Positions 1 through 63,783 are shown, counted from the first letter of the stretch. The stretch is 63,783 nucleotides of DNA from an uncultured Pseudobdellovibrionaceae bacterium (GCA_964603655.1 CAZRVZ010000037.1:1-63783), one strand, 5' to 3'. Translations and numbers: made by a program. The notes: a model not told the origin generated them from the letters alone.

Positions 1-1
1 C

Positions 2-193
2 TCGGCTATCGTTAAGGCGCTAGACAGCCGAGTAGCGGAAATAATCCCGGGCGTGAGCGCGAAGGTCATCCGAAAGTTAATCGATACGGTTCCGGCGGCA
101 GCGGTGCCCATGGCCCGGATGCTACTTGCCGATAGCCTGACCGATTTCTTCCTGCGTCGACTCAGGCGTCCCGGAACGGGGCAGCCGCTGTGA
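2..193 (+). CDS. 3' end of an unidentified CDS entering from upstream (partial)
   Basis: Frame 2 is open from the window edge to TGA at 191-193 (...LLADSLTDFFLRRLRRPGTGQPL*). There is no start inside the window and the product is not recognisable. Confidence 0.35.
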   Translation, partial: SAIVKALDSRVAEIIPGVSAKVIRKLIDTVPAAAVPMARMLLADSLTDFFLRRLRRPGTGQPL

Positions 194-353
194 TTCGCAC
201 GGGACACGACTATATCGAGAGTCTCCGGAACCGGAAGCCCGCAGGCCCAGCGCATTCAGATAGGGCGACTCATGGACACCGAGGGGAAAAAACTGCTCGC
301 GCAACGCCTGGCTGGAATTCTTTCAGATTCGCCGGAGAGCGGGACGACCCAAG

Positions 354-1142
354 CTAATAGCCCAACGCCGCAACGCCCGTCCACAGAACGCTAAAACCAA
401 GACTCAATCCGCCGTCCGGGTGGTGGGAAGATCGAAACGCGCCGACACTTAGCGCGTAGGCCCAGTCTCCATCGGTAATCTTAGTAAATAATGCCTGGCG
501 CGAACTGTTATTGCCCTTCTGGACCATTCGGGCACCACCGATAGAAGTTCCCACGGAAAGTGCTGGCGCTATTTTCACGCCAACAATCAGCTCCCCCTGC
601 ACCAAACGATCCCCTCCGGCAGTGCCAACCAACGTACTCCACTCATCGGAAAAATCGGACAGTTGGTTTTGGGCGGCCACCGACTGGCAGGACCCAGTCG
701 CCTTTAAAAACACACTCCCCACTCCGAGCACCAGACGCGCATCGACGAACGTTCCCGAGATGGAACCGCGACATATATTCGATACGCAGTCGATCGTATC
801 GGTATCGGCACCACGCGAGCCCCAAAAATGCCCGACCCCGACACCAAAAATAGGAACCGGAAAAATTTCCACCGCTGCGATCGCCCGATGCGTGATAAAT
901 GACGTTGTCAGCGATGCCATCGGACGCACATAGCCGTAGCCGATGGGGTCGACTGATTTCGAATCTCCCCAGATTGCGTAGCCGTATCCCAGCGTGCCTT
1001 GAATCGCCGCGCCCCTCGGCAATGAGCGCCCGCCGCCCCAAACGGAATAGTCCAAGCCCTCTGCTTGGAGCCTCGTTGCGCCACCCCCTGCAAAAAGTGC
1101 GACCACTGCAAACATCCCGAAAAAAGCTGTGATCTGTTTCAT
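354..1142 (-). CDS. putative outer-membrane beta-barrel protein
   Basis: ORF 354..1493 trimmed to the internal ATG at 1142. This gives a signal-like N-terminus (MKQITAFFGMFAVVALFAGGG). The sequence is Gly/aromatic-rich with an alternating pattern and ends in an aromatic residue (..AALGY). It is divergent from the peroxidase gene. Confidence 0.55.
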   Translation of the reverse strand: MKQITAFFGMFAVVALFAGGGATRLQAEGLDYSVWGGGRSLPRGAAIQGTLGYGYAIWGDSKSVDPIGYGYVRPMASLTTSFITHRAIAAVEIFPVPIFGVGVGHFWGSRGADTDTIDCVSNICRGSISGTFVDARLVLGVGSVFLKATGSCQSVAAQNQLSDFSDEWSTLVGTAGGDRLVQGELIVGVKIAPALSVGTSIGGARMVQKGNNSSRQALFTKITDGDWAYALSVGAFRSSHHPDGGLSLGFSVLWTGVAALGY

Positions 1143-1233
1143 GGAAAATGTCTTACCATAGAAACCGATATTTTTTTTCCTTGCCCACGCTCTCATTTTC
1201 GGAAACTGTACGGGCAATTCAGGAGGTATTCCC

Positions 1234-2265
1234 GTGCGACCCATTTTCCGGTCAGCTCTTCCATTCTTCGCCACAGCCATTTTATCCACGCCGCTGTTCG
1301 CCACTCCCCCCGCGCTTCCGGTCCCCCCGCTGGGAATCTCGGGGACGTTTACCGAGCTTAAAGAGGCACCGACTCCGGAACTTGTCGAACTGGGCCGTCT
1401 GCTGTTTTTCGACAAACGCCTATCGGCCGATAACACCATTTCGTGCGCGAGCTGCCACCGCCCCGAGAATGCATTTTCCGAACCGACTCCCAACTCAACC
1501 GGAATCGGGGGTCAACACGGGGGTCGCAAATCCCCGTCGTTTGTAAACCAGGCATGGACAATCTTTCCGCATTTTTTCTGGGACGGCCGGGCCGATTCCC
1601 TCGAGGCGCAGGCGATTGGGCCTATCGCCAACCCCATCGAGATGGGAAATACCCACGAAAAGGTCGTCGCCACTCTGGGGGCCATTCCGGGTTATCGCCC
1701 GTTTTTCAAGGCGGCCTTCGGTTCGGATTCCGTAACGCTGGACCGACTCGCCAAGGCTATCGCCGACTACGAGCGCACCCGCATGAGCGGAAATTCACCG
1801 TGGGATCGTTGGAAGGCTGGTGATGAAAAGGCGGTTTCGGCGTCGGTAAAACGCGGAGATACGCTTTTTTTTGGCAAGGCGGCTTGCAACCAGTGCCACC
1901 TGGGCCCGAATCTCACCGATAGTAGTTTTCATAACCTTGGTGTCGGCTGGGACGTTCGTAAAAAGGTTTTTAGAGACTCCGGCCGCTTCGTCGTCTCCAA
2001 AAAGATTGAAGATACCGGCGCTTTTAAAACGCCCACCATTAGAGAGGTAGCCCGGCACGCACCCTTCATGCACGATGGCTCTTTGAAAACACTGAAGGCT
2101 GTCGTGGAGCACTACAATAAAGGCGGGAACAGGAATCCCTATCTTTCGCCCAAAATAAAGCCCCTCAAACTGAGAGGTGCCGAAATTACCTCGCTCGTGG
2201 CAATGATGGAATCCCTCTCGGGCGAGGGGTTTCAGGATGTCGCGCCCAAGGATTTTCCCCAATAG
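1234..2265 (+). CDS. di-haem cytochrome c peroxidase (CCP/MauG family)
   Basis: Two CxxCH haem motifs (CASCH, CNQCH) at the spacing typical of bacterial CCP. Signal-like N-terminus. AGGAGG lies 6 nt upstream of the GTG start. Confidence 0.85.
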   Translation: MRPIFRSALPFFATAILSTPLFATPPALPVPPLGISGTFTELKEAPTPELVELGRLLFFDKRLSADNTISCASCHRPENAFSEPTPNSTGIGGQHGGRKSPSFVNQAWTIFPHFFWDGRADSLEAQAIGPIANPIEMGNTHEKVVATLGAIPGYRPFFKAAFGSDSVTLDRLAKAIADYERTRMSGNSPWDRWKAGDEKAVSASVKRGDTLFFGKAACNQCHLGPNLTDSSFHNLGVGWDVRKKVFRDSGRFVVSKKIEDTGAFKTPTIREVARHAPFMHDGSLKTLKAVVEHYNKGGNRNPYLSPKIKPLKLRGAEITSLVAMMESLSGEGFQDVAPKDFPQ

Positions 2266-2320
2266 CAGATTGGATTTGTCTCCAGTAGCGCCCGGGAATA
2301 TTCCCCGGTAGATTGAGCCG

Positions 2321-3325
2321 GTGCTGCCACCGCTAACAGTTTTCGATGCCCGCTTTGGACCCATTCGCTATTTTATGGCGCCCATGGCTGGCATTACTGA
2401 CGTCGTTTTCCGGCTCCTCATACGTGAAATGGGCGCCCAAGCAGTGGTCTCGGAGCTCATCTCGGCCGAAGGGTTGGTTCGCGGCGGCCAAAAGACCCTC
2501 GATCTGATGGCCTTTTCGCCTATCGAATCCCCCGTTGGAATCCAGCTGTTCGGTTCCGACGCCAGTTCCCTCATTGAAGCCGCACGCATTGTCCAAGGAC
2601 AGGGTGCCGATTTTGTGGATATAAATTTCGGGTGTCCGGTAAAAAAGGTTGTGTGTGACGGGGGCGGGGCCGCTTGGCTCAAGGACGTCCTCGCATTGGG
2701 CCGTCTGCTTACGGGACTCCGCCAGGCATTGCGGATCCCGCTTTCAATCAAGGTGAGAACCGGATGGGACGAAGGCACCCGAAACCTGGGCGAGGTCGTC
2801 GAGATCGCTGCGGATTGTGGCGTCGATTGGCTGGCGGTCCACGGCCGCACGCGCGCCCAAGGTTATTCGGGCGTTTCCGATTGGGAATATATTCGTCAGA
2901 TAGCAACCCACAGCCCGATTCCTATCATCGGAAACGGCGACATCTTAACGGCCAAGGAGGCGACTCGTCGAATTCACGAAGGCTACTCCCACGGAGTGAT
3001 GATCGGGCGCGGCGCACTGAAATCCCCGTGGATATTCTCGGAAATATTGGGACGAGACGCGGATCGCGATATTCTGAACGTAATCCAACGCCATTTCGAA
3101 CTCGCCTTGGAGTGGAAGGGGGATCGAAGAGCGTTTTTGTCGCTGAAAAAATTCATGGGCTGGTACGCGGCGGGCTACCCCCACTCGAGTCAATTCCGAT
3201 CCCGCATATTTCAAACCGATGACGTCGATGCGCTGCGATCTCTAGTCACCGACTACTTCAGCCAAATTGCCGAATCGCCCCGAATAGATGATGGGCAGCC
3301 CTTTTTAATGGGCGGCCATGGCTAA
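2321..3325 (+). CDS. tRNA-dihydrouridine synthase (Dus family)
   Basis: N-terminal Dus signature MAPMAGITDVVFR, plus FGCP and GNGDI motifs. About 330 aa. Confidence 0.85.
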   Translation: MLPPLTVFDARFGPIRYFMAPMAGITDVVFRLLIREMGAQAVVSELISAEGLVRGGQKTLDLMAFSPIESPVGIQLFGSDASSLIEAARIVQGQGADFVDINFGCPVKKVVCDGGGAAWLKDVLALGRLLTGLRQALRIPLSIKVRTGWDEGTRNLGEVVEIAADCGVDWLAVHGRTRAQGYSGVSDWEYIRQIATHSPIPIIGNGDILTAKEATRRIHEGYSHGVMIGRGALKSPWIFSEILGRDADRDILNVIQRHFELALEWKGDRRAFLSLKKFMGWYAAGYPHSSQFRSRIFQTDDVDALRSLVTDYFSQIAESPRIDDGQPFLMGGHG

Positions 3326-4736
3326 ATTTGCTGCCGTTGTTATTCCGTTTTTTTTAATGGTGGCATGGTTCAACCCCGGATTCATCGCCGTCGACGATTA
3401 TGCCTCCAACATCGAAATTATCGTACCGGCCCAGTCCACCAATTTTTCCACGATTGTGGCTGCCTCTGACTTCAGGCCGCCATTTGCAAACTTGGCCTTT
3501 TATTCAATTACCCGGCTCGCGCAGATCCTGGGGGTTGAACACCCTGAAACGCAACTCGCCATTTTGAGATGCCTTATCGCGCTCGTGGGACTTGGGCTGT
3601 TTGCGTTGTCGACATGCAAGCTTTCGGATGGCGGAAATCTCGATTCCGCCATTTTTCTCGGTCTCTTTTTCCTGTCCCCTCTGTTATTCACACGCGTACT
3701 GATCGAGGGTGTCAGTGCTCCGTGGCTATTGGCGAGTGCAGCTCTGGCGTCCGCTTACTGGCGGACCGGATTACGGCGAGAACTATTATTTTCCTTGGCG
3801 TGTCTGAGCATCGCCACGCTCTTTCGCTATCAGAACGGTGTCGTACTGCCGGCGTTATTATTGACGGTAATCCTGCGTAGAGATTGGCGAGGACGCTGGC
3901 GCGATCTTCTCGTTGTCGGATTCATGTCTCTGGCAATTTTTTCTATGGTGGGGCTGGCCGATCTTTGGCTCAAAGGGCATTTTCACGGTTCGCTACAATC
4001 ATATGTCGCCTACAATTTCGCGCACTCTTCGTCTTATGGCGTATCTCCTGTCTATTCATACCCGGCCCTCTTCGGTGTTTTTTGTATTCCATTCATAATA
4101 CTCGGCAGAGGAATTAATTGGGCTTCCGCGTACCGCGGTCGCGTACCGGTCTTCCTCTTTTTCGCTTTTTTCTTAATCGCACATTCGCTAGTTCCGCATA
4201 AAGAAGAGCGCTTCATGATTCCCATTTTACCGATTTTTATAATATTGCTGATGCCTCTCTGGCATCACGCAAAACAGATGGCGCGTATTCTCCCGTTGAA
4301 TTTTCTTATTGGGCTGAACGGCCTGTTTCTCGTCACCATCTCCTTCAATACGCCTCAGCGCAACGTGATCGGCATCGCCGAATACCTAAATGGCCATCCC
4401 GAGATTCGAACGCTCTACGGGATTTCGGACACTCTGGCGGTCTTTCCAAGAGCATACTTGGCTCGCCCAGTCACCGAGCTTCGCACGGAGTCCTTCGTTC
4501 GGGTGACCCCCGATTGCTTTACACTGATCGCGTGCCGAAGCGACCTTTTAAACAACCTGTCACACGAGGGATTCGAGGTTGTCGCCGTAACACGTCCTGG
4601 TCTTACCGAATCGCTGGTAATTAGGCTTAATCCCAAACGCAACTCCAGGCGCGGCCCGATCCAATTGTTTCGAGTGCGCGGTTGCGCCGATGCTTCTAGC
4701 GGCGACGTGAGTTTACGGCAGCAATGGAATTTCTAG
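3318..4736 (+). CDS. polytopic membrane glycosyltransferase, GT-C fold, GT22-like
   Basis: More than 10 predicted hydrophobic helices. HKEERFMIP motif resembles the HKE-RF signature of the Glyco_transf_22 (ALG9/PIG-B type) family. Overlaps the dus stop by 8 nt. Confidence 0.55.
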   Translation: MAKFAAVVIPFFLMVAWFNPGFIAVDDYASNIEIIVPAQSTNFSTIVAASDFRPPFANLAFYSITRLAQILGVEHPETQLAILRCLIALVGLGLFALSTCKLSDGGNLDSAIFLGLFFLSPLLFTRVLIEGVSAPWLLASAALASAYWRTGLRRELLFSLACLSIATLFRYQNGVVLPALLLTVILRRDWRGRWRDLLVVGFMSLAIFSMVGLADLWLKGHFHGSLQSYVAYNFAHSSSYGVSPVYSYPALFGVFCIPFIILGRGINWASAYRGRVPVFLFFAFFLIAHSLVPHKEERFMIPILPIFIILLMPLWHHAKQMARILPLNFLIGLNGLFLVTISFNTPQRNVIGIAEYLNGHPEIRTLYGISDTLAVFPRAYLARPVTELRTESFVRVTPDCFTLIACRSDLLNNLSHEGFEVVAVTRPGLTESLVIRLNPKRNSRRGPIQLFRVRGCADASSGDVSLRQQWNF

Positions 4737-4776
4737 CGGTAGCGTTTCGCAATAATCGGCGCTATTCTCCCTGTAG

Positions 4777-5418
4777 ATGGAAGGACTCATTCAAGAAAAA
4801 CTGGTGGTCGGCCCGCTGCAATGCAACTGCACCATTCTGGGCTGTACTGAAACACGCCAAGCAGTCGTCATCGATCCGGGTGACGAGGGCGAACGCATCG
4901 TCGAACGCCTCCAACGGGCCAATCTCCAGGTAAAATACATACTCCACACCCATGCCCATTTTGATCACATTGGAGGAACTAAGAAGGTGAAGGCAGAGAC
5001 TTCCGGTACCGTTTGCCTGCACAAGGCGGATGACTTCATTTACAAAATGTTACCGGTGCAGGGGGCCATGTTTGGCCTTCAACGATTCGGATTTGCCCCA
5101 GCCGTAGAAAAGTTCGTCGAGGATGAGGAGATACTCACCTTCGGCAAACACCGCATTCAGGTGATCCACACCCCCGGCCACAGCCCTGGAGGCGTGTGCT
5201 ATAAGCTACTCACCGACGATGAGGCAGTCTATTCAGGCGACACACTTTTTGCGCAGAGTATCGGCCGTACCGATCTTTGGGGCGGCGACACCGAACTGCT
5301 GATCCGCTCCATCAAAACTCGCTTACTCACGCTGGACGATGCATTGGCCGTCCACCCTGGCCACGGCCCGAGTAGCACCATTGGAATCGAAAAACGAAAG
5401 AACTCTTTTTTGACTTAG
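4777..5418 (+). CDS. MBL-fold metallo-hydrolase (glyoxalase II-like)
   Basis: HTHAHFDHIGG metal-binding motif, then HTPGHSPG and a C-terminal GH. 213 aa. Confidence 0.85.
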   Translation: MEGLIQEKLVVGPLQCNCTILGCTETRQAVVIDPGDEGERIVERLQRANLQVKYILHTHAHFDHIGGTKKVKAETSGTVCLHKADDFIYKMLPVQGAMFGLQRFGFAPAVEKFVEDEEILTFGKHRIQVIHTPGHSPGGVCYKLLTDDEAVYSGDTLFAQSIGRTDLWGGDTELLIRSIKTRLLTLDDALAVHPGHGPSSTIGIEKRKNSFLT

Positions 5419-5598
5419 GGCCCGCCCAAGAATAAATTTACATTTTGGCGCGCAGATTTGGCCCAGATTTGAACGATCAGAGCTCACAAAACTTGTGGCA
5501 TATCTCGACGAGATGTTGAAAGTTTTGTGAGCGAGCAGCGTTCTATGATGGGCCAAAGATGCGATGTCCAAAATGTAAAGTTATTCTTGGGCGGGCCC
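5418..5598. mobile_element. 181-bp imperfect palindromic MITE/REP-like element between convergent genes
   Basis: The 31-bp termini GGGCCCGCCCAAGAATAAATTTACATTTTGG (5418-5448) and its reverse complement (5568-5598) match 30/31. The inverted symmetry continues inward (CTCACAAAACTT / AAGTTTTGTGAG). A related copy sits at 16280-16318. Confidence 0.7.
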
Positions 5599-5625
5599 TT
5601 AGTACCCGTTCGGTGTGTTTCTATT

Positions 5626-6282
5626 TTAATCAAATACAGAGGCGCGGTAGGGAGCATAGCGCTTCGTCGCCTTGGCTAGATACTTTTTAGAACTCGACCT
5701 ACGGGCCAATTCCCGAACACTTGCTAACGAGCGATTGCTCAGATCCGGCTCGTTCTTTCGCATCATCACAATATTCTTATTAACAGAAAGAAAGTATTTC
5801 AGCCGATTATCAAATTGCTTGGAGTTGTAATAGCACCAAAAGGGCAATGTTCGGCTAGGGCGTTCGATTGTTTTTAAATCCTTTAGAATCCAGGCAGCGT
5901 AGGTAAATGCCTTGATTGGATCTTTGAGGTCACGCACTCGAAGATTTCCAAACTGTTTGATGAATAGGGGGTTTTTTAGCCACGCCTTTCGAATTTGGGC
6001 GATTCCAATCTCTCCGGCCTTCCCAACCGGCAGGTCCTCACGAAAGCTCGTCTCCTGGTGAGTGATGGCGACAAGCAAAACGGGATCGATTCCGTAAGTT
6101 TGGGAAGCGAGAAGAATCCCATAACCGTATTCGAAATACTTCGTAGAGTGAAGCCTCGGCTGGGTGAAGGCTATCAGCCGAGCCAAGCGAACGATTTCGA
6201 GCATCTGGCTCGAAGAGAGATCGCGGACAGTGGCAAAAATAGCCACTGGCAAAAGAATCGCAATAATCAGATGCCGCCTCAT
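5626..6282 (-). CDS. lytic transglycosylase (SLT domain), secreted
   Basis: Catalytic-region motif ITHQETSF followed by GEIGIAQI. Signal-like N-terminus. Visibly more AT-rich than its neighbours. Confidence 0.8.
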   Translation of the reverse strand: MRRHLIIAILLPVAIFATVRDLSSSQMLEIVRLARLIAFTQPRLHSTKYFEYGYGILLASQTYGIDPVLLVAITHQETSFREDLPVGKAGEIGIAQIRKAWLKNPLFIKQFGNLRVRDLKDPIKAFTYAAWILKDLKTIERPSRTLPFWCYYNSKQFDNRLKYFLSVNKNIVMMRKNEPDLSNRSLASVRELARRSSSKKYLAKATKRYAPYRASVFD

Positions 6283-6311
6283 CGATGCCGTACCTCTAAT
6301 TGAACAAATGC

Positions 6312-6327
6312 TGCAATGGGCACGCCA
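6312..6327 (-). promoter_or_regulatory. sigma-54-type -24/-12 promoter candidate for the SLT gene
   Basis: The minus strand reads CTGGCGTGCCCATTGCA, with GG-N10-GC spacing. It matches TGGCACG-N4-TTGCW except at two positions. The -12 element lies about 30 nt upstream of the ATG at 6282, and an AGAGG RBS lies between them. Confidence 0.5.
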
Positions 6328-6580
6328 GGCTGTCTGTACTCAAGTATTTGAATTTAAAGGTAAAAATAGCGGCTAAAAGATCGCCGCCTGGCGAACTTAT
6401 GATTGGTTAGACGGTGTAAAACCGGGAGTCCCGGTATTCCGATGGTTTACGACCGTTACGGGATTGATCCTGCAGTTGGCTAGATGGTGAGCACCCGGGG
6501 CGGTGGCTCTGACTCAAGGCAAACTCATGGCGACGCGCCAGGGAGCTGTTTCGACCGGGTAGGGTGACCGGACCGTGTGG

Positions 6581-6991
6581 CTACTTCTTTCGCTCCCGGT
6601 TCATTTTTTTTTGCACCATGAGATGTTGGATGACGGTGCGAATATACATCCGCTTATCGGGCGCTAGATCTTTGAACTCGATGCCAAACCCGACATCGTC
6701 ACCGACCTTATTCCACCGCACCACCGACACCTGACGATTATCCTTGTTAAAAGTGGCGTTCAATTTCTTAGTATCCTGCATCACCTCTCCCGCCACAATT
6801 CGGGACTCCCCGAAACGAATTTCGAGCATGATCTCCTTGCCTATCTCCAACGGAGTGCTGCACTGAATGTAGGCGCCAGTTTCGGACAGATCCAGAATTT
6901 CGGCATCCAGATATTGATAATTTCCCTTGAAGTAGATTCCGGCCGGGATCTTAACGTCCACCCGAGTGTGTTTTCGCCGCTCTTTCGTCAT
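6581..6991 (-). CDS. PilZ domain protein (c-di-GMP receptor type)
   Basis: Both PilZ signature motifs are present: RKHTR (RxxxR) at the N-terminus and DLSETG (DxSxxG). 136 aa. Confidence 0.85.
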   Translation of the reverse strand: MTKERRKHTRVDVKIPAGIYFKGNYQYLDAEILDLSETGAYIQCSTPLEIGKEIMLEIRFGESRIVAGEVMQDTKKLNATFNKDNRQVSVVRWNKVGDDVGFGIEFKDLAPDKRMYIRTVIQHLMVQKKMNRERKK

Positions 6992-7000
6992 GAACTATAA

Positions 7001-7774
7001 TTATAGCTGAAAAAGCTCGACGGTGTTTTGACAGGTAGCGTAGGCGATCTCTTCAATGGTCATTTGGCGAATCGCCCCCAGTCGCTGAGCGGTAATCGCC
7101 ATACGAGACGGCTCATTCGGTTTTCCCCGATAGGGCTCCGGACTCAGATAGGGACAATCGGTCTCCAGCAGAATTTTGTTCAAAGGTACCTCTCGCGCGG
7201 CCTCGCGAATGGGTTCCGCGTTCTTAAAGGTAAGAATTCCGGAGAAGGAGATGTGCAGCCCAAGGTCGATTGCCTCGAGCGCTTGATTCAAATTTCCTGT
7301 AAAACAATGCATCACGCCGCCCGCCCTTGCCAGACCGATTTTTCGAACGATGGCAAAGGTCTCATTAAAGGCATCGCGGCAATGAATAATTACCGGCAGT
7401 CCCACCCGGTTCGCCAGTATTAACTGGGCCTCAAAAACCTCTATCTGCACCTCTCGAGGACTCAAGTCGTAATGAAAGTCGAGTCCGGTTTCTCCGATCG
7501 CCACACATTTCTTGGGAACGCCCTCATTGAAATAGCCGGCAAGGCGCGGGGCATTTTCCGCATAACGCTTCGCGGTGTGCGGGTGAAGTCCTAAGCTATA
7601 GTAAACCTGTCGGTGAACCGAGGCGAAATTCTTATTGAGATCCCAGTTGGTTTCGTCCGTTGACACGGTGATGAGCCGGCCAACACCTGCCTGCTTGGCC
7701 CGTTCAAGAATGTCCTCAGTTGAGGACTGATCGCACATCGAAAGGTGCGCGTGGCTATCCACGTAATCCATCAT
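7001..7774 (-). CDS. tatD: TatD family metal-dependent hydrolase/DNase
   Basis: ORF trimmed to MMDYVDSHAHL, the typical TatD start with the HxH motif. The ATG overlaps the metG stop (ATGA). Internal GETGLD and HCR motifs. Confidence 0.85.
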   Translation of the reverse strand: MMDYVDSHAHLSMCDQSSTEDILERAKQAGVGRLITVSTDETNWDLNKNFASVHRQVYYSLGLHPHTAKRYAENAPRLAGYFNEGVPKKCVAIGETGLDFHYDLSPREVQIEVFEAQLILANRVGLPVIIHCRDAFNETFAIVRKIGLARAGGVMHCFTGNLNQALEAIDLGLHISFSGILTFKNAEPIREAAREVPLNKILLETDCPYLSPEPYRGKPNEPSRMAITAQRLGAIRQMTIEEIAYATCQNTVELFQL

Positions 7775-9327
7775 TTGTCGATTTCCAGCCTGGGATAGAT
7801 TGGTGTCGGAGCCCGGACCAAAACCGAAGGGAGCCCCGCATTCCAAAGCGCAAACGACATCGGTATCGGTGCGGAAATAGCGTCGGCTCCGCCCAGCGCC
7901 TCGAGGGCCTTTCGCGCCCCATCGGGTATAAATGCCAAAAGCGGAACGCTCACCACTCGCAGGGCCTCGCGACAATGCATCAGAACCAAAGCCAGGCGCT
8001 CGCGAGATTTGGGATCACTCGATTTTGCGAGCGTCCAGGGTGCATTGAATTCAATGAATCGATTCGCTTCCGAAATTACCCGCCACAGTGCCTCGAGCGC
8101 TTTGTGATAGGCGAACTGTTCCATTGCTGGGTGAAAGGCCCCAATAGACGTCTCGGTCACCGACCTTAATTCAGAGTCCTGAGAAAGGACACCCGACGCA
8201 TCCACGGGATTGGTTCCCAGGTACCTGATAATCATCGAACAGGTCCGACTGACACAATTACCATAATCATTGGCCAAATCCGCGTTAATGCGGTTGACCA
8301 AAACTTCTTGCGAATACTCGCCGTCCATTCCGAACACAAACTCCCGAAATAAAAAATAACGAATCCCGTCCACACCAAACGTGTCGGCGAGCTGCATCGG
8401 ATCGACGATATTTCCCACGCTCTTACTGATCTTGCGCGCCCCTTGCGTAAGCCAGCCGTGCGCGATTATTCGTTTCGGAAGCGCAAGACCGAGCGCCATC
8501 AGGAAGGTGGGCCAGTAAACCGCGTGAAAGCGAAGAATATCCTTCCCCACCAGGTGAATTGCCTCCGGCCAGAATTTTTCAAATTTCGGATCGTTCTCCA
8601 GAATACCGAGAGCCGAAATGTAATTCGTGAGCGCATCGAACCAGACATAAACCTTGTGCTCTTTGGTCGCCTTGGGATCTTTCGGCATCGCGACGCCCCA
8701 GCTGATGGTCGTACGACTCACGCTGATATCGCGCAGCCCCTGACGAATGAATCCAAGCACTTCATTTTTTCGCGATTCGGGCTGAATGAAGTCTGGGTTT
8801 TTTTCGATGTGCTCGAGAAGCCTTTTTTCGTATGCGGACATCTTGAAAAAATAGCTTTCCTCCTTGAGCCATTCGACGGGGCGTTGGCAATCCGGACACT
8901 TTTTATCGACGATTTGCGCCTCGTTCCAGTAGGCCTCACAGGGGATGCAATACCACCCCTCATATCCCCCCAAATAAATATCGCCAGTGTGCATAAGCTT
9001 TTCCACAAAGTGATGCACCACTCGCTTATGGCGATCTTCCGTAGTTCGGATAAAATCGTCATACTGGATGTCGTAACGCTTCCAGGCAGCTCGGAAGCGC
9101 TCCACCACCCGATCTGCCATCGCCTGAGGAGTTTCACCGTTCTCCCGCGCCTTTTTTTGAATCTTTTGGCCGTGCTCATCAGTACCGGTCAAAAACCATA
9201 CTTCCCGTCCCGACATACGATGATAACGTGCCATGATATCGGCTGCGAGCGATGTATAGAGTGTGCCGATGTGCGGGGCATCGGTTACATAATAGATGGG
9301 CGTCGTAATATAGAATGGCTTCATCAT
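7771..9327 (-). CDS. metG: methionine--tRNA ligase
   Basis: Class I HIGH-region variant (APHIGTLYT), KISKS (KMSKS motif) and CPxC zinc knuckles (CIPC, CPDC). Confidence 0.95.
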   Translation of the reverse strand: MMKPFYITTPIYYVTDAPHIGTLYTSLAADIMARYHRMSGREVWFLTGTDEHGQKIQKKARENGETPQAMADRVVERFRAAWKRYDIQYDDFIRTTEDRHKRVVHHFVEKLMHTGDIYLGGYEGWYCIPCEAYWNEAQIVDKKCPDCQRPVEWLKEESYFFKMSAYEKRLLEHIEKNPDFIQPESRKNEVLGFIRQGLRDISVSRTTISWGVAMPKDPKATKEHKVYVWFDALTNYISALGILENDPKFEKFWPEAIHLVGKDILRFHAVYWPTFLMALGLALPKRIIAHGWLTQGARKISKSVGNIVDPMQLADTFGVDGIRYFLFREFVFGMDGEYSQEVLVNRINADLANDYGNCVSRTCSMIIRYLGTNPVDASGVLSQDSELRSVTETSIGAFHPAMEQFAYHKALEALWRVISEANRFIEFNAPWTLAKSSDPKSRERLALVLMHCREALRVVSVPLLAFIPDGARKALEALGGADAISAPIPMSFALWNAGLPSVLVRAPTPIYPRLEIDK

Positions 9328-10193
9328 TTTGCAGCAAGCGTACTCTCTAATAACAAGCCGAAATTTGCATTCGAACGTAAACGCCCTTCGAGCTCCAACC
9401 AGCTATCAAACTCGTAAATTACATCCCATTGGGGATCGGTTAAAACGGCGAGGCGGATACGCTCCTGTTGGAAATGCACAAAGGCCGCCACATCGGTCTT
9501 TTCCTTCAGGCGCTGGGTGACCCGATACGGATTGCGCAACTGCAAAAACTCCTGAAAAAGAGCGGTGAACTCCTCCCGCCGGTCCGGCTGATGGCCTGGC
9601 CCTGGCGAACCCACCGTCCCTGAATGGCCCGCTTCGGGCTGGAAGGGAAACTCCAGGCAGCGGGATCGCAACGTGGGAAGTAGCGAACCCAACTGCGACG
9701 TCAGTAACCAAAAATAGTGTTGGCGTCCCGGCTCTTCCAGGGTCTTGAGAAACGCATTGGCCGCGGCCACCGTCATGCGGTGACAATCATCGACGATACA
9801 AATCCGGCAGTCCCCCTCGACAGGAGAAAGCACCATCCGGTCACAGATCTCCCGAACGGCTTCAATCTTGATTACATCATCCTTTGGTTCTGGCTCACTC
9901 CACACCCAGACATCAGGGTGGGTATCCCGCTCAATTCGGTCACAGACACTGCAGGATCCGCAAAAAGGCAGATTCGATGTGCTTCGCAAACAAAACAGCA
10001 TCTTGGCTCCGTTTTTTGCGATAGCCAACTTCGCACCCGACTTGGCCCCGGAAAAAATAAGCGCCGGGTGAAGGCGTTGGTGTTTGAGATATCGGTAAAG
10101 ACGATCCTGTACCAGGGCGTTCCCGATCACTCCCAAAGCTCCGTGTCCGCCCAGTGCCCCCCCGGCTCCAATAGTGCCCGCGGTGGACTTCAT
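9324..10193 (-). CDS. holB: DNA polymerase III subunit delta'
   Basis: Position between tmk and metG. Zinc module CGSCSVCDRI. Clamp-loader-like FLKTLEEP motif. 4-nt overlaps with both neighbours. Confidence 0.8.
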   Translation of the reverse strand: MKSTAGTIGAGGALGGHGALGVIGNALVQDRLYRYLKHQRLHPALIFSGAKSGAKLAIAKNGAKMLFCLRSTSNLPFCGSCSVCDRIERDTHPDVWVWSEPEPKDDVIKIEAVREICDRMVLSPVEGDCRICIVDDCHRMTVAAANAFLKTLEEPGRQHYFWLLTSQLGSLLPTLRSRCLEFPFQPEAGHSGTVGSPGPGHQPDRREEFTALFQEFLQLRNPYRVTQRLKEKTDVAAFVHFQQERIRLAVLTDPQWDVIYEFDSWLELEGRLRSNANFGLLLESTLAAK

Positions 10194-10810
10194 CGATAAT
10201 GCCTCAATCGCTTCTCCAGAATTGCCAAGATGGTCCGATTCACGATCGCAGTCGGCTCGGCAGCATCTACGATAACGATACGGGATCGGGAGCGCCGTAC
10301 CAGAGACAAAAACCCCTTACGTACCTCCCGATGGAAACGAATTTTTTCCCGCTCCAACCGATCCAGCGTCCGGCGACGCCTAATACGCTCCAGGCCGACC
10401 TGAGGGTCTAGGTCCAGAAAAAAGGTAACATTAGGGATCAGTTTATCGGTAGCAAAGAGGCTGAGTGAGTGAATCGTATCCACACCCAGTCCCCGGCAAT
10501 GCCCCTGGTAAATGACCGAGGAATCGAAAAAGCGATCTGAAACCACAACGTATCCCGCTGCTAACGCGGGGCGAATCTTTTCAGCGACGTGTTGGGCCCG
10601 ATCGGCCTGATAAAGCAGAAGCTCGGCCCGCGGATCCAAAATCGTGTTCGTGCGATCCAAAAGCAACTTACGAATCTTTCGGCCGATGGCAGTGCCACCT
10701 GGCTCCTGCGTCAGCAGACACGGGATGCGGCGCCGCTTCAACTCACGAATAATCAGCCGCGCCTGCGTACTCTTTCCCGCCCCTTCACCGCCCTCCAAGG
10801 TGATAAACAT
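10190..10810 (-). CDS. tmk: thymidylate kinase
   Basis: MFITLEGGEGAGKST P-loop start, DRF/DSS motifs, 206 aa. Confidence 0.95.
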   Translation of the reverse strand: MFITLEGGEGAGKSTQARLIIRELKRRRIPCLLTQEPGGTAIGRKIRKLLLDRTNTILDPRAELLLYQADRAQHVAEKIRPALAAGYVVVSDRFFDSSVIYQGHCRGLGVDTIHSLSLFATDKLIPNVTFFLDLDPQVGLERIRRRRTLDRLEREKIRFHREVRKGFLSLVRRSRSRIVIVDAAEPTAIVNRTILAILEKRLRHYR

Positions 10811-10819
10811 GCGCCGATG

Positions 10820-11536
10820 CTAGCACGGGCCCCCGCTCGGTGCCCATCTACTTTTCAGCTGAAAAGGGGGCGGGTATGAATCGACCCCGTACGCCTTGTG
10901 CAGAGTTTCCAAAATATTTCTAACCTCATTTCCCCTCGAAAACTGAAATGTACCTCTTCGAAGTGCAAGCCTTATCATTAGCTCCGCTTCGAGCTGAACG
11001 GGCCGATTCAACCACTCCAAGCGTTGGCTAAGCCCTCGGGGAATACAATTCCAGAGCCAGTCACTTCGTTCACAGATTGGAAGTTCGTTCTTAAAATCCA
11101 AGAGATGCCTCAATGAGCCAAACTGATGGTCTTGAACCAAATTACAGACTCCCGCACGTACCGGATTCCTTAGGGTGTATTTGTAGGCATATGCGACACT
11201 CTGAGAAGTGCTCAAAATCGACCATCTGTAACGACCACCAAACACGTGATTAATTCTTCCAGCCGCTCTTTGGATGTGCCGTGAACTTTCTGTCTGAAAA
11301 TACCTCATGAATAAATCCAAGTTCCGCTGCGGCGTTGAAACAACTAGATGATAATGGTTCGACATCAGGACGAATGAATGGATTTCGGTTCGGTACCGTT
11401 CCGTCGCTCTCGCTAATACACCCACGAAAATTTCCCACGTATCAGCCGTAGGAATGTAGAACCATTCTCGATTGTTGGCGCGATTATAAACATGGTAAGG
11501 AAACAGGTCCGATAGAATTAGTGAGCGTCGCGCCAT
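10820..11536 (-). CDS. REP-associated tyrosine transposase (RayT; IS200/IS605 Y1 family)
   Basis: HUH motif in MSNHYHLVV. C-terminal catalytic-Tyr region YAYKYTLRNPVRAG. The gene is bracketed by exact inverted REP palindromes. Confidence 0.85.
   Translation of the reverse strand: MARRSLILSDLFPYHVYNRANNREWFYIPTADTWEIFVGVLARATERYRTEIHSFVLMSNHYHLVVSTPQRNLDLFMRYFQTESSRHIQRAAGRINHVFGGRYRWSILSTSQSVAYAYKYTLRNPVRAGVCNLVQDHQFGSLRHLLDFKNELPICERSDWLWNCIPRGLSQRLEWLNRPVQLEAELMIRLALRRGTFQFSRGNEVRNILETLHKAYGVDSYPPPFQLKSRWAPSGGPC
10842..10867. repeat. REP palindrome (left copy) of the RayT unit
   Basis: GCCCATCTACTTTTCAGCTGAAAAGG contains the perfect 16-bp palindrome CTTTTCAGCTGAAAAG. It is the exact reverse complement of 11580-11605 and lies inside the 3' end of the RayT ORF. 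Confidence 0.9.
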
Positions 11537-11579
11537 ACCCCACGTGTAGCAAACTCCGTGCCGCTCAATTACCCGCTAC

Positions 11580-11605
11580 CTTTTCAGCTGAAAAGTAGAT
11601 GGGCA
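11580..11605. repeat. REP palindrome (right copy) of the RayT unit
   Basis: CCTTTTCAGCTGAAAAGTAGATGGGC matches the reverse complement of 10842-10867 at 26/26. Confidence 0.9.
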
Positions 11606-11614
11606 CCTACAAGC

Positions 11615-12772
11615 CTACAACCCCATTTCGGTTTTAATTTGGGCGGCCCAGGCCTTGATGCGGCCATCGGTGAGGTGATCCTGGTTTTCGATGTCGATGA
11701 CGAGTCCCATGAACTTGTCGCCCTGGAGCGCCTTGGATTTTTTGAACTCGTAACCCTTCGTGGGCCAGAGACCGAAAAGTTTGGCGCCGCGCTTTTCAAA
11801 CGGCTCCCAGAGCATCTGAATAGCATCGACATAGGTGTCGGGATAACCCTTTTGGTCGCCCAATCCGAAAATGGCCACCTTTTTTCCGCTAACGTTCGGG
11901 TTGACCGATTCGATCAGGGGCAACATCGCGGCCCAATCATCCTGCAATTCGCCAATATGCCACGTTGGAATTCCGAGAATAATATTTTCCGGAACCGCGA
12001 AATCGGCTGGAGTCACCTCGGTGATGTTTTTCACATAGTCCACCGTTCCCAAGCACTCCTTTAATGACTCCGCCGCATTTTTCGTATTGCCGGTACTGGA
12101 GCCGTAAAAAATTACTGTCTTGCAGGCGGGAAGTGTCGGGGTTTTGGGATCTCCTGAGGAAGCAGCTCTCACAGCCGGTGCCGACGGCTGGGAAGTTTTG
12201 GCGGCGTCGGCCTTTTGCTTGGCCTCCTTATCGGCAGCCGCTTTGGCGCGGGCCTCTTCCTCTACTCTCGCCTTTTCTTTAAGAGCGCTGCGAATCTCGT
12301 CACTCTTGGATTTGAGCTGTTCGATCGTGAGTGACGCCGTCAATGCATCATCGGGCGTCGCCGTCGCGTGAATTTCGCTGCGCTTAAACGGTCCGGTCTT
12401 TGCCTTTCCATGAACCGCACGCTCAAACGCCTGCTGATCCAAGACGATGGTTTCTTGACCCCCGCTATTTCTTAAAAACTCAAACTCGAACCGGTGGCCC
12501 AAAAGCGCTTCGCGACCCCTTATAACCTCGAGCACTGCTTGCGGAATCGCAAGAGATCGATAAAACGGGGCATCGTGGGACGGCAAAAAACTAAATGAAA
12601 ATTTCGGTAGCGCCGAGCCGCTCGGGTGGTAAACGGTCAAGGTAATCCGAAGCACTTCGATAGGAACCGCCGTAGCCGCGTCCCATTTTCCCCACGCCCC
12701 CAGTTGTCCAGGCAGATACCCATTGGCGATTCCAAAAGACTCTGCCGATCGTAACATTCCAAAGATTCCCAT
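11615..12772 (-). CDS. long-chain flavodoxin fused to an unknown ~200-aa N-terminal region
   Basis: The C-terminal ~170 aa is a clear flavodoxin (VIFYGSSTGNT FMN loop, GIPTW, FGLGDQ, long-chain insert). It is preceded by a K/A/E-rich linker and an unrecognised domain. No in-frame ATG/GTG/TTG lies near the flavodoxin boundary. Confidence 0.8.
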   Translation of the reverse strand: MGIFGMLRSAESFGIANGYLPGQLGAWGKWDAATAVPIEVLRITLTVYHPSGSALPKFSFSFLPSHDAPFYRSLAIPQAVLEVIRGREALLGHRFEFEFLRNSGGQETIVLDQQAFERAVHGKAKTGPFKRSEIHATATPDDALTASLTIEQLKSKSDEIRSALKEKARVEEEARAKAAADKEAKQKADAAKTSQPSAPAVRAASSGDPKTPTLPACKTVIFYGSSTGNTKNAAESLKECLGTVDYVKNITEVTPADFAVPENIILGIPTWHIGELQDDWAAMLPLIESVNPNVSGKKVAIFGLGDQKGYPDTYVDAIQMLWEPFEKRGAKLFGLWPTKGYEFKKSKALQGDKFMGLVIDIENQDHLTDGRIKAWAAQIKTEMGL

Positions 12773-12886
12773 AAGCTTTCCGGCTGTTTCAAAAACCTCT
12801 TAGATCGACGATAGACACAAAGTCGTGGAATTTCAACGGGAACCGCGTGACAGGCCATTTGAGAGTCGTTACATTAAATCACTCGT

Positions 12887-13584
12887 ATGGAGTCGATTTC
12901 CCGCTGCCGGCAGTTTTGCCGTTCGTCCATCGGTCGCAAATACACCGTAGCCATCACGGGATTTTTGCTTTGCGGCTTCGTGCTGATGCACATGTCGGGA
13001 AACCTACTCATCCTGGTCAGCGCCGAAAGCTACAATCGCTACGCTCACCAGATCACCCACAACCCCCTTTTACTGTATCCGGCCGAGTTCGTTCTGAGTC
13101 TCGTTTTTCTCATTCACATCTTCTCGGCCCTCCGCCTGGCCTTTGAAAACCGAAAGGCCCGCGGACTGACACCGCTCGCTCCCCAAGGCCCGGATAAATC
13201 GTCCTCGTTCGCTGCTCGAAGCATGGCGCTCACGGGACTGGTGGTACTCGTCTTTCTCATTTGGCATCTGAAGTCATTTCGATTTGGGCCGTTTTATGAG
13301 ATCACGTACGAGGGCAATCTGATGAGGGATCTACACCGACTGGTGGTAGAGAAATTCACAAAAACCGAGGAGATAGCGATCTACCTTCTGGCCTTGGGTG
13401 CTTTGTGGACACACCTCTCGCACGGTGTATCGGCGCTCTTCCAGACGGTGGGGCTCTTGAGCTCCGGGAATCGTCGACTTCGAAAACTCGCGCTTGGTTT
13501 TGCGACGGTCATCACACTCGGCTTCGCCGCGCAGCCGCTGTACATTTATTGGGTATTCGGCCCCTTTTTGAAAGGGACACCGTA

Positions 13585-13585
<1 letters not shown>
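12887..13585 (+). CDS. sdhC: succinate dehydrogenase/fumarate reductase cytochrome b subunit (single-subunit type)
   Basis: About 230-aa protein with five hydrophobic helices and conserved His residues, directly upstream of sdhA. TAATG stop/start overlap. Confidence 0.8.
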
Positions 13586-15515
<1,930 letters not shown>

Positions 15516-15519
<4 letters not shown>

Positions 15520-16265
15520 AGCTCACTCTCAAAATCTGGCGTCAGAAGGGCAAAGACGATCGCGGAAAATTCATCGACTACTCGATGCAAGACGTCAGTG
15601 CCGACATGTCGTTTCTCGAAATGCTGGATGTCTTAAATATCCGCCTAGTCGCTAAGGGCGAAGAGGCCATCGAGTTTGACCACGACTGTCGCGAGGGCAT
15701 CTGCGGTTCCTGTTCGCTGACTATCGACGGCAACCCTCATGGTCCCGAAACAGGAACGGCGACGTGCCAGCTCCATATGCGCAAATTCAACGACGGCGAT
15801 TCGATTACAGTCGAGCCGTGGCGGGCACGCGCGTTTCCCGTTATCAAGGATCTTACCGTCGATAGAACGGCATTCGATAGGATCATGGCGGCGGGCGGAT
15901 TTATCAGCGTCAACACCGGCTCGGCACCCGATGGTAACGCCATCTTGATTGCCAAGGATGTTTCGGAAATTTCCATGGATGCAGCTGCCTGCATCGGCTG
16001 TGGAGCCTGTGTGGCCGCCTGCAAGAATGCCTCGGCGATGCTTTTTGTCGCGGCGAAGGTCTCTCACCTAGCGCTTTTGCCGCAAGGACAACCGGAACGG
16101 GAAATACGGGCCCGATCGATGGTGGCGGCGATGGACTCCGAGGGATTTGGCTCCTGCTCCAACACGGGCGCCTGCGAAGCCGCCTGCCCGAAGGAGATTC
16201 GGCTGGAGAATATCGCGCGGCTAAATCGCGAGCTGGTCCGATCGGCTTTCGGCGTCAACGCCTAA
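15516..16265 (+). CDS. sdhB: succinate dehydrogenase/fumarate reductase iron-sulfur subunit
   Basis: Cys clusters [20 protein letters not shown] and [12 protein letters not shown]. Overlaps the sdhA stop. Confidence 0.95.
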
Positions 16266-16279
16266 CTTTTTCCCAGTTA

Positions 16280-16318
16280 GGGCTCGTCCAAAATGTTAAG
16301 TTATTCTTGGGCGAGCCC
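16280..16318. repeat. miniature copy of the 5418-5598 element arm; bidirectional terminator-like hairpin
   Basis: GTCCAAAATGTTAAGTTATTCTTGGGCGAGCCC matches the right arm at 5565-5598 at about 31/33. A GGGCTCG/CGAGCCC stem closes it. It sits between the convergent sdhB and 16324..17229. Confidence 0.65.
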
Positions 16319-16323
16319 TTACA

Positions 16324-17229
16324 CTACTTCTTTCTCATGTTTCCCAAAATAATAATTATCACCAAGAAGAAGATGGCTAGGATAATAAGTATCTTAATCA
16401 CCATCCACCAATCGATGGCCCGACTTTTGGCGCGCTCCTCTTCAGCGATTCGCTGCAGCTGTTCATTCTGATATTTGCGAGACTCACTGTCGGACTGAGA
16501 TTTGGCCTCCTCTTCAGATTTCTTGCTCGACTTTTTCCCGAGATCGCCCGGTGCCGCAGATCCCGGGGTACCTACCTCAGAACCGCTCACCGACGGTCCG
16601 CCGCGTCCTCGGCCCGATCCTGAACCCGATTCTCCCTCCTCGTCAGCCTTGCCCGCGCCGTTGGATGCAAAAAAATCGGCGTTAAACCCGTCTCCATTTT
16701 CTCCGCCTGCGCCGCCGGCGCCTCCCGCTCCACCAGCACCCCCGATCCCACCTGGGCCCGCGGAACCCACACCGGTTCCCTGCGCGACCGACGGGACGTT
16801 TGGCGACGTGATATCTTTTGGCTCCGGTACATTGGGTCCAGGAATATTTCCAGGCCCGGGAACATTCGGCGGCTCCCCGCCGTCTCCGATCTCATCGCCG
16901 GGACCGGTGTCTGGAACATTGGGATCTCCGGGACTCGCAGCCCGCTCGGACGCGAACCAGATATTGGGGACCGGACGCTTGGGTGTTTGCGCGAGAAAAC
17001 TCACCAATTGCTGGCGGTTATCGAATAGGGTTTTTCGAATCGGCTCGCCAAATATTTTCATCACGAGCGGAATCGCGATCCCCGCGATGACCAAGGCTAT
17101 CAGGATATAATCCAAAAAAGCCTGACCTTGCCTGGTGTTTAAACGCAGCCCGCCACCCATGAAGCCCCGTCCCCCGTTGAAGAATGTCTTCCCTATGAAT
17201 TTTAGCAGAATTCCAGGCCGCGTACGCAC
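16324..17229 (-). CDS. low-complexity Gly/Pro/Asn-rich protein with an N-terminal Flp-like hydrophobic segment and a C-terminal TM anchor
   Basis: G-QAFL-DY-ILIALVIAGIAI resembles the G/xxxxEY prepilin motif. The central region has GGAGGAGGAGGAGG and PNVPGPGNIPGPNVP repeats. The C-terminus is WWMVIKILIILAIFFLVIIIILG. The start is uncertain (alternative M at 17160). Confidence 0.5.
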   Translation of the reverse strand: MRTRPGILLKFIGKTFFNGGRGFMGGGLRLNTRQGQAFLDYILIALVIAGIAIPLVMKIFGEPIRKTLFDNRQQLVSFLAQTPKRPVPNIWFASERAASPGDPNVPDTGPGDEIGDGGEPPNVPGPGNIPGPNVPEPKDITSPNVPSVAQGTGVGSAGPGGIGGAGGAGGAGGAGGENGDGFNADFFASNGAGKADEEGESGSGSGRGRGGPSVSGSEVGTPGSAAPGDLGKKSSKKSEEEAKSQSDSESRKYQNEQLQRIAEEERAKSRAIDWWMVIKILIILAIFFLVIIIILGNMRKK

Positions 17230-17303
17230 CGAGTCATTAACTATGCGAAAATCTTCACAATCGACTCTGTTTTTCCAAGGTCTGATCTCGAATTATCCGG
17301 GAT

Positions 17304-18734
17304 CTATGCGCGAATTTTCTCCTGGATCTTTCCGAAATCGCCGTTCGACATCACGACGACCACATCACCGGGCCGTACCTGATCGCGCACGAACTGGGCG
17401 ATGAGATCGGGTGAATCGAAGGCCTGGGCCGATTTTCCCATCGCCTTCAGATCACCGACTAGGCCGTCGGCCGAGAATCGCAGCTCGGCATCGAGCTCGT
17501 TCTGACGAACGGGCGAGGAGATGCAGATCTCATCGGCAGGTGCAAACGCCTTGGGGTAAACCGCCTGGTGCACGTTGCGACGGGCTGTTGCCGAGCGCGG
17601 TTCAAAAAGAGCAAACAGCTTTCCAGTCTTGTGACGGTTGCGAACGGCGTTGAGCGTTGCCAAAACCTCGGTGGGGTGGTGGGCAAAATCATCGACGATC
17701 CAATAGGGCTCTTTCTGAAGTACCTGCTGGCGCCGCCTGACCCCCGTGAATTGACTGACTATCGGCACCACTCGCTGCATCGGCATCCCTAAATTCACTG
17801 CGCATATGATGCCGCTCATTAAATTGAACAAATTATGTTCACCATAAAGTGGAGTTTGAAATTTGCCGACACTTCGCCGTTTATAGATAATCTCGAACTC
17901 AATCCCGTCAGCACTTTCAACAACATTTTCCAGGCGCCACATACTATTAGGTCCGCGACCGAAGCTCTGGACGGGACACAACGATTCACCCGCCACCTCC
18001 ACAACGATCGGATCGTCAAAGCGCGCAATACAAAGACCATCACCCGGAAGAAGAGCGACCAGTTTTTCAAATGACATCTTAACGTGGTCCAAATCGCGGT
18101 AGATATCGGCGTGATCAAACTCGATACTGGTGAGCACGAGGAAATGTGGATGGTAATGCAAAAACTTCGGCCCCTTGTCGAAAAAGGCGGAGTCGTACTC
18201 GTCTCCCTCAATCACGCTTACCGAGCCGACACCGCCGTTTCCACTGTTTCCGGCATCGCCTCCACCATCTCCAACCGCAGACCCCGACGGAAGGTCATTG
18301 GGGACCCCGCCAATGAGATAGGAAGGATTCATCCCGAGGCTCTGAAAGAGAAACGCTATCCATGCCGCAGTCGTGGTCTTGCCGTGCGTACCGGCGACAA
18401 CCACGCTTTTGCGATCCTCGATAACAAATCGCCTGACCGCCTCGGGAAAGGAGATGAAAGGAGTTCCCTTTTGAATCCAGGCCCGAGCCTCGGAATTGTT
18501 TCGGGTGACGACATTTCCGACAATCACCAAATCGACCTTGAGGTTGTCGGCAGTCTGGGGGTCGTAGCCTTCGATTAGCGTGACGTTGGCATCAGAAAGC
18601 ACCGACTTCATCGGGTCATAGAGTTTTCCGTCGCTCCCGCTGATCGCCAATCCCTTTTTGGCCAGATTGACCGCGAGGGTGCCGGTACCCACACCACCTA
18701 TTCCCACAAAGTGAATGGATTGAGGTTCAAACAT
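17304..18734 (-). CDS. mpl: UDP-N-acetylmuramate:L-Ala-D-Glu-meso-DAP ligase (Mpl; MurC/Mpl family)
   Basis: N-terminal FVGIGGVGTG..SGSDGKLYDPM resembles the Mpl-specific SGSD-x3-YPPM motif. Also has the Mur ligase GTHGKTTT P-loop. Confidence 0.65.
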   Translation of the reverse strand: MFEPQSIHFVGIGGVGTGTLAVNLAKKGLAISGSDGKLYDPMKSVLSDANVTLIEGYDPQTADNLKVDLVIVGNVVTRNNSEARAWIQKGTPFISFPEAVRRFVIEDRKSVVVAGTHGKTTTAAWIAFLFQSLGMNPSYLIGGVPNDLPSGSAVGDGGGDAGNSGNGGVGSVSVIEGDEYDSAFFDKGPKFLHYHPHFLVLTSIEFDHADIYRDLDHVKMSFEKLVALLPGDGLCIARFDDPIVVEVAGESLCPVQSFGRGPNSMWRLENVVESADGIEFEIIYKRRSVGKFQTPLYGEHNLFNLMSGIICAVNLGMPMQRVVPIVSQFTGVRRRQQVLQKEPYWIVDDFAHHPTEVLATLNAVRNRHKTGKLFALFEPRSATARRNVHQAVYPKAFAPADEICISSPVRQNELDAELRFSADGLVGDLKAMGKSAQAFDSPDLIAQFVRDQVRPGDVVVVMSNGDFGKIQEKIRA

Positions 18735-18746
18735 ATGCTCTCCAGT

Positions 18747-19823
18747 TTACAGCGCTTTCCAGATCAGGGCGATCTGGTCATGAATCAATGGCCGCAAAAC
18801 CCGGATGCGTTCATCATGCCGGGACGGGTGAATCCGATTCGTCAAAAAAACAGCAAATCCGCCGACGTCAGGGTCAATCCAAACGCTACAGCCCGGGAAC
18901 CCCAGGTGACCGAAACTATTTCGGGAAAAGCCTTCACCCGCCGAGGAATTTTTTTGGGCCCGCATATCCCAACCCAGCGCCCAGTCGCTACCAGAAACAT
19001 GCCCTGCGCGCGAGGTGAAACGCGTCGCCGTATCCGATCGCAGCCAAGAGGACTCACCACGCAGCGCCCGGAGCCACTCGCGCGCCAAAACGGAAACCCC
19101 CTCGGCACTGCCAAAAAGGCCGGCATGAGTACCAACGCCGCCCTGGGCCGCGCAATTTTCATCGAACACCTCGCCGACCAGCAACCGATTCCGCCACAGG
19201 CAGAATTCGGTTGCCGCCACATTCTTTGCGATGCTTCCATAACGACAGCTCACTCCCAATTTTTTAGAAACCTCATCCTCATAAATCTGAGTGATTGATT
19301 TTCCGAAGGATTGAAGCACCAGGCCGAGAATCCAAAAACCAATATCGCTGTAACAGGTAAATGGAGGCCTTCTACCGCCCTCAACAAAAAGCGAAGACTC
19401 GTGAGCGATCAACCAGCGGACCAAGTCGTCCCCGTCTCGAAAATAAGGTGTCCAGCCTATTAGACCCGACGAGTGCGATAAAATATTTTGAATCGAGAGG
19501 GCGCCTAATCGGGTTGCCCTGAGCGCCGGCACGTAACGGTCGACCGAAGCCTCCAGTTGTAAGGTTCCACCGTCAACCAAGCGGGCGATTACCGACGCGG
19601 TGCAGATTACTTTCGTCAGGGAACCCAAATCAAAGAACGTCTCGTGATCGACGGCATCGGCCCCTGGCCAATAACTCGTCACTCCCCCCGAAAGCTGAAA
19701 CGGTTTTGCATTTTTCTCGCAAAAGAGTTGGAACCCGGAAAACAGGTAATGCGATCGCGCCTCCTCCAGCACACTTTGCAAATGGGTCAGGTTCGACACG
19801 GGGAGCCTGACGGGTGCGGCCAA
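18747..19823 (-). CDS. serine hydrolase, beta-lactamase/PBP fold
   Basis: SxxK motif in FDLGSLTKV, a downstream YSD element and an H-x-G region (GHLGFPG). Confidence 0.7.
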   Translation of the reverse strand: MAAPVRLPVSNLTHLQSVLEEARSHYLFSGFQLFCEKNAKPFQLSGGVTSYWPGADAVDHETFFDLGSLTKVICTASVIARLVDGGTLQLEASVDRYVPALRATRLGALSIQNILSHSSGLIGWTPYFRDGDDLVRWLIAHESSLFVEGGRRPPFTCYSDIGFWILGLVLQSFGKSITQIYEDEVSKKLGVSCRYGSIAKNVAATEFCLWRNRLLVGEVFDENCAAQGGVGTHAGLFGSAEGVSVLAREWLRALRGESSWLRSDTATRFTSRAGHVSGSDWALGWDMRAQKNSSAGEGFSRNSFGHLGFPGCSVWIDPDVGGFAVFLTNRIHPSRHDERIRVLRPLIHDQIALIWKAL

Positions 19824-20953
19824 AACGCGGACGGTAGGGCGATGGCATCAAGTGTCTCCCGACACAAGAGACCTTTGGCCATCTCAAATGCGAAGAGATT
19901 GCCATAGTTGCTCATCGCGTAAAAGACCCCCTCGGCGGGACTCGATGCCAGGCCTGCGAACGTTCCGGCACCCAGCCTTCGGTGCCATACAACCTCACCG
20001 GTAGCGACATTGAGCGCGTAGACTGGATCGCTCGTCGTTGAAAAAAGAATTAAATCCTTCACGCGTACCGGCGCTAGGCCATGTCCAACTTCGATCGGAG
20101 TTTTCCAAACCGGTGTCCCGGAGTTGCGATCCATCGCATAAAAAAATCCGTTCAGCCCTGAAAAGTAAAAACGATCGCCTTCAACCAGAAAGGAATCATG
20201 GCTTCCAACGGCAAAGCTCCACAGCGTGGATCCGTTATCGCGGTTGAGATGGTAAAGGTTACCATCGAACGCGGCGACCAAAACCCCTGCGCCATCGGCA
20301 AACACCGGCATATCTACGTCATAAAATCGCGCCCGAGTTTTCAATTTTTTCGTCCAGAGGACTCGGCCATCTTCAAGAGACAGCGCTACCAGGTTCCCGT
20401 CGGCAAATCCCTGATACACGACATCCCCGTAAATCGAAGGGGACGCCGTACCTCGAATCACCATCTTTTCATCACCACGGCGGGAATAGTGCCAAAGCTC
20501 GCGGCCGTCCTTTTCACTAAAACAATAAATCTCCTCAGCGCTGGTACTGGCACAAACCTTTTCGCGTTGAATCGCCGGAGGCGACAGCCACTCCGACTGA
20601 ATCTTCACGGTCCATGAAACGACCCCGTCACGAGCGTTTAGTGCGGTCAGAAATCCGCCCGTATCACCCACAAACAGCTTAGATCTGCCGTAGCTCAAGG
20701 CGCCGGAAACTCCGAACTTCACCCGGGTTTCCCACACCGGTATCCCCTCCGCCCGCTTCAATGCGCGTACCAACCCCTGACTGTTAGCGATGTACAGGAG
20801 ATCCCCCACGACCAGCGGGCGAGTCGACTCCTGGGAGATAATCTCAAATTTGCGTTCTTCGTGAGTCGAGAGCGTCCAGGAGTTGATCATGGGAACCCAG
20901 CCGGCCGCAGCTGCGAATGTGGAAAGTAAAAGAAAAAGCGGGATAACACTCAT
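19787..20953 (-). CDS. bamB: outer membrane protein assembly factor BamB (PQQ-like beta-propeller)
   Basis: Signal peptide, repeated W/G propeller-blade motifs, and position directly downstream of a YfgM-like gene. Confidence 0.7.
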   Translation of the reverse strand: MSVIPLFLLLSTFAAAAGWVPMINSWTLSTHEERKFEIISQESTRPLVVGDLLYIANSQGLVRALKRAEGIPVWETRVKFGVSGALSYGRSKLFVGDTGGFLTALNARDGVVSWTVKIQSEWLSPPAIQREKVCASTSAEEIYCFSEKDGRELWHYSRRGDEKMVIRGTASPSIYGDVVYQGFADGNLVALSLEDGRVLWTKKLKTRARFYDVDMPVFADGAGVLVAAFDGNLYHLNRDNGSTLWSFAVGSHDSFLVEGDRFYFSGLNGFFYAMDRNSGTPVWKTPIEVGHGLAPVRVKDLILFSTTSDPVYALNVATGEVVWHRRLGAGTFAGLASSPAEGVFYAMSNYGNLFAFEMAKGLLCRETLDAIALPSAFWPHPSGSPCRT

Positions 20954-20973
20954 CGAACCGATGAACTCCTTAG

Positions 20974-21690
20974 TTAAGCCTTCGGGGCGAAGCTTGGGCT
21001 CTTGAGCCTGCGAAGCCCATTTTTTGCAAGCTTTGAATACTCGGAGCTCGCAAAATCGACGGTGATTTTAAGATAAGTGCTCTCGGCCAGCGCGACATTC
21101 CCATGGGTTTCATAAGCCCCCGCGAGCTTGAAAAGCGCGAAGGGTCGGGCATCTCCGGGAAGCTCCGCGGCGATCCGAAATTCGGAAATCGCCAAATCCA
21201 TTTGCGCGCCCAGTTCCAGTGCGGACCCGTAATTGATACCCAGGAGCTGTTTTTCAGTGGGAAGTAGACCGGAGAATTTCCGCGCCTTCGCGTACCAATC
21301 GGCCGATTCATTGGAGATTGGTTTGGCCTTTTCCGCGTCCGTAAATGACAACTTGCGGGAGTCGTCAAACAGGTGGTCGGCAACACGGACTGCGGCAATA
21401 AATCCAGGACGTAGGCCCGAGTGGGCTTCATAAACCTTCTTATACTCCTCCCAACGTTTCGCCTCATCCAACTTTTCCGCCGCGTGGAGCGCGGTCCACC
21501 CCCGGGTCAATCGTTTGGACTGCCAGGAGTCGTAACCATAAAATGCCACCACGCCCGTGGCCGTAAGGGAAAGCATCAATACGAAAAAGGACCTGCGTTC
21601 CAAAAGGAAACCCAGAACGGTACTTCCCTTTTTTACAAATGCATCCGGAGTGCGAAGCTCTTTTCTGTCGATGCGCGGCGGTTTATTCAA
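20974..21690 (-). CDS. YfgM-like membrane-anchored TPR protein
   Basis: Single N-terminal TM segment (FFVLMLSLTATGVVAFYGY), helical TPR-like remainder, upstream of bamB as in proteobacteria. Confidence 0.6.
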   Translation of the reverse strand: MNKPPRIDRKELRTPDAFVKKGSTVLGFLLERRSFFVLMLSLTATGVVAFYGYDSWQSKRLTRGWTALHAAEKLDEAKRWEEYKKVYEAHSGLRPGFIAAVRVADHLFDDSRKLSFTDAEKAKPISNESADWYAKARKFSGLLPTEKQLLGINYGSALELGAQMDLAISEFRIAAELPGDARPFALFKLAGAYETHGNVALAESTYLKITVDFASSEYSKLAKNGLRRLKSPSFAPKA

Positions 21691-21846
21691 ACGTTTGGCT
21701 CCTATTTTTCAAACGAGGATACTCCAAAACGAGCCCAAGTCAAAACGGTCTCGGGCGACCCTCCGACTTTAAACGATTGAACTTGCCGGACTTTTTGAAA
21801 CCGCTACAATGGTTGCCAGAGTAAATTGAGGCACAGGTGGTTATTC

Positions 21847-22326
21847 ATGAAGAAAATCGGTCTGGTACTGGCATTTTCAGTTGTCGCAAATCTCTCGGCC
21901 AAGAATCTCGAATCCCGCTTTGGATTCGGTGTCGCCAGCACCGGATTCAACGACCTGGCCGCCATGAGCCTGCGGTACCATTTCGACTCGTTTCTGAGCA
22001 CCGCATTCCAGGTCGGGTTTAATACCGACGATTCAAACAACTCGATCCGAATTGGAGCGAAAATTTGCAGAAACGTGTCGATGGAGGAGAATGTCAATTT
22101 TTATCTCGGTGCTGGCCTATTCACGATTGCGGACAAACAGAAAGACTCGACTTTGAGCGGAGGGATCGAACTCGACGGAATATTTGGAATCGAGTTTTTT
22201 CTCTCCGGCCTCCCCTCGCTCGGAATTTCCGTCGAGACGGGACTGGCCCTGCGCTCACTGCGAAGCGTTACTTTCCAGGCGTTCGGTTCAGCATTCGGCG
22301 GCGCCGGTATTCACTATTATTTTTAG
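21847..22326 (+). CDS. small outer-membrane beta-barrel protein
   Basis: Trimmed to MKKIGLVLAFSVVANLSA (signal peptide). Alternating strand pattern. C-terminal ..GIHYYF beta-signal. Confidence 0.65.
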   Translation: MKKIGLVLAFSVVANLSAKNLESRFGFGVASTGFNDLAAMSLRYHFDSFLSTAFQVGFNTDDSNNSIRIGAKICRNVSMEENVNFYLGAGLFTIADKQKDSTLSGGIELDGIFGIEFFLSGLPSLGISVETGLALRSLRSVTFQAFGSAFGGAGIHYYF

Positions 22327-22366
22327 GTTCATAGTCGACAAGTGACAACCGAATAGGCGGGAAAGT

Positions 22367-22642
22367 TTAGCCCCGTTTTTTCTTGGGTTTTGGTGACTCC
22401 CAACGGGTGAAACGACCGCTTGCCACTTCCTTTTCAGCACTTTTTAGCTTTTTTAGAATATCAGGCTCCGTTTCCAGAATATCCAAAGTTTCCAATATCG
22501 ACTCGTATTCCTCAAACGGAATCAAGGCGCTCACCGGCACCGAATCTTTGACAACAACAAAAGACTCACCCAGTTCTACATTTCTGCGCGATAACTCCAG
22601 GAGTTTTTGTTTAGCCTCCGTAATCGAAATAATTTGTGCCAT
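22367..22642 (-). CDS. Phd/YefM family antitoxin
   Basis: MAQIISITEAKQKLLELSRR..VVVKDSVPVSALIPFEEYESILETLDIL is a typical Phd/YefM fold sequence. Confidence 0.8.
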   Translation of the reverse strand: MAQIISITEAKQKLLELSRRNVELGESFVVVKDSVPVSALIPFEEYESILETLDILETEPDILKKLKSAEKEVASGRFTRWESPKPKKKRG

Positions 22643-22644
22643 CG

Positions 22645-22917
22645 TTACCTCCTCAGTCGTTCATAAGCTTCTTTACGGTGGTGAATTCTCAAGATACTCA
22701 CCACCACCTCTTGTTTGTGAATCGTGTAAATAACTCGATAGATACCGACTCGAAATGACCAATAACCCTTAAGATCCCCACGAAGGCTTTTTCCTTGGCG
22801 GGGGTCCTGCTGAATCAGGGAAAGTGCGTTATCCACCTGCACTCGATGTTTCCCGGTCAACTCTTGGTAAAATTCACCAGCCTGTTTCGAAAGGCGAATG
22901 GCCCACATAGTGGACAT
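22645..22917 (-). CDS. RelE/ParE family toxin
   Basis: KSLRGDLKGYWSFRVGIYRVIYTIHKQEVVVSILRIHHRKEAY matches the RelE/ParE core (G-YR-iY...v..i.hR..vY). 90 aa. Confidence 0.8.
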   Translation of the reverse strand: MSTMWAIRLSKQAGEFYQELTGKHRVQVDNALSLIQQDPRQGKSLRGDLKGYWSFRVGIYRVIYTIHKQEVVVSILRIHHRKEAYERLRR

Positions 22918-23102
22918 TATAATGGACAGTTAAAAAATAATCAAATCGCAGGAGTTGGGCCATTCAAGACGAGGGTCGGCAATGGCGACCTGCACCGACC
23001 CATCCGCCCTGAATTCCACGAGAATACGCTGTCTACGTTCTGCGTATCGACGCATGACGGCGTTAGCGGTTATAATATAATTGACGTTTTTATTGAGCCT
23101 TT

Positions 23103-23858
23103 ATGCTGCATCGCAACCTAATTCCGCTGTTGGTTTTAGCGACGTTTCTACTCATTCCTCCACTCGCATGGGCTGAGAGCCAGGAGAACGAGTACAAGGG
23201 CATCACCGACCCTTTCGGGGATCCCGCTAACTACGAATTTGCCGAGGATGAAAAAGAGGACAAGGAGTTTTTCCATTTGGGACGCTACCTCATGTTCGGT
23301 TTCGATGTCGGCGCGGGCATTTTTACGATGGGGCTCGGGCGCAACACCGATGCCGCATTTTATGGCGGCGCCCGCTTGATCTACTTTTTCGACAAACACA
23401 TCGGCTTCGAAGTGGCGGCCCATTACGCCCGCCACTTGGGCCAGATTTCCAATGGCTCATCCATCGCCGAATTGGACGTACAGCTCATCCCTCTTACCGG
23501 CGCATTTCGTTATTATTTTGAGACCAAGGAGTCGCCGAGGGCCTTGGCAATCGCTAACCCTTACGTCGTCATGGGCGCGGGCTCCTATTACAGATCCCAG
23601 CGGCCGACCAGTGATCCGGGCTCCATTATCAGCGGAGAGAGCGAGGGCACTAACTTTGGCCTCCAGGCCGGGGGCGGGCTCGAATTCAGTATTTACCGAC
23701 GACACGTCTACCTGGGCATCGATTTCCGCTACCACGCCGTGTTTTTCGAGGATGAAGATGGCATCGTCGACTCAAATACCGGCCAATTAACCATATCCGG
23801 TGACGACCGTTCCGGAGACTACATTACCTCGGCACTGACCCTCACCTATAATTTCTGA
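23103..23858 (+). CDS. outer-membrane beta-barrel protein
   Basis: Signal peptide LLIPPLAWA, alternating beta pattern, terminal ..LTLTYNF beta-signal. Confidence 0.7.
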   Translation: MLHRNLIPLLVLATFLLIPPLAWAESQENEYKGITDPFGDPANYEFAEDEKEDKEFFHLGRYLMFGFDVGAGIFTMGLGRNTDAAFYGGARLIYFFDKHIGFEVAAHYARHLGQISNGSSIAELDVQLIPLTGAFRYYFETKESPRALAIANPYVVMGAGSYYRSQRPTSDPGSIISGESEGTNFGLQAGGGLEFSIYRRHVYLGIDFRYHAVFFEDEDGIVDSNTGQLTISGDDRSGDYITSALTLTYNF

Positions 23859-23925
23859 TACCCACCCTGCAATTGATGCCACCGTAATCGTTGACGCTAT
23901 TCACTGGAGCCACAATGATAGCCCG

Positions 23926-25086
23926 GTGTCGCGCGTGCCGGTTGCTATATTAATTCTCTTATTAATTCCGTGTTGGGTCATCGCATGGCTTTACGAGGTC
24001 GACATTCGCACCGCCTATTCGGCCATCTCGCGAATCCCCACGGAGCTCGGCTCGATCTACGGCCCGGCGCGCGGCCCCGAGCTCGGGCGCTATTTTTATC
24101 CTCCGTTTACGCTCGTTCTTTTTTCACCGCTTTCCAGGCTCCCGTTTCTGGAGTTCAAGTTGGTTTGGATGGCGCTCCAAACCGCAAGTTACGGCGTGTT
24201 TTGGTGGTGTCTTTATAAACTTTACCCGACCATCTTCCGCTCTCCTTGGCCCGCAGTCTGCGTAATCGTCATCGCCATCAACCCTATTCATAATAATTTT
24301 CAGAGCAACAATATCCAGATATGGCTCGCGGCAATTCTGCTCGCAGCGGAATTGATGTCCCGTGCGGAGTCTCGGAGGACCGCATTTTCCGCGGGGCTTT
24401 TGGTCGCGCTCACCGTACACATCAAGGTATATCCTGTGTTTCTGGCGCTTTACTATTTTCTGACCGCGTGCCGTTCCATGCGGTGGGGAATCCTGTCGGG
24501 CGGTCTGATTTTCCTTGTCTTACCATTTGGTTTTTTCTCACCCGAGTCCGCAGTCTCACTCTACCGGGGTTTTTTCGCGAACCTGACCACCTATGGCGCC
24601 GAAAACTCCCTCACGGTGGTTCCCGATATTCTGTGCCTTCCCTCGCTGATCGCCCGAACACTTTCGGCGTGGTTAACACCGACCCAGATCGCATCCACCA
24701 CCGCCATGATCACGAGCGTGGTAAGTGGCGCTTTCCTGTTATGGGCGTGGCGCAGGCGATCCAAACCCACTCCGACCACGTGGGAGATGGCCTGGCTGCT
24801 CATGGCCCTCTTGAACCCAAGCACCCGGGTTCACTATTTTATTTTTTATGTGCCGGCCTTCTGCCTCTGGACGCAGTCATTGTCCCGAAAAAACATTCTC
24901 AATTCCGCAGCTTTTGCGACAAGCGTGGCCCTCATCGCATTCACCACAGAGTTTGTCGTGGGCAAGAGCCTCAACAATCGCCTGGAACAATTGAGTTTAC
25001 CCACCTGGGGCATCTTGATTCTGGCGGCCGGAGTATTCTCCCGGATCCGGAACCAGAGTAATTCTAGCCACCCGCAATTTATGTAG
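23926..25086 (+). CDS. polytopic membrane protein, possible GT-C glycosyltransferase (DUF2029/GT87-like)
   Basis: About 10 hydrophobic helices. HIKVYPVFLALYYF region resembles DUF2029-type mannosyltransferases. GTG start. The family call is weak. Confidence 0.4.
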   Translation: MSRVPVAILILLLIPCWVIAWLYEVDIRTAYSAISRIPTELGSIYGPARGPELGRYFYPPFTLVLFSPLSRLPFLEFKLVWMALQTASYGVFWWCLYKLYPTIFRSPWPAVCVIVIAINPIHNNFQSNNIQIWLAAILLAAELMSRAESRRTAFSAGLLVALTVHIKVYPVFLALYYFLTACRSMRWGILSGGLIFLVLPFGFFSPESAVSLYRGFFANLTTYGAENSLTVVPDILCLPSLIARTLSAWLTPTQIASTTAMITSVVSGAFLLWAWRRRSKPTPTTWEMAWLLMALLNPSTRVHYFIFYVPAFCLWTQSLSRKNILNSAAFATSVALIAFTTEFVVGKSLNNRLEQLSLPTWGILILAAGVFSRIRNQSNSSHPQFM

Positions 25087-25122
25087 TGTTTGACACTACA
25101 TCTTGTAGTGTGATACACTACA
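25082..25122 (+). promoter_or_regulatory. tandem palindromic operators upstream of brnTA
   Basis: Two 19-bp sites with identical half-sites: TGTAGTG-TTTGA-CACTACA (25082-25100) and TGTAGTG-TGATA-CACTACA (25104-25122). They end 7 nt before the brnT ATG. Confidence 0.65.
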
Positions 25123-25128
25123 AACGGA

Positions 25129-25422
25129 ATGCACGAAATCACCTTTGATTGGGATCAGTGGAATATCCAAAAGAACGAGGGTAAGCATGGTGTTTCGCGT
25201 ATGGAAACCGAGAGTGCCTTCTTCGATCCGCGGTATCGACTGTTTGAAGACCGCAAGCACTCCAGTCCTTCCGAGAAGAGATTTATCCTTTATGGTAAGA
25301 GTTTGGAACAGAGAATTCTCATGGTTGGATTTACGTTAAGGCGGACCCAGGTAAGAGTGATTACGGCCAGGCCCGCTTCTCGAAGAGAAAGGGAACTCTA
25401 TGAAAAAGAAACCACGAAGTAA
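25129..25422 (+). CDS. brnT: BrnT family ribonuclease toxin (DUF497)
   Basis: FDWDQWNIQKNEGKHGVSRMETESAFFDP...RILMVGFTLRRTQVRVITARPASRRE is a typical BrnT sequence. Confidence 0.8.
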   Translation: MHEITFDWDQWNIQKNEGKHGVSRMETESAFFDPRYRLFEDRKHSSPSEKRFILYGKSLEQRILMVGFTLRRTQVRVITARPASRRERELYEKETTK

Positions 25423-25684
25423 GCCTCGTTTATTGAGTGAAATCAAAGCATACGATTCTGCCGATACGTCCAATTGGGTGGACGCTTCAAAGCCTTTAAC
25501 ATTCGAAGATATCGATTTGAAATTGCCAGCAACCGCGCCCACACAGGTAGTCTCGATTAGACTGCCTTCCGCACTATTGAATGAACTCAAGGCAATCGGC
25601 TCGCAAAAGGACGTTCCTTATCAGGCCCTGATCAAGTTGTTCCTTTCGGAATCGGTAGCGGAGATGAAGAAGAGGTCTGCGTGA
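25400..25684 (+). CDS. brnA: BrnA antitoxin (CopG/RHH-like)
   Basis: Overlaps brnT by 23 nt. C-terminal VSIRLPSALLNELKAIGSQKDVPYQALIKLFL ribbon-helix-helix region. Confidence 0.8.
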   Translation: MKKKPRSKPRLLSEIKAYDSADTSNWVDASKPLTFEDIDLKLPATAPTQVVSIRLPSALLNELKAIGSQKDVPYQALIKLFLSESVAEMKKRSA

Positions 25685-25699
25685 GATTTTGTCTCCACC

Positions 25700-26518
25700 C
25701 TAAACTTTCCAAATCAAACTGATCCCAACGATCACGATCGCCAGCACCAGGCGATACCAGGCAAAAAGTTTCAAGTCCGCGTTTCTAAGATAGATCAAAA
25801 GCCCGTGAATGCTGATCAGGCCGAAGACTAGCGAGGTCGAAAAACCGATGAGGCAGTACTCCCATGAAAATTCCGATCCAATGGCCCCCGACAATTTTCG
25901 AAACTCGAACAGGCAGGCCCCCAGGGTGATCGGGAATGAGAGCAAAAACGAAAAGCGGGCGGCCGCCTCGCGGGAAAGGCCTATTAGTCGACCCATCGCG
26001 AGCGTCGACCCGGAGCGAGACACTCCGGGGATAATCGCAAATGCCTGGGCCAATCCTATAGACATCACATTTCCCAGGGTCAGATCATCCATTTTCTTCA
26101 GCCCGGGAAAGCTGGCATCGATCCAATACATGACGAATCCAACCCCGGCGAGCATCACAGCGATCAGAAGTGGCGATCGAAACACAGTCTCCGCGAATTC
26201 GTGAAAAAAATAGCCGGCCAGGGCGGCGGGGATGCTCCCCACCACCAGGAACCAAAAGGTAAGACGTGTTCTATCAAACCCGATGTGTCGCTCTATAATG
26301 CTGGCACCCCCCGCCTGAACAAGCACAACCCACTCCCTGAAAAAATAAAAAAAAACCGCCAACAGCGTGCCCAGATGCAAAAACACATCGAACACCAGCC
26401 CGGGGTCCCTCCAGTTAAACAGCCAAGGAAGAATCACCAGGTGGGCGGAGCTGCTCACCGGAAGGAATTCGGTAACCCCTTGGACAAACCCTAAAATGGC
26501 GGCCTGAAAAATTTCCAT
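25700..26518 (-). CDS. uppP: undecaprenyl-diphosphate phosphatase
   Basis: MEIFQAAILGFVQGVTEFLPVSSSAHL N-terminal signature and PGVSRSG motif. Confidence 0.95.
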   Translation of the reverse strand: MEIFQAAILGFVQGVTEFLPVSSSAHLVILPWLFNWRDPGLVFDVFLHLGTLLAVFFYFFREWVVLVQAGGASIIERHIGFDRTRLTFWFLVVGSIPAALAGYFFHEFAETVFRSPLLIAVMLAGVGFVMYWIDASFPGLKKMDDLTLGNVMSIGLAQAFAIIPGVSRSGSTLAMGRLIGLSREAAARFSFLLSFPITLGACLFEFRKLSGAIGSEFSWEYCLIGFSTSLVFGLISIHGLLIYLRNADLKLFAWYRLVLAIVIVGISLIWKV

Positions 26519-26547
26519 GCAGAATTATCTCAAAAAAGCGCCAGCCA

Positions 26548-27705
26548 CTACTTGGCTGAAACGATGGGCTTAACGGAATTATAATGCTCAAAGAGCCCTT
26601 TCAAAAGCCCAAGATTGATGGCGGGCACGCGGTTGTTATTGGCCCCCTCCATATCCACGGCCCGGGTCATCGAGTTCAGAATTGCCTCTTCGGTGGCCTC
26701 GATCACCGCCTTGTAGGCCGGATCGAGGTAGTGGTCCAGTATCATCGTGAATTGAACCTGCGGCTGAGTCGGCTGGCGGGGCACAATGTTTGCCGTTGAA
26801 AACCCGATGATAATTTCACCGCTGGAATGGGCGCCATAACTTCCAACCCGACCGATTCCGAGAGCCGCTCGCCGACAAATACGATTTATCTGCATCGATG
26901 TCAGCGGCATATCGGTGGCAACGACCGCGATGATAGAGCCGTAACTCGAGGTCCGCCTGGAGTACCCGCCCTGCGTTGCCGCCAGCACCCTGCCAACCGG
27001 GTAGCCATCGACACGAAGGTGTTCCATGACTCCAAAATTCGACAGTACCAATACGCCCAGCGTGTAATTCACCTCGCCCATCGGCACGATACGACTCGCC
27101 GTTCCGATTCCCCCCTTAAGATCGCAGCAGACCATCCCCGTTCCGGCTCCGACCGCTCCCTCATCGACAGGTCCATCAGTGGCAGATTCCAGCGCCGAAA
27201 AAACGGTCTGCGGCTTGATGTGCAAACCAACCGCGTCGTTTAAAAAACTATCGTCGCACTCCCCCACCACCGGGATGATGACCTCCTGAAAATCCCTTAT
27301 CTGACTGTACTTTTGGGCCATCCATTTGATGATACTGTCGGAAACCCGCCCGACCGACATTGTGTTGGTCAGAGCGAGCGGCGTCTCCAGAAATCCCCAT
27401 TCCATTATCTGAGTCAGCCCGGTGACTTCACCGGCGCCACTTAAGATGAACCCACCGCTCACCAATTTTTTTTGGTAGATGTCGTCGTTCGGAATGATGA
27501 CGGTCACGCCCGTTCTCACCGGACCGTTACCGGGCTTTCTGCGCCCGGATCCCTCAATCAGAGTCGAGTGGCCGACCCGAATCCCGGGCACGTCGGTAAG
27601 GGCGTTTTTAGGACCCGGCTGATACTCACCAACATGAATTCCCAGATCGCGCAGGCGACACCGTCTGGTGCCTTCGTCCCGATAACGTTCAAACAGATTG
27701 CTCAC
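26548..27705 (-). CDS. P1/S58 family peptidase (DmpA/BapA-like aminopeptidase)
   Basis: N-terminal ALTDVPGIRVGHSTL and a central GAVGAGTGM region typical of DmpA-type Ntn hydrolases. Its start overlaps the stop of the upstream ATP-grasp gene by 4 nt. Confidence 0.75.
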   Translation of the reverse strand: MSNLFERYRDEGTRRCRLRDLGIHVGEYQPGPKNALTDVPGIRVGHSTLIEGSGRRKPGNGPVRTGVTVIIPNDDIYQKKLVSGGFILSGAGEVTGLTQIMEWGFLETPLALTNTMSVGRVSDSIIKWMAQKYSQIRDFQEVIIPVVGECDDSFLNDAVGLHIKPQTVFSALESATDGPVDEGAVGAGTGMVCCDLKGGIGTASRIVPMGEVNYTLGVLVLSNFGVMEHLRVDGYPVGRVLAATQGGYSRRTSSYGSIIAVVATDMPLTSMQINRICRRAALGIGRVGSYGAHSSGEIIIGFSTANIVPRQPTQPQVQFTMILDHYLDPAYKAVIEATEEAILNSMTRAVDMEGANNNRVPAINLGLLKGLFEHYNSVKPIVSAK

Positions 27706-29735
27706 CAGCTGGTTACCTTGGATATACTTCGCCAGCGCTGCACGGCCGGAGTGAAAATTCTTTTGATGAGAAACTCGTAACCCATTCCCTGCCGGTCCGC
27801 CATGATGACGAGGTCGCTGAATCCGGGTGCTAAGCCGGGCAGGGGATTAATTTCCAGAAAATAAATATTACCCTTGGCGTCCAGGCGAAAATCGATCCGG
27901 GAGACATCCCGACAACCTAACGATCGAAAAACCTTTTTCGCGAAATTGGCTATTCGCCGGTCGATCTCCTTGGGCAGACTCACGGGACAGACATAGCTGC
28001 AAAACGGATTTTCGGGATTTTGCTTGGCCTCAAATGAATAGACGGGATACTTTCCCGCGACATTGGAAAATGCGATCTCCATCGGCCCCAGTATTTTGAG
28101 TGCGGAATTTCCCAGGATCCCCACCGTAAATTCGCGCCCGTCGATATACTCTTCGCACAATACCGGCGTCTCGAACTTCTTCCAGAGGGTTAATACGGCC
28201 TCCTGCAACTCCTCGTGGTTCGAAACGACCGATTTATCATCGATGCCCTTGGACGTCCCCTCGGAGTTGGGCTTCACCATTACCGGGAATCGTAACCCAG
28301 AGTCGGTCATGCGTGACGAACCATTATACAGACGAAAATTGGGAGTGAGGATGCCGTCATTGGTCAAGAGCCGCTTGGTGATGGCCTTATCCAGAGTAAT
28401 AGCGAGGCAGGTGGCATCGCTCCCGGTGTGCTCGATTCCCAACAGATCGCAGACGGCAGGCACCTGGGCCTCGCGCGCCCGCTTGCGCGATCCCTCGGCG
28501 ATGTTAAAGACAATGTCGATTCGGTTTTCTTTCAGGTTCTCGGATAGATTTCGCGTCGCTTCGACGGGTACTACAGTGGGGGTCGATTTTTCGAGCGCCA
28601 CGCGGATGGAATCGATCGTCGGCTGCGAGTCGAACTCTGCTTCGAGCTCGTACCCTGGATCGGCCATATCTTTGCGCTTCAGGTTGTAGACCAGCGCCAC
28701 CCGCGGGTGGCGGTTCGTGAGCAAACGCCGTGGTGATTTAGCGGTCCGAACCCCCGGCTTTACACGCGTCAGAGCCGCTTCGAGGATTTTCAAAATCGTT
28801 TGGTTGAAATCGAGTCCTAGAAGTCTGGCCGCCTCGAAAACCCCGGCGCCGGGTTGCAGGCTCGGTAGGGCATTGATCTCCAAGAAATATATTTCGCCGT
28901 CGGGCGTAATCCTGAAATCGGCCCTAGCGAAATCCACGACACCCACGGCCGGAATGATTCGTTTCATCATCTCGATGAGCTGGCCGCGAATATGGGACTC
29001 GATCTGCGCCGGACACCTGACCGACACCTTATCGTCCAGAAGGTTTTTCAGATCGTAATCATAGATGCCTTCACCACCTTCACTCCCGAAGATGTACTCG
29101 AGCGGTTCGAGCACTCCGCCATCGCCAAGACCGGCAATGAAAGGAACGCTCACGTCGCGTCCCGGGATGTACCTCTCCGCCAATACCCCCTGAGGATAGG
29201 TTTTGAGCAACTCCACGGCGTACTGGTTGAGCTCCTCGGGATCCCGGCAGAGGGATTTCGATGTAATTCCCTTACTCGACCCCTCGTAGTTGGGTTTCAC
29301 GAATACCGGGTAGGTCACTTCACGGGCAATATTGGAAATATCTTCCAGGGTCGTGACGAAATGCCCTTCTACGGTGGGAACCTTTCGACTTGCCACCATC
29401 TGCTTGGTCAAAAACTTGTCCAGGGTCAGAAAGCAGCCGTAGGGGCCGGAACCCACGTAGGGCAACTGGAGTTGCTCGAACACCGTCGGACCGAGACTCT
29501 CCCGCCCGATACCATAGTAGCCCTCGGCCGTATTAAAAATGATGTCCGGCTTGATTTCAGATAGACGCGTGGCCCACCCGAAGGCCGAGACATCGAGCGT
29601 CATTTCAACGTCAAAGACCTCGTGCCCGCCCGACACCAGCGCCTGGTGAATCGCCGTCACCGTTTCAGGCGTGTCGAACTCGGCCTGTTCGAGTGAATTG
29701 TTGGTTTTACGATTAAATACGAACGCGATCTTCAA
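27702..29735 (-). CDS. fused tandem D-alanine--D-alanine ligase-like ATP-grasp protein
   Basis: Two complete Ddl-like halves (about aa 1-325 and 345-677). Each has a PVFVKPN/PVMVKPN..EGSSKGI/EGTSKGI ATP-grasp core and a YFLEINALPSL / YFLEINPLPGL Mg-binding motif. Confidence 0.8.
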   Translation of the reverse strand: MKIAFVFNRKTNNSLEQAEFDTPETVTAIHQALVSGGHEVFDVEMTLDVSAFGWATRLSEIKPDIIFNTAEGYYGIGRESLGPTVFEQLQLPYVGSGPYGCFLTLDKFLTKQMVASRKVPTVEGHFVTTLEDISNIAREVTYPVFVKPNYEGSSKGITSKSLCRDPEELNQYAVELLKTYPQGVLAERYIPGRDVSVPFIAGLGDGGVLEPLEYIFGSEGGEGIYDYDLKNLLDDKVSVRCPAQIESHIRGQLIEMMKRIIPAVGVVDFARADFRITPDGEIYFLEINALPSLQPGAGVFEAARLLGLDFNQTILKILEAALTRVKPGVRTAKSPRRLLTNRHPRVALVYNLKRKDMADPGYELEAEFDSQPTIDSIRVALEKSTPTVVPVEATRNLSENLKENRIDIVFNIAEGSRKRAREAQVPAVCDLLGIEHTGSDATCLAITLDKAITKRLLTNDGILTPNFRLYNGSSRMTDSGLRFPVMVKPNSEGTSKGIDDKSVVSNHEELQEAVLTLWKKFETPVLCEEYIDGREFTVGILGNSALKILGPMEIAFSNVAGKYPVYSFEAKQNPENPFCSYVCPVSLPKEIDRRIANFAKKVFRSLGCRDVSRIDFRLDAKGNIYFLEINPLPGLAPGFSDLVIMADRQGMGYEFLIKRIFTPAVQRWRSISKVTSW

Positions 29736-29873
29736 TGAACCCGCATTTCTCGACTGAAAAAATATTTATCGAGGAATTCCGCGTGCGTGTCAAATCCGAA
29801 CACCACGTCCATCACCACATCCTCCAGCACCCCTATGACAACCTTCCCCAAACTTTGGTAAGCTAATCGCCGC

Positions 29874-30917
29874 ATGGCAAGCCTTTCCACATTCATTCCC
29901 ACGCACCTCGATCGCCTGATGAAACCACTCGGCATCGCGTTGGCCGCAATCGTCGTTCTCTTCACCGTTCGAGCGGTCCTGATGCGCTGGCTTAATACAG
30001 CAGCAAAGCAAAATCGAGATTCGAAGATTCTGCAGCACAGTATTTTACTTTCTCTCAAGACACCGTCGTTCTTCTGGGTGCTCGCGATTGGCCTTCATTT
30101 GGGCGTAACGGTATCGGATCTGCAGGCACGCTACGCGCACCCCATCGTGCTTTCCATCTATGTTCTGCTGGCATTGTCGGTCACGGTCGTGGCGGCCAAC
30201 TTGGCGGCTGCCATTCTGCGCAGCTTTTATCGCACTCCCGATGGAACTCCGATTCGCAGTGGCCTGGCTTTCGGCATTGTTCGCGGCGCAGTCATGGTAC
30301 TCGGAACGCTCGTCATCTTCGCAATAGTGGGCGTCCCGATTACGCCGGTGTTGACCGCTCTCGGTGTCGGCGGCTTGGCGGTAGCCCTGGCCTTGAAAGA
30401 TACGCTGGAGAATTTATTCGCTGGTATCTATTTAATAACCGATGGAACCGCTCGCGTGGGGGATATCGTTCGGCTCGATTCCGGGCAGGAAGGGGCGGTC
30501 GATGATATCGGCTGGAGGACCACCCGCATTCGCAACGCCAACAACACGGTCACCATCGTGCCAAACATCAAGCTGTCCCAGAGCATTCTTACCAACTTCA
30601 GTCTTCCGGACCGAAAATTAAGTACCTCGCTCAGCATTGCCGTCGCACTAGATAGCGATCTAGAAAAGGTGGAGTCCATTGTTCACGGCGTGCTCAGAGC
30701 CGCAACCGAGGATGTGACGGGCGTGCTCTCCAAGCCGGAACCTCTGGTGCGCATCAACCCGGGGACGATGTGGGTGGGAATCGATTACACGATCAGCTTC
30801 CATGTGCGCGAGTATTCCGACCTGGGCTTCACCCAGCATGAGATCAAAAAGAGAATCCTGCGCGCGTTCCGAGAAAATGGCGTAGTGGTATCCCAGCAGG
30901 CCAAAGTTCACAGTTGA
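29874..30917 (+). CDS. mechanosensitive ion channel (MscS family)
   Basis: FAGIYLITDGTARVGDIVRL..GAVDDIGWRTTRIRNANNTVTIVPN is the MscS pore/beta-domain signature. N-terminal TM helices. The exact start is uncertain. Confidence 0.85.
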   Translation: MASLSTFIPTHLDRLMKPLGIALAAIVVLFTVRAVLMRWLNTAAKQNRDSKILQHSILLSLKTPSFFWVLAIGLHLGVTVSDLQARYAHPIVLSIYVLLALSVTVVAANLAAAILRSFYRTPDGTPIRSGLAFGIVRGAVMVLGTLVIFAIVGVPITPVLTALGVGGLAVALALKDTLENLFAGIYLITDGTARVGDIVRLDSGQEGAVDDIGWRTTRIRNANNTVTIVPNIKLSQSILTNFSLPDRKLSTSLSIAVALDSDLEKVESIVHGVLRAATEDVTGVLSKPEPLVRINPGTMWVGIDYTISFHVREYSDLGFTQHEIKKRILRAFRENGVVVSQQAKVHS

Positions 30918-30923
30918 ATCGGG

Positions 30924-32141
30924 TTAGAGCAGAATGCGCGCAAACCTGCGCTTACCACATTGGATGACAAAAACTTTTTTCTCCTCGGGGATAAAATACT
31001 CCGCCTCGAGTACCTCGGAATCGATTCGAATCCCCTTCTGAGCGACCAGGCGCTTGCCTTCACTCGTGGTGGCCGCGAATTTCAGCTCGACGAGGAGCTT
31101 GGGAATCCAGATGTCTTTGCCGAGCCACTGAAAGCGATACTCCGGCAAATTCTCAGGCACCTCTTTCCGGGAGAAAACCGATTCAAATTGCTCCTTGGCA
31201 ACCACCGCGAGATTGGCGCCGTGATAGCGACCCACCATCTCCATCGCAAATCGAGCCTTCACATCTTTCGGGTGAAGCTTTCCTTCCGAGAGCTCGGAAA
31301 AAATACGATCGATCACGTCGAGGGGTGTGTCGCTGAGCAGTTCATAGTAACGACGCAGGAGCGTGTCGGGCATGCTCATGAGTTTGCCGAACATGTCGTT
31401 TGGAGGGTCGGTGACGCCAACAAAGTTATCGAGGCTTTTACTCATCTTCTGAACACCGTCGAGCCCCTCCAAGAGGGGCATGGTGATGCACACCTGGGGC
31501 GGAAGCCCTCGATCTTTCATCAATTCCCTACCCAACAGCAGGTTAAATCTCTGATCGCGGCCCCCGAGCTCGACATCGGCCTTCATGACAACCGAATCGT
31601 ACGCCTGAAGCAGGGGGTAGATGAATTCGTGGAGGCTGATGCTTTGACCCTCCTGATAGCGCTTTTTGAAATCGTCGCGCTCGAGCATGCGAGCTACATT
31701 GGCGTGGCTGGTGAGCTTGATAAAATCATGCGCCGTCAGTGTCTCGAGCCACTCGCTGTTGAACTGGATCCGCGTCTTCTGGGGATCTAATATTTTAAAT
31801 ACCTGATTTTTATAGGTCTCGGCGTTGGCATCCACCTGGCTTCGGGTGAGCTGCGGCCGCGTCTTGGATTTTCCGGACGGGTCACCCACCATTCCGGTGA
31901 AATCGCCGATAAGAAAAACCACCTGATGTCCGAATTGCTGAAACTGCGCCAGTTTTTGGATGAGCACGGTGTGGCCGAGGTGAAGATCCGGTGCTGTGGG
32001 ATCAAATCCCGCCTTAATCGTCAGGGGTTGTCCTGTTTTTAAAGACTCCTCGAGTTTTTCAATCAAATCCTTTTCCAGGAGGATTTCATCCACGCCTCGA
32101 CGAATATGCTCCAGCTGCTTCTTTACGGTGGTTTTAGTCAT
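30924..32141 (-). CDS. tyrS: tyrosine--tRNA ligase
   Basis: [13 protein letters not shown] (HIGH) and KMSKS motifs, with a C-terminal S4-like region. ORF trimmed to MTKTTVKK at 32141, overlapping the upstream stop by 8 nt. Confidence 0.9.
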
Positions 32142-33012
32142 TGGACTGGTCACGTCGCTGTTTTCCGTCACGGTCGCGGCGATCTTGGCCGCCATCTTCA
32201 TTGCCCTGGTCGTCGGATGGCCCGAGCGATACGGTTGCGCGCACACGCTCTATCGCCTTGGCCTCTCGATTGGCGCCCAATGTGATGACGACGCAGCTAA
32301 TTCCAGGATTCAGAGTTGCTGTTTTGAACTGCACGGGGCGTTTGGTCAGATAGCGCTGCAGGATCTCCTCAGGGACCATCCCGATAACCGAATCGAATGC
32401 CCCGCTCATGCCAATATCAGTGATAAAAGCTGTTTTTTTGGGCAGCAACCGCTCATCGGCCGTCTGCACGTGGGAGTGGGTCCCCACGACAGCAGAAACA
32501 CGCCCGTCCAGAAACCAGCCCATCGCGGTCTTTTCACTGGTCGCATCCGCATGAAAATCGACGACAACCGGCGTGGATTCGTGAACTTGGTCCAACTCCT
32601 CTTCAATGGCTGAAAAAGGACACTGTACGGAATCCATGAAAACCCTGCCGAGCGCATTAATGATGTACAGGCACTGACCCTTCTCGTTTTTGAAGAGCTT
32701 TCCGCCGCTGCCCGGACACGGGCGACGACGAGTAGACGGAAGGTTAATCGGGCGAAGAATACGGTCTTCGTGCTCCAGGATCTGATAGATCTCCCTGTTA
32801 TCCCAGATGTGGTTGCCCGAGGTCATGCCGTGAAATCCCAGACCCAGAATTTCGTTCGCGGTTTTCCAGTTGGTGCCCTTCCCACCGGCAAGATTTTCCG
32901 CGTTTCCAAAAATGAAATCGGGCTTAAATCGATCCCTCAGCCCCGGAAGCGCGGCTGCAACGGCTCTACGGCCGGGTTTCCCAAAGATGTCACCGAAGTA
33001 TAGAACGACCAT
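32134..33012 (-). CDS. YmdB-like metallophosphoesterase (TIGR00282 family)
   Basis: Trimmed to [29 protein letters not shown] and GNH motifs. Unusual charged D/R/G-rich C-terminal tail. Confidence 0.8.
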
Positions 33013-33099
33013 GCGGCAGCATGGTACAGCGTCCCACAAGAATTACAATGCCGGCTTTTGTATCTCGCGGACTAACACTCGCTATTCTTCAGCCCGAAT

Positions 33100-33651
33100 C
33101 TAGCTGACAATTCCGCCTTCCGTGCACACGTACCGCATCCGAACATCGTGAGGCTCCTGCGGCAGTATGCCCTCAATTATCTGTGCCGACCAGGCAATGC
33201 CAATCGTGATAACCCCCGGCGCCAGTCCGCACAGATACCGATCGTAAAAACCCAAACCCGATCCCAAACGTGCACCGTGGCGATCGAATCGTAGGCCCGG
33301 AACCAGAATAACGTCGCCCGCTGCGAACTCGATTCGTCTTTCCGGAATCTCGGGGGGCTCTAAAATGCCAGCATAACCCGCCGTTAATTCAGTTAACTTC
33401 TGAACCGAAAAGAATTTCAGGGTTTTTCCATCAACGCGGGCGAATGCAACGTCTAGTAATCGCCCCGTGGCAAATTCGCTCAGATCGGGTTCGCGGGGGC
33501 GCGCAGCAAAAACCCCCAGCCGCTTAGCTAGTTTGATCTTTTCAAAATGGGCTAGGTGGCCGCAAATACGGGCAGAAAGTTCGGTTCGTCGCTGCCCTTC
33601 GGGAAGCGAAAGTCCCTTCAAGCGCCTGAGCGACGCCTTGGTTTCTATCAT
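33100..33651 (-). CDS. 5-formyltetrahydrofolate cyclo-ligase
   Basis: ILVPGLRFDRHGARLGSGLGFYDRYL family signature. Directly after zapA, as in proteobacteria. Confidence 0.85.
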   Translation of the reverse strand: MIETKASLRRLKGLSLPEGQRRTELSARICGHLAHFEKIKLAKRLGVFAARPREPDLSEFATGRLLDVAFARVDGKTLKFFSVQKLTELTAGYAGILEPPEIPERRIEFAAGDVILVPGLRFDRHGARLGSGLGFYDRYLCGLAPGVITIGIAWSAQIIEGILPQEPHDVRMRYVCTEGGIVS

Positions 33652-33950
33652 CGCGACGCTGACGATCCGGAGCGCTTCAACTCCCCCTCAACCCTTTCAA
33701 GCAATTTTTGGGCTCGATTGACGACCCCATTTCGGGTGTCGATGCCACGGCGTTTCTGCTTGATGTATTCACTTGCCAGGTCCAAGGCCACCAACATCGC
33801 CGCCTTTTGAATGTTGAGTCCGGGCGTTTTCTTCCGAATAGATTCGACTCGCCGGCGAACGAGCTCGGACACCTCGTTGAGATGCTCCGCCGGCTCCTCA
33901 CCGGTCAAAACGTATTTTTGTCCCGCGATAACGATTTCAATGGATGCCAT
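33648..33950 (-). CDS. zapA: cell division protein ZapA
   Basis: Trimmed to MASIEIVIAGQKYVLTGEEPAEHLNEVSELV, a typical ZapA N-terminus with a coiled-coil tail. Confidence 0.8.
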   Translation of the reverse strand: MASIEIVIAGQKYVLTGEEPAEHLNEVSELVRRRVESIRKKTPGLNIQKAAMLVALDLASEYIKQKRRGIDTRNGVVNRAQKLLERVEGELKRSGSSASR

Positions 33951-33991
33951 CGGTGCCTCCCGCCTTGTGAACAAACTCTTTCATTAGAGTA

Positions 33992-34984
33992 TTACAAGAC
34001 AGCGACCTGATCAATTTTTCCAAACACCGAGACGCCCTCATGAAAAACCTCCATTTCCACGTGATCGCCCGGTTTTAACCACGGTGAGATCGGTTTGCCG
34101 CCATCTAACACTTCCTGGAAGCGTTTTTCCGTGATGCAGGCAAATCCTCGGCTCTTGTCCTCGTTGGAGACGGTTCCGCTACCGACGATGGTGCCGGCCG
34201 ACAGCGGTCGGGTTCGGCTCGCGTGGGCTACCAGGTCCATGAATGAAAAATGCATTTCGCGCCCGTTCGGGGCTCCAAAATGCGTTCCATTGAATTGCAC
34301 GCTGAGATCCAGCGCCAATCGGCCATCTTTCCAAACAGCACCCAGCTCATCGGGGGTAATCACCACCGGGGCATAAGCCGAGTTGGGCTTTGATTGCAAA
34401 AAACCGAACTTCGACTCTATCTCCACCTTCACGATTTCGCGGTAGGTAATGTCGTTAAACAATGTGAGCAGCGCGATTTTAGAGCCGCATTCGATTGCAG
34501 GCGTGGCTCTATCGACCCGTGTCGTAATCACGGCGAACTCACCTTCGAAATCCCCGCCGAATGCGGAATCCATGAGTTCCAGAGGAGCGTAGGCCGACAG
34601 CGCGTTGTCGGCCACCCCTTGATACATGAGCGGCGTTACTTTCGCCGAAAGCGGCATCTCATCGCCTCGAGCTTTTCTGGCCCGGACGACGTGTGACAAA
34701 AAGGCACTGCCGTCAAAAAATCCGGGCGCGTTGGCAATCGGGGCTAGGCATTTTTTCAGATCGAAATCGAAGGCGTCGCGCATTTTGCCGGCGTTTAACA
34801 ATCGATAGATGTTTTCCAACTTCGGGTGTATCTCGTCCCAATCATCCAGAGCATCCACTAACGAGGTAAAAAGTTTCGATTCCGGTTTCGCCGCATATTT
34901 GAGATCTCGCGAGACCACAACAAGCTCTCCGTTGCGCTGGCGGTGTGTTTTGTCAAAAGGCGACGGGTAGCTGGCAAGTTTCAT
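33992..34984 (-). CDS. fumarylacetoacetate hydrolase (FAH) family protein
   Basis: C-terminal FAH-fold motifs (LSAGTIVGSGTVSN, PGDHVEMEV). 330 aa. Confidence 0.75.
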   Translation of the reverse strand: MKLASYPSPFDKTHRQRNGELVVVSRDLKYAAKPESKLFTSLVDALDDWDEIHPKLENIYRLLNAGKMRDAFDFDLKKCLAPIANAPGFFDGSAFLSHVVRARKARGDEMPLSAKVTPLMYQGVADNALSAYAPLELMDSAFGGDFEGEFAVITTRVDRATPAIECGSKIALLTLFNDITYREIVKVEIESKFGFLQSKPNSAYAPVVITPDELGAVWKDGRLALDLSVQFNGTHFGAPNGREMHFSFMDLVAHASRTRPLSAGTIVGSGTVSNEDKSRGFACITEKRFQEVLDGGKPISPWLKPGDHVEMEVFHEGVSVFGKIDQVAVL

Positions 34985-35907
34985 GAGTTAACTCCCATCA
35001 CTTTTTTCAACGATTCCGCAGGCTCGTCAAGGGAACAACTTCCAAAGGCGCCCCCGTGCAGTCGACGCGCCTCTTCAATTCCGGCAATTGTCAGAGAATG
35101 GCCTTTCCATTTCAGCTCACCGGTAGAAAACTCAAAGGCGGTCACCTTCTGTTCGGTCAGGCACTCTTGGATTTCGGCCTGAGAGAGGCCGTCGGAGAAA
35201 TGCAGGTTGAGCGCGGCCAAAAGATTGATAAACCCGAAATTGTCGGCGTGTGACACCGCTTCATGCAAACCCTGGGTCGCTTTGAATTTCAGACCGTGAA
35301 GTTTCGCGCACTCCAGCGAGAATGCGACCAAATCGGCGGGCGGAACGGTGGCACCGCCGGTTCGAATCTTCAGGCCGAATTGAACTCCGTCCATTTGGCG
35401 AAGCCGACTCAATTCACCCACTCTATCCAGATCCGTTGGAGTCGGCGTCACCTCTACAAAAACCGTAAAAGGCACGAGTGCCTCGACTGCCGTGCGCGCC
35501 AGTGTCCTTTGCCACCCCGACACGAGGTCCGGAGTCTCCGGAGCTTTCCATTCGTAACTGAGGGCGCGCTTTCTCAACGGGCTCTCGAATTCACTGCGAT
35601 TAAACTGTGCGAGCTTCGCCAAGTCGGACTCCACGACACCCCAGGGATCGCCCTGTGATGCAAGTACGGTAAAATTCCACGGCGAGCCGTCGGCGCCGTG
35701 ATCAAAAAGCAGGCGATCGGTTACCTGAGAAAACTCGGCCATCGGCAAAACGACTCGATTCATCATCCACGAAACAGCGCCGGTATGCCGGTAGGCCGCC
35801 GCTTTAGTCAGAGTTTCGAGGAAGCTGAGCTTTGCCGGGGGAAACATTCCAGCAAAATCGACAGTTCCCGCAAGGAGCGCCTCGAAGGCTCGATAATTCG
35901 TCCTCAT
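34981..35907 (-). CDS. conserved-looking hypothetical protein (308 aa), function unknown
   Basis: Clean ORF with 4-nt overlaps to both neighbours. No motif recognised. The alternating beta/alpha pattern is compatible with a barrel enzyme. Confidence 0.6.
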   Translation of the reverse strand: MRTNYRAFEALLAGTVDFAGMFPPAKLSFLETLTKAAAYRHTGAVSWMMNRVVLPMAEFSQVTDRLLFDHGADGSPWNFTVLASQGDPWGVVESDLAKLAQFNRSEFESPLRKRALSYEWKAPETPDLVSGWQRTLARTAVEALVPFTVFVEVTPTPTDLDRVGELSRLRQMDGVQFGLKIRTGGATVPPADLVAFSLECAKLHGLKFKATQGLHEAVSHADNFGFINLLAALNLHFSDGLSQAEIQECLTEQKVTAFEFSTGELKWKGHSLTIAGIEEARRLHGGAFGSCSLDEPAESLKKVMGVNS

Positions 35908-36977
35908 CGCGCGCGGCGCTTTTTTGCGGCCGCCGGTAGGTGGGCTATGTTATCTGTAGTGATGCCAATGGACGCGCTGCCGCGTGCACCAGACGATGCA
36001 ATGTAAGTTGCCTCCACGATCTCTAACGCGCGAATACCGTCGTCGATGGTAGCGATAGCGGAAGATCGCCCCGCAAGTTCGCCTTTGAGGGCCTTTAGCT
36101 CCTGCCGCCACGATGAATCGGTTCCGGCAAAACTTTCGGTCTCCACCTTGGGCGCACCCCGAACGCGATCCACACGAACGATGCGCAACATCTCGTCACC
36201 GTAGCTGCCGCCCAATCCCTCGACCTCAATCTTCCCCGTGGTTCCATAGACCTCGAAATCGAAAAGATTTTTCCATTCGGTACTGCTGGCGTGCAACCAC
36301 GCATACCGCCGTTCGTCTCGCCCCTTCAGAAACAGAAACGCATTATCATCGACTGGCATCTTCCAGAAGAGTGTGTCGACCTTGCCGAATTCCAGATCGA
36401 ATTCGCCGCCCATCCAACGGCACAGATCGATGAGATGAACCCCCTGATCGATGAGCTCCCCGCCCCCCGAAATGGCCGGGTCGGCTCGCCATTCCTTTTC
36501 GTACCCGATTCGGCCGCCATGGCCGTAGCGCGCGCGGAAATAGAGAATCTCACCGATTTCACCGTTTGCCACCAAAGTCTTCGCCTGCCAGATCGCCGGG
36601 TGAAATCGGTGATTAAATCCGATGCGGGCGATTCTGTCGGCCTTTTTAGCGGTCGCCGCCACCTTTTTGAGCTCGGCCACCGATCGGCCGCCAGGCTTTT
36701 CGATCAGGACATGCTTTCCCAATTCCAGCGCGGCACAGGCGCACTCGCTTAATACATCGTTAGTCGTCGAAATGATGACGAGTTGGATGTCGTTGCGCTT
36801 AACCAGATCCCGCCAGTCATCATGCGGTTCGGCATCAAAGATTCGTGCCAGCTCCTTCGCCCGATCCAGCTGCTTATCGGCCACTGCCACTAGCGTGCCA
36901 TTAACCTCCTCGACAGCGTCCGCGCGCTTGCGCCCAATCAGGCCCGCTCCGACTATTCCAACTCCCATTTCCATCAA
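35904..36977 (-). CDS. Gfo/Idh/MocA family NAD(P)-dependent oxidoreductase
   Basis: N-terminal Rossmann motif GVGIVGAGLIGRKRA, EKP motif (VLIEKPGG), and a C-terminal alpha/beta domain. Confidence 0.85.
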   Translation of the reverse strand: MMEMGVGIVGAGLIGRKRADAVEEVNGTLVAVADKQLDRAKELARIFDAEPHDDWRDLVKRNDIQLVIISTTNDVLSECACAALELGKHVLIEKPGGRSVAELKKVAATAKKADRIARIGFNHRFHPAIWQAKTLVANGEIGEILYFRARYGHGGRIGYEKEWRADPAISGGGELIDQGVHLIDLCRWMGGEFDLEFGKVDTLFWKMPVDDNAFLFLKGRDERRYAWLHASSTEWKNLFDFEVYGTTGKIEVEGLGGSYGDEMLRIVRVDRVRGAPKVETESFAGTDSSWRQELKALKGELAGRSSAIATIDDGIRALEIVEATYIASSGARGSASIGITTDNIAHLPAAAKKRRAR

Positions 36978-37204
36978 TTAAACCTCGCCTTTTCCCCAGC
37001 GCACCGAAAAAGATTAACCGAAATCGGTCTTACCGTCGATGGCGCCTGGATCACGGGAACCATTCCCACGTAACCCGGAGCAGTGCATCATAGCAACGCG
37101 TCTAACGCAAACACTCTCCGTAGGTGCAGATTATTTTAGTTTTTTTGGTTTTCTACCGACAAGTAGATCGGCAAATAGAAGCGCGCCCCCCGTCGGAGAC
37201 TCCC

Positions 37205-38110
37205 ATGCAAAGCATCCTTTCAGTCGATGTAGAGGACTGGTTTCACATTCTCGAGGTGAACTCCAGCCCTCGCTTTGAATTATGGGCGCGGTTAGAGTCG
37301 CGTGTTGAACGGAACGTGATGCGCCTGCTCGATGAGTTTGATATCAACGGCATCAAGGTGACCTGCTTTTTTTTGGGTTGGGTCGCTGAGAGATTCCCGC
37401 ACTTGGTTTTGGAGGTCGCGCGTCGGGGGCACGAAATCGCGTCACACGGTTATTCGCACCGGCTCATCTACACGCAGTCTCGCCAGGAGTTCAGAGAAGA
37501 CATTCGAAAAGCCAAGGACATTCTGGAAAACACTACCGGAACTCCCGTCCTAGGGTACAGAGCACCGGGATTTTCAATCGTGAAATCAACGATCTGGGCG
37601 CTAGAAGAGCTCGTCACCGCCGGCCACCAATACGACTCCTCGATATTCCCCACGGGACGCGGCCACGGGGGATTGGTCGGTGCCGAAACGTCGCCTCACT
37701 CCATCGCCACTCCAAGCGGCGCAATTTTTGAATTCCCCATCTCAGTCGCCAATTTTCTGGGACGGAAGATTTGCTTTTTTGGGGGGGGATACCTCCGGCT
37801 GTTTCCCTACTCGCTGATTCGACGAATGTCTCACACTGTGCATGCCGACGGAAGGCCCGTCGTATACTATGTTCACCCGAGAGAGATCGATCCCTCGCAC
37901 CCCAGACTTCCCATGGGCCCCTTTCGTAAATTTAAGTCCTATTTAAATCTTAATAGTACGATGCCCAAGTTGTCGGCACTACTCCGGGACCAGGAGCTAA
38001 CGACATTTCAAAACTGGCTCGCGACACACGCTCAGGAGTTTCTACTATCCCAGAACTCTCAGTGGCCTCAGGAACTTCAGAGTTCTCGAGAGCATGGGCT
38101 CGCCGCCTAA
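37205..38110 (+). CDS. polysaccharide deacetylase (CE4; PEP-CTERM-locus/DUF3473-type)
   Basis: Trimmed to MQSILSVDVEDWFHI, the characteristic start of this subfamily. HEIASHGYSH metal motif. C-terminal DUF3473-like part. Confidence 0.8.
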   Translation: MQSILSVDVEDWFHILEVNSSPRFELWARLESRVERNVMRLLDEFDINGIKVTCFFLGWVAERFPHLVLEVARRGHEIASHGYSHRLIYTQSRQEFREDIRKAKDILENTTGTPVLGYRAPGFSIVKSTIWALEELVTAGHQYDSSIFPTGRGHGGLVGAETSPHSIATPSGAIFEFPISVANFLGRKICFFGGGYLRLFPYSLIRRMSHTVHADGRPVVYYVHPREIDPSHPRLPMGPFRKFKSYLNLNSTMPKLSALLRDQELTTFQNWLATHAQEFLLSQNSQWPQELQSSREHGLAA

Positions 38111-38112
38111 TA

Positions 38113-39201
38113 ATGGAAACCATCGACATTCGCCCATTTCACATTTCCGACCGAGAGAATATTCTTATCCTCTTCAGGGATGTTTTCGGATCCAGTCGGA
38201 CCCCCGAATGGTGGGACTGGCAATTTATCAAGAACCCATTTTCGCGCCCGATCATTTGGCTCGCTGAAACGCCCGAAAAAACCCTGGTGGGACATTACAG
38301 CCTCATTCCCGTTCCCCTGTGGAATAAGGGGGCGCTTCGAAAGGCAGGGTTTTCGATTCACAGTATGATTCATCCAAATTATCAACGTCGCGGACTACTG
38401 CAAAGATTGGCTGCTTCGGCGGAACAACAGCTGGCCCAGGACGGCATTGAACTCGGCGCGACATTTCTCAACGACAACTCCCTTCCCGTCTATACCGATC
38501 GGCTTGGCTGGCACGAAATTACCGGCGGCCTGCCAATCTATGTTCGAGTGCTGGATGCCAGTCCGCTCATCGAAAGATATTGGAAGGCCTCCGGCTGGAC
38601 ACGAATGCTGCACCGATACACCACGCTTGTTGCGAATGCTCTGCTGGCACCGCCGTTGCCAGCGAATTGTGGGCCCAACACAATTGTTAAATTGGATAAC
38701 TTTGACGAACGAGTCGATACGCTTTGGCAATCAATTCGACGTCATATTACTTTCGGAACGGATAGGAATTCGAATTACCTGAATTGGCGCATATCCGACA
38801 ACCCCAACAAGTACCAGATTTATGGCTATCTATCGGGAGAGGATCTGAAAGGACTTATAGTCACGCGATGCGATCGCAAATTCGGCTCCAATTTGGGTTA
38901 CATCGTCGAACTCATGTTCGAGCCGCAAGAGCCCGCGATCGGTAAATCCCTTCTGGAGTTCGGCCTTCGGAAATTTTTGGACTCAGGCGTTCATCTCGTC
39001 ACGGCGCTTGGATGCAAGCCTCTGGGAACTCACACACTGTTTACGCAGTGTGGATTTCGACAACCTCCGAAATGGCTCATGCCTCACGACGTCCATTTCT
39101 GCCTGAGAGACAACACTGCGTCCAACGCGCGCTCACCTGACGTTCAGTTGCTTTCTCTGGACCGATGGTACCTGAGCTGGTCGGATCATGACGTTGTGTA
39201 A
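38113..39201 (+). CDS. GNAT-fold acyltransferase (FemAB-like accessory of EPS loci)
   Basis: Trimmed to METIDIRPFHISDRENILILFRDVFG. IHPNYQRRGL acetyl-CoA loop. ATG is 3 nt after the deacetylase stop. Confidence 0.7.
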   Translation: METIDIRPFHISDRENILILFRDVFGSSRTPEWWDWQFIKNPFSRPIIWLAETPEKTLVGHYSLIPVPLWNKGALRKAGFSIHSMIHPNYQRRGLLQRLAASAEQQLAQDGIELGATFLNDNSLPVYTDRLGWHEITGGLPIYVRVLDASPLIERYWKASGWTRMLHRYTTLVANALLAPPLPANCGPNTIVKLDNFDERVDTLWQSIRRHITFGTDRNSNYLNWRISDNPNKYQIYGYLSGEDLKGLIVTRCDRKFGSNLGYIVELMFEPQEPAIGKSLLEFGLRKFLDSGVHLVTALGCKPLGTHTLFTQCGFRQPPKWLMPHDVHFCLRDNTASNARSPDVQLLSLDRWYLSWSDHDVV

Positions 39202-39298
39202 AGCATCTAAAACATAACTCTCAAGTTTTCGCCCCAGCCATCCGATACCACAGAGTAAGCCAAGTAAGTCAGCTAACCTTTTCTAGAAGGAGAAGTAT

Positions 39299-39517
39299 AT
39301 GAGTACTCCTTTTAGTCGTCCTGAGTTTTTCAATGAGGACGATCAAATCGAACGGACACGGTGTGTGCAGGTAGAAAAGTACGATAGGTGTACCTTCTGC
39401 CAAAGCAAGCTCGTGTTCAGCCACGACCTCAACATTAGTTACTTTCAGGTAATCGAGACGAGTCGATGCCCGGGATGCGGGGTGACCATGCACCCGAAGC
39501 GATTCACGTTACACTGA
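39299..39517 (+). CDS. small zinc-ribbon protein (72 aa)
   Basis: Strong RBS (AAGGAGAAG-N5-ATG). CTFC...CPGC four-Cys pattern. Its 3' end overlaps the convergent membrane-protein gene by 14 nt. Confidence 0.5.
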   Translation: MSTPFSRPEFFNEDDQIERTRCVQVEKYDRCTFCQSKLVFSHDLNISYFQVIETSRCPGCGVTMHPKRFTLH

Positions 39518-40589
39518 ACACTCGAAATACTTCGCCCGCGGTGAGTGAGGTAAAGAACGCGGCGAATAGTTTGGCGAGTGTTCCCGAGGAGACGTGTGCG
39601 ATTCCCGCGAGAGCAATTCCGGCAAAAAGCAGTCGAGTCGATGTGTTGGCCACGCTCGAAAAAGCCAAAACCACACCCATGGCATAGATCGGGATGAGCC
39701 GGTTGAGCCACGTCGTGTGGCTGGCAAGGCTTAACACGGCGCCGATGAGAAACACGATCAGCGAGATGACCGGGCCAGCGCCCGACATTTGCCAACCCAT
39801 CGAAAGTCCGGCGACCCACTGACCCGGGGAGTAGAGGAGACTCGCCAGCGCGCTCCCGCCAATAGATGGAATCGCGTGTCGGTACCACTCCCAACGCATG
39901 CCGATGCCCACCGCGAGCGGAACTCCTAAAAACACGGCGCGCTTCACCACCTGGGCCAACTGAAAGTGACGCTGGTAATACCAGAATATGCCTGCCAGAA
40001 GCGGCAACCAACCGAGCACAATCCAGTCACCCAACGCAAGTAGACCAATGGCGCCCCCGGCGAGAAACCACTGATTGTCCAGAGCGCGCCTCAGCATGAT
40101 TGCGGTCATGCACAATGAAAATGATAGTGATGAGCCAAGCGACATCTCATAGCTGGACGGAAACACTAAGATGAGCAAAACGCCCCAGAGTGCAGTGTCG
40201 AGGAGTACCATGCGACTGAGCAGAATATAGATTTCGAAAAGAAACAGGAGAAAAAACGCGTTGGAAATCACCAGCGTCGAAGCAATCGCGCCCATCGGGA
40301 ATAGCTCCATCCAGCCACGGACGACCCAGAAGAACGGGTACCGGTTTTCAGCAAAAACCTGGTTCAGCGGAACCCCGGCCAGGCGTTCCACGAGATCGAT
40401 CTCGGCGACTCGATGGAGACGTTGGTTCAACTCACCCACCAATACAGCGGAAGACTCAATTTTCCAACTGCGAATCCCGCCAAGACCCTTTACATCGAGC
40501 CGTAGATTGAGCGCATAATTGACAGCAAGAAGCGCTACGGCGGTAAGCACCATACGGTGCACCGCGAACCCGAGTATTATTTTCCACAT
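39504..40589 (-). CDS. polytopic membrane protein, possible GT-C-type glycosyltransferase
   Basis: About 10 hydrophobic helices across 361 aa. No diagnostic motif recognised. Confidence 0.45.
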   Translation of the reverse strand: MWKIILGFAVHRMVLTAVALLAVNYALNLRLDVKGLGGIRSWKIESSAVLVGELNQRLHRVAEIDLVERLAGVPLNQVFAENRYPFFWVVRGWMELFPMGAIASTLVISNAFFLLFLFEIYILLSRMVLLDTALWGVLLILVFPSSYEMSLGSSLSFSLCMTAIMLRRALDNQWFLAGGAIGLLALGDWIVLGWLPLLAGIFWYYQRHFQLAQVVKRAVFLGVPLAVGIGMRWEWYRHAIPSIGGSALASLLYSPGQWVAGLSMGWQMSGAGPVISLIVFLIGAVLSLASHTTWLNRLIPIYAMGVVLAFSSVANTSTRLLFAGIALAGIAHVSSGTLAKLFAAFFTSLTAGEVFRVFSVT

Positions 40590-40619
40590 CTTAGAAATTA
40601 TAACATATACAGGACTTTG

Positions 40620-41318
40620 TTAATTCGGGCGCTGCAGTCCCGCCAGAATCGTCGCCACCAGGGCGGCTGTTTCGCAACGCAGTCGATTCTGCCCAAGACC
40701 CATTAGCAAGGCTCCGGCGCCCTGAATTCGCCGATTTTCGTCGTCGCTCCACCCACCCTCGGCTCCGACCAGGATTGAGATCCCATCCGATGGCAGCGTA
40801 GGGAGCGATTCGATACGGTGGGCTTCGCTACAAAAGAAAAGAGGGGACCTATTCGATCGTGCGGAGATGAAATCCCCAAGCGCCATAGGATCCATCAATT
40901 CTGGAACGTGGAGTCTCTCGCATTGTTTGCACACCTCAAGAACAACGCGCTCCCAGCGATTGCGATTCCAGAACGAAGCCGGCTGGCTATGCTGAGTCAG
41001 GAGCGGCTGAAAACACGTAACGCCAATTTCGGTGCAACGTTTGATGATGAATTCCAAGGCCGGCCCCTTCGGAAGCCCAAAGGCCAATGTCAGGGTGACT
41101 GGCGCGGGAGTAACACTCACCGACTCAATCGTTGCGGTCAAAAGGCCGTTCGTGATCATTGCGATTCGCGCCGTAGCCAACCCGCCCCTGCCGTCAATCA
41201 GCAGAATTGGATCCAGGATTTTGGCTCGAAACACCTTCAAGGCGTGGTGTGATTCGTTGGAATCGAGAGTGACCGATTGCCCGGTCACAAAAGGGCCCCT
41301 ATTTAGAAAACGATTCAT
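40620..41318 (-). CDS. rsmE: 16S rRNA (uracil1498-N3)-methyltransferase
   Basis: ESHHALKVFR N-terminal PUA-like motif and the VGAEGGWSDDE SPOUT knot motif. Confidence 0.85.
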   Translation of the reverse strand: MNRFLNRGPFVTGQSVTLDSNESHHALKVFRAKILDPILLIDGRGGLATARIAMITNGLLTATIESVSVTPAPVTLTLAFGLPKGPALEFIIKRCTEIGVTCFQPLLTQHSQPASFWNRNRWERVVLEVCKQCERLHVPELMDPMALGDFISARSNRSPLFFCSEAHRIESLPTLPSDGISILVGAEGGWSDDENRRIQGAGALLMGLGQNRLRCETAALVATILAGLQRPN

Positions 41319-42306
41319 GATAAACCACGACTCGATTTCTACCAGTTTCCTTGGCCTTATACAGAGCGCGATCGGCCGCGTGGATAATGGATTCCGCGTC
41401 TTCAGCGTGCAGAGGGTAACCTGCCAAACCGACGCTCAACGTGAGGTATGCCGGTTTCCTTTCGCCCTGAAATCCATTGCGCTCTACCTGGGAGCGCAAG
41501 CGTTCGCAAATTTCCTGACCGGATTGAAGATGGGTTTCCGGAAACAAAATCAAAAATTCTTCGCCGCCGTAACGGCAAAGCGAATCCGATTTGCGCAAAT
41601 TGGCCGAAAAAATCTGAACGACCTTTTTCAACGCCTCGTCTCCGGCCAGATGGCCTTCCATGTCATTGAACTCTTTAAAATGATCGAGGTCTACCATGGC
41701 TACACCAATCGGCCGGCGATGGCGCTTCGAACGCTCGATCTCCTCTTGAAGTTTTGCATAAAACGGCCGGCGATTGAGCGTTTTGGTCAGCGGGTCGGTC
41801 ATTGCCAACTCGGACAACCTTTCATTGGCCTCTCGAAGCTCCTGGGTGCGATCGCGAACCGTCGCTTCAAGACTGACGTTGAGCTGTCGAAGCTCGGCCT
41901 CTTTCGCGGTCAGCTCGCGAACCAAACTTTCATTCTTTTTAAGAATTTCGTGGTGGGTGACCGCCTGTTTCACTATTCCGACCAGCTCCTGATTGTCCCA
42001 GGGCTTGGTGACATAGCGATAGATTTCCGCCCGATTGATCGCCTCTAAAATTTCTCGCGTTTCTGGAAATGCTGTAAGGACAATTCGGGTTGTCAGGGGT
42101 GAAATCTTGGCGGCCCGGGTTAAAAATTCGGTTCCCAGCATCTGGGGCATTCGCTGATCGGAGATGACGCTGGCAAACTGACGCGCCTTCAAGAGTTCCA
42201 ATCCCCGTACCGGATCGGATTCGCTTACGATGTCAAATTGAGGGCGCAGCGTTCGCTCCAACGCACGCAAATTATCCACCTCGTCATCTACAATGAGTAC
42301 CTGCAT
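41299..42306 (-). CDS. response regulator with coiled-coil linker and GGDEF diguanylate cyclase domain
   Basis: Trimmed to MQVLIVDDE (REC domain, phospho-acceptor D in ISDQRMP). GGEEF active site with an RKSD I-site 5 residues upstream. Confidence 0.85.
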   Translation of the reverse strand: MQVLIVDDEVDNLRALERTLRPQFDIVSESDPVRGLELLKARQFASVISDQRMPQMLGTEFLTRAAKISPLTTRIVLTAFPETREILEAINRAEIYRYVTKPWDNQELVGIVKQAVTHHEILKKNESLVRELTAKEAELRQLNVSLEATVRDRTQELREANERLSELAMTDPLTKTLNRRPFYAKLQEEIERSKRHRRPIGVAMVDLDHFKEFNDMEGHLAGDEALKKVVQIFSANLRKSDSLCRYGGEEFLILFPETHLQSGQEICERLRSQVERNGFQGERKPAYLTLSVGLAGYPLHAEDAESIIHAADRALYKAKETGRNRVVVYHESFSK

Positions 42307-42337
42307 CGGAGGAAAGAATACACTAGAAAACAAAATG

Positions 42338-42398
42338 GAGCGACTAGGGTGTACGGTCCAGGAAGGCCGTTCTGGACTCGCCCAGAGCCTAGTCGCTC
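42338..42398 (-). terminator. terminator-like hairpin in the leader of the REC-GGDEF gene
   Basis: 11-bp outer stem GAGCGACTAGG/CCTAGTCGCTC with a 6-bp inner stem GTCCAG/CTGGAC. On the minus strand it is followed by CATTTTGTTTTC, about 30 nt before the ATG at 42306. Confidence 0.45.
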
Positions 42399-42587
42399 TG
42401 AGTCATTAACATGCAATGATACAGCCAACTCGTCGAAAATCGAAAAGGCTCAATGGCCTTCTCAGCGCATCCTGGGTGAATACACGCATCCCGAAAAGTG
42501 TGTATTCTCAGGTCGTATTCATTCGGATGGCCATAAAATTGACGGTAGCGGGGCAAAAACGGATAATCTCTTCTTAAATATGCAACT

Positions 42588-44069
42588 ATGAAAAAGTTAC
42601 TTCGACTCGGTGTTTTGCTGTGGGGGATTAATCTGTGGCAGCCAATTATCGCCAAAAACGCCCTAGCCACCGATTTCACCCCAAAAATCGCAAAGGAAAT
42701 CAGGGCAATCCTACAGCCCCATAAGAATACCGCCCTAGAATTCGGAGTTATGGCCCAATCGCTTGAAAAAGGGGACACCCTGTTTGAGGCCCACGCCGAC
42801 AAACAGCTCATTCCTGCAAGTGTGAACAAGGTTGTTACCGCGTACGCGGCGCTCAAGCGGCTAAAACCAACCGCCACTTTTAAGACTACGGTGTTCGCCA
42901 CCGGGAGCATTCGGGACGGCAATCTGCTGGGTGATATATTCCTGAAAGGTGGCGGCGATCCGAGTCTGGTGTCCGAGCGCATGTGGATGCTCGTCAACGA
43001 CCTGTACCGCTCGGGAATCCGGATCATTTCCGGAAACATTGTGGGGGATTCGTCTTACTTTGATTTCGAACGTAACCCCGATTCGCGCCCCAAATATTTA
43101 AAGGATCAGGCATTTGCCGCACCGATTGGCGCGCTTTCCTTTAACTTCAACACCACCACCATTTATGTAAAAGCCGCGGAGAAACCGGGCGTACCCCCTA
43201 TCGTATTCATCGATCCGGAGAACCCCTATATCGATGTGGTGAATCAGGCTTTAACCGGTAAAGCCGGATCGAATAATTCGTTGGTGGCAATGCGCCTCGA
43301 TTATGTAAAGGGAGTTCTGGGAGATACGGTGCTCCTTAGGGGGTCGCTTCCCCTGGACGCTAAGGAGTCTCGCTTTTACCGTAATATCGTAAACCCGGGG
43401 CTTTACGCCGGGCACATGTTCAAAACTTTTCTTGAGGCACGGGGGATGAAGGTCCAGGGAAATATCATCGAGGGCACCGTTCCCGAAAATGCCAGGCAGC
43501 TGATGGAGTTCGAGTCGCTGCCGCTGTGGCAGGTTATCTGGGGAATGAACAAGTTTTCCAACAACTTTGTGGCCGACCAATTGTTGAAAAAACTGGGAGC
43601 GGATACCTGGGGCGCGCCCGGTACCCTCGCCAAAGGTCTTTCCGCCGTGGAAGAGGCACTGGAAGATATCGGAATAAAAAAGGGTTCCTATGCCATGGCC
43701 GATGGGAGTGGCCTCACCCGCGATTCCCATTTTAGCGCCAGGCAACTCCTGACTGTCCTCAGGGCGGCCCACAAGGACTTTGCAATCTCCCACGAATTCG
43801 TGGCGTCGCTGGCCATTGCCGGCCAGGATGGATCGCTTCGTCGACGATTTTCCAGCGTGAAGGAGACTGATGGAACCTTCTTAAGAGCCAAAACCGGCAG
43901 TCTCGATGGCGTGTCGAGTCTGGCAGGCTACACGGTTTCGGGAGATGGAGAAGACATCGTTTTTGTCGTACTGCTCAACGACAGAAAATTGAGGTACGGA
44001 TCGATGATCGAATGGCGCGATAAAATTGCCAAGGTCTTCCATGAGTATCGCCGGGAAAAGAAGCCGTGA
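42588..44069 (+). CDS. dacB: D-alanyl-D-alanine carboxypeptidase/endopeptidase (PBP4, S13 family)
   Basis: Signal peptide. PASVNKVVT (SxxK), DGSGL (SxN-type) and KTGSL (KTG) motifs. Confidence 0.85.
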   Translation: MKKLLRLGVLLWGINLWQPIIAKNALATDFTPKIAKEIRAILQPHKNTALEFGVMAQSLEKGDTLFEAHADKQLIPASVNKVVTAYAALKRLKPTATFKTTVFATGSIRDGNLLGDIFLKGGGDPSLVSERMWMLVNDLYRSGIRIISGNIVGDSSYFDFERNPDSRPKYLKDQAFAAPIGALSFNFNTTTIYVKAAEKPGVPPIVFIDPENPYIDVVNQALTGKAGSNNSLVAMRLDYVKGVLGDTVLLRGSLPLDAKESRFYRNIVNPGLYAGHMFKTFLEARGMKVQGNIIEGTVPENARQLMEFESLPLWQVIWGMNKFSNNFVADQLLKKLGADTWGAPGTLAKGLSAVEEALEDIGIKKGSYAMADGSGLTRDSHFSARQLLTVLRAAHKDFAISHEFVASLAIAGQDGSLRRRFSSVKETDGTFLRAKTGSLDGVSSLAGYTVSGDGEDIVFVVLLNDRKLRYGSMIEWRDKIAKVFHEYRREKKP

Positions 44070-45241
44070 TCCTAACCGGACTCGATCGATTTTGCGAAAA
44101 GGAGTTCACACGCTTTCAAGGAATGCGCCTGGGACTGCTTTGCAACCAGGCATCGGTTAGTCGCAGCTTATCCCATGCTTCGGATCTGCTCGCGCAAAAA
44201 AAACTTAAACTCGATCTCAAGCTATTCTTCGGCCCCCAGCATGGGATTCGGGGCGAAAAGCAGGATAACATGGTCGAGTCGGATGATTTTATCGACTCAA
44301 GGACCCGCCTTCCGATCGTCAGCCTGTATTCAAAAACTAGAGAGCCAAGGGCGGAGCAACTCAAGCTCATCGATTGCCTCTTGGTGGATCTTCAAGACGT
44401 TGGCTGCCGCATCTACACCTTCATGTACACGATGGCCAATTGTATGCGAATTGCCAAAGCCACCGGGTGCAAAGTGGTCGTGCTCGACAGACCAAACCCT
44501 ATTGGTGGAATTGCCGTGGATGGAAATGTTCTCGAACCGGCATTTGCGTCCTTTGTTGGTCAATACCCCATCGTCACACAGCATGGGATGACGCTTGGGG
44601 AACTGGCAAAACTGTTTAACGGTGTTTTCGGTATCGGCTGCGATCTCGAGGTGATTGGAGTGAATGGGTGGAAGCGCGAGCGCCAGGCAGATACCTGGGA
44701 TCGCGATTGGATTCCGCCGTCACCTAATATCCCCACGCTGGCCGCCGCAAGGCTTTTCCCGGCGACGGTTCTCTTTGAGGGAACAAATATTTCCGAGGGG
44801 CGCGGCACCACGAAACCGTTTGAGTGGATCGGGGCACCCTTTATCGACCCCGATCGACTCAGCGCCCACATGAACCAACACAAACTGAGCGGCGTATTTT
44901 TTCGACCGGTTTACTTTCAGCCGACATATCAAAAACAGAAGGACAGAGTCTGTGGCGGTGTCCAGCTGCACATCACGGACCCTAAAAAGTTCAAGCCAGT
45001 TCGCACCGGCAACGAACTGCTCTATGCCGTTCGCGCGCTTTACGGGGACAAGCTCCAGTGGAAACAACCGCCGTACGAGTACGAGCTAGAAAAACTGCCC
45101 ATCGACCTAATCGCCGGCACCGACCAACTTCGTCTTGCCGTCGATGCGCAGAAAGGACTCCGTGCATTCCACGACCGCGTCAACGCTGACGTGTCTGCGT
45201 TTGGCCGGATGAGAAAGAGGGTATTGAGTGGTGCGGGGTAG
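44066..45241 (+). CDS. namZ: DUF1343 family exo-beta-N-acetylmuramidase (NamZ-like)
   Basis: LLCNQASV.., DLQDVGCRIYTFMYTM and DRPNPIGG motifs typical of DUF1343. Overlaps the dacB stop by 4 nt. Confidence 0.7.
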   Translation: MILTGLDRFCEKEFTRFQGMRLGLLCNQASVSRSLSHASDLLAQKKLKLDLKLFFGPQHGIRGEKQDNMVESDDFIDSRTRLPIVSLYSKTREPRAEQLKLIDCLLVDLQDVGCRIYTFMYTMANCMRIAKATGCKVVVLDRPNPIGGIAVDGNVLEPAFASFVGQYPIVTQHGMTLGELAKLFNGVFGIGCDLEVIGVNGWKRERQADTWDRDWIPPSPNIPTLAAARLFPATVLFEGTNISEGRGTTKPFEWIGAPFIDPDRLSAHMNQHKLSGVFFRPVYFQPTYQKQKDRVCGGVQLHITDPKKFKPVRTGNELLYAVRALYGDKLQWKQPPYEYELEKLPIDLIAGTDQLRLAVDAQKGLRAFHDRVNADVSAFGRMRKRVLSGAG

Positions 45242-45449
45242 TGCTACTGGCGAGTGGCAAGTCTGCAGCCCCCCTGTCAAAGTCTTGGTTGTTTTTTCAC
45301 CGTCGCGCCCGCAAGCGATCAGCTCGATGAATGTGCCCGAGAGCCCCGCGTGTACCGCGGATTGAAGCGCTTGATTTTCACTCCGAGAAACAAAACTTGA
45401 ACTTCCAATAAAGCGTTCTTTCCTAAAAGTCTTGAAACAATGCGTGGTG

Positions 45450-45785
45450 CTATTTCAAAGCTTTTTTCAACGCTGAGACATTCTGAATATCGATCAATTT
45501 TCCGTTCAAATACTTGTGAAGCACGCTAGTAACCAGAGTTTGATAGGGAATTCCCTCTTCTTCGGCTCGGCCCTTGAGTGAGGCAAGAGTTTCTTCCGTG
45601 AGGCGTACATTTATTCGCTCTTCTTTCCGTATCTCTTTACGTCTTTCCACATCCACTCTTGCCATCTGTTTAAATTTTTCGATATTGGAGCCCGATACCG
45701 AGCGATATTTCCCAGACGCAATGTCATTGGAAATCCCTTTTTCCTCTTTGGTCAGTCTATTTTTCAAGATTAAACTCCTTTGCAA
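45450..45785 (-). CDS. brnA: BrnA-like antitoxin (RHH/CopG), second copy
   Basis: INVRLTEETLASLKGRAEEEGIPYQTLVTSVLHKYL RHH region. TTG start overlaps the brnT 3' end by 29 nt. AT-rich. Confidence 0.7.
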   Translation of the reverse strand: MQRSLILKNRLTKEEKGISNDIASGKYRSVSGSNIEKFKQMARVDVERRKEIRKEERINVRLTEETLASLKGRAEEEGIPYQTLVTSVLHKYLNGKLIDIQNVSALKKALK

Positions 45786-46029
45786 GCCTTCGATCTGGAA
45801 AGGCTGTTTGTAGTTGAATTTCTGCCGCAGTTTCTACGAATGGAACCACCCAAGGGTAATCGTTGATCTTAACAATGAAGACCAACTGGTTTCGGTGCCG
45901 TTTACTCCTGTTCTGGCGAACATCCATCAAATCCGTGCCTAGCTTTTCTACCACCTCTTCAAATGAAATTCCTCGGGTGTGCTTTAGCCACTCATTTTTT
46001 TCAAGGCTCCATGTGAACGGCTTATCCAA
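45757..46029 (-). CDS. brnT: BrnT-like toxin (DUF497), second copy
   Basis: FTWSLEKNEWLKHTRGISFEEV..LVFIVKINDYPWVVPF pattern of DUF497. Apparent TTG start. Confidence 0.7.
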   Translation of the reverse strand: MDKPFTWSLEKNEWLKHTRGISFEEVVEKLGTDLMDVRQNRSKRHRNQLVFIVKINDYPWVVPFVETAAEIQLQTAFPDRRLAKEFNLEK

Positions 46030-46175
46030 TAGTCTAGAGTTTACCTAATGTATGCCTAATGTCAACCGTCTTGCGGCCGTGGCTTTGGACTTGTTTTTCT
46101 CTTACCGTTTACAAGGAACGATGGACCAACTGCATTTGCTGGTACCAACATTGCCTCCACAGAGAAACGATCCCA

Positions 46176-46325
46176 ATGCACAAGGAACTAAAAAAAGGGC
46201 TTGAAAGGACGTATTCTTATCAACGTCTAGAGAATCCCAAAACTGCAAATCCGGAATTTGAAACCCTTATCCGAATTAAGAGGGCGTTCCCAGAGTTGGA
46301 CTTTGGTGAGCTTTTGGCAGCTTGA
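46176..46325 (+). pseudogene. remnant of an XRE-family HTH gene (C-terminal half only)
   Basis: ..YQRLENPKTANPEFETLIRIKRAFPELDFGELL matches only the recognition-helix-distal half of an XRE HTH. The upstream in-frame sequence is not HTH-like. Confidence 0.4.
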
Positions 46326-46415
46326 ATAGCCGCTCGGTGGGTATTGGAGAACCCGCTCGCCGAACGTCTACCTCCAACATAACCCGCCCAATTACCCATC
46401 AACCGTGTCTCAATC

Positions 46416-47267
46416 ATGAAGAAAACCCCACTCGAACATGATTCTCTCCTCACATTCGTCCTCTACACTCTAGTTGGAGAATTTGTGAAAACGGGGTTTG
46501 GCATATTTTTCTATGTGTGGTTGCCGATGGCTTTTCTGATCGGTTGCGGCGAGCCGCCTCCATACTCAATCGCGACTCTAGTTCTCACGGGCTCTGTTTC
46601 GCCCGTGCATACGTTTGGAACCCACTCTTTCAATCTCTTCAATCTCATCAATTTTTCCTCGGGGCTACTGTTCGGCCAAAAGAGCTTTGCGGCCGCGGGT
46701 TCCGGAAAACCTCTCGCTGTAAACGTAACTTTTTACAGGCTTTACGCCAGCGCCAAGGACGATTGTTCCTCACCGGTTCTGATTCACGATTACGGGCAAT
46801 TCGGAGCGGAAAAGGACCTCTCGTTTGATCCTGTTCTGTTTTATGGAAAACCATCGGAAACGAAGTACAAATGCCTCGCTATAGAAATGGACGATAGTGT
46901 TTCGTTTCGTCCAGACGCAACGGCCGTCAAAAGTTTTCCCACGGCCTGTACCGATACAACGATGGAGTATACATCGGATCTCTACCGGTCTGATGATGCG
47001 CTGGCCTGGACGAATCTCTCCGGCAGCACAGTTACCGCGCGCGGCACTCAGCTGGCACCCATTACCGACCGAATTTTTTTGTTTGCCTCGACGTCTCCGG
47101 TTCGAGTCGTCAATGGCCCGCCGAAGGCGCAGTCAAGCCAGGTGTCGCAGTTATTCATTGCGGTCGAGGCACCTACAAGTTTGGTGTTTTACGCCGATTT
47201 TGAAGATCGCGTCAGCGGCGCCGGTTCGCGGTGCCATCTTAAAGGCCCGACATTCGGATTCCGGTGA
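46416..47267 (+). CDS. hypothetical lipoprotein
   Basis: Lipobox-like AFLIGC. The real start may be the M at 46527. No recognisable domain. Cys-containing, beta-rich. Confidence 0.5.
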   Translation: MKKTPLEHDSLLTFVLYTLVGEFVKTGFGIFFYVWLPMAFLIGCGEPPPYSIATLVLTGSVSPVHTFGTHSFNLFNLINFSSGLLFGQKSFAAAGSGKPLAVNVTFYRLYASAKDDCSSPVLIHDYGQFGAEKDLSFDPVLFYGKPSETKYKCLAIEMDDSVSFRPDATAVKSFPTACTDTTMEYTSDLYRSDDALAWTNLSGSTVTARGTQLAPITDRIFLFASTSPVRVVNGPPKAQSSQVSQLFIAVEAPTSLVFYADFEDRVSGAGSRCHLKGPTFGFR

Positions 47268-47523
47268 GGCTTTCAGGAGCTTCGCTGTAACGCTGCGCAT
47301 TCAATACTGCTCTTTTCGAGCCCCCGTGGTTGACTCATACTGTTAAGTAATACTGAGGATTTATCCGATAAATATTAAGCATGCGTATTATTGAAAGGAA
47401 GCTTCGTGTAGTTGATTTGGTAAAAAAGAGGTCGTCGTTTTTCCTGTTTTGTGCCAGAGGAATTCTTGCCGTGGCAGGACGGGTTGAAAAGACTGGCAAA
47501 GTTAGCGTGAGACGCTGAAACTA

Positions 47524-48648
47524 TTAGGCGAACGCCCCGCAAAGAGTCTCCACAATTCGCCCTCCGGCCTGCCCGTCGCCGAAGGGCTGGCGGGTAACCC
47601 GCATCATCGGGTACCGTGGATTCGAGTCGGTCATGAGTTCGCCCATGACATCGTAAATTCGATCGGCGTCGGTCCCGACCAATACAGCGGCGCCGCAATC
47701 GACCGCCTCCTGCCGTTCCGTCGATTCGCGCAAAACCACGACAGGTTTTCCCAAATAAGGCGCCTCTTCCTGTATGCCGCCGCTGTCGGTAACCACGAAT
47801 CGACAATCCCGAATCAGTGCAATTGATTCCAGATAGCTCACGGGTGGAATGAGGCAAATGTTTTTCGTTTTTGCCAACCACTCTTCGGCCATCCGCCAAA
47901 CGTTGGGGTTTGGGTGCACCGGGTAGACGATTGCCGTTTCGGGATAGGCCTCTGCAAAACGCCTGATGCCCTGAAAGATGGATGCGAGCGGGACACCGAA
48001 ATTTTCACGTCTGTGGGCCGTGAGCAGCACGAAATCCTTATGCTTTTTAAATGTGTCTGGAAGCGTTGGGTTTTGGGTGAGGCCCTCCAATAACGCATCG
48101 ATGCCGGTATTTCCCGTCACAAAAATAGTGCCGTCGGCGTGTCCTTCGCGCAACAGCTCCCTCCTGGCCCCCTCGGTGGGTGCAAAATGAAAATCGACTA
48201 CCGGCGCGACAAGACGACGGTTTATCTCCTCGGGGAAAGGGGAGTGCTTGTTGCGCGTCCTTAGACCAGCCTCTACGTGCGCAACCGGAAATCCTTGATA
48301 AAATGCGGACACAGCGCCTATCAGTGCGGTCGTTGTGTCTCCCTGCACGATGACGACCGAGGGATTGACCTCTTTTAAAACCGGACGAAAGCGCAGCATG
48401 AGTCGGGCAGAGATATCGAAAAGATCCTGGTCCTTCGACATGATGTCCAGATCGATGTCCGGCTTGATTCCAAAAACACCGAGGGTTTGGTTGGAGAGCT
48501 CACGTTGCTGACCAGTATTACAAACAATCACCTCCATTTTTCCGGACTCACCGACTCGCTTGCGATTCGAATCCCGGAAGGCAGAAATGACCGGCGCCAG
48601 CTTGATGGCTTCGGGGCGAGTGCCTAAAATGATGAGCGCCTTTGACAT
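47524..48648 (-). CDS. wecB: UDP-N-acetylglucosamine 2-epimerase (non-hydrolysing)
   Basis: ILGTRPEAIKLAPV start, VQGDTTT, HVEAGLRT and DSGGIQEEAP motifs. Confidence 0.9.
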   Translation of the reverse strand: MSKALIILGTRPEAIKLAPVISAFRDSNRKRVGESGKMEVIVCNTGQQRELSNQTLGVFGIKPDIDLDIMSKDQDLFDISARLMLRFRPVLKEVNPSVVIVQGDTTTALIGAVSAFYQGFPVAHVEAGLRTRNKHSPFPEEINRRLVAPVVDFHFAPTEGARRELLREGHADGTIFVTGNTGIDALLEGLTQNPTLPDTFKKHKDFVLLTAHRRENFGVPLASIFQGIRRFAEAYPETAIVYPVHPNPNVWRMAEEWLAKTKNICLIPPVSYLESIALIRDCRFVVTDSGGIQEEAPYLGKPVVVLRESTERQEAVDCGAAVLVGTDADRIYDVMGELMTDSNPRYPMMRVTRQPFGDGQAGGRIVETLCGAFA

Positions 48649-48676
48649 TCCAGTATTCGAAGGTCTGTTCGAAATG

Positions 48677-49933
48677 CTAATTAAAATACCGACGGATAAC
48701 CGTTTCGGTCTCCTGTTTGCCTATCGGGCTAAAGCCCTTATCCGAACTGCCATGCAGTCCCGGAGAGACCGAAGCATCCCAGAAGACTATGCCGCGAAAC
48801 CAGTCCCAACCGGGCTCCCAAAAAGCCCTGAACATTGCCTCGTAGGCCGCCGCCTGGTGAGAGATATTCAGAGTTCCTGGCCCCGCGTAAGTAAAGGGAT
48901 CGATAAAACCTTTTTCCACGCTCCGAAATCCCACCTCTTTGAACCAAATGGGGACCTGTTTTCCAATGACCGATTCAATTTGAACGACCGTATTATCGAT
49001 TTGGGACGCGTAACGCTCGGCAGTTTGGGTGAGAACTGAAACCAGCTCGGAATAATCGTTAGGAATCTGCTGCTCTTTCGTCGCAAGGGAGCGGTAGATG
49101 TCGACACCGATTCCGTCCAGTCCCGACCAGAAGCCGACCAGATCCTTCCAAATCAGATTTTCCGCCTCGTTCTGGGGGTGGGCCAAATCAACCAAACGAT
49201 AACGCCAACGCGCCAACTCACCGCCGAATTCCGCCAGACTTCCTGTTTGAATTTTATCATCGGTAAAATTGACGTCATACATCAGTTTGGTATTCGGTAA
49301 CTGACCCCTTACATAATTCAGAATCGACAGCCACCGCCCGGGAAATCCGTGCGGGTGCGCCAGCCATTGATCCTCGATACCTACAGTCATAGAATACAGC
49401 TCGGCCGCCAGGGTGAACTCGTCCGCCCGACCTAATTTCGCTATCAACAGGTATATATCCAGATAAGTTTTGAAAGACTCAAACCACGCATTCGGATCAG
49501 CCGGCTGGATGTTGCCATGCCACCATATCTTTTTGTCACCATTGGGCAGAACCTCGATATACGGCGTGTTTCCCTGAGCATCCACCACCAGGAAAATGGG
49601 GCGAATCCCTACCTTCATTCCCTTAGCATGCAGGTAATTCATGAAGCGTTGATAGCGCTTGCGCTCCTGCGGCCTATCGCCTGGCGGCGTCATGGGCGAA
49701 AGTTCGACACCTCGAGGATTTCGCATCACCGCTCGGGGGATCAGATTGATCTGGCGCACTCCAAGAGCAAAAAGCTCATCGACGCGATTTTGAGCCACTG
49801 TCTGTTCCCCGCTTTCCGCCGCATCGTATTTGAAATTACCGATTTCGGTCAGATTGAATCCCCGAACATATTCAGAATTACCGAACACCAATGAAGATAT
49901 ACCAATGGTGAATAACCCCAAGATGATATGCAT
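48677..49933 (-). CDS. secreted TIM-barrel glycoside-hydrolase-like protein
   Basis: Signal peptide. Candidate acid/base (FTLAAELYS) and nucleophile (IWFKEVGFRS) glutamates spaced as in clan GH-A enzymes. The family is not identified. Confidence 0.45.
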   Translation of the reverse strand: MHIILGLFTIGISSLVFGNSEYVRGFNLTEIGNFKYDAAESGEQTVAQNRVDELFALGVRQINLIPRAVMRNPRGVELSPMTPPGDRPQERKRYQRFMNYLHAKGMKVGIRPIFLVVDAQGNTPYIEVLPNGDKKIWWHGNIQPADPNAWFESFKTYLDIYLLIAKLGRADEFTLAAELYSMTVGIEDQWLAHPHGFPGRWLSILNYVRGQLPNTKLMYDVNFTDDKIQTGSLAEFGGELARWRYRLVDLAHPQNEAENLIWKDLVGFWSGLDGIGVDIYRSLATKEQQIPNDYSELVSVLTQTAERYASQIDNTVVQIESVIGKQVPIWFKEVGFRSVEKGFIDPFTYAGPGTLNISHQAAAYEAMFRAFWEPGWDWFRGIVFWDASVSPGLHGSSDKGFSPIGKQETETVIRRYFN

Positions 49934-49978
49934 GCAATGCTCCCTAAGATCCCTAAAGGAACTAACTACCTTTAGGGA

Positions 49979-52141
49979 TTAATCCGCGACCTTTACCAGT
50001 TCGAGGGGAAACCGAATACCGCTTCCCCCCATGATAAACACTCCTTTAAAAAACATTCCTTGTGCGGTGAACTGACCCCTGACGTGGTGCGAACGAAAAT
50101 CCGTTTCAGTTTCACCGGATGTAAAAAAAACGGCAGCCTCGGGTCGTTCCCAATACCCCTCGGCCAATCCAACCGATTGTTCATTGAAGCGAAACTGGGC
50201 GCGCAGAGATTCCTCGAGGTGAGTGACCGAGAGCTCGACGATCTTGCCACCGACCGTACCGCGGTAATTACCCGTAAGACTATCGGGTGAAATGGCCAGG
50301 CCATATTGAGCCTGATATTGGGCGGTTTGGGTCCCCGTGACCGAGTGGTACGCAGCCCCGTCGAAAAACCGTCCCAAAATCTTGTAAGATTCTTGGGATT
50401 TCGTGAGCTGAAAGGTCAAATAATGGTTGGAGCTACTTTTAACAAGATGGGAATACTCCTTATTATAATGAACCGCCTCGAAGGTGTTCGTCTCGGGTGA
50501 CTGGGTAACATGGAAGAACGTGAAGTCCCGTCGCTCCGATCGTCCATTGAACGATAGCACTGCAAAGAGGGTCCCATAATCTCGGAGGGTCAGGGTCAGC
50601 GTTGCGGGGGACCCGTCGATGAACACACCATAGGTCCCCTCAATTCCCGTATTTAGCACCCGCATCATCACCAGCCGTCGCCGAAAGCGCGCCATTTGAT
50701 CCATTGGTTCCGTCAACTGCAGGAGCTTGAACTCGGCAAGTAACTTATCAACGAAGATTAAGAGCATTGGGTACTGACGATCCGGAACGCGCTGAAATCG
50801 GTAAGCGCTCTCGACCGCCTCGGAAAATTCGACTCTTATGAGCAGGGTCAACGATGCTAGAAACCGTGAAATCCAGACTTCATCCAATACGCCTCCAAGG
50901 GAAAGCAATCGCGCCACCACCTCGGTGTTCGTTCTTCCGATACCCTTAGCGATCTCATCGCTTCCAACCAGGGCAGGAGATTTTCTCAACTTCTCAACGG
51001 CGAGTATCAACCAATGGGTGGGGCCTACCAGTCCCTCCGCGGTCGAAGACTTAAGCGATCGCTCCGCCGCATAATCCGAAAGCCGCTGGAAGGCGCCACC
51101 CGATTCGAGCCTCGGTACCCATTCGGAAATTTCGGAATCCGACAGCGAGAATGTCAACGATAGCAGACGCCCCACCAGGTTCGACTCCAAGGATTCAAAC
51201 TCGTCCAACACATAGGGGAGAACCAGCATCACTCGCAATAATGCGATGGCTTTACCCACGGACCGGTGTAACTCCAACGCGCGCACACGATCGGTCAACG
51301 TTACGGCTAGTTTTCCGTGCAATGTCGCCAGCCGAGCCCGGCTATCGTCATCCGCCCATCGCAAAAATGCATCGATTATCGCAAAATCATCGCGGTCCAG
51401 CTGAATAAATTTAACCGCATTTCGGGTGACCACTCGGGCAAAACGGGCCAAGGCATCCATTGCAAGCGATCCGGGTGCGCCGGGCAAGGCCGCCTTCAGC
51501 GCGTCGAGAATTCGCAAATAGGGAATGAGTTTCGGCCCGTCGGAGAGATTCGTCACGACAGGTTCTGCATCCGATAATGCGCGAATAAACGCCGCCGGAT
51601 CCTGTTTAGCTAATTCCAGTAATCGATCGGGTGATGGCAATGCGGGCTCAATTGAACCACCTCCGGGCTCACCGCCGGGTTCACCCCCTGTCTCTACTGT
51701 CGTTGAAAACACATACCCCTTTTCGGGCACGTCTTTGAAACTGCAAGCGGGCCGCGGATTTACCATCCGGCACACACACAGAACGATTCCATAAGGACCG
51801 TATGTTCCTTCGGAAACAATAGTCTGTACCGGTTTAATCTCACCGGTCTCAACGTTAAGCGCCATAATACTATTGGGGTCGTTCGGGGCGGACTCGGAAG
51901 ACCAGACGAACGGTGGCAATTCAAATTTATCAAAATCCTTGACGATAGTGGCCAGGGCCGGCCGATGACTTCTCAACTCCTGAATCGTGGGAAACTGGTA
52001 ACGGTAGGTAGACGATCCCAAGCAGTGCATTTTTGCAATCCGGTAAACCGACTCGGTTGTGATGGGCAGCGACCAGTATGTCTGGGTGGGCGCCGCCAGT
52101 GAAATCCCAGTCACGAATGTCAAAAGCAGAAGATGTTTCAT
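49979..52141 (-). CDS. large secreted protein of unknown function (720 aa)
   Basis: Trimmed to MKHLLLLTFVTGISLAAP. Cys-containing N-domain with PTIQELRS (DUF1566-like), then a GGEPGGEPGGG linker, a helical Leu-rich middle and a beta-rich C-domain. Confidence 0.6.
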   Translation of the reverse strand: MKHLLLLTFVTGISLAAPTQTYWSLPITTESVYRIAKMHCLGSSTYRYQFPTIQELRSHRPALATIVKDFDKFELPPFVWSSESAPNDPNSIMALNVETGEIKPVQTIVSEGTYGPYGIVLCVCRMVNPRPACSFKDVPEKGYVFSTTVETGGEPGGEPGGGSIEPALPSPDRLLELAKQDPAAFIRALSDAEPVVTNLSDGPKLIPYLRILDALKAALPGAPGSLAMDALARFARVVTRNAVKFIQLDRDDFAIIDAFLRWADDDSRARLATLHGKLAVTLTDRVRALELHRSVGKAIALLRVMLVLPYVLDEFESLESNLVGRLLSLTFSLSDSEISEWVPRLESGGAFQRLSDYAAERSLKSSTAEGLVGPTHWLILAVEKLRKSPALVGSDEIAKGIGRTNTEVVARLLSLGGVLDEVWISRFLASLTLLIRVEFSEAVESAYRFQRVPDRQYPMLLIFVDKLLAEFKLLQLTEPMDQMARFRRRLVMMRVLNTGIEGTYGVFIDGSPATLTLTLRDYGTLFAVLSFNGRSERRDFTFFHVTQSPETNTFEAVHYNKEYSHLVKSSSNHYLTFQLTKSQESYKILGRFFDGAAYHSVTGTQTAQYQAQYGLAISPDSLTGNYRGTVGGKIVELSVTHLEESLRAQFRFNEQSVGLAEGYWERPEAAVFFTSGETETDFRSHHVRGQFTAQGMFFKGVFIMGGSGIRFPLELVKVAD

Positions 52142-52163
52142 CGCCCCCCAAAAAAAAGCACTA

Positions 52164-53909
52164 TCAGTCAATTTCAATCGGATCCGGTCGATTCGGTACC
52201 TGCGATTGATTCTCGATCCAACTTTTCAAATCAACAAATTGATATCCGTTCGTTTTCGCCCCTCGAATTAAACGCCGGATCGGTTCAACATCTCCGGTAA
52301 ATTTACCCGCACCCGCCTCGCTAGTCTCCTCTAAAAGAAATGGGTGGATGAAAAACGATCCCCAGACATCTCGTAATTTGCGGTTACGCCGCATCATGCG
52401 CACCATGTCAGGCACAGTTTGTGCCTTGAATACCTGCTCGTTCATGAAGGGTTGCAGATTTCCAATATTTTCGGGAATGATCCTCTGCCCAAATACATCG
52501 CCGAAAATTTCATAGGGAAAAAACTGCCCGTTCGGTCGGTCTTCGTGAGTGGTGACGCGGAGGTCAGATAAGAATTTTAACTGATCCGAAATTGACGCCA
52601 CAGATCCCAACCTCATCGAGGACGGCAATCGCTTCTTTTGGGCAGCGTGGAAGGGGAAGTAGATGACTCGTCCAGCCGACCACTCAAAAAGCTGTCCAAA
52701 TAGAATCGAGTCGAGCGCCGATGCCTGGTAGTGTGGCGTCACCCAACCAATCGGTTGGATGCCCGCGCGATCGACCAGTCCCCAACCTTCACTTAATCGA
52801 CGAGTCACATATTCCGGCGAGTCTTCACCTATCGGCCTATTGCGAACCCGGTCCCAAAACTCGAAATCATCACCGGTGATCGCGCTAAACGGGTTCGGCG
52901 TCTCGCCGTATTGGTGAGTGACCCCGTGGAGAAAAAACGATGCCCCCGACTCTTTGGCCCGATGGAGCGCGCTCAAGAAGAGCGGCGCCTGAGTCAGCGG
53001 AACGAATGTTTCCAGCGGATCGGACGTCGTGATTTTCAGCGGATCGCGAAATACCGGGACCAGGGTCGCGCTAAAGGGGATCCCCTCACTTTTAAACAGA
53101 TCGACCATTCGGTGAATCTGCCACGGCGGCACGCGCGGGTGGAGATCCTCGAGTCGGAAAAGAGCCACTTTCTTTTCATGGCGGGGCTTTTCACCCAAAA
53201 TATCAAAAAGGAGATCGGCCATAATAAGGTAGCGATCCGATTCCGTCGCAAAGCTGAACGGACTCTCCGCCACCAACCACCGATTACCCTTCCGTAATAC
53301 ATAGGGCGTGGATATGTTTTGAGTGGAATGACTGGCCATCGCAATTGCTTCCACCTGTGGGCCCAGCGGTTCGTAGAGAGCAATTTCATAGGCGGCGTTG
53401 AGTTTTTTGGGGTCGGCACTATCCCAGCCGGCATATTTTTCAAACCGTTCACCGAGATAATCGTAAAACCGAAAAAACCCGGGAAAACCTTCGGGGTCCT
53501 TTTTCTCATCAAGGATTGATAACCCCAGGAAGCGCACTCCAAAACTCTTCTCCAAAACATCGGACTCCAACTGCCACGCGTTGTAACCCATCCAAACTAG
53601 GGTTCGAGTGGTGGCCTCGAGATCGGAGCGAAAACTCACCGGCAAGGGATTGTCATAATAGGTGCCCAGGTAAAAATTTACCTTACAAAGATCGAAATCG
53701 CCTTTTTGATATTTTTCAATGGGTGCCACTCGCTGCTGGTACTTCGGAAAATGACCCAACAGGTTTTGTAAGAGCGTCGCATGTACTCGGCCAAATGTGT
53801 AACGGGGAACAACCTGTTCGACCCGATCATAAAAGATCTGAATGCACTCGGTTGCCATCGAAGCCGAGGTCGCGCACACGACCAAAAATACCGGAAGCCA
53901 TCGGATCAT
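52164..53909 (-). CDS. DUF2334-like polysaccharide deacetylase-fold protein with an extra N-terminal domain
   Basis: FRLEDLHP..., LHGVTHQYGE...DFEFW and WVTPHYQAS resemble DUF2334 (divergent CE4-like) motifs. Signal peptide. Overlaps the GT2 stop by 4 nt. Confidence 0.55.
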   Translation of the reverse strand: MIRWLPVFLVVCATSASMATECIQIFYDRVEQVVPRYTFGRVHATLLQNLLGHFPKYQQRVAPIEKYQKGDFDLCKVNFYLGTYYDNPLPVSFRSDLEATTRTLVWMGYNAWQLESDVLEKSFGVRFLGLSILDEKKDPEGFPGFFRFYDYLGERFEKYAGWDSADPKKLNAAYEIALYEPLGPQVEAIAMASHSTQNISTPYVLRKGNRWLVAESPFSFATESDRYLIMADLLFDILGEKPRHEKKVALFRLEDLHPRVPPWQIHRMVDLFKSEGIPFSATLVPVFRDPLKITTSDPLETFVPLTQAPLFLSALHRAKESGASFFLHGVTHQYGETPNPFSAITGDDFEFWDRVRNRPIGEDSPEYVTRRLSEGWGLVDRAGIQPIGWVTPHYQASALDSILFGQLFEWSAGRVIYFPFHAAQKKRLPSSMRLGSVASISDQLKFLSDLRVTTHEDRPNGQFFPYEIFGDVFGQRIIPENIGNLQPFMNEQVFKAQTVPDMVRMMRRNRKLRDVWGSFFIHPFLLEETSEAGAGKFTGDVEPIRRLIRGAKTNGYQFVDLKSWIENQSQVPNRPDPIEID

Positions 53910-55246
53910 TTTGACACCCCACTGAAAGACGCCCCATTAAATGATGTCCCGCTGAAAACCGCCTCACCGAAATGGCTGGGCAGTTCGTGGTCCGTTTTGA
54001 TCCACCGAATCGTCGATTGAAAGTACCGCGCCCGCAGATCGGTCACAATCGCGGCTATGGACGCAAAGGCATTGATAAAAACACCCACCGGCCACCGGGG
54101 AAATACGCCCAATGCCGCCGCAATCCCGTATACACGACGGGTAGCCACCCACCGCTGTCCCAGGCGATTGAGCATTAACCCGGCATTCACCCACCACAGC
54201 CACCGAACCGCCGTGTCCGTGAAATCCGGGCCATTTGAAATCCAAATCCACGGCAGGGCAAACATCCCAAACATTCCGACGATATTAGAAAATACCACAC
54301 GCCGGTCTCGCCACAAAAAGTAGCGATCGACCCATTTTCCATACCAGCCCAAATTTCGCCCCCCCTGAATGGCGATACCCAGCGTCCAGCGCGTTTTTTG
54401 TCGAACACTTTGCCAGAAGAAATTGGGGAAATATTCGCGAGTCGCAATCCATTCATTCTCGACACGAAAGGTTCCCAGAATCGATCGGGCTCCCAACCGA
54501 AATGCATGGTGGCCCAATTCATAGTCTTCGGTGAGGGACCTTTCGTTCAATAAAGTTCCTTGTTTCGCGATGATTTTCATCCACAGTTCTCGCGAAATGG
54601 CCGTCCCAACTCCCGCAGAAGGCACGGCGGCGCCGAGATAACCGCGAACAACGAGATCCTTGGTGTGGCTCTCCGCGAACTCATCCATATAGGTTCCCCC
54701 AACCCACTGCCACGAGGTTCGCGGCAGCGAAAAGACGGGAATCTGAACGAAATCGTGATCTCGCCAAAGTTGACGGATAAGATCGAAGGCTTGCGGATGG
54801 ACTACGTCCTCAGAATCATGAAGAACAATTCCGGAAAAATCCTGCCCCTGTTCCTTTTCCCAATTCAAAAGCTCGCTCACCACGAAGTTCAGAATCTGCC
54901 CCTTACTGGTAGGTCCACCAGTACTATTAGAAACGAGATGCACATTGGGATGAGTTCTCGCGACCTCTGAAACTTCGCGTTGGGTTGCGGGGTCGTTCGG
55001 ATACGTGCCGACAAAAAAATGAATTGTCGAATCTGGCACCCGCGCGAGATTACCCGCCAGCATTCTGCCGATCACTCCTGCTTCGCGCCACGCCGGAATC
55101 ACGACCGCAATCGGCCCCCCCACAGGAACGGCCACGAGATCGGCCGATCTGGAAAAGTGTCGCGCTCGCGAGCGACACCGCCGCCAGTAGACCCAATCGA
55201 TCCAAAGGTCGTCAACCCCCAGCACCAAGTACACGAATCCCAACAC
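53906..55246 (-). CDS. NfrB-type family-2 glycosyltransferase (exopolysaccharide synthase), short form
   Basis: Long colinear motif series recalled from E. coli NfrB: GVDDLWIDWVYW, FVGTYPNDPATQREV, GPTSKGQILN, LHDSEDVVHP, YMDEFAESHTKD, PSAGVGT, SLTEDYELG, REYFP, VRQKTRW, YFLWRDR, W-KTDHELPS. The protein ends right after the last motif. Confidence 0.75.
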   Translation of the reverse strand: MLGFVYLVLGVDDLWIDWVYWRRCRSRARHFSRSADLVAVPVGGPIAVVIPAWREAGVIGRMLAGNLARVPDSTIHFFVGTYPNDPATQREVSEVARTHPNVHLVSNSTGGPTSKGQILNFVVSELLNWEKEQGQDFSGIVLHDSEDVVHPQAFDLIRQLWRDHDFVQIPVFSLPRTSWQWVGGTYMDEFAESHTKDLVVRGYLGAAVPSAGVGTAISRELWMKIIAKQGTLLNERSLTEDYELGHHAFRLGARSILGTFRVENEWIATREYFPNFFWQSVRQKTRWTLGIAIQGGRNLGWYGKWVDRYFLWRDRRVVFSNIVGMFGMFALPWIWISNGPDFTDTAVRWLWWVNAGLMLNRLGQRWVATRRVYGIAAALGVFPRWPVGVFINAFASIAAIVTDLRARYFQSTIRWIKTDHELPSHFGEAVFSGTSFNGASFSGVSK

Positions 55247-55281
55247 GATCAGTACAGGCGAAAGCCAATCGCTGAATACGT

Positions 55282-56022
55282 TCAGGCTCCACCCCCCACG
55301 ATGAGCATCAGGCGAACGCCTTCCGATCGGTGACTATCCGGATTCAGGAATGAATTACGAACATAGGCCAGAAGTAGAGAAAGCGAAATATCGGGTTCAC
55401 TGACCTGAAACCGAGCGCCCACTTTCAAATCGACGCGATTATTGAAGAGAACACCCGATCTGTCGATGCATCCGAACGGCTCCAGATAAAGGCTGAGAGC
55501 ATGGCGTGTATCCAGTTGCGCGCGAAGGCTCAACCTCCAAAATGCGGCAGCCATGAGATTATTCTGGTCGAGCGAGGAATAGACCGTTTCGCCGTACAGC
55601 TCGGAATCACCCAAAAGCCCGAAAGACAGAGGGCTCGAATCGAATCGACTCCCGATCATGAGAAATCTCGCATCGCCTAACCAGCCGCTCGTCGCATTTA
55701 GAGGTCTGACCGCGCGCCACTGACCTTGAAGTTCGATGCCACCGAAAACCCACCGAGCGCCTGGCGCGCCATAGAGGCGAGAAAAACCGGTCTCGCCTTG
55801 CTGAATCGCGGAAAAAAAATCGGCCCCCACCTGCAAAAACGGAGAAAGCCGTCCAAATGAAGACGAGCGCGAGAACACCCGCACCCTCGATTGACTGGAG
55901 CTCGACGAGATCCAGCCCTGCATGACATTTTCGCTGTACCAGTCCAATGACAGGGCCGACGGGCTGGGGGTGGCGCGTAGTACGTAAACACTGGCCAAAA
56001 GAATAAAAAGTCGAGCACCCAT
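55282..56022 (-). CDS. small outer-membrane beta-barrel protein, first gene of the EPS cluster
   Basis: Trimmed to the ATG at 56022 (MGARLFILLASVYVL signal). Alternating beta pattern throughout. Confidence 0.55.
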   Translation of the reverse strand: MGARLFILLASVYVLRATPSPSALSLDWYSENVMQGWISSSSSQSRVRVFSRSSSFGRLSPFLQVGADFFSAIQQGETGFSRLYGAPGARWVFGGIELQGQWRAVRPLNATSGWLGDARFLMIGSRFDSSPLSFGLLGDSELYGETVYSSLDQNNLMAAAFWRLSLRAQLDTRHALSLYLEPFGCIDRSGVLFNNRVDLKVGARFQVSEPDISLSLLLAYVRNSFLNPDSHRSEGVRLMLIVGGGA

Positions 56023-56278
56023 AAACACCAAAGTAATGATTATTCCTGGTGATGCTCACTTAGGAAAGGCGCTTGATTTATGCTGCGAGTCGATGCCTTA
56101 CCATCCGAGGCTTCAACGTCAGGCGGTCTGCACGGCGTACTCTGTGAGCGAATCAGATGTTGAGGCGTGGAACGGGTACGTGAAAGATCTGGGTGAACTG
56201 ACTCTCTTATCGGAAATCGTTCAGGCATTGGTGGCGGATCCGAAGAGGTGTCAGTAATTTCCGCACTAGGGAAATCTC

Positions 56279-56968
56279 TTAAAACCGCGCAACCATCCAG
56301 GCCGAGCCGATTCCCGGAATGATGTTCCAACTGCCCCCTGTGCCAAAGTGACCTGAGCCCAGCGACATCTGCGCCCGCTCTTCTGGTGAATCCTGAAGCA
56401 AACGATAGACGCCGGCTCCAATCATTATGATTCCCGGAAACAATAGGTATCGACTACCGCTATAAGAACCGGTGCCGAAAAAATAAAGCAGAGACGTGCC
56501 CGAAAGTAGGTGGGACGCCATTCTCATGATGCGGCCGGTGTAGGCCTCATCGGCTAGCACCCGCAGACGGGTCCTGCCAAACTCTTCCCGTGAGACCACT
56601 CCGCCGAAATCTTTTGCCGTGCCAGGCGCGTAGCGTTGGTAACGTTGTGCCACCACCTCGATTCCCGAAAGACCTTGGAGTAGCCTAATTCCGTCAAAAA
56701 AAGTAACCCAGCCGGTGAAAGAAAGTCCGAAACCCATCATCGCTCCCAACCCAGCGGGAGCCGACGTCAGTTGAATGATTCCCCAGACACCGTTGTAAAG
56801 ACCGGAAGCCACCGAAAATGCCCCCCAATAATCCCGGTAACGCGGATAACTGGAATCGATAATGGCATAAGCATCGTCGATTCTACCGGGATCGGTGTAG
56901 TCAGCGGCTTTGGCGACGGTTCCAATCCACAGTAATCCAAAACAAACTATGATTCTTACGGGTATCAC
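56279..56968 (-). CDS. hypothetical secreted or membrane protein
   Basis: Signal peptide (IVCFGLLWIGTVAKA), Gly-rich hydrophobic stretches, C-terminal ..AWMVARF. Overlaps the upstream ATP-grasp stop by 4 nt. Confidence 0.55.
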   Translation of the reverse strand: MIPVRIIVCFGLLWIGTVAKAADYTDPGRIDDAYAIIDSSYPRYRDYWGAFSVASGLYNGVWGIIQLTSAPAGLGAMMGFGLSFTGWVTFFDGIRLLQGLSGIEVVAQRYQRYAPGTAKDFGGVVSREEFGRTRLRVLADEAYTGRIMRMASHLLSGTSLLYFFGTGSYSGSRYLLFPGIIMIGAGVYRLLQDSPEERAQMSLGSGHFGTGGSWNIIPGIGSAWMVARF

Positions 56969-57936
56969 GTTTGCCCCTGTCGCCTGACTCTGAGTGCCTC
57001 AATCTGCCTCATGAGCTCAATCTGCCCCTCTATTTTCATCACGGCATTGACCTGTATCAACGCCGAGGGGCAGGTGAAGTTTATTTCGCTAATCCGTTCT
57101 CCGATAAAGTCCAATCCCAGAAAATAGAGACCTCTTTCGGATAAATTTTTGGAGATCTCGAGCGCGGCGCGGCGCTGATTCTCGGTCAGATTCCAGGGAT
57201 GTGCCGTGGCTCCCTGGTGCAGACTTCCAACCCGGCTGCCTTTCCCGGGCTTTCGCAGTACGTGTCCTAAAATATTTCCGTCGAATGAAAGCACCCGCAG
57301 ATCTCCGATAGTCTCCATTTCTCGCGCATAATCCTGGAGCACGATACTCCCCGCCCCGCCCCACTGCGCCCAATAGCGCTCCAAGAGGGACCGGTCCGAT
57401 TGCTGAGAAAAGAATTCGATCCCCTGGGCGCAGTAGGTATTCTTGGGTTTGGCGACCAAATCACACTGAGACCGCTTCACGCCGTCAATGAGTTCATCCA
57501 AACTGTGCACTATCCGAGTCGGAATAGAATATTGCGCGAACTCCATCGGGATCTCGTGCTCGCTGATCCGCCAGATTACAGCCGGGTCATTAATCTGCAA
57601 TACAGAACTGGGCGAGCTCATGAAGGCTCTGCAATGGCCGACAAACTCCTCGTCGACCGGTGGATCTTGCCGGTGCAAAATGACGCCGTACTCTTCCACG
57701 GATGCGGTTCGCCAGGGTCCGAGTCGAAATGGGGGGCTATCGTGTCTAAAAACCTCGATGATTTCGGCGACCCTGAGCCGTTGCAAATAATCCGGGTGTT
57801 TCCAGTCCATCTGGGAGAGGTCGAGATAATCGGTGGGAATTTTACAACGCAAAAGCTCAAATGCCATGAGGATGCTGGTATCGGTCGCGGGCAGAAACGT
57901 CGAAAGCGGATCGGCCGCCAAAAGGTAGCGAGTCAT
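56965..57936 (-). CDS. glutathione synthetase-like ATP-grasp protein
   Basis: Colinear with prokaryotic GshB: HRQDPPVDEEF, DLRVLSFDGNILGHVLRKP..GSLHQGATAHP, GLYFLGLDFIGERISEINFTCP. Confidence 0.65.
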   Translation of the reverse strand: MTRYLLAADPLSTFLPATDTSILMAFELLRCKIPTDYLDLSQMDWKHPDYLQRLRVAEIIEVFRHDSPPFRLGPWRTASVEEYGVILHRQDPPVDEEFVGHCRAFMSSPSSVLQINDPAVIWRISEHEIPMEFAQYSIPTRIVHSLDELIDGVKRSQCDLVAKPKNTYCAQGIEFFSQQSDRSLLERYWAQWGGAGSIVLQDYAREMETIGDLRVLSFDGNILGHVLRKPGKGSRVGSLHQGATAHPWNLTENQRRAALEISKNLSERGLYFLGLDFIGERISEINFTCPSALIQVNAVMKIEGQIELMRQIEALRVRRQGQT

Positions 57937-57978
57937 CTCAAGGCCATAAACTCAAGAGGTACCACTCGATTGAGAAAA

Positions 57979-59223
57979 TTACAAAACTCCCTTGAGCGTT
58001 TCGGATGTAAAGTAGGCAAGCGGGTTGACGGCCTTGCCGTTCTCCCGGATCTCGAAATAAAGGCTCGCCCGCTCGACATTTCCGGTGTCACCGACATACC
58101 CGATCGTTTCGCCCTGAACCACGGCGTCCCCCTTCTCCTTCGTCGCCTTGAATAGATGCCCACACAGGGAATAAAGACCCCCGCCATGATTGAGAATCAG
58201 CACATTGCCCAAACCCTTGAGCCACCCCGAAAACTCCACCCAACCACCGAACACCGCCCCTACCGGAGCATTGTGCTCCGCGCCGATTTCAATTCCTTTG
58301 TGAAAGACGACGGTTCCGAATTGAGCGTGAACATCTTTTCCGAAGCCTCGAATTATTTTGCCCGTCGCTACCGGTAGCGGAAGCGACTGTTTCTTCGGGC
58401 GTTGGCTCGTTCCAGTGGTGGTTCGTCCGCTGGGGCTTCCGGTGGAGTTACCCGCGGTCCGTGCCGAATCAAAGCCTGAAAATAACTGGGCGAGCTCCGA
58501 TGACAGACGCCGGTATTCCCTAACGGCGCGTTCATAGGCTGACTGTTTTTCAAGAATATGGGAAATCATCTGGCGCTTGCGCTGGAGATACCCACCGAGC
58601 AACTGCTCCTGTTCCGCCAGCTCACGGAGCACCTTCTCGAGCTCCGAATGCACCGTTGCGATTCGGTCCTGACTCGACTTCAGCCGCCCGGCCCGTTCAT
58701 CCAGTTTTTGGGTCAATTCCGCGTGCGAGCGAAACGTACGGTAGAGAATGCGAATTCGACCGGCTAAATGAGCAAGATTTTCACCGCGCGCCACAAACCT
58801 CAAGAATCCATCTTTTTTTACTTTATAAAGAAAACGGGCAAGCCCGACCAGTCGGTTTTTTTCGATTCTCTGGGCGTCCTGTTGTTTCTGGAATTCCATG
58901 CTCAGGTTATCATAAGCCATCGCCAGCTCACGGTGGTTCAGGCGGATTTCGGAAATCCGCTCGCGAACGCGATTCTGATCGGAATTGATGGAGTCCAACT
59001 CCTCGATCAGACTGCGACGGGAAGCCTCTCTTAATTCATATTGAGGCTTTTCCTGCTGAAGGATCTCTTTGAGTTCGCTGACACTTGCGCTGATACTTGC
59101 GCTGGCACCAGCACGTGCGTTTATGCGATCGGATTCAGGGGACGGCTCTATGGCACCCCAGCCTTGGGCACTCGCAATCGAGATAAAAATGATGAACAAG
59201 GCGACGACCACCTTTTCAATCAC
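57979..59223 (-). CDS. envC: EnvC-like murein hydrolase activator (coiled coil plus degenerate M23/LytM domain)
   Basis: Long coiled coil then a LytM domain with degenerate metal ligands (HKGIE instead of HxxxD). Immediately downstream of ftsEX. Confidence 0.75.
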   Translation of the reverse strand: MIEKVVVALFIIFISIASAQGWGAIEPSPESDRINARAGASASISASVSELKEILQQEKPQYELREASRRSLIEELDSINSDQNRVRERISEIRLNHRELAMAYDNLSMEFQKQQDAQRIEKNRLVGLARFLYKVKKDGFLRFVARGENLAHLAGRIRILYRTFRSHAELTQKLDERAGRLKSSQDRIATVHSELEKVLRELAEQEQLLGGYLQRKRQMISHILEKQSAYERAVREYRRLSSELAQLFSGFDSARTAGNSTGSPSGRTTTGTSQRPKKQSLPLPVATGKIIRGFGKDVHAQFGTVVFHKGIEIGAEHNAPVGAVFGGWVEFSGWLKGLGNVLILNHGGGLYSLCGHLFKATKEKGDAVVQGETIGYVGDTGNVERASLYFEIRENGKAVNPLAYFTSETLKGVL

Positions 59224-60113
59224 TTTAACGGTCCCTCGCGAAACCGCAGAAAGACCCCGATACTTCCCAGAAACGCCATGCAGATACCCAAAGTCACAAA
59301 ACCCACCAATTGACCCGGCGAAAGAAACAGCCAGTCCTTAAAACCCAGGGCATTTGCCCAATTACGCGCCCCCCACGCGGTGACTCCGCTGCGCAAAAAC
59401 AGAAGCACGATCAAGGCGGAAACGGTACCGAGAACTCCCTCAATCAGCCCCTCCCAAAGGAAAGGGCTCATCACAAACTTCTGGCTCCCGCCAATCAGGC
59501 GCACGATATCAATCTCCGCCTTTCTATGTTGGTGTCGCATTCCCATGAAGTTGGCGATCAGAAACGCACACCCGCACACGATGCCTGCCACCAGAATGAT
59601 TCCAATGGAACGCAAGAGTCCCCGAATATTCTTGTATTGGAGCAGCCAATCCTCGGAAAAATCCGCCTCCGCAACTTCGGAAAACTGTGCGAGAGTCGCC
59701 TTCACCACCGATACGGCCGTCGACGGTGCATCTTTGCGCATCTCCAATTCGAGAATATCGGGAAACAGTTCTCCGGCCGGGATTGCGGCTCCCTCGGGAG
59801 CCCCGAGAAACAACGACAGCTCTTGCAGAACTGTATCCTTGGCCTTAAAGGTAACTCGCTGTACCGCTTCCAGCGAAAGGATGCGATCCTTGAGAGACTG
59901 GATCTGTCCGGCCGATAAATTTTCCCTGAGATACAGCGTTCCCGTCGTATTCGGATTCGTAGATTCCGCCAATCGTTCGAAATTCCGATAGCAGATCAGA
60001 AACACACCCAGGATCACCATGGCGACCGTGATGGTCGAAGTACTTACCAGGTGGAGCCAAGGGTGCCGTCTGAAATCGAGACCAATTCGCCTCAGACCGC
60101 GTAAGCTCGACAT
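59220..60113 (-). CDS. ftsX: cell division permease FtsX
   Basis: Four-TM FtsX topology with a periplasmic loop after TM1. Follows ftsE. Confidence 0.85.
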   Translation of the reverse strand: MSSLRGLRRIGLDFRRHPWLHLVSTSTITVAMVILGVFLICYRNFERLAESTNPNTTGTLYLRENLSAGQIQSLKDRILSLEAVQRVTFKAKDTVLQELSLFLGAPEGAAIPAGELFPDILELEMRKDAPSTAVSVVKATLAQFSEVAEADFSEDWLLQYKNIRGLLRSIGIILVAGIVCGCAFLIANFMGMRHQHRKAEIDIVRLIGGSQKFVMSPFLWEGLIEGVLGTVSALIVLLFLRSGVTAWGARNWANALGFKDWLFLSPGQLVGFVTLGICMAFLGSIGVFLRFREGPLK

Positions 60114-60116
60114 AAT

Positions 60117-60803
60117 TTAGCTCCACCCCAATTGCCGGTCGGCGATCATCACGCCGTGCTCGAGCTCGATCACGCGCGAGGGAAACTCGTCCATCAGATT
60201 CTCATCGTGAGTGGCGATGAACACCGTCGTTCCCATCGAATGAATCTCCTTAAACAATGACATGATTTCGCGTGCGGTTCGGTTATCGAGATTTCCCGTC
60301 GGTTCATCCCCTAAGAGTAATGCCGGTTTTCCAACGATGGACCGAGCGATGGCGATTCTCTGTTGCTCACCGCCCGATAGCGTCAGCGGGAAATCACCCC
60401 GACGATCCTCGAGCCCAACCAACGAAAGCACCCCCAACACCCGGTGGTCCACCTCGGACCGTGTCATCTTGCGAATCTCGAGCGGGAGAGCGACATTCTC
60501 GTACACGCTGAGATCCGGGAGCAGCTTAAAGTCCTGAAAAACGAACCCCACCTCGCGCCGATACTGCGGAATGCGCGACTTCGGAATTTCGCTAATATCT
60601 CGGCTATTGACGACGATGGAACCGCTCGACGCGCGCTCCATCGCGAAGAGAAGTTTCAAGAGAGTAGTCTTTCCGGCACCATTAGTACCGGTCACGTAGG
60701 CGAACTCGCCGCGATCCAGATCAAAGCTCACATCGCGCAGAGCGCTGCGTGTTTCCGAATACTGCTTACCGACGCGATGAAGCCGTACCATTTTCGCGGA
60801 CAT
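60117..60803 (-). CDS. ftsE: cell division ATP-binding protein FtsE
   Basis: Walker A GTNGAGKTT, signature LSGGEQQR and Walker B LLLGDEP. ORF trimmed to MSAKMVRLH. Confidence 0.9.
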   Translation of the reverse strand: MSAKMVRLHRVGKQYSETRSALRDVSFDLDRGEFAYVTGTNGAGKTTLLKLLFAMERASSGSIVVNSRDISEIPKSRIPQYRREVGFVFQDFKLLPDLSVYENVALPLEIRKMTRSEVDHRVLGVLSLVGLEDRRGDFPLTLSGGEQQRIAIARSIVGKPALLLGDEPTGNLDNRTAREIMSLFKEIHSMGTTVFIATHDENLMDEFPSRVIELEHGVMIADRQLGWS

Positions 60804-60921
60804 AGGCCCCCAAACCCTTGCCAACAACTTCAGGTGGTTTTTTAGTATCTCAACGAAACAAGTGCCAGGCCATTCTACCATAATGGCACAAACTTGGACG
60901 CGTAATGTCCCGACATTCTTT

Positions 60922-60951
60922 TTGCATCACGGCATGTGGGTGGGCTATAAC
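60922..60951 (+). promoter_or_regulatory. sigma-70-type promoter candidate for tRNA-Cys
   Basis: TTGCAT (60922-60927), an 18-nt spacer, then TATAAC (60946-60951), about 15 nt upstream of the tRNA 5' end. Confidence 0.45.
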
Positions 60952-60965
60952 TTTTAGATTGGTGC

Positions 60966-61037
60966 GGCGCCATAGCCAAGTGGTAAGGCGGAGGTCTGCA
61001 AAACCTTTATTCCCCGGTTCGAATCCGGGTGGCGCCT
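60966..61037 (+). tRNA. tRNA-Cys (GCA)
   Basis: 7-bp acceptor stem GGCGCCA/TGGCGCC. D-loop AGCCAAGTGGTAAGGC. Anticodon loop CTGCAAA. T-arm CCGGTTCGAATCCGG. No encoded CCA. Confidence 0.9.
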
Positions 61038-61090
61038 TGACCATTTGCATTGGTCTAGCTGCGTATAGTCGCTGCGTAATAGACGCTGCG

Positions 61091-63499
61091 TTACGGAACT
61101 ATTGTTCCGATGACGGTTACGCGCTCCAGTTGAACGCGCTCCAAACCCGTCGGGGAAATAAAAATGGCTTGGAAGCGGAGCGAGACCGGCGCACCTCCCA
61201 AATAGGTTATCAGCGAGGCGATCTTTGAATTAATTTCCGCTGCAGTGTTGGCCTGGGCCAAATCAGCGGATGCCTTCCAGACCGTGCCATCGTGATAGGC
61301 CCAGTTAGCACCGTCTTTACTCATTCGATAGACAACTGATCCGCGGTGCAGCGGCCCGTAAGAGTCAAAAAAACCGTTCAATGCGCTGAACTGAACACCG
61401 GCGGCGGGGGACAGGGTGGGGCGTGACGCCGAGTAATGGCTGGGGTCCACGGTCACCGAGTCGAGCTGGGGCGAGTCGCCTTGAACGTCCGAATCAAATC
61501 TAGCAGTGTATTGAAAAACCTTGCCAGTGAGGGCCGTGGGAAATGGGATCGACGGTCGAGAAAGAGATGTGTTCGTGAGCTCCGAGTAGTTGGAGTTCGC
61601 GCTGCCGTCTGGACCGACGAACGGGTAGTTCGTTATGTCACAGTTATCTGTCGTGGGGCACGCTCTCACCTGAAATTGCAAGCGCATAGCGCCTCGTCGG
61701 TAGAGATCTCTTATCTGAGTGACGCTCAGAGCGTTCGCAAAAACCGCGAGCTCATCTATAGAACCGGTGAATGCCTGACTGGCGCTAAATCCACCACCGA
61801 CCGTGTCTTGCTCCTGCCCTAGCACCAGTGTCCCCCCGGTTGAGATCGTGGACTCGGTGTGGGAACTCGTTTTTACAGCCGTTCCATCGACATAGAGGGT
61901 TGAATTGCTCCCGCTCGTGCCCAACCTTTTTGCCCAGACCAGCGCGACGTGATGCCATCGACCATCATCGATTTTCACGGTCGCTGAAACATTGTGATTG
62001 CTATAGAAATAAACCAGTGTGGTGCTGGTGAGCCCCATCAGCAGATGGTTGTCGTTTGTACTTTTGGAATAAGAAATGAAATAACGAGTACCCGTGGTGG
62101 GCGGCACCTTGACCCAAGAGGAAACAGTGAGCGCGTCGTTTCTCATCGAACGCAAACTCGTAGCAGAAACGTAATTACCAACTGTACTATTAAATGCTCG
62201 GGCCCCTAGAATACGCCCGTTCGGGTCGAACTGGTTTCCCATTGAAATAATCGATGTCGGCGACTGCATTCCAGAGGTATCGCGCGGAACACCGTTAGTC
62301 TCGTCGGAATGCAGTAGGAGAATATTATTGAGTCCCGTCGGGCCCATGTCCAGCGCCCCCTCTGCGTACCCCGTCTCTCCGGCGCCCAAATCAGGGAGTG
62401 GTTTTCCATAGGGTGCGCGGGGAATCCAGGCCAGCCGGTTCCAGAGCGCCTCGGTTTCCATCGTCATTAAACGGGAGGTCTGCCTACCGATGCGAGGAAA
62501 TGTCGTAACTAGCGGGTCAATTTGAAGCGGTAGTTGGGAAACTAAATTAGCGCTCACCCCCCCGCCGAATCCGAGAGATCCCATATCGTCATCGGTCTGA
62601 TCGCGCAGGGCCAACTCTGCGTACCCTCCCAAGCTTAACGGCATGAGCGCGATGAGCTGATTCGAGAATAAATAACTCGCGACCCGAGTGGCATCAAAAA
62701 GATAGTTTACATTAGTGCCGGGCACGCCCCTTCCGGTAATTCCCTTTTCCACCAAGTATTCATCGCTTGCCACCCGATACGAAACGGCCAACTTGGACGT
62801 TTCGCTTTCCGCGACAGCCGGTGTGAACGAGACGATGATGTTGCAGGTTTCGCCCGGATCGATCGGCATTTCACAGGTATGAGAGACTACTCGAAATCCC
62901 CCCTGTGGCACCGCAATCCGGGCCGCCGTAAATTGTGCCGATTCCGCACCCGTATTGGTCAACATGAACATATGATTGAGAGTCGCCAGCACCCCCACAT
63001 CTCCAAACGAATAGCCGGCATTACCATCCAACTGCAGCCTGGTTTCAAAACCGACGCGAATTGATTTTTCACGCGAAACAACATTGGCCCCCTTGAGTGA
63101 AAGAGCCACGGTTTCCGCCCTCGTCCCCTTGAGATAAATAGGAACACCCATCCCGAGATTTCCTGCGGGCACAATTTCGAAAGGTTCAGCGCAGAGAGGA
63201 TCTCTAAAAGCCTTAAGCACCGACCCGGCGGAAAGCACCAACTCAACCTCAGCCAAGAGCGCTGCTCCGGCAAAGTCACCCCCCTGAACGGCAACCCCAA
63301 ATCCGGCTCGGCAAACCCCTCTTCCAAGTGTGTCCGGCCCGTAAAACTCGAGTTGGACTATCCTTCCCGGCACGCTTGCACCCTCGCCAGAAACTGGCAG
63401 ACCACTCGAACCACCGCTAGCGACAACTATCGCCTTACGACCGCACTGGGTCAGCATCAGGAGAAAAATAATTGAGGCGTAGCGAAAAGCCATATCCAT
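61091..63499 (-). CDS. large lipoprotein with LamG/concanavalin-A-like lectin domain
   Basis: Lipobox LLMLTQC. Central LamG_3-type region (..WHHVALVW..LYVDG....GSIDELAVFANALSVTQIRDLY). Flanking beta-rich regions. Confidence 0.7.
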   Translation of the reverse strand: MDMAFRYASIIFLLMLTQCGRKAIVVASGGSSGLPVSGEGASVPGRIVQLEFYGPDTLGRGVCRAGFGVAVQGGDFAGAALLAEVELVLSAGSVLKAFRDPLCAEPFEIVPAGNLGMGVPIYLKGTRAETVALSLKGANVVSREKSIRVGFETRLQLDGNAGYSFGDVGVLATLNHMFMLTNTGAESAQFTAARIAVPQGGFRVVSHTCEMPIDPGETCNIIVSFTPAVAESETSKLAVSYRVASDEYLVEKGITGRGVPGTNVNYLFDATRVASYLFSNQLIALMPLSLGGYAELALRDQTDDDMGSLGFGGGVSANLVSQLPLQIDPLVTTFPRIGRQTSRLMTMETEALWNRLAWIPRAPYGKPLPDLGAGETGYAEGALDMGPTGLNNILLLHSDETNGVPRDTSGMQSPTSIISMGNQFDPNGRILGARAFNSTVGNYVSATSLRSMRNDALTVSSWVKVPPTTGTRYFISYSKSTNDNHLLMGLTSTTLVYFYSNHNVSATVKIDDGRWHHVALVWAKRLGTSGSNSTLYVDGTAVKTSSHTESTISTGGTLVLGQEQDTVGGGFSASQAFTGSIDELAVFANALSVTQIRDLYRRGAMRLQFQVRACPTTDNCDITNYPFVGPDGSANSNYSELTNTSLSRPSIPFPTALTGKVFQYTARFDSDVQGDSPQLDSVTVDPSHYSASRPTLSPAAGVQFSALNGFFDSYGPLHRGSVVYRMSKDGANWAYHDGTVWKASADLAQANTAAEINSKIASLITYLGGAPVSLRFQAIFISPTGLERVQLERVTVIGTIVP

Positions 63500-63783
63500 T
63501 TACCCGTTGTGCTTAAACTGTTGGTTACACAGGGATGGACTGCAACTTCCATTCCCTATTTATGGGCTGTATAAATGAACCGCACCCGACCAAACTTTGG
63601 ACGGTCTTTTGGCCGAGTTGGCCAACACGTTGTTTTGACACCGGAAACACGAAACAAAGATAGACAGTCCGGCAGTGCCACTTCAATGAACAGTCAGACT
63701 GACTTAGCAACCTCACCTGGAACGTTTCTGAAACCTTTCGGCCTTCGCGATTCTGGGCTGATACCATTTGCTACAATTTCGAC

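Follow-up and report, generated by a model that had tools for sequence, protein, structure and literature searches.

The locus described here is, with moderate confidence, an Nfr (NfrB-type) system for synthase-dependent exopolysaccharide production, in a conserved variant of the Bdellovibrionota type. It lies in the window (the whole stretch of DNA analysed, 63,783 nucleotides from an uncultured Pseudobdellovibrionaceae bacterium) and consists of a minus-strand run of six tightly packed genes at 47524-56031, all of whose open reading frames are present at the following coordinates:

56032-56278, minus strand: intergenic region 5' of P249, 247 nt, the probable 5' boundary of the operon and promoter region
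55282-56031 (TTG start) or 55282-56022 (ATG start), minus strand: P249, a small beta-rich protein with a signal peptide
53906-55246, minus strand: GT2, a short NfrB-type family-2 glycosyltransferase
52164-53909, minus strand: DUF2334 protein, 581 aa, PF10096
49979-52141, minus strand: P732, 720 aa from its ATG, within an open reading frame that extends to a TTG at 52177
48677-49933, minus strand: GH113-like hydrolase, with a match to PF22612
47524-48648, minus strand: WecB, a TIGR00236 equivalog

From P249 to WecB in gene order, a 35-nt gap is followed by a 4-nt overlap and then by gaps of 22, 45 and 28 nt, in agreement with the earlier note on this DNA, which had described six minus-strand genes with overlaps or gaps below 50 nt. 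The 247-nt gap above P249 is the sole one longer than 50 nt in the gene run. A sigma-70 promoter scan of this gap gave no convincing match, so its promoter role is presumptive, and the genes above the operon (a 229-aa membrane protein and a GshB-like ATP-grasp protein) have homologues in none of the related loci. Signal sequences were recognized on four of the six proteins and hydrophobic membrane segments in GT2, whereas WecB shows neither; these predicted compartments would suit a trans-envelope machine.

The P249-GT2-DUF2334 block was found again in at least 10 Bdellovibrionota/Oligoflexia loci, and the P732, GH113-like and WecB genes join it in an order that varies between genomes. The GT2/DUF2334 junction ranges from -3 to +7 nt in at least 12 loci. 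Among the genome loci, 6 have P732 behind DUF2334, 8 a GH113-like gene and about 10 WecB. Locus L015 has the complete set of six, and five of the six occur in the genome of the cultured Bdellovibrio sp. HCB-110 (L024). Among contigs found with P732 as the anchor, one (L091) repeats the window order GT2-DUF2334-P732-GH113-WecB, and another (L093) carries an apparent GT2::DUF2334 fusion followed by P732, GH113, WecB and a DUF4434 (YbcH-like) gene. That the six genes are adjacent by chance and form no single functional system is a reading to which we give practically no weight. The gene order does differ between genomes, as chance would allow, but the same six families occur together, with their orders shuffled, in many genomes, whether the search is anchored on GT2 or on P732. 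The close spacing and the 4-nt overlap of two genes point the same way, and synteny already contradicts chance. A gene set found again in so many genomes cannot plausibly be a fortuitous neighbourhood, and the six-gene cluster is a real operon, conserved in Bdellovibrio-like bacteria. The comparison of neighbourhoods in related genomes, which the earlier note had put forward as a check, thus returned a conserved gene set and an adjacency that is no coincidence. Other Nfr-type clusters with DUF2334 retain MshEN, TPR or BcsB-like partners (L033 and L041); since DUF2334 also occurs in these, the locus represents one of several arrangements of a modular family.

GT2, a predicted processive synthase of the inner membrane, contains the Pfam domains PF13641 and PF13632 and aligns with residues 22-484 of Escherichia coli NfrB at 36% identity (E 3e-84). 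All of its NCBIfam matches are to NfrB/PRK14716-type models, among them NF011305 (390 bits, cutoff 409) and the NfrB model NF008411, which gives 328 bits but over model positions 18-474 of 723 only. Its earlier assignment to the NfrB type therefore holds, and no placement in a non-NfrB family was obtained; the relation to PgaC is weak by hhalign (21.7%, from a single-sequence template of limited sensitivity). The DxD, TED and QxxRW motifs are intact, with D144/E146/D147, T239-E240-D241 and Q283..R286-W287 invariant in 27 homologues, and more than 4600 homologues were found at E<=1e-20. In the public annotation (385 aa), the N-terminus of the protein is cut short, given that homologues align from residue 1 and that D13 is invariant. 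No MshEN domain (PF05157) was detected in GT2, although E. coli NfrB gives a match. The C-terminus of GT2 corresponds to NfrB residue ~484, and MshEN is also absent from all Bdellovibrionota-type homologues, so that GT2 would not be gated by c-di-GMP in the manner of E. coli NfrB. About 7% of NfrB homologues had already been reported to lack MshEN (PMC8669469).

WecB matches the TIGR00236 equivalog with 413 bits (cutoff 210) and PF02350 with an E-value of 5e-105, and this equivalog-level match identifies it as a non-hydrolysing UDP-GlcNAc 2-epimerase that would supply UDP-ManNAc. In most related loci, Bdellovibrionota-type and canonical-type alike, no more than ~3.5 kb separate GT2 from a wecB homologue, and the linkage between wecB and NfrB-type GT2 genes extends over Bdellovibrionota, Alpha-, Beta- and Gammaproteobacteria, Omnitrophota and others. 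NfrB requires WecB in E. coli (PMC8669469, PMC8669472), including its catalytic activity (PMC8669472), and the linkage of wecB with nfrB in other genomes was published in 2021 (PMC8669469). The gene inside the cluster, in which the earlier note saw support for a ManNAc-type substrate, is a bona fide wecB, and its embedded position is confirmatory rather than new. From E. coli genetics and the wecB linkage, we infer the likely substrate and product of GT2.

The start of the DUF2334 gene overlaps the stop of GT2 by 4 nt. The 581-aa protein has a signal or anchor sequence at its N-terminus and combines a conserved N-terminal domain of ~245 aa, whose invariant residues include D28, N49, H53 and Y67, with a CE4-like domain matched by PF10096 at residues 249-539 (E 4e-38). 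All of 17 aligned sequences, although only 29-50% identical to the window protein, retain R252, E254, D255, H328, H332, H393 and H522. An alignment with the CE4-type PDB chain 7ax7 covers its HGvTHQ and C-terminal GYxFV stretches at a non-significant E-value of 0.15, and comparisons with PgaB (hhalign 2%, single-sequence template) and with solved CE4 structures gave no significant match. DUF2334 presumably belongs to the same Pfam clan as CE4. These motifs and the presumed clan membership make deacetylation the likeliest activity, and the protein is a candidate periplasmic deacetylase, predicted to be translationally coupled to the synthase. Full-length DUF2334 homologues without GT2 stand alone on Ralstonia and Burkholderia replicons.

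In the same machine, DUF2334 could instead be indispensable to the synthase as a co-polymerase or non-catalytic partner, BcsB- or PgaD-like, which would hold or guide the chain on the periplasmic side. We consider this unlikely, albeit the strongest of the alternatives. It would account for the near-invariant junction with GT2 (-3 to +7 nt), for the size and strong conservation of the N-terminal domain and for the lack of significant similarity to solved deacetylases. It would also agree with the apparent GT2::DUF2334 fusion of 1064 aa in L093, which was seen on one metagenomic contig only and could be an artefact, as a 1-nt assembly error at the 4-nt gene overlap suffices to create it. However, the invariance of the CE4-like catalytic and metal residues E254, D255, H328, H332, H393 and H522 in the 17 sequences is hard to explain without catalysis, and the presence of both DUF2334 and a BcsB-like protein in L033 indicates that DUF2334 is no simple BcsB replacement. 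The catalytic role and the role as a synthase partner are not mutually exclusive.

The GH113-like protein carries a signal peptide and matches PF22612 (E 1e-15, 58 bits, cutoff 27) over its C-terminal ~40% only (model positions 173-289). Searched against the PDB with phmmer, it retrieved the GH113 endo-beta-1,4-mannanases 4cd6 and 3civ (E 2e-7), with no significant match for the N-terminal half. The catalytic residues E151 and E231 of 4cd6 align to its E178 and E333, neither of which varies among 9 family members, and homologues were found in 8 related genome loci as well as in L091 and L093. We predict a secreted glycoside hydrolase of the clan GH-A type, a candidate for trimming the polymer. 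It shares both catalytic glutamates with the GH113 mannanases (Alicyclobacillus ManA, 3civ/4cd6) and scores above the Pfam threshold, but the two glutamates are 155 residues apart rather than 80, which implies large insertions. Moreover, the mannanases are catabolic, whereas the window hydrolase stands in a biosynthetic, periplasmic context. The two invariant catalytic glutamates, together with the CE4-like Asp/His motifs of DUF2334, are consistent with the 'deacetylase plus glycosidase' logic attributed to the locus in the earlier note.

That logic is also that of PgaABCD, the PNAG system, which combines a membrane GT2 with periplasmic de-N-acetylation, glycoside hydrolysis and an outer-membrane barrel, as is proposed for the window locus. 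In Pga, the deacetylase and the hydrolase are joined in one protein (PgaB) and the TPRs are part of the porin (PgaA), whereas these functions would be separate in the window; Pga also has PgaD, which is absent here, and the window substrate is likely UDP-ManNAc, not UDP-GlcNAc. Comparison of the window families with E. coli Pga proteins by hhalign, using single-sequence templates and hence with limited sensitivity, gave 0.2% for P249 with PgaA, 0.1% for P732 with PgaA and 0.4% for the GH113-like family with PgaB. A GlcNAc-based (PNAG-like) or mixed product, with WecB otherwise purposed or supplying a minor or priming sugar, would be in keeping with this shared deacetylase, hydrolase and porin logic. 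It would also be in keeping with the NfrB product being chemically undefined even in E. coli (PMC8669472), and with the GH5 ('Cellulase') genes that take the place of the GH113-like gene in some related loci (L001, L003 and L005). We nevertheless hold it to be improbable: wecB is tied to NfrB-type GT2 genes across the groups named above, WecB catalysis is needed in E. coli, the relation between GT2 and PgaC is weak, and the nearest solved relatives of the hydrolase are beta-mannanases rather than enzymes of the GH153 or dispersin type. A ManNAc-containing polymer remains the preferred product.

P732 is a secreted multidomain protein with no match in Pfam or NCBIfam. It had been described as an orphan, which is not the case: an exhaustive phmmer search of 1.84 billion representatives found a rare family of 57 clusters at E<=1e-3, and in each of the 8 loci that were informative P732 homologues adjoin DUF2334 genes, following DUF2334 in L008, L011, L015, L021, L023, L024 and L091 and the fusion in L093. 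Typical members have ~590 aa and match residues 165-718, and the counterparts of the N-terminal ~150 aa are small proteins of their own. An AF2 model built with a 35-sequence alignment (pLDDT 86, pTM 0.71) divides the protein into a small alpha/beta domain (18-150), a Gly/Glu/Pro linker, a 16-helix alpha-solenoid (170-496) and two beta domains (502-608 and 624-719). Foldseek against the PDB returned weak matches only, relating the beta pair to DUF3598 (2o62) and BF2706 (3rwx) and the helices to TPR/ARM solenoids, and no specific structural relative. The alpha-solenoid with two beta domains suggests a possible stand-alone scaffold, and from modelled fold and synteny we hypothesize that P732 may be a free periplasmic scaffold. 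In the alginate system, as in similar pairs of scaffold and porin, a helical-repeat periplasmic scaffold, the TPR-like AlgK, and a barrel, AlgE, are separate polypeptides. P732 and P249 would represent the same split if P732 is a scaffold, but P732 lacks a lipobox Cys, has two beta domains in addition and matched AlgK neither in sequence nor in fold, and the alginate polymer and synthase families are unrelated to those of the locus.

P249 begins with a hydrophobic signal sequence and is rich in beta structure. Pfam and NCBIfam searches gave no match, and neither TPRs nor NfrA_C (PF13283) were detected. Most of the 13 members of its family alignment end in GGxF/I/L, a GGxF-type OMP terminus, whose terminal aromatic residue is missing from the window copy. 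In 12 Bdellovibrionota loci, 0-54 nt separate the gene from GT2 downstream of it. Profile comparison with the C-terminus of NfrA by hhalign gave a probability of 79% (E 1.6e-5) with all NfrA-like matches and of 56% (E 1.2e-4) with 32 strict NfrA proteins, against <=0.5% for reversed and shuffled controls, and the P249 HMM also recognizes the C-terminal portion of two larger proteins, one of 420 aa with N-terminal TPRs (L032) and one of 539 aa (L086). P249 is thus probably related, if remotely, to the C-terminal barrel of NfrA and lacks the TPRs. Its description in the earlier note as a small outer-membrane beta-barrel is plausible as regards signal peptide, beta-richness, OMP-type termini and NfrA similarity; the AF2 model from the single sequence (pLDDT 35) was unusable.

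With ~225 mature residues, P249 is small for a 16-strand polysaccharide porin. This size, the absence of TPRs, the moderate NfrA profile similarity and the missing C-terminal aromatic would be compatible with a glycan that is neither released nor capsular and is retained in the periplasm or at the cell envelope, for instance in a cyst or sheath or as another envelope component; P249 would then be an unrelated small outer-membrane protein and not a channel. We judge this still less probable than a GlcNAc-type product, as P249-family genes lie directly upstream of GT2 in the 12 loci, and small signal-peptide proteins occupy the same position in L008 and L011 even though the P249 HMM fails there. 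In addition, the larger relative in L032, with TPRs fused to a P249-like C-terminal part, has the standard porin architecture. Export through P249 is the reading we retain.

Compared with E. coli NfrB-NfrA-YbcH and WecB, which make the 'NGR' glycan that serves as the phage N4 receptor (PMC8669469, PMC8669472), the window has a homologous synthase (36% identity over the synthase and membrane part) with the same DxD/TED/QxxRW motifs, the WecB link, the synthase-dependent logic and a periplasmic accessory protein with a glycosidase-like role. The outer-membrane components are probably related through the NfrA barrel. Unlike the E. coli synthase, GT2 has no MshEN; NfrA has 990 aa with TPRs, whereas P249 has 250 aa without them; wecB lies inside the window operon; and the CE4-like DUF2334 protein and the solenoid/beta protein P732 are additions absent from E. 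coli. No YbcH/DUF4434 homologue was found in the window cluster, and the GH113-like family showed no profile relation to the YbcH family (hhalign probability 0.3%), but YbcH-like genes are present in the related loci L013, L032, L041 and L093. The partners, previously called non-canonical, are therefore less foreign than claimed in the case of P249, which looks like a TPR-less NfrA-type barrel, while DUF2334 and P732 do set the locus apart from E. coli Nfr.

The Listeria PssA-E/PssZ and Bacillus subtilis YdaJKLMN systems are likewise synthase-dependent and include a dedicated glycoside hydrolase, and YdaL is presumably a DUF2334 protein, of similar size. Being Gram-positive systems, they have no outer-membrane component. 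Their synthases PssC and YdaM are IcaA-like (PMC4125290), whereas GT2 is of the NfrB type, and both their BcsB-like subunit and their c-di-GMP receptor, which has a degenerate GGDEF, are absent from the window cluster; no BcsB or GGDEF domain was found in the six window proteins. The Listeria Pss product has a beta-1,4-ManNAc backbone and sets a precedent for such a synthase-made polymer (PMC13492145). Within the literature searchable here, no paper describing this gene set was found, in line with the earlier note, whose author knew of no such system.

In the mechanism that we propose, WecB would convert UDP-GlcNAc to UDP-ManNAc in the cytoplasm, and GT2, the short NfrB-like synthase of the inner membrane, would polymerize a ManNAc-containing chain and feed it into the periplasm. 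There, the DUF2334 protein, co-produced with the synthase, to which it probably binds, would modify the nascent chain, most likely by de-N-acetylation, as its CE4-like Asp/His set is invariant. The GH113-like protein, as a retaining hydrolase, would trim or release the polymer; since it is akin to beta-1,4-mannanases, the backbone may be beta-1,4-linked and manno-configured, like that of Listeria Pss. P732 would provide the scaffold in place of the TPR arm borne by the NfrA, PgaA and BcsC porins, and the polymer would cross the outer membrane through P249 as a minimal NfrA-like barrel. Polymer chemistry, deacetylation and export are what we infer here, and the six-gene operon most likely makes, trims and exports a ManNAc-containing surface polymer. 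The cluster thus appears to vary the E. coli Nfr system in a way not described before, rather than being a wholly new kind of machine.

The earlier note described six tightly packed minus-strand genes between positions 47524 and 56022. All six open reading frames are present, head to tail, over 47524-56031:

55282-56031, minus strand: P249, a small, beta-rich protein with a signal peptide (an alternative ATG at 56022 is the start taken in the earlier note)
53906-55246, minus strand: NfrB-type GT2 synthase (PF13641 and PF13632)
52164-53909, minus strand: DUF2334 protein of 581 aa (PF10096)
49979-52141, minus strand: P732, a secreted protein (720 aa counted from the ATG)
48677-49933, minus strand: GH113-like protein (matches to Pfam GH113 and to solved mannanases)
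47524-48648, minus strand: WecB (TIGR00236)

In gene order, the first junction is a gap of 35 nt, the second an overlap of 4 nt and the other three gaps of 22, 45 and 28 nt; base composition is flat throughout the cluster region. The downstream neighbour gene is convergent, and 247 nt lie between P249 and the upstream genes. The latter are a GshB-like ATP-grasp gene and a gene for a 229-aa membrane protein, overlapping by 4 nt (56279-57936, minus strand). The GshB-like protein scores well under the cutoffs of glutathione synthase models, and the membrane protein is without any family match. This pair was considered for operon membership and rejected, since homologues of neither gene were found in any related locus. 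The cluster proteins have their nearest homologues in Bdellovibrionota/Oligoflexia MAGs, with identities of only ~45-50%, and the Logan assembly of run ERR4904393 contains the same genome segment.

The assignment of the GT2 to the NfrB type, made in the earlier note, held up in the database searches. It is 36% identical to E. coli K-12 NfrB across NfrB residues 22-484 (BLASTP, E 3e-84), and its NCBIfam matches are confined to NfrB/PRK14716-type models, of which the best, NF011305, gives 390 bits against a cutoff of 409. Motifs of the DxD type (D144/E146/D147), TED (239-241) and QxxRW (283-287) are conserved without exception across 27 aligned homologues; PDB sequence searches with the single sequence and with a profile returned nothing significant. 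The public gene call (P0001, 385 aa) begins at an internal Met and drops the N-terminal 61 residues, including D13. It is too short, given that homologues align from residue 1, encoded by the GTG start at 55246, and that D13 is invariant. At the other end, the protein stops where NfrB residue ~484 aligns, covering only positions 18-474 of the 723 in the NfrB equivalog model. The c-di-GMP domain of E. coli NfrB, MshEN, occupies residues 542-628; Pfam detected it in that protein and found none in the window GT2. Any c-di-GMP control of this synthase must therefore act in another way. The GT2 has internal hydrophobic segments, whereas WecB, which scores 413 bits with the equivalog model TIGR00236 (cutoff 210), has none.

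A response-regulator diguanylate cyclase (Response_reg and GGDEF) is encoded on the minus strand at 41299-42333, about 5 kb downstream of wecB. It is not adjacent to the cluster, from which it is separated by genes for peptidase S13, NamZ and a CopG-like antitoxin and by a 283-aa ORF without an assigned function, but it could be relevant to the regulation of a synthase lacking MshEN. The first two of these intervening genes (42588-45241, plus strand) overlap by 4 nt; encoding a D-Ala-D-Ala carboxypeptidase (peptidase S13) and then the exo-beta-N-acetylmuramidase NamZ, they look like a peptidoglycan turnover pair. On the other side of the cluster lie a cell-division operon, FtsE-FtsX-M23 peptidase (EnvC-like; 57979-60881, minus strand), and, beyond a tRNA-Cys gene, an 802-aa protein with Ig-like and LamG/pentraxin domains (61091-63499, minus strand).

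Conservation of the arrangement was assessed in 80 genome loci fetched from the GT2 alignment; the queries against their ORFs were the window proteins, plus NfrA, YbcH and the C-terminus of NfrB from E. coli. Two patterns emerged. The canonical type occurs in Gamma-, Beta- and many Alphaproteobacteria. Its GT2 is usually ~700 aa long, often with a detectable MshEN, and overlaps by 4 nt with a TPR-plus-NfrA_C gene; wecB is ~2.3 kb upstream and a YbcH-like gene 2-3 kb downstream. In the Bdellovibrionota/Oligoflexia type, by contrast, P249 lies 0-54 nt upstream of a GT2 of ~465 aa, DUF2334 follows at -3 to +7 nt, and neither NfrA nor YbcH was found in these loci. P732 comes after DUF2334 in six of them, eight contain a GH113-like gene, and wecB is at most ~3.5 kb away in about ten. 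One locus (L015) has all six genes, and six others (L007, L008, L011, L021, L023 and L024) have four or five. Three loci (L024, L016 and L017) belong to complete genomes of cultured Bdellovibrio strains, and HCB-110, HCB290 and HCB209 are the named strains that carry the system in complete genomes; in HCB-110 (NZ_CP178750.1) it spans roughly 1,748,500-1,755,500. Loci without the GH113-like gene often have a GH5 gene adjoining the synthase (L001, L003 and L005). In L001, two tandem full-length DUF2334 paralogues follow the GT2 (10726-14875), with response-regulator-PilZ and GH5 genes nearby; in L003, two receiver-domain genes come directly after DUF2334.

A second, independent test started from contigs encoding P732 homologues, of which two were informative and the other three too short. 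The first (L091) has precisely the gene order seen in the window, with GT2 truncated at the contig end and then DUF2334, P732, GH113 and WecB. In the second (L093; ENA ERZ27247320, k141_2594851), a 1064-aa ORF cut by the contig start (3-3197) encodes an NfrB-type GT2 that runs on into a complete DUF2334 protein, and genes for P732-like, GH113-like, WecB and DUF4434 (YbcH-like) proteins follow. The fusion point coincides with the DUF2334 signal-anchor segment; this single metagenomic case may reflect either a genuine fusion or an assembly artefact, since an error of 1 nt within the usual 4-nt overlap could produce it. The six families thus recur together in related loci from either anchor, GT2 or P732. 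Hybrid clusters connect the two types: one (L033) encodes GT2-MshEN, a BcsB-like protein, a TPR protein, DUF2334 and WecB, and another, from Omnitrophota (L041), WecB, GT2, NfrA-like, YbcH-like and DUF2334 proteins.

P249 is matched by no Pfam or NCBIfam library model. It starts with a hydrophobic signal-type segment, and each of the 13 family members collected from related loci combines a signal sequence with alternating patterns that are strand-like. Most of them end in GGxF/I/L, as do many outer-membrane proteins; the window protein, unlike nearly all of the family, which has an aromatic or hydrophobic end, terminates in GGGA (55282-55290). In profile-profile comparison, the family matched the C-terminal ~300 residues of all NfrA-like matches (79% probability, E 1.6e-5, 160 columns) and the C-terminus of 32 bona fide NfrA proteins alone (56%, E 1.2e-4, 152 columns), while reversed or column-shuffled controls never rose above 0.5%. 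The P249 HMM also matches the C-terminal parts of a 420-aa protein with N-terminal TPRs (L032) and of a 539-aa protein (L086). Bona fide NfrA homologues range from ~450 to 1150 aa. An AF2 model built without an alignment was unusable (pLDDT 35). From these profile matches, P249 is probably a TPR-less, minimal NfrA-type barrel.

The DUF2334 protein carries an N-terminal hydrophobic signal-type segment and matches PF10096 over residues 249-539 (E 4e-38). Across 17 full-length homologues, 29-50% identical to it, residues R252, E254, D255, H328, G329, T331, H332, Q333, H393, Y394 and H522 are invariant, as are many in the N-terminal domain. The resulting pattern (RxED, HxxxH, xxH) resembles CE4 deacetylase motifs. 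PDB sequence searches with the single sequence and with a profile gave nothing significant; the sole PDB alignment that displays the CE4 pattern, to 7ax7, pairs HGvTHQ with HSYTHQ and includes a GYxFV terminus (E 0.15, non-significant), and for this reason we regard the protein as a putative deacetylase. The family is not exclusive to Nfr-type clusters, since full-length homologues (~32% identity across ~95% of the 581 aa) stand alone, without any NfrB-type GT2, on a Ralstonia solanacearum megaplasmid (L087; CP023017.1, 1571231-1572976) and on a Burkholderia vietnamiensis plasmid (L088), there flanked by diguanylate cyclase genes. The stand-alone homologue is present in 136 Ralstonia replicons; besides these Ralstonia and Burkholderia genes, a search of the plasmid collection returned just short Bacillus CE4-like matches.

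Like the two preceding proteins, the GH113-like protein and P732 start with hydrophobic signal-type segments. The former passes the Pfam GH113 threshold, over only the C-terminal 40% of the model, and its best solved relatives are the GH113 endo-beta-1,4-mannanases 4cd6 and 3civ (E 2e-7). The catalytic residues E151 and E231 correspond in the alignment to its E178 and E333, neither of which varies among nine family members. That it might be a divergent YbcH was considered and dropped (hhalign probability 0.3%); a PDB search found no solved relative of YbcH.

P732 had appeared in the earlier note as an orphan. Word-indexed homology searches, with the protein alone or with a seven-sequence profile, indeed recovered only the query, but exhaustive phmmer against 1.84 billion representatives yielded 57 clusters at E<=1e-3, so that it is better described as a member of a rare family. 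Most homologues are ~590 aa long and match residues 165-718. A confident AF2 model from a 35-sequence alignment (pLDDT 86, pTM 0.71) predicts the following parts:

residues 18-150: small alpha/beta domain
after the residue 150 domain: Gly/Glu/Pro linker
residues 170-496: 16-helix alpha-solenoid
residues 502-608 and 624-719: two beta domains of ~8 strands each

The N-terminal alpha/beta domain (~18-150) and the linker (GGEPGGEPGGG) are extras of the window protein that the other family members lack; its N-terminal ~150 residues match separate proteins of 140-290 aa, two of which carry an Lcl_C (C-type-lectin-like) domain. Foldseek against the PDB returned weak matches only, of the beta part to DUF3598 (2o62) and BF2706 (3rwx) at E ~1e-3 and of the helical part to generic TPR/ARM solenoids at E ~0.02-0.05. 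We rejected the idea of a detached TPR region of NfrA or PgaA, with which P732 has no profile similarity, just a generic alpha-solenoid fold likeness. Its modelled fold class, signal peptide and synteny lead us to hypothesize that P732 may act as a periplasmic scaffold.

From these families, motifs, compartments and conserved linkage, we infer substrate, product, deacetylation, scaffolding and export, and consider the following mechanism the most likely. WecB would supply UDP-ManNAc, and the short NfrB-type synthase would polymerise and translocate a chain that contains ManNAc. The synthase probably forms a complex with the DUF2334 protein, which would modify this chain, deacetylation being the likeliest reaction. 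Trimming of the polymer would fall to the GH113-like enzyme, P732 may scaffold its passage through the periplasm, and P249 would let it exit. A ManNAc-containing product is proposed because N4 infection of E. coli requires the catalytic activity of WecB and not the rest of the ECA pathway, and because nfrB-wecB linkage has been reported previously (PMC8669469, PMC8669472). The kinship of the hydrolase with beta-mannanases hints at a backbone that is beta-1,4-linked and manno-configured, and Listeria Pss is a precedent for a polymer of this kind (PMC13492145).

Judged by its protein families, the cluster is neither a Pga system nor a Pss/Yda system. It resembles Nfr in its synthase, WecB and probable barrel, but has neither the MshEN domain nor the YbcH of the E. 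coli system; a predicted deacetylase plus a hydrolase recalls Pga, and the putative scaffold and barrel as separate proteins may parallel AlgK/AlgE of alginate. Published additions to Nfr clusters, in papers mentioning NfrB, are wecB linkage, a diguanylate cyclase, an acetyltransferase and a BcsB-like protein. In the NfrB literature found, no DUF2334, GH113-like enzyme, P732-type protein or TPR-less barrel is described; a search for DUF2334 returned only unrelated papers, and none tied Bdellovibrio to this family. No paper on this gene set came up in the searchable literature. Since synthase-dependent systems are modular, such a variant is unsurprising in principle.

The value of the variant lies in placing two families without an assigned function in a genomic context and in offering a minimal, genetically accessible version of the poorly understood Nfr system, whose role in exopolysaccharide production was not recognised until 2021 and whose product is still chemically undefined. 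The operon itself offers clues to this chemistry, in that it includes wecB and encodes a hydrolase resembling beta-mannanases and a partner resembling deacetylases. The stripped-down parts, a synthase without a c-di-GMP domain and a barrel without TPRs, could ease reconstitution and structure solution, and the genomic context provides a testable role for the 580-aa form of DUF2334 and for the rare P732 family. Given its presence in complete genomes of named Bdellovibrio strains, genetics may be feasible. Taken to its furthest, the joint reading would be of a polymer chemistry undescribed in any organism, a beta-1,4 poly-ManNAc/ManN adhesin that is partially de-N-acetylated and therefore cationic, made by a synthase that is not c-di-GMP-gated and exported through an NfrA-type barrel without TPRs that, at ~225 residues, would be the smallest known porin of a synthase-dependent system; serving this barrel, the P732 family (alpha-solenoid plus tandem lipocalin-like domains) would represent a chaperone or scaffold of a new class, free in the periplasm. 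We consider this full combination rather unlikely; if it were true, poly-ManNAc/ManN could serve predatory Bdellovibrionota in attachment to prey or surfaces. More generally, the polymer may matter in predatory bacteria for adhesion or biofilm formation.
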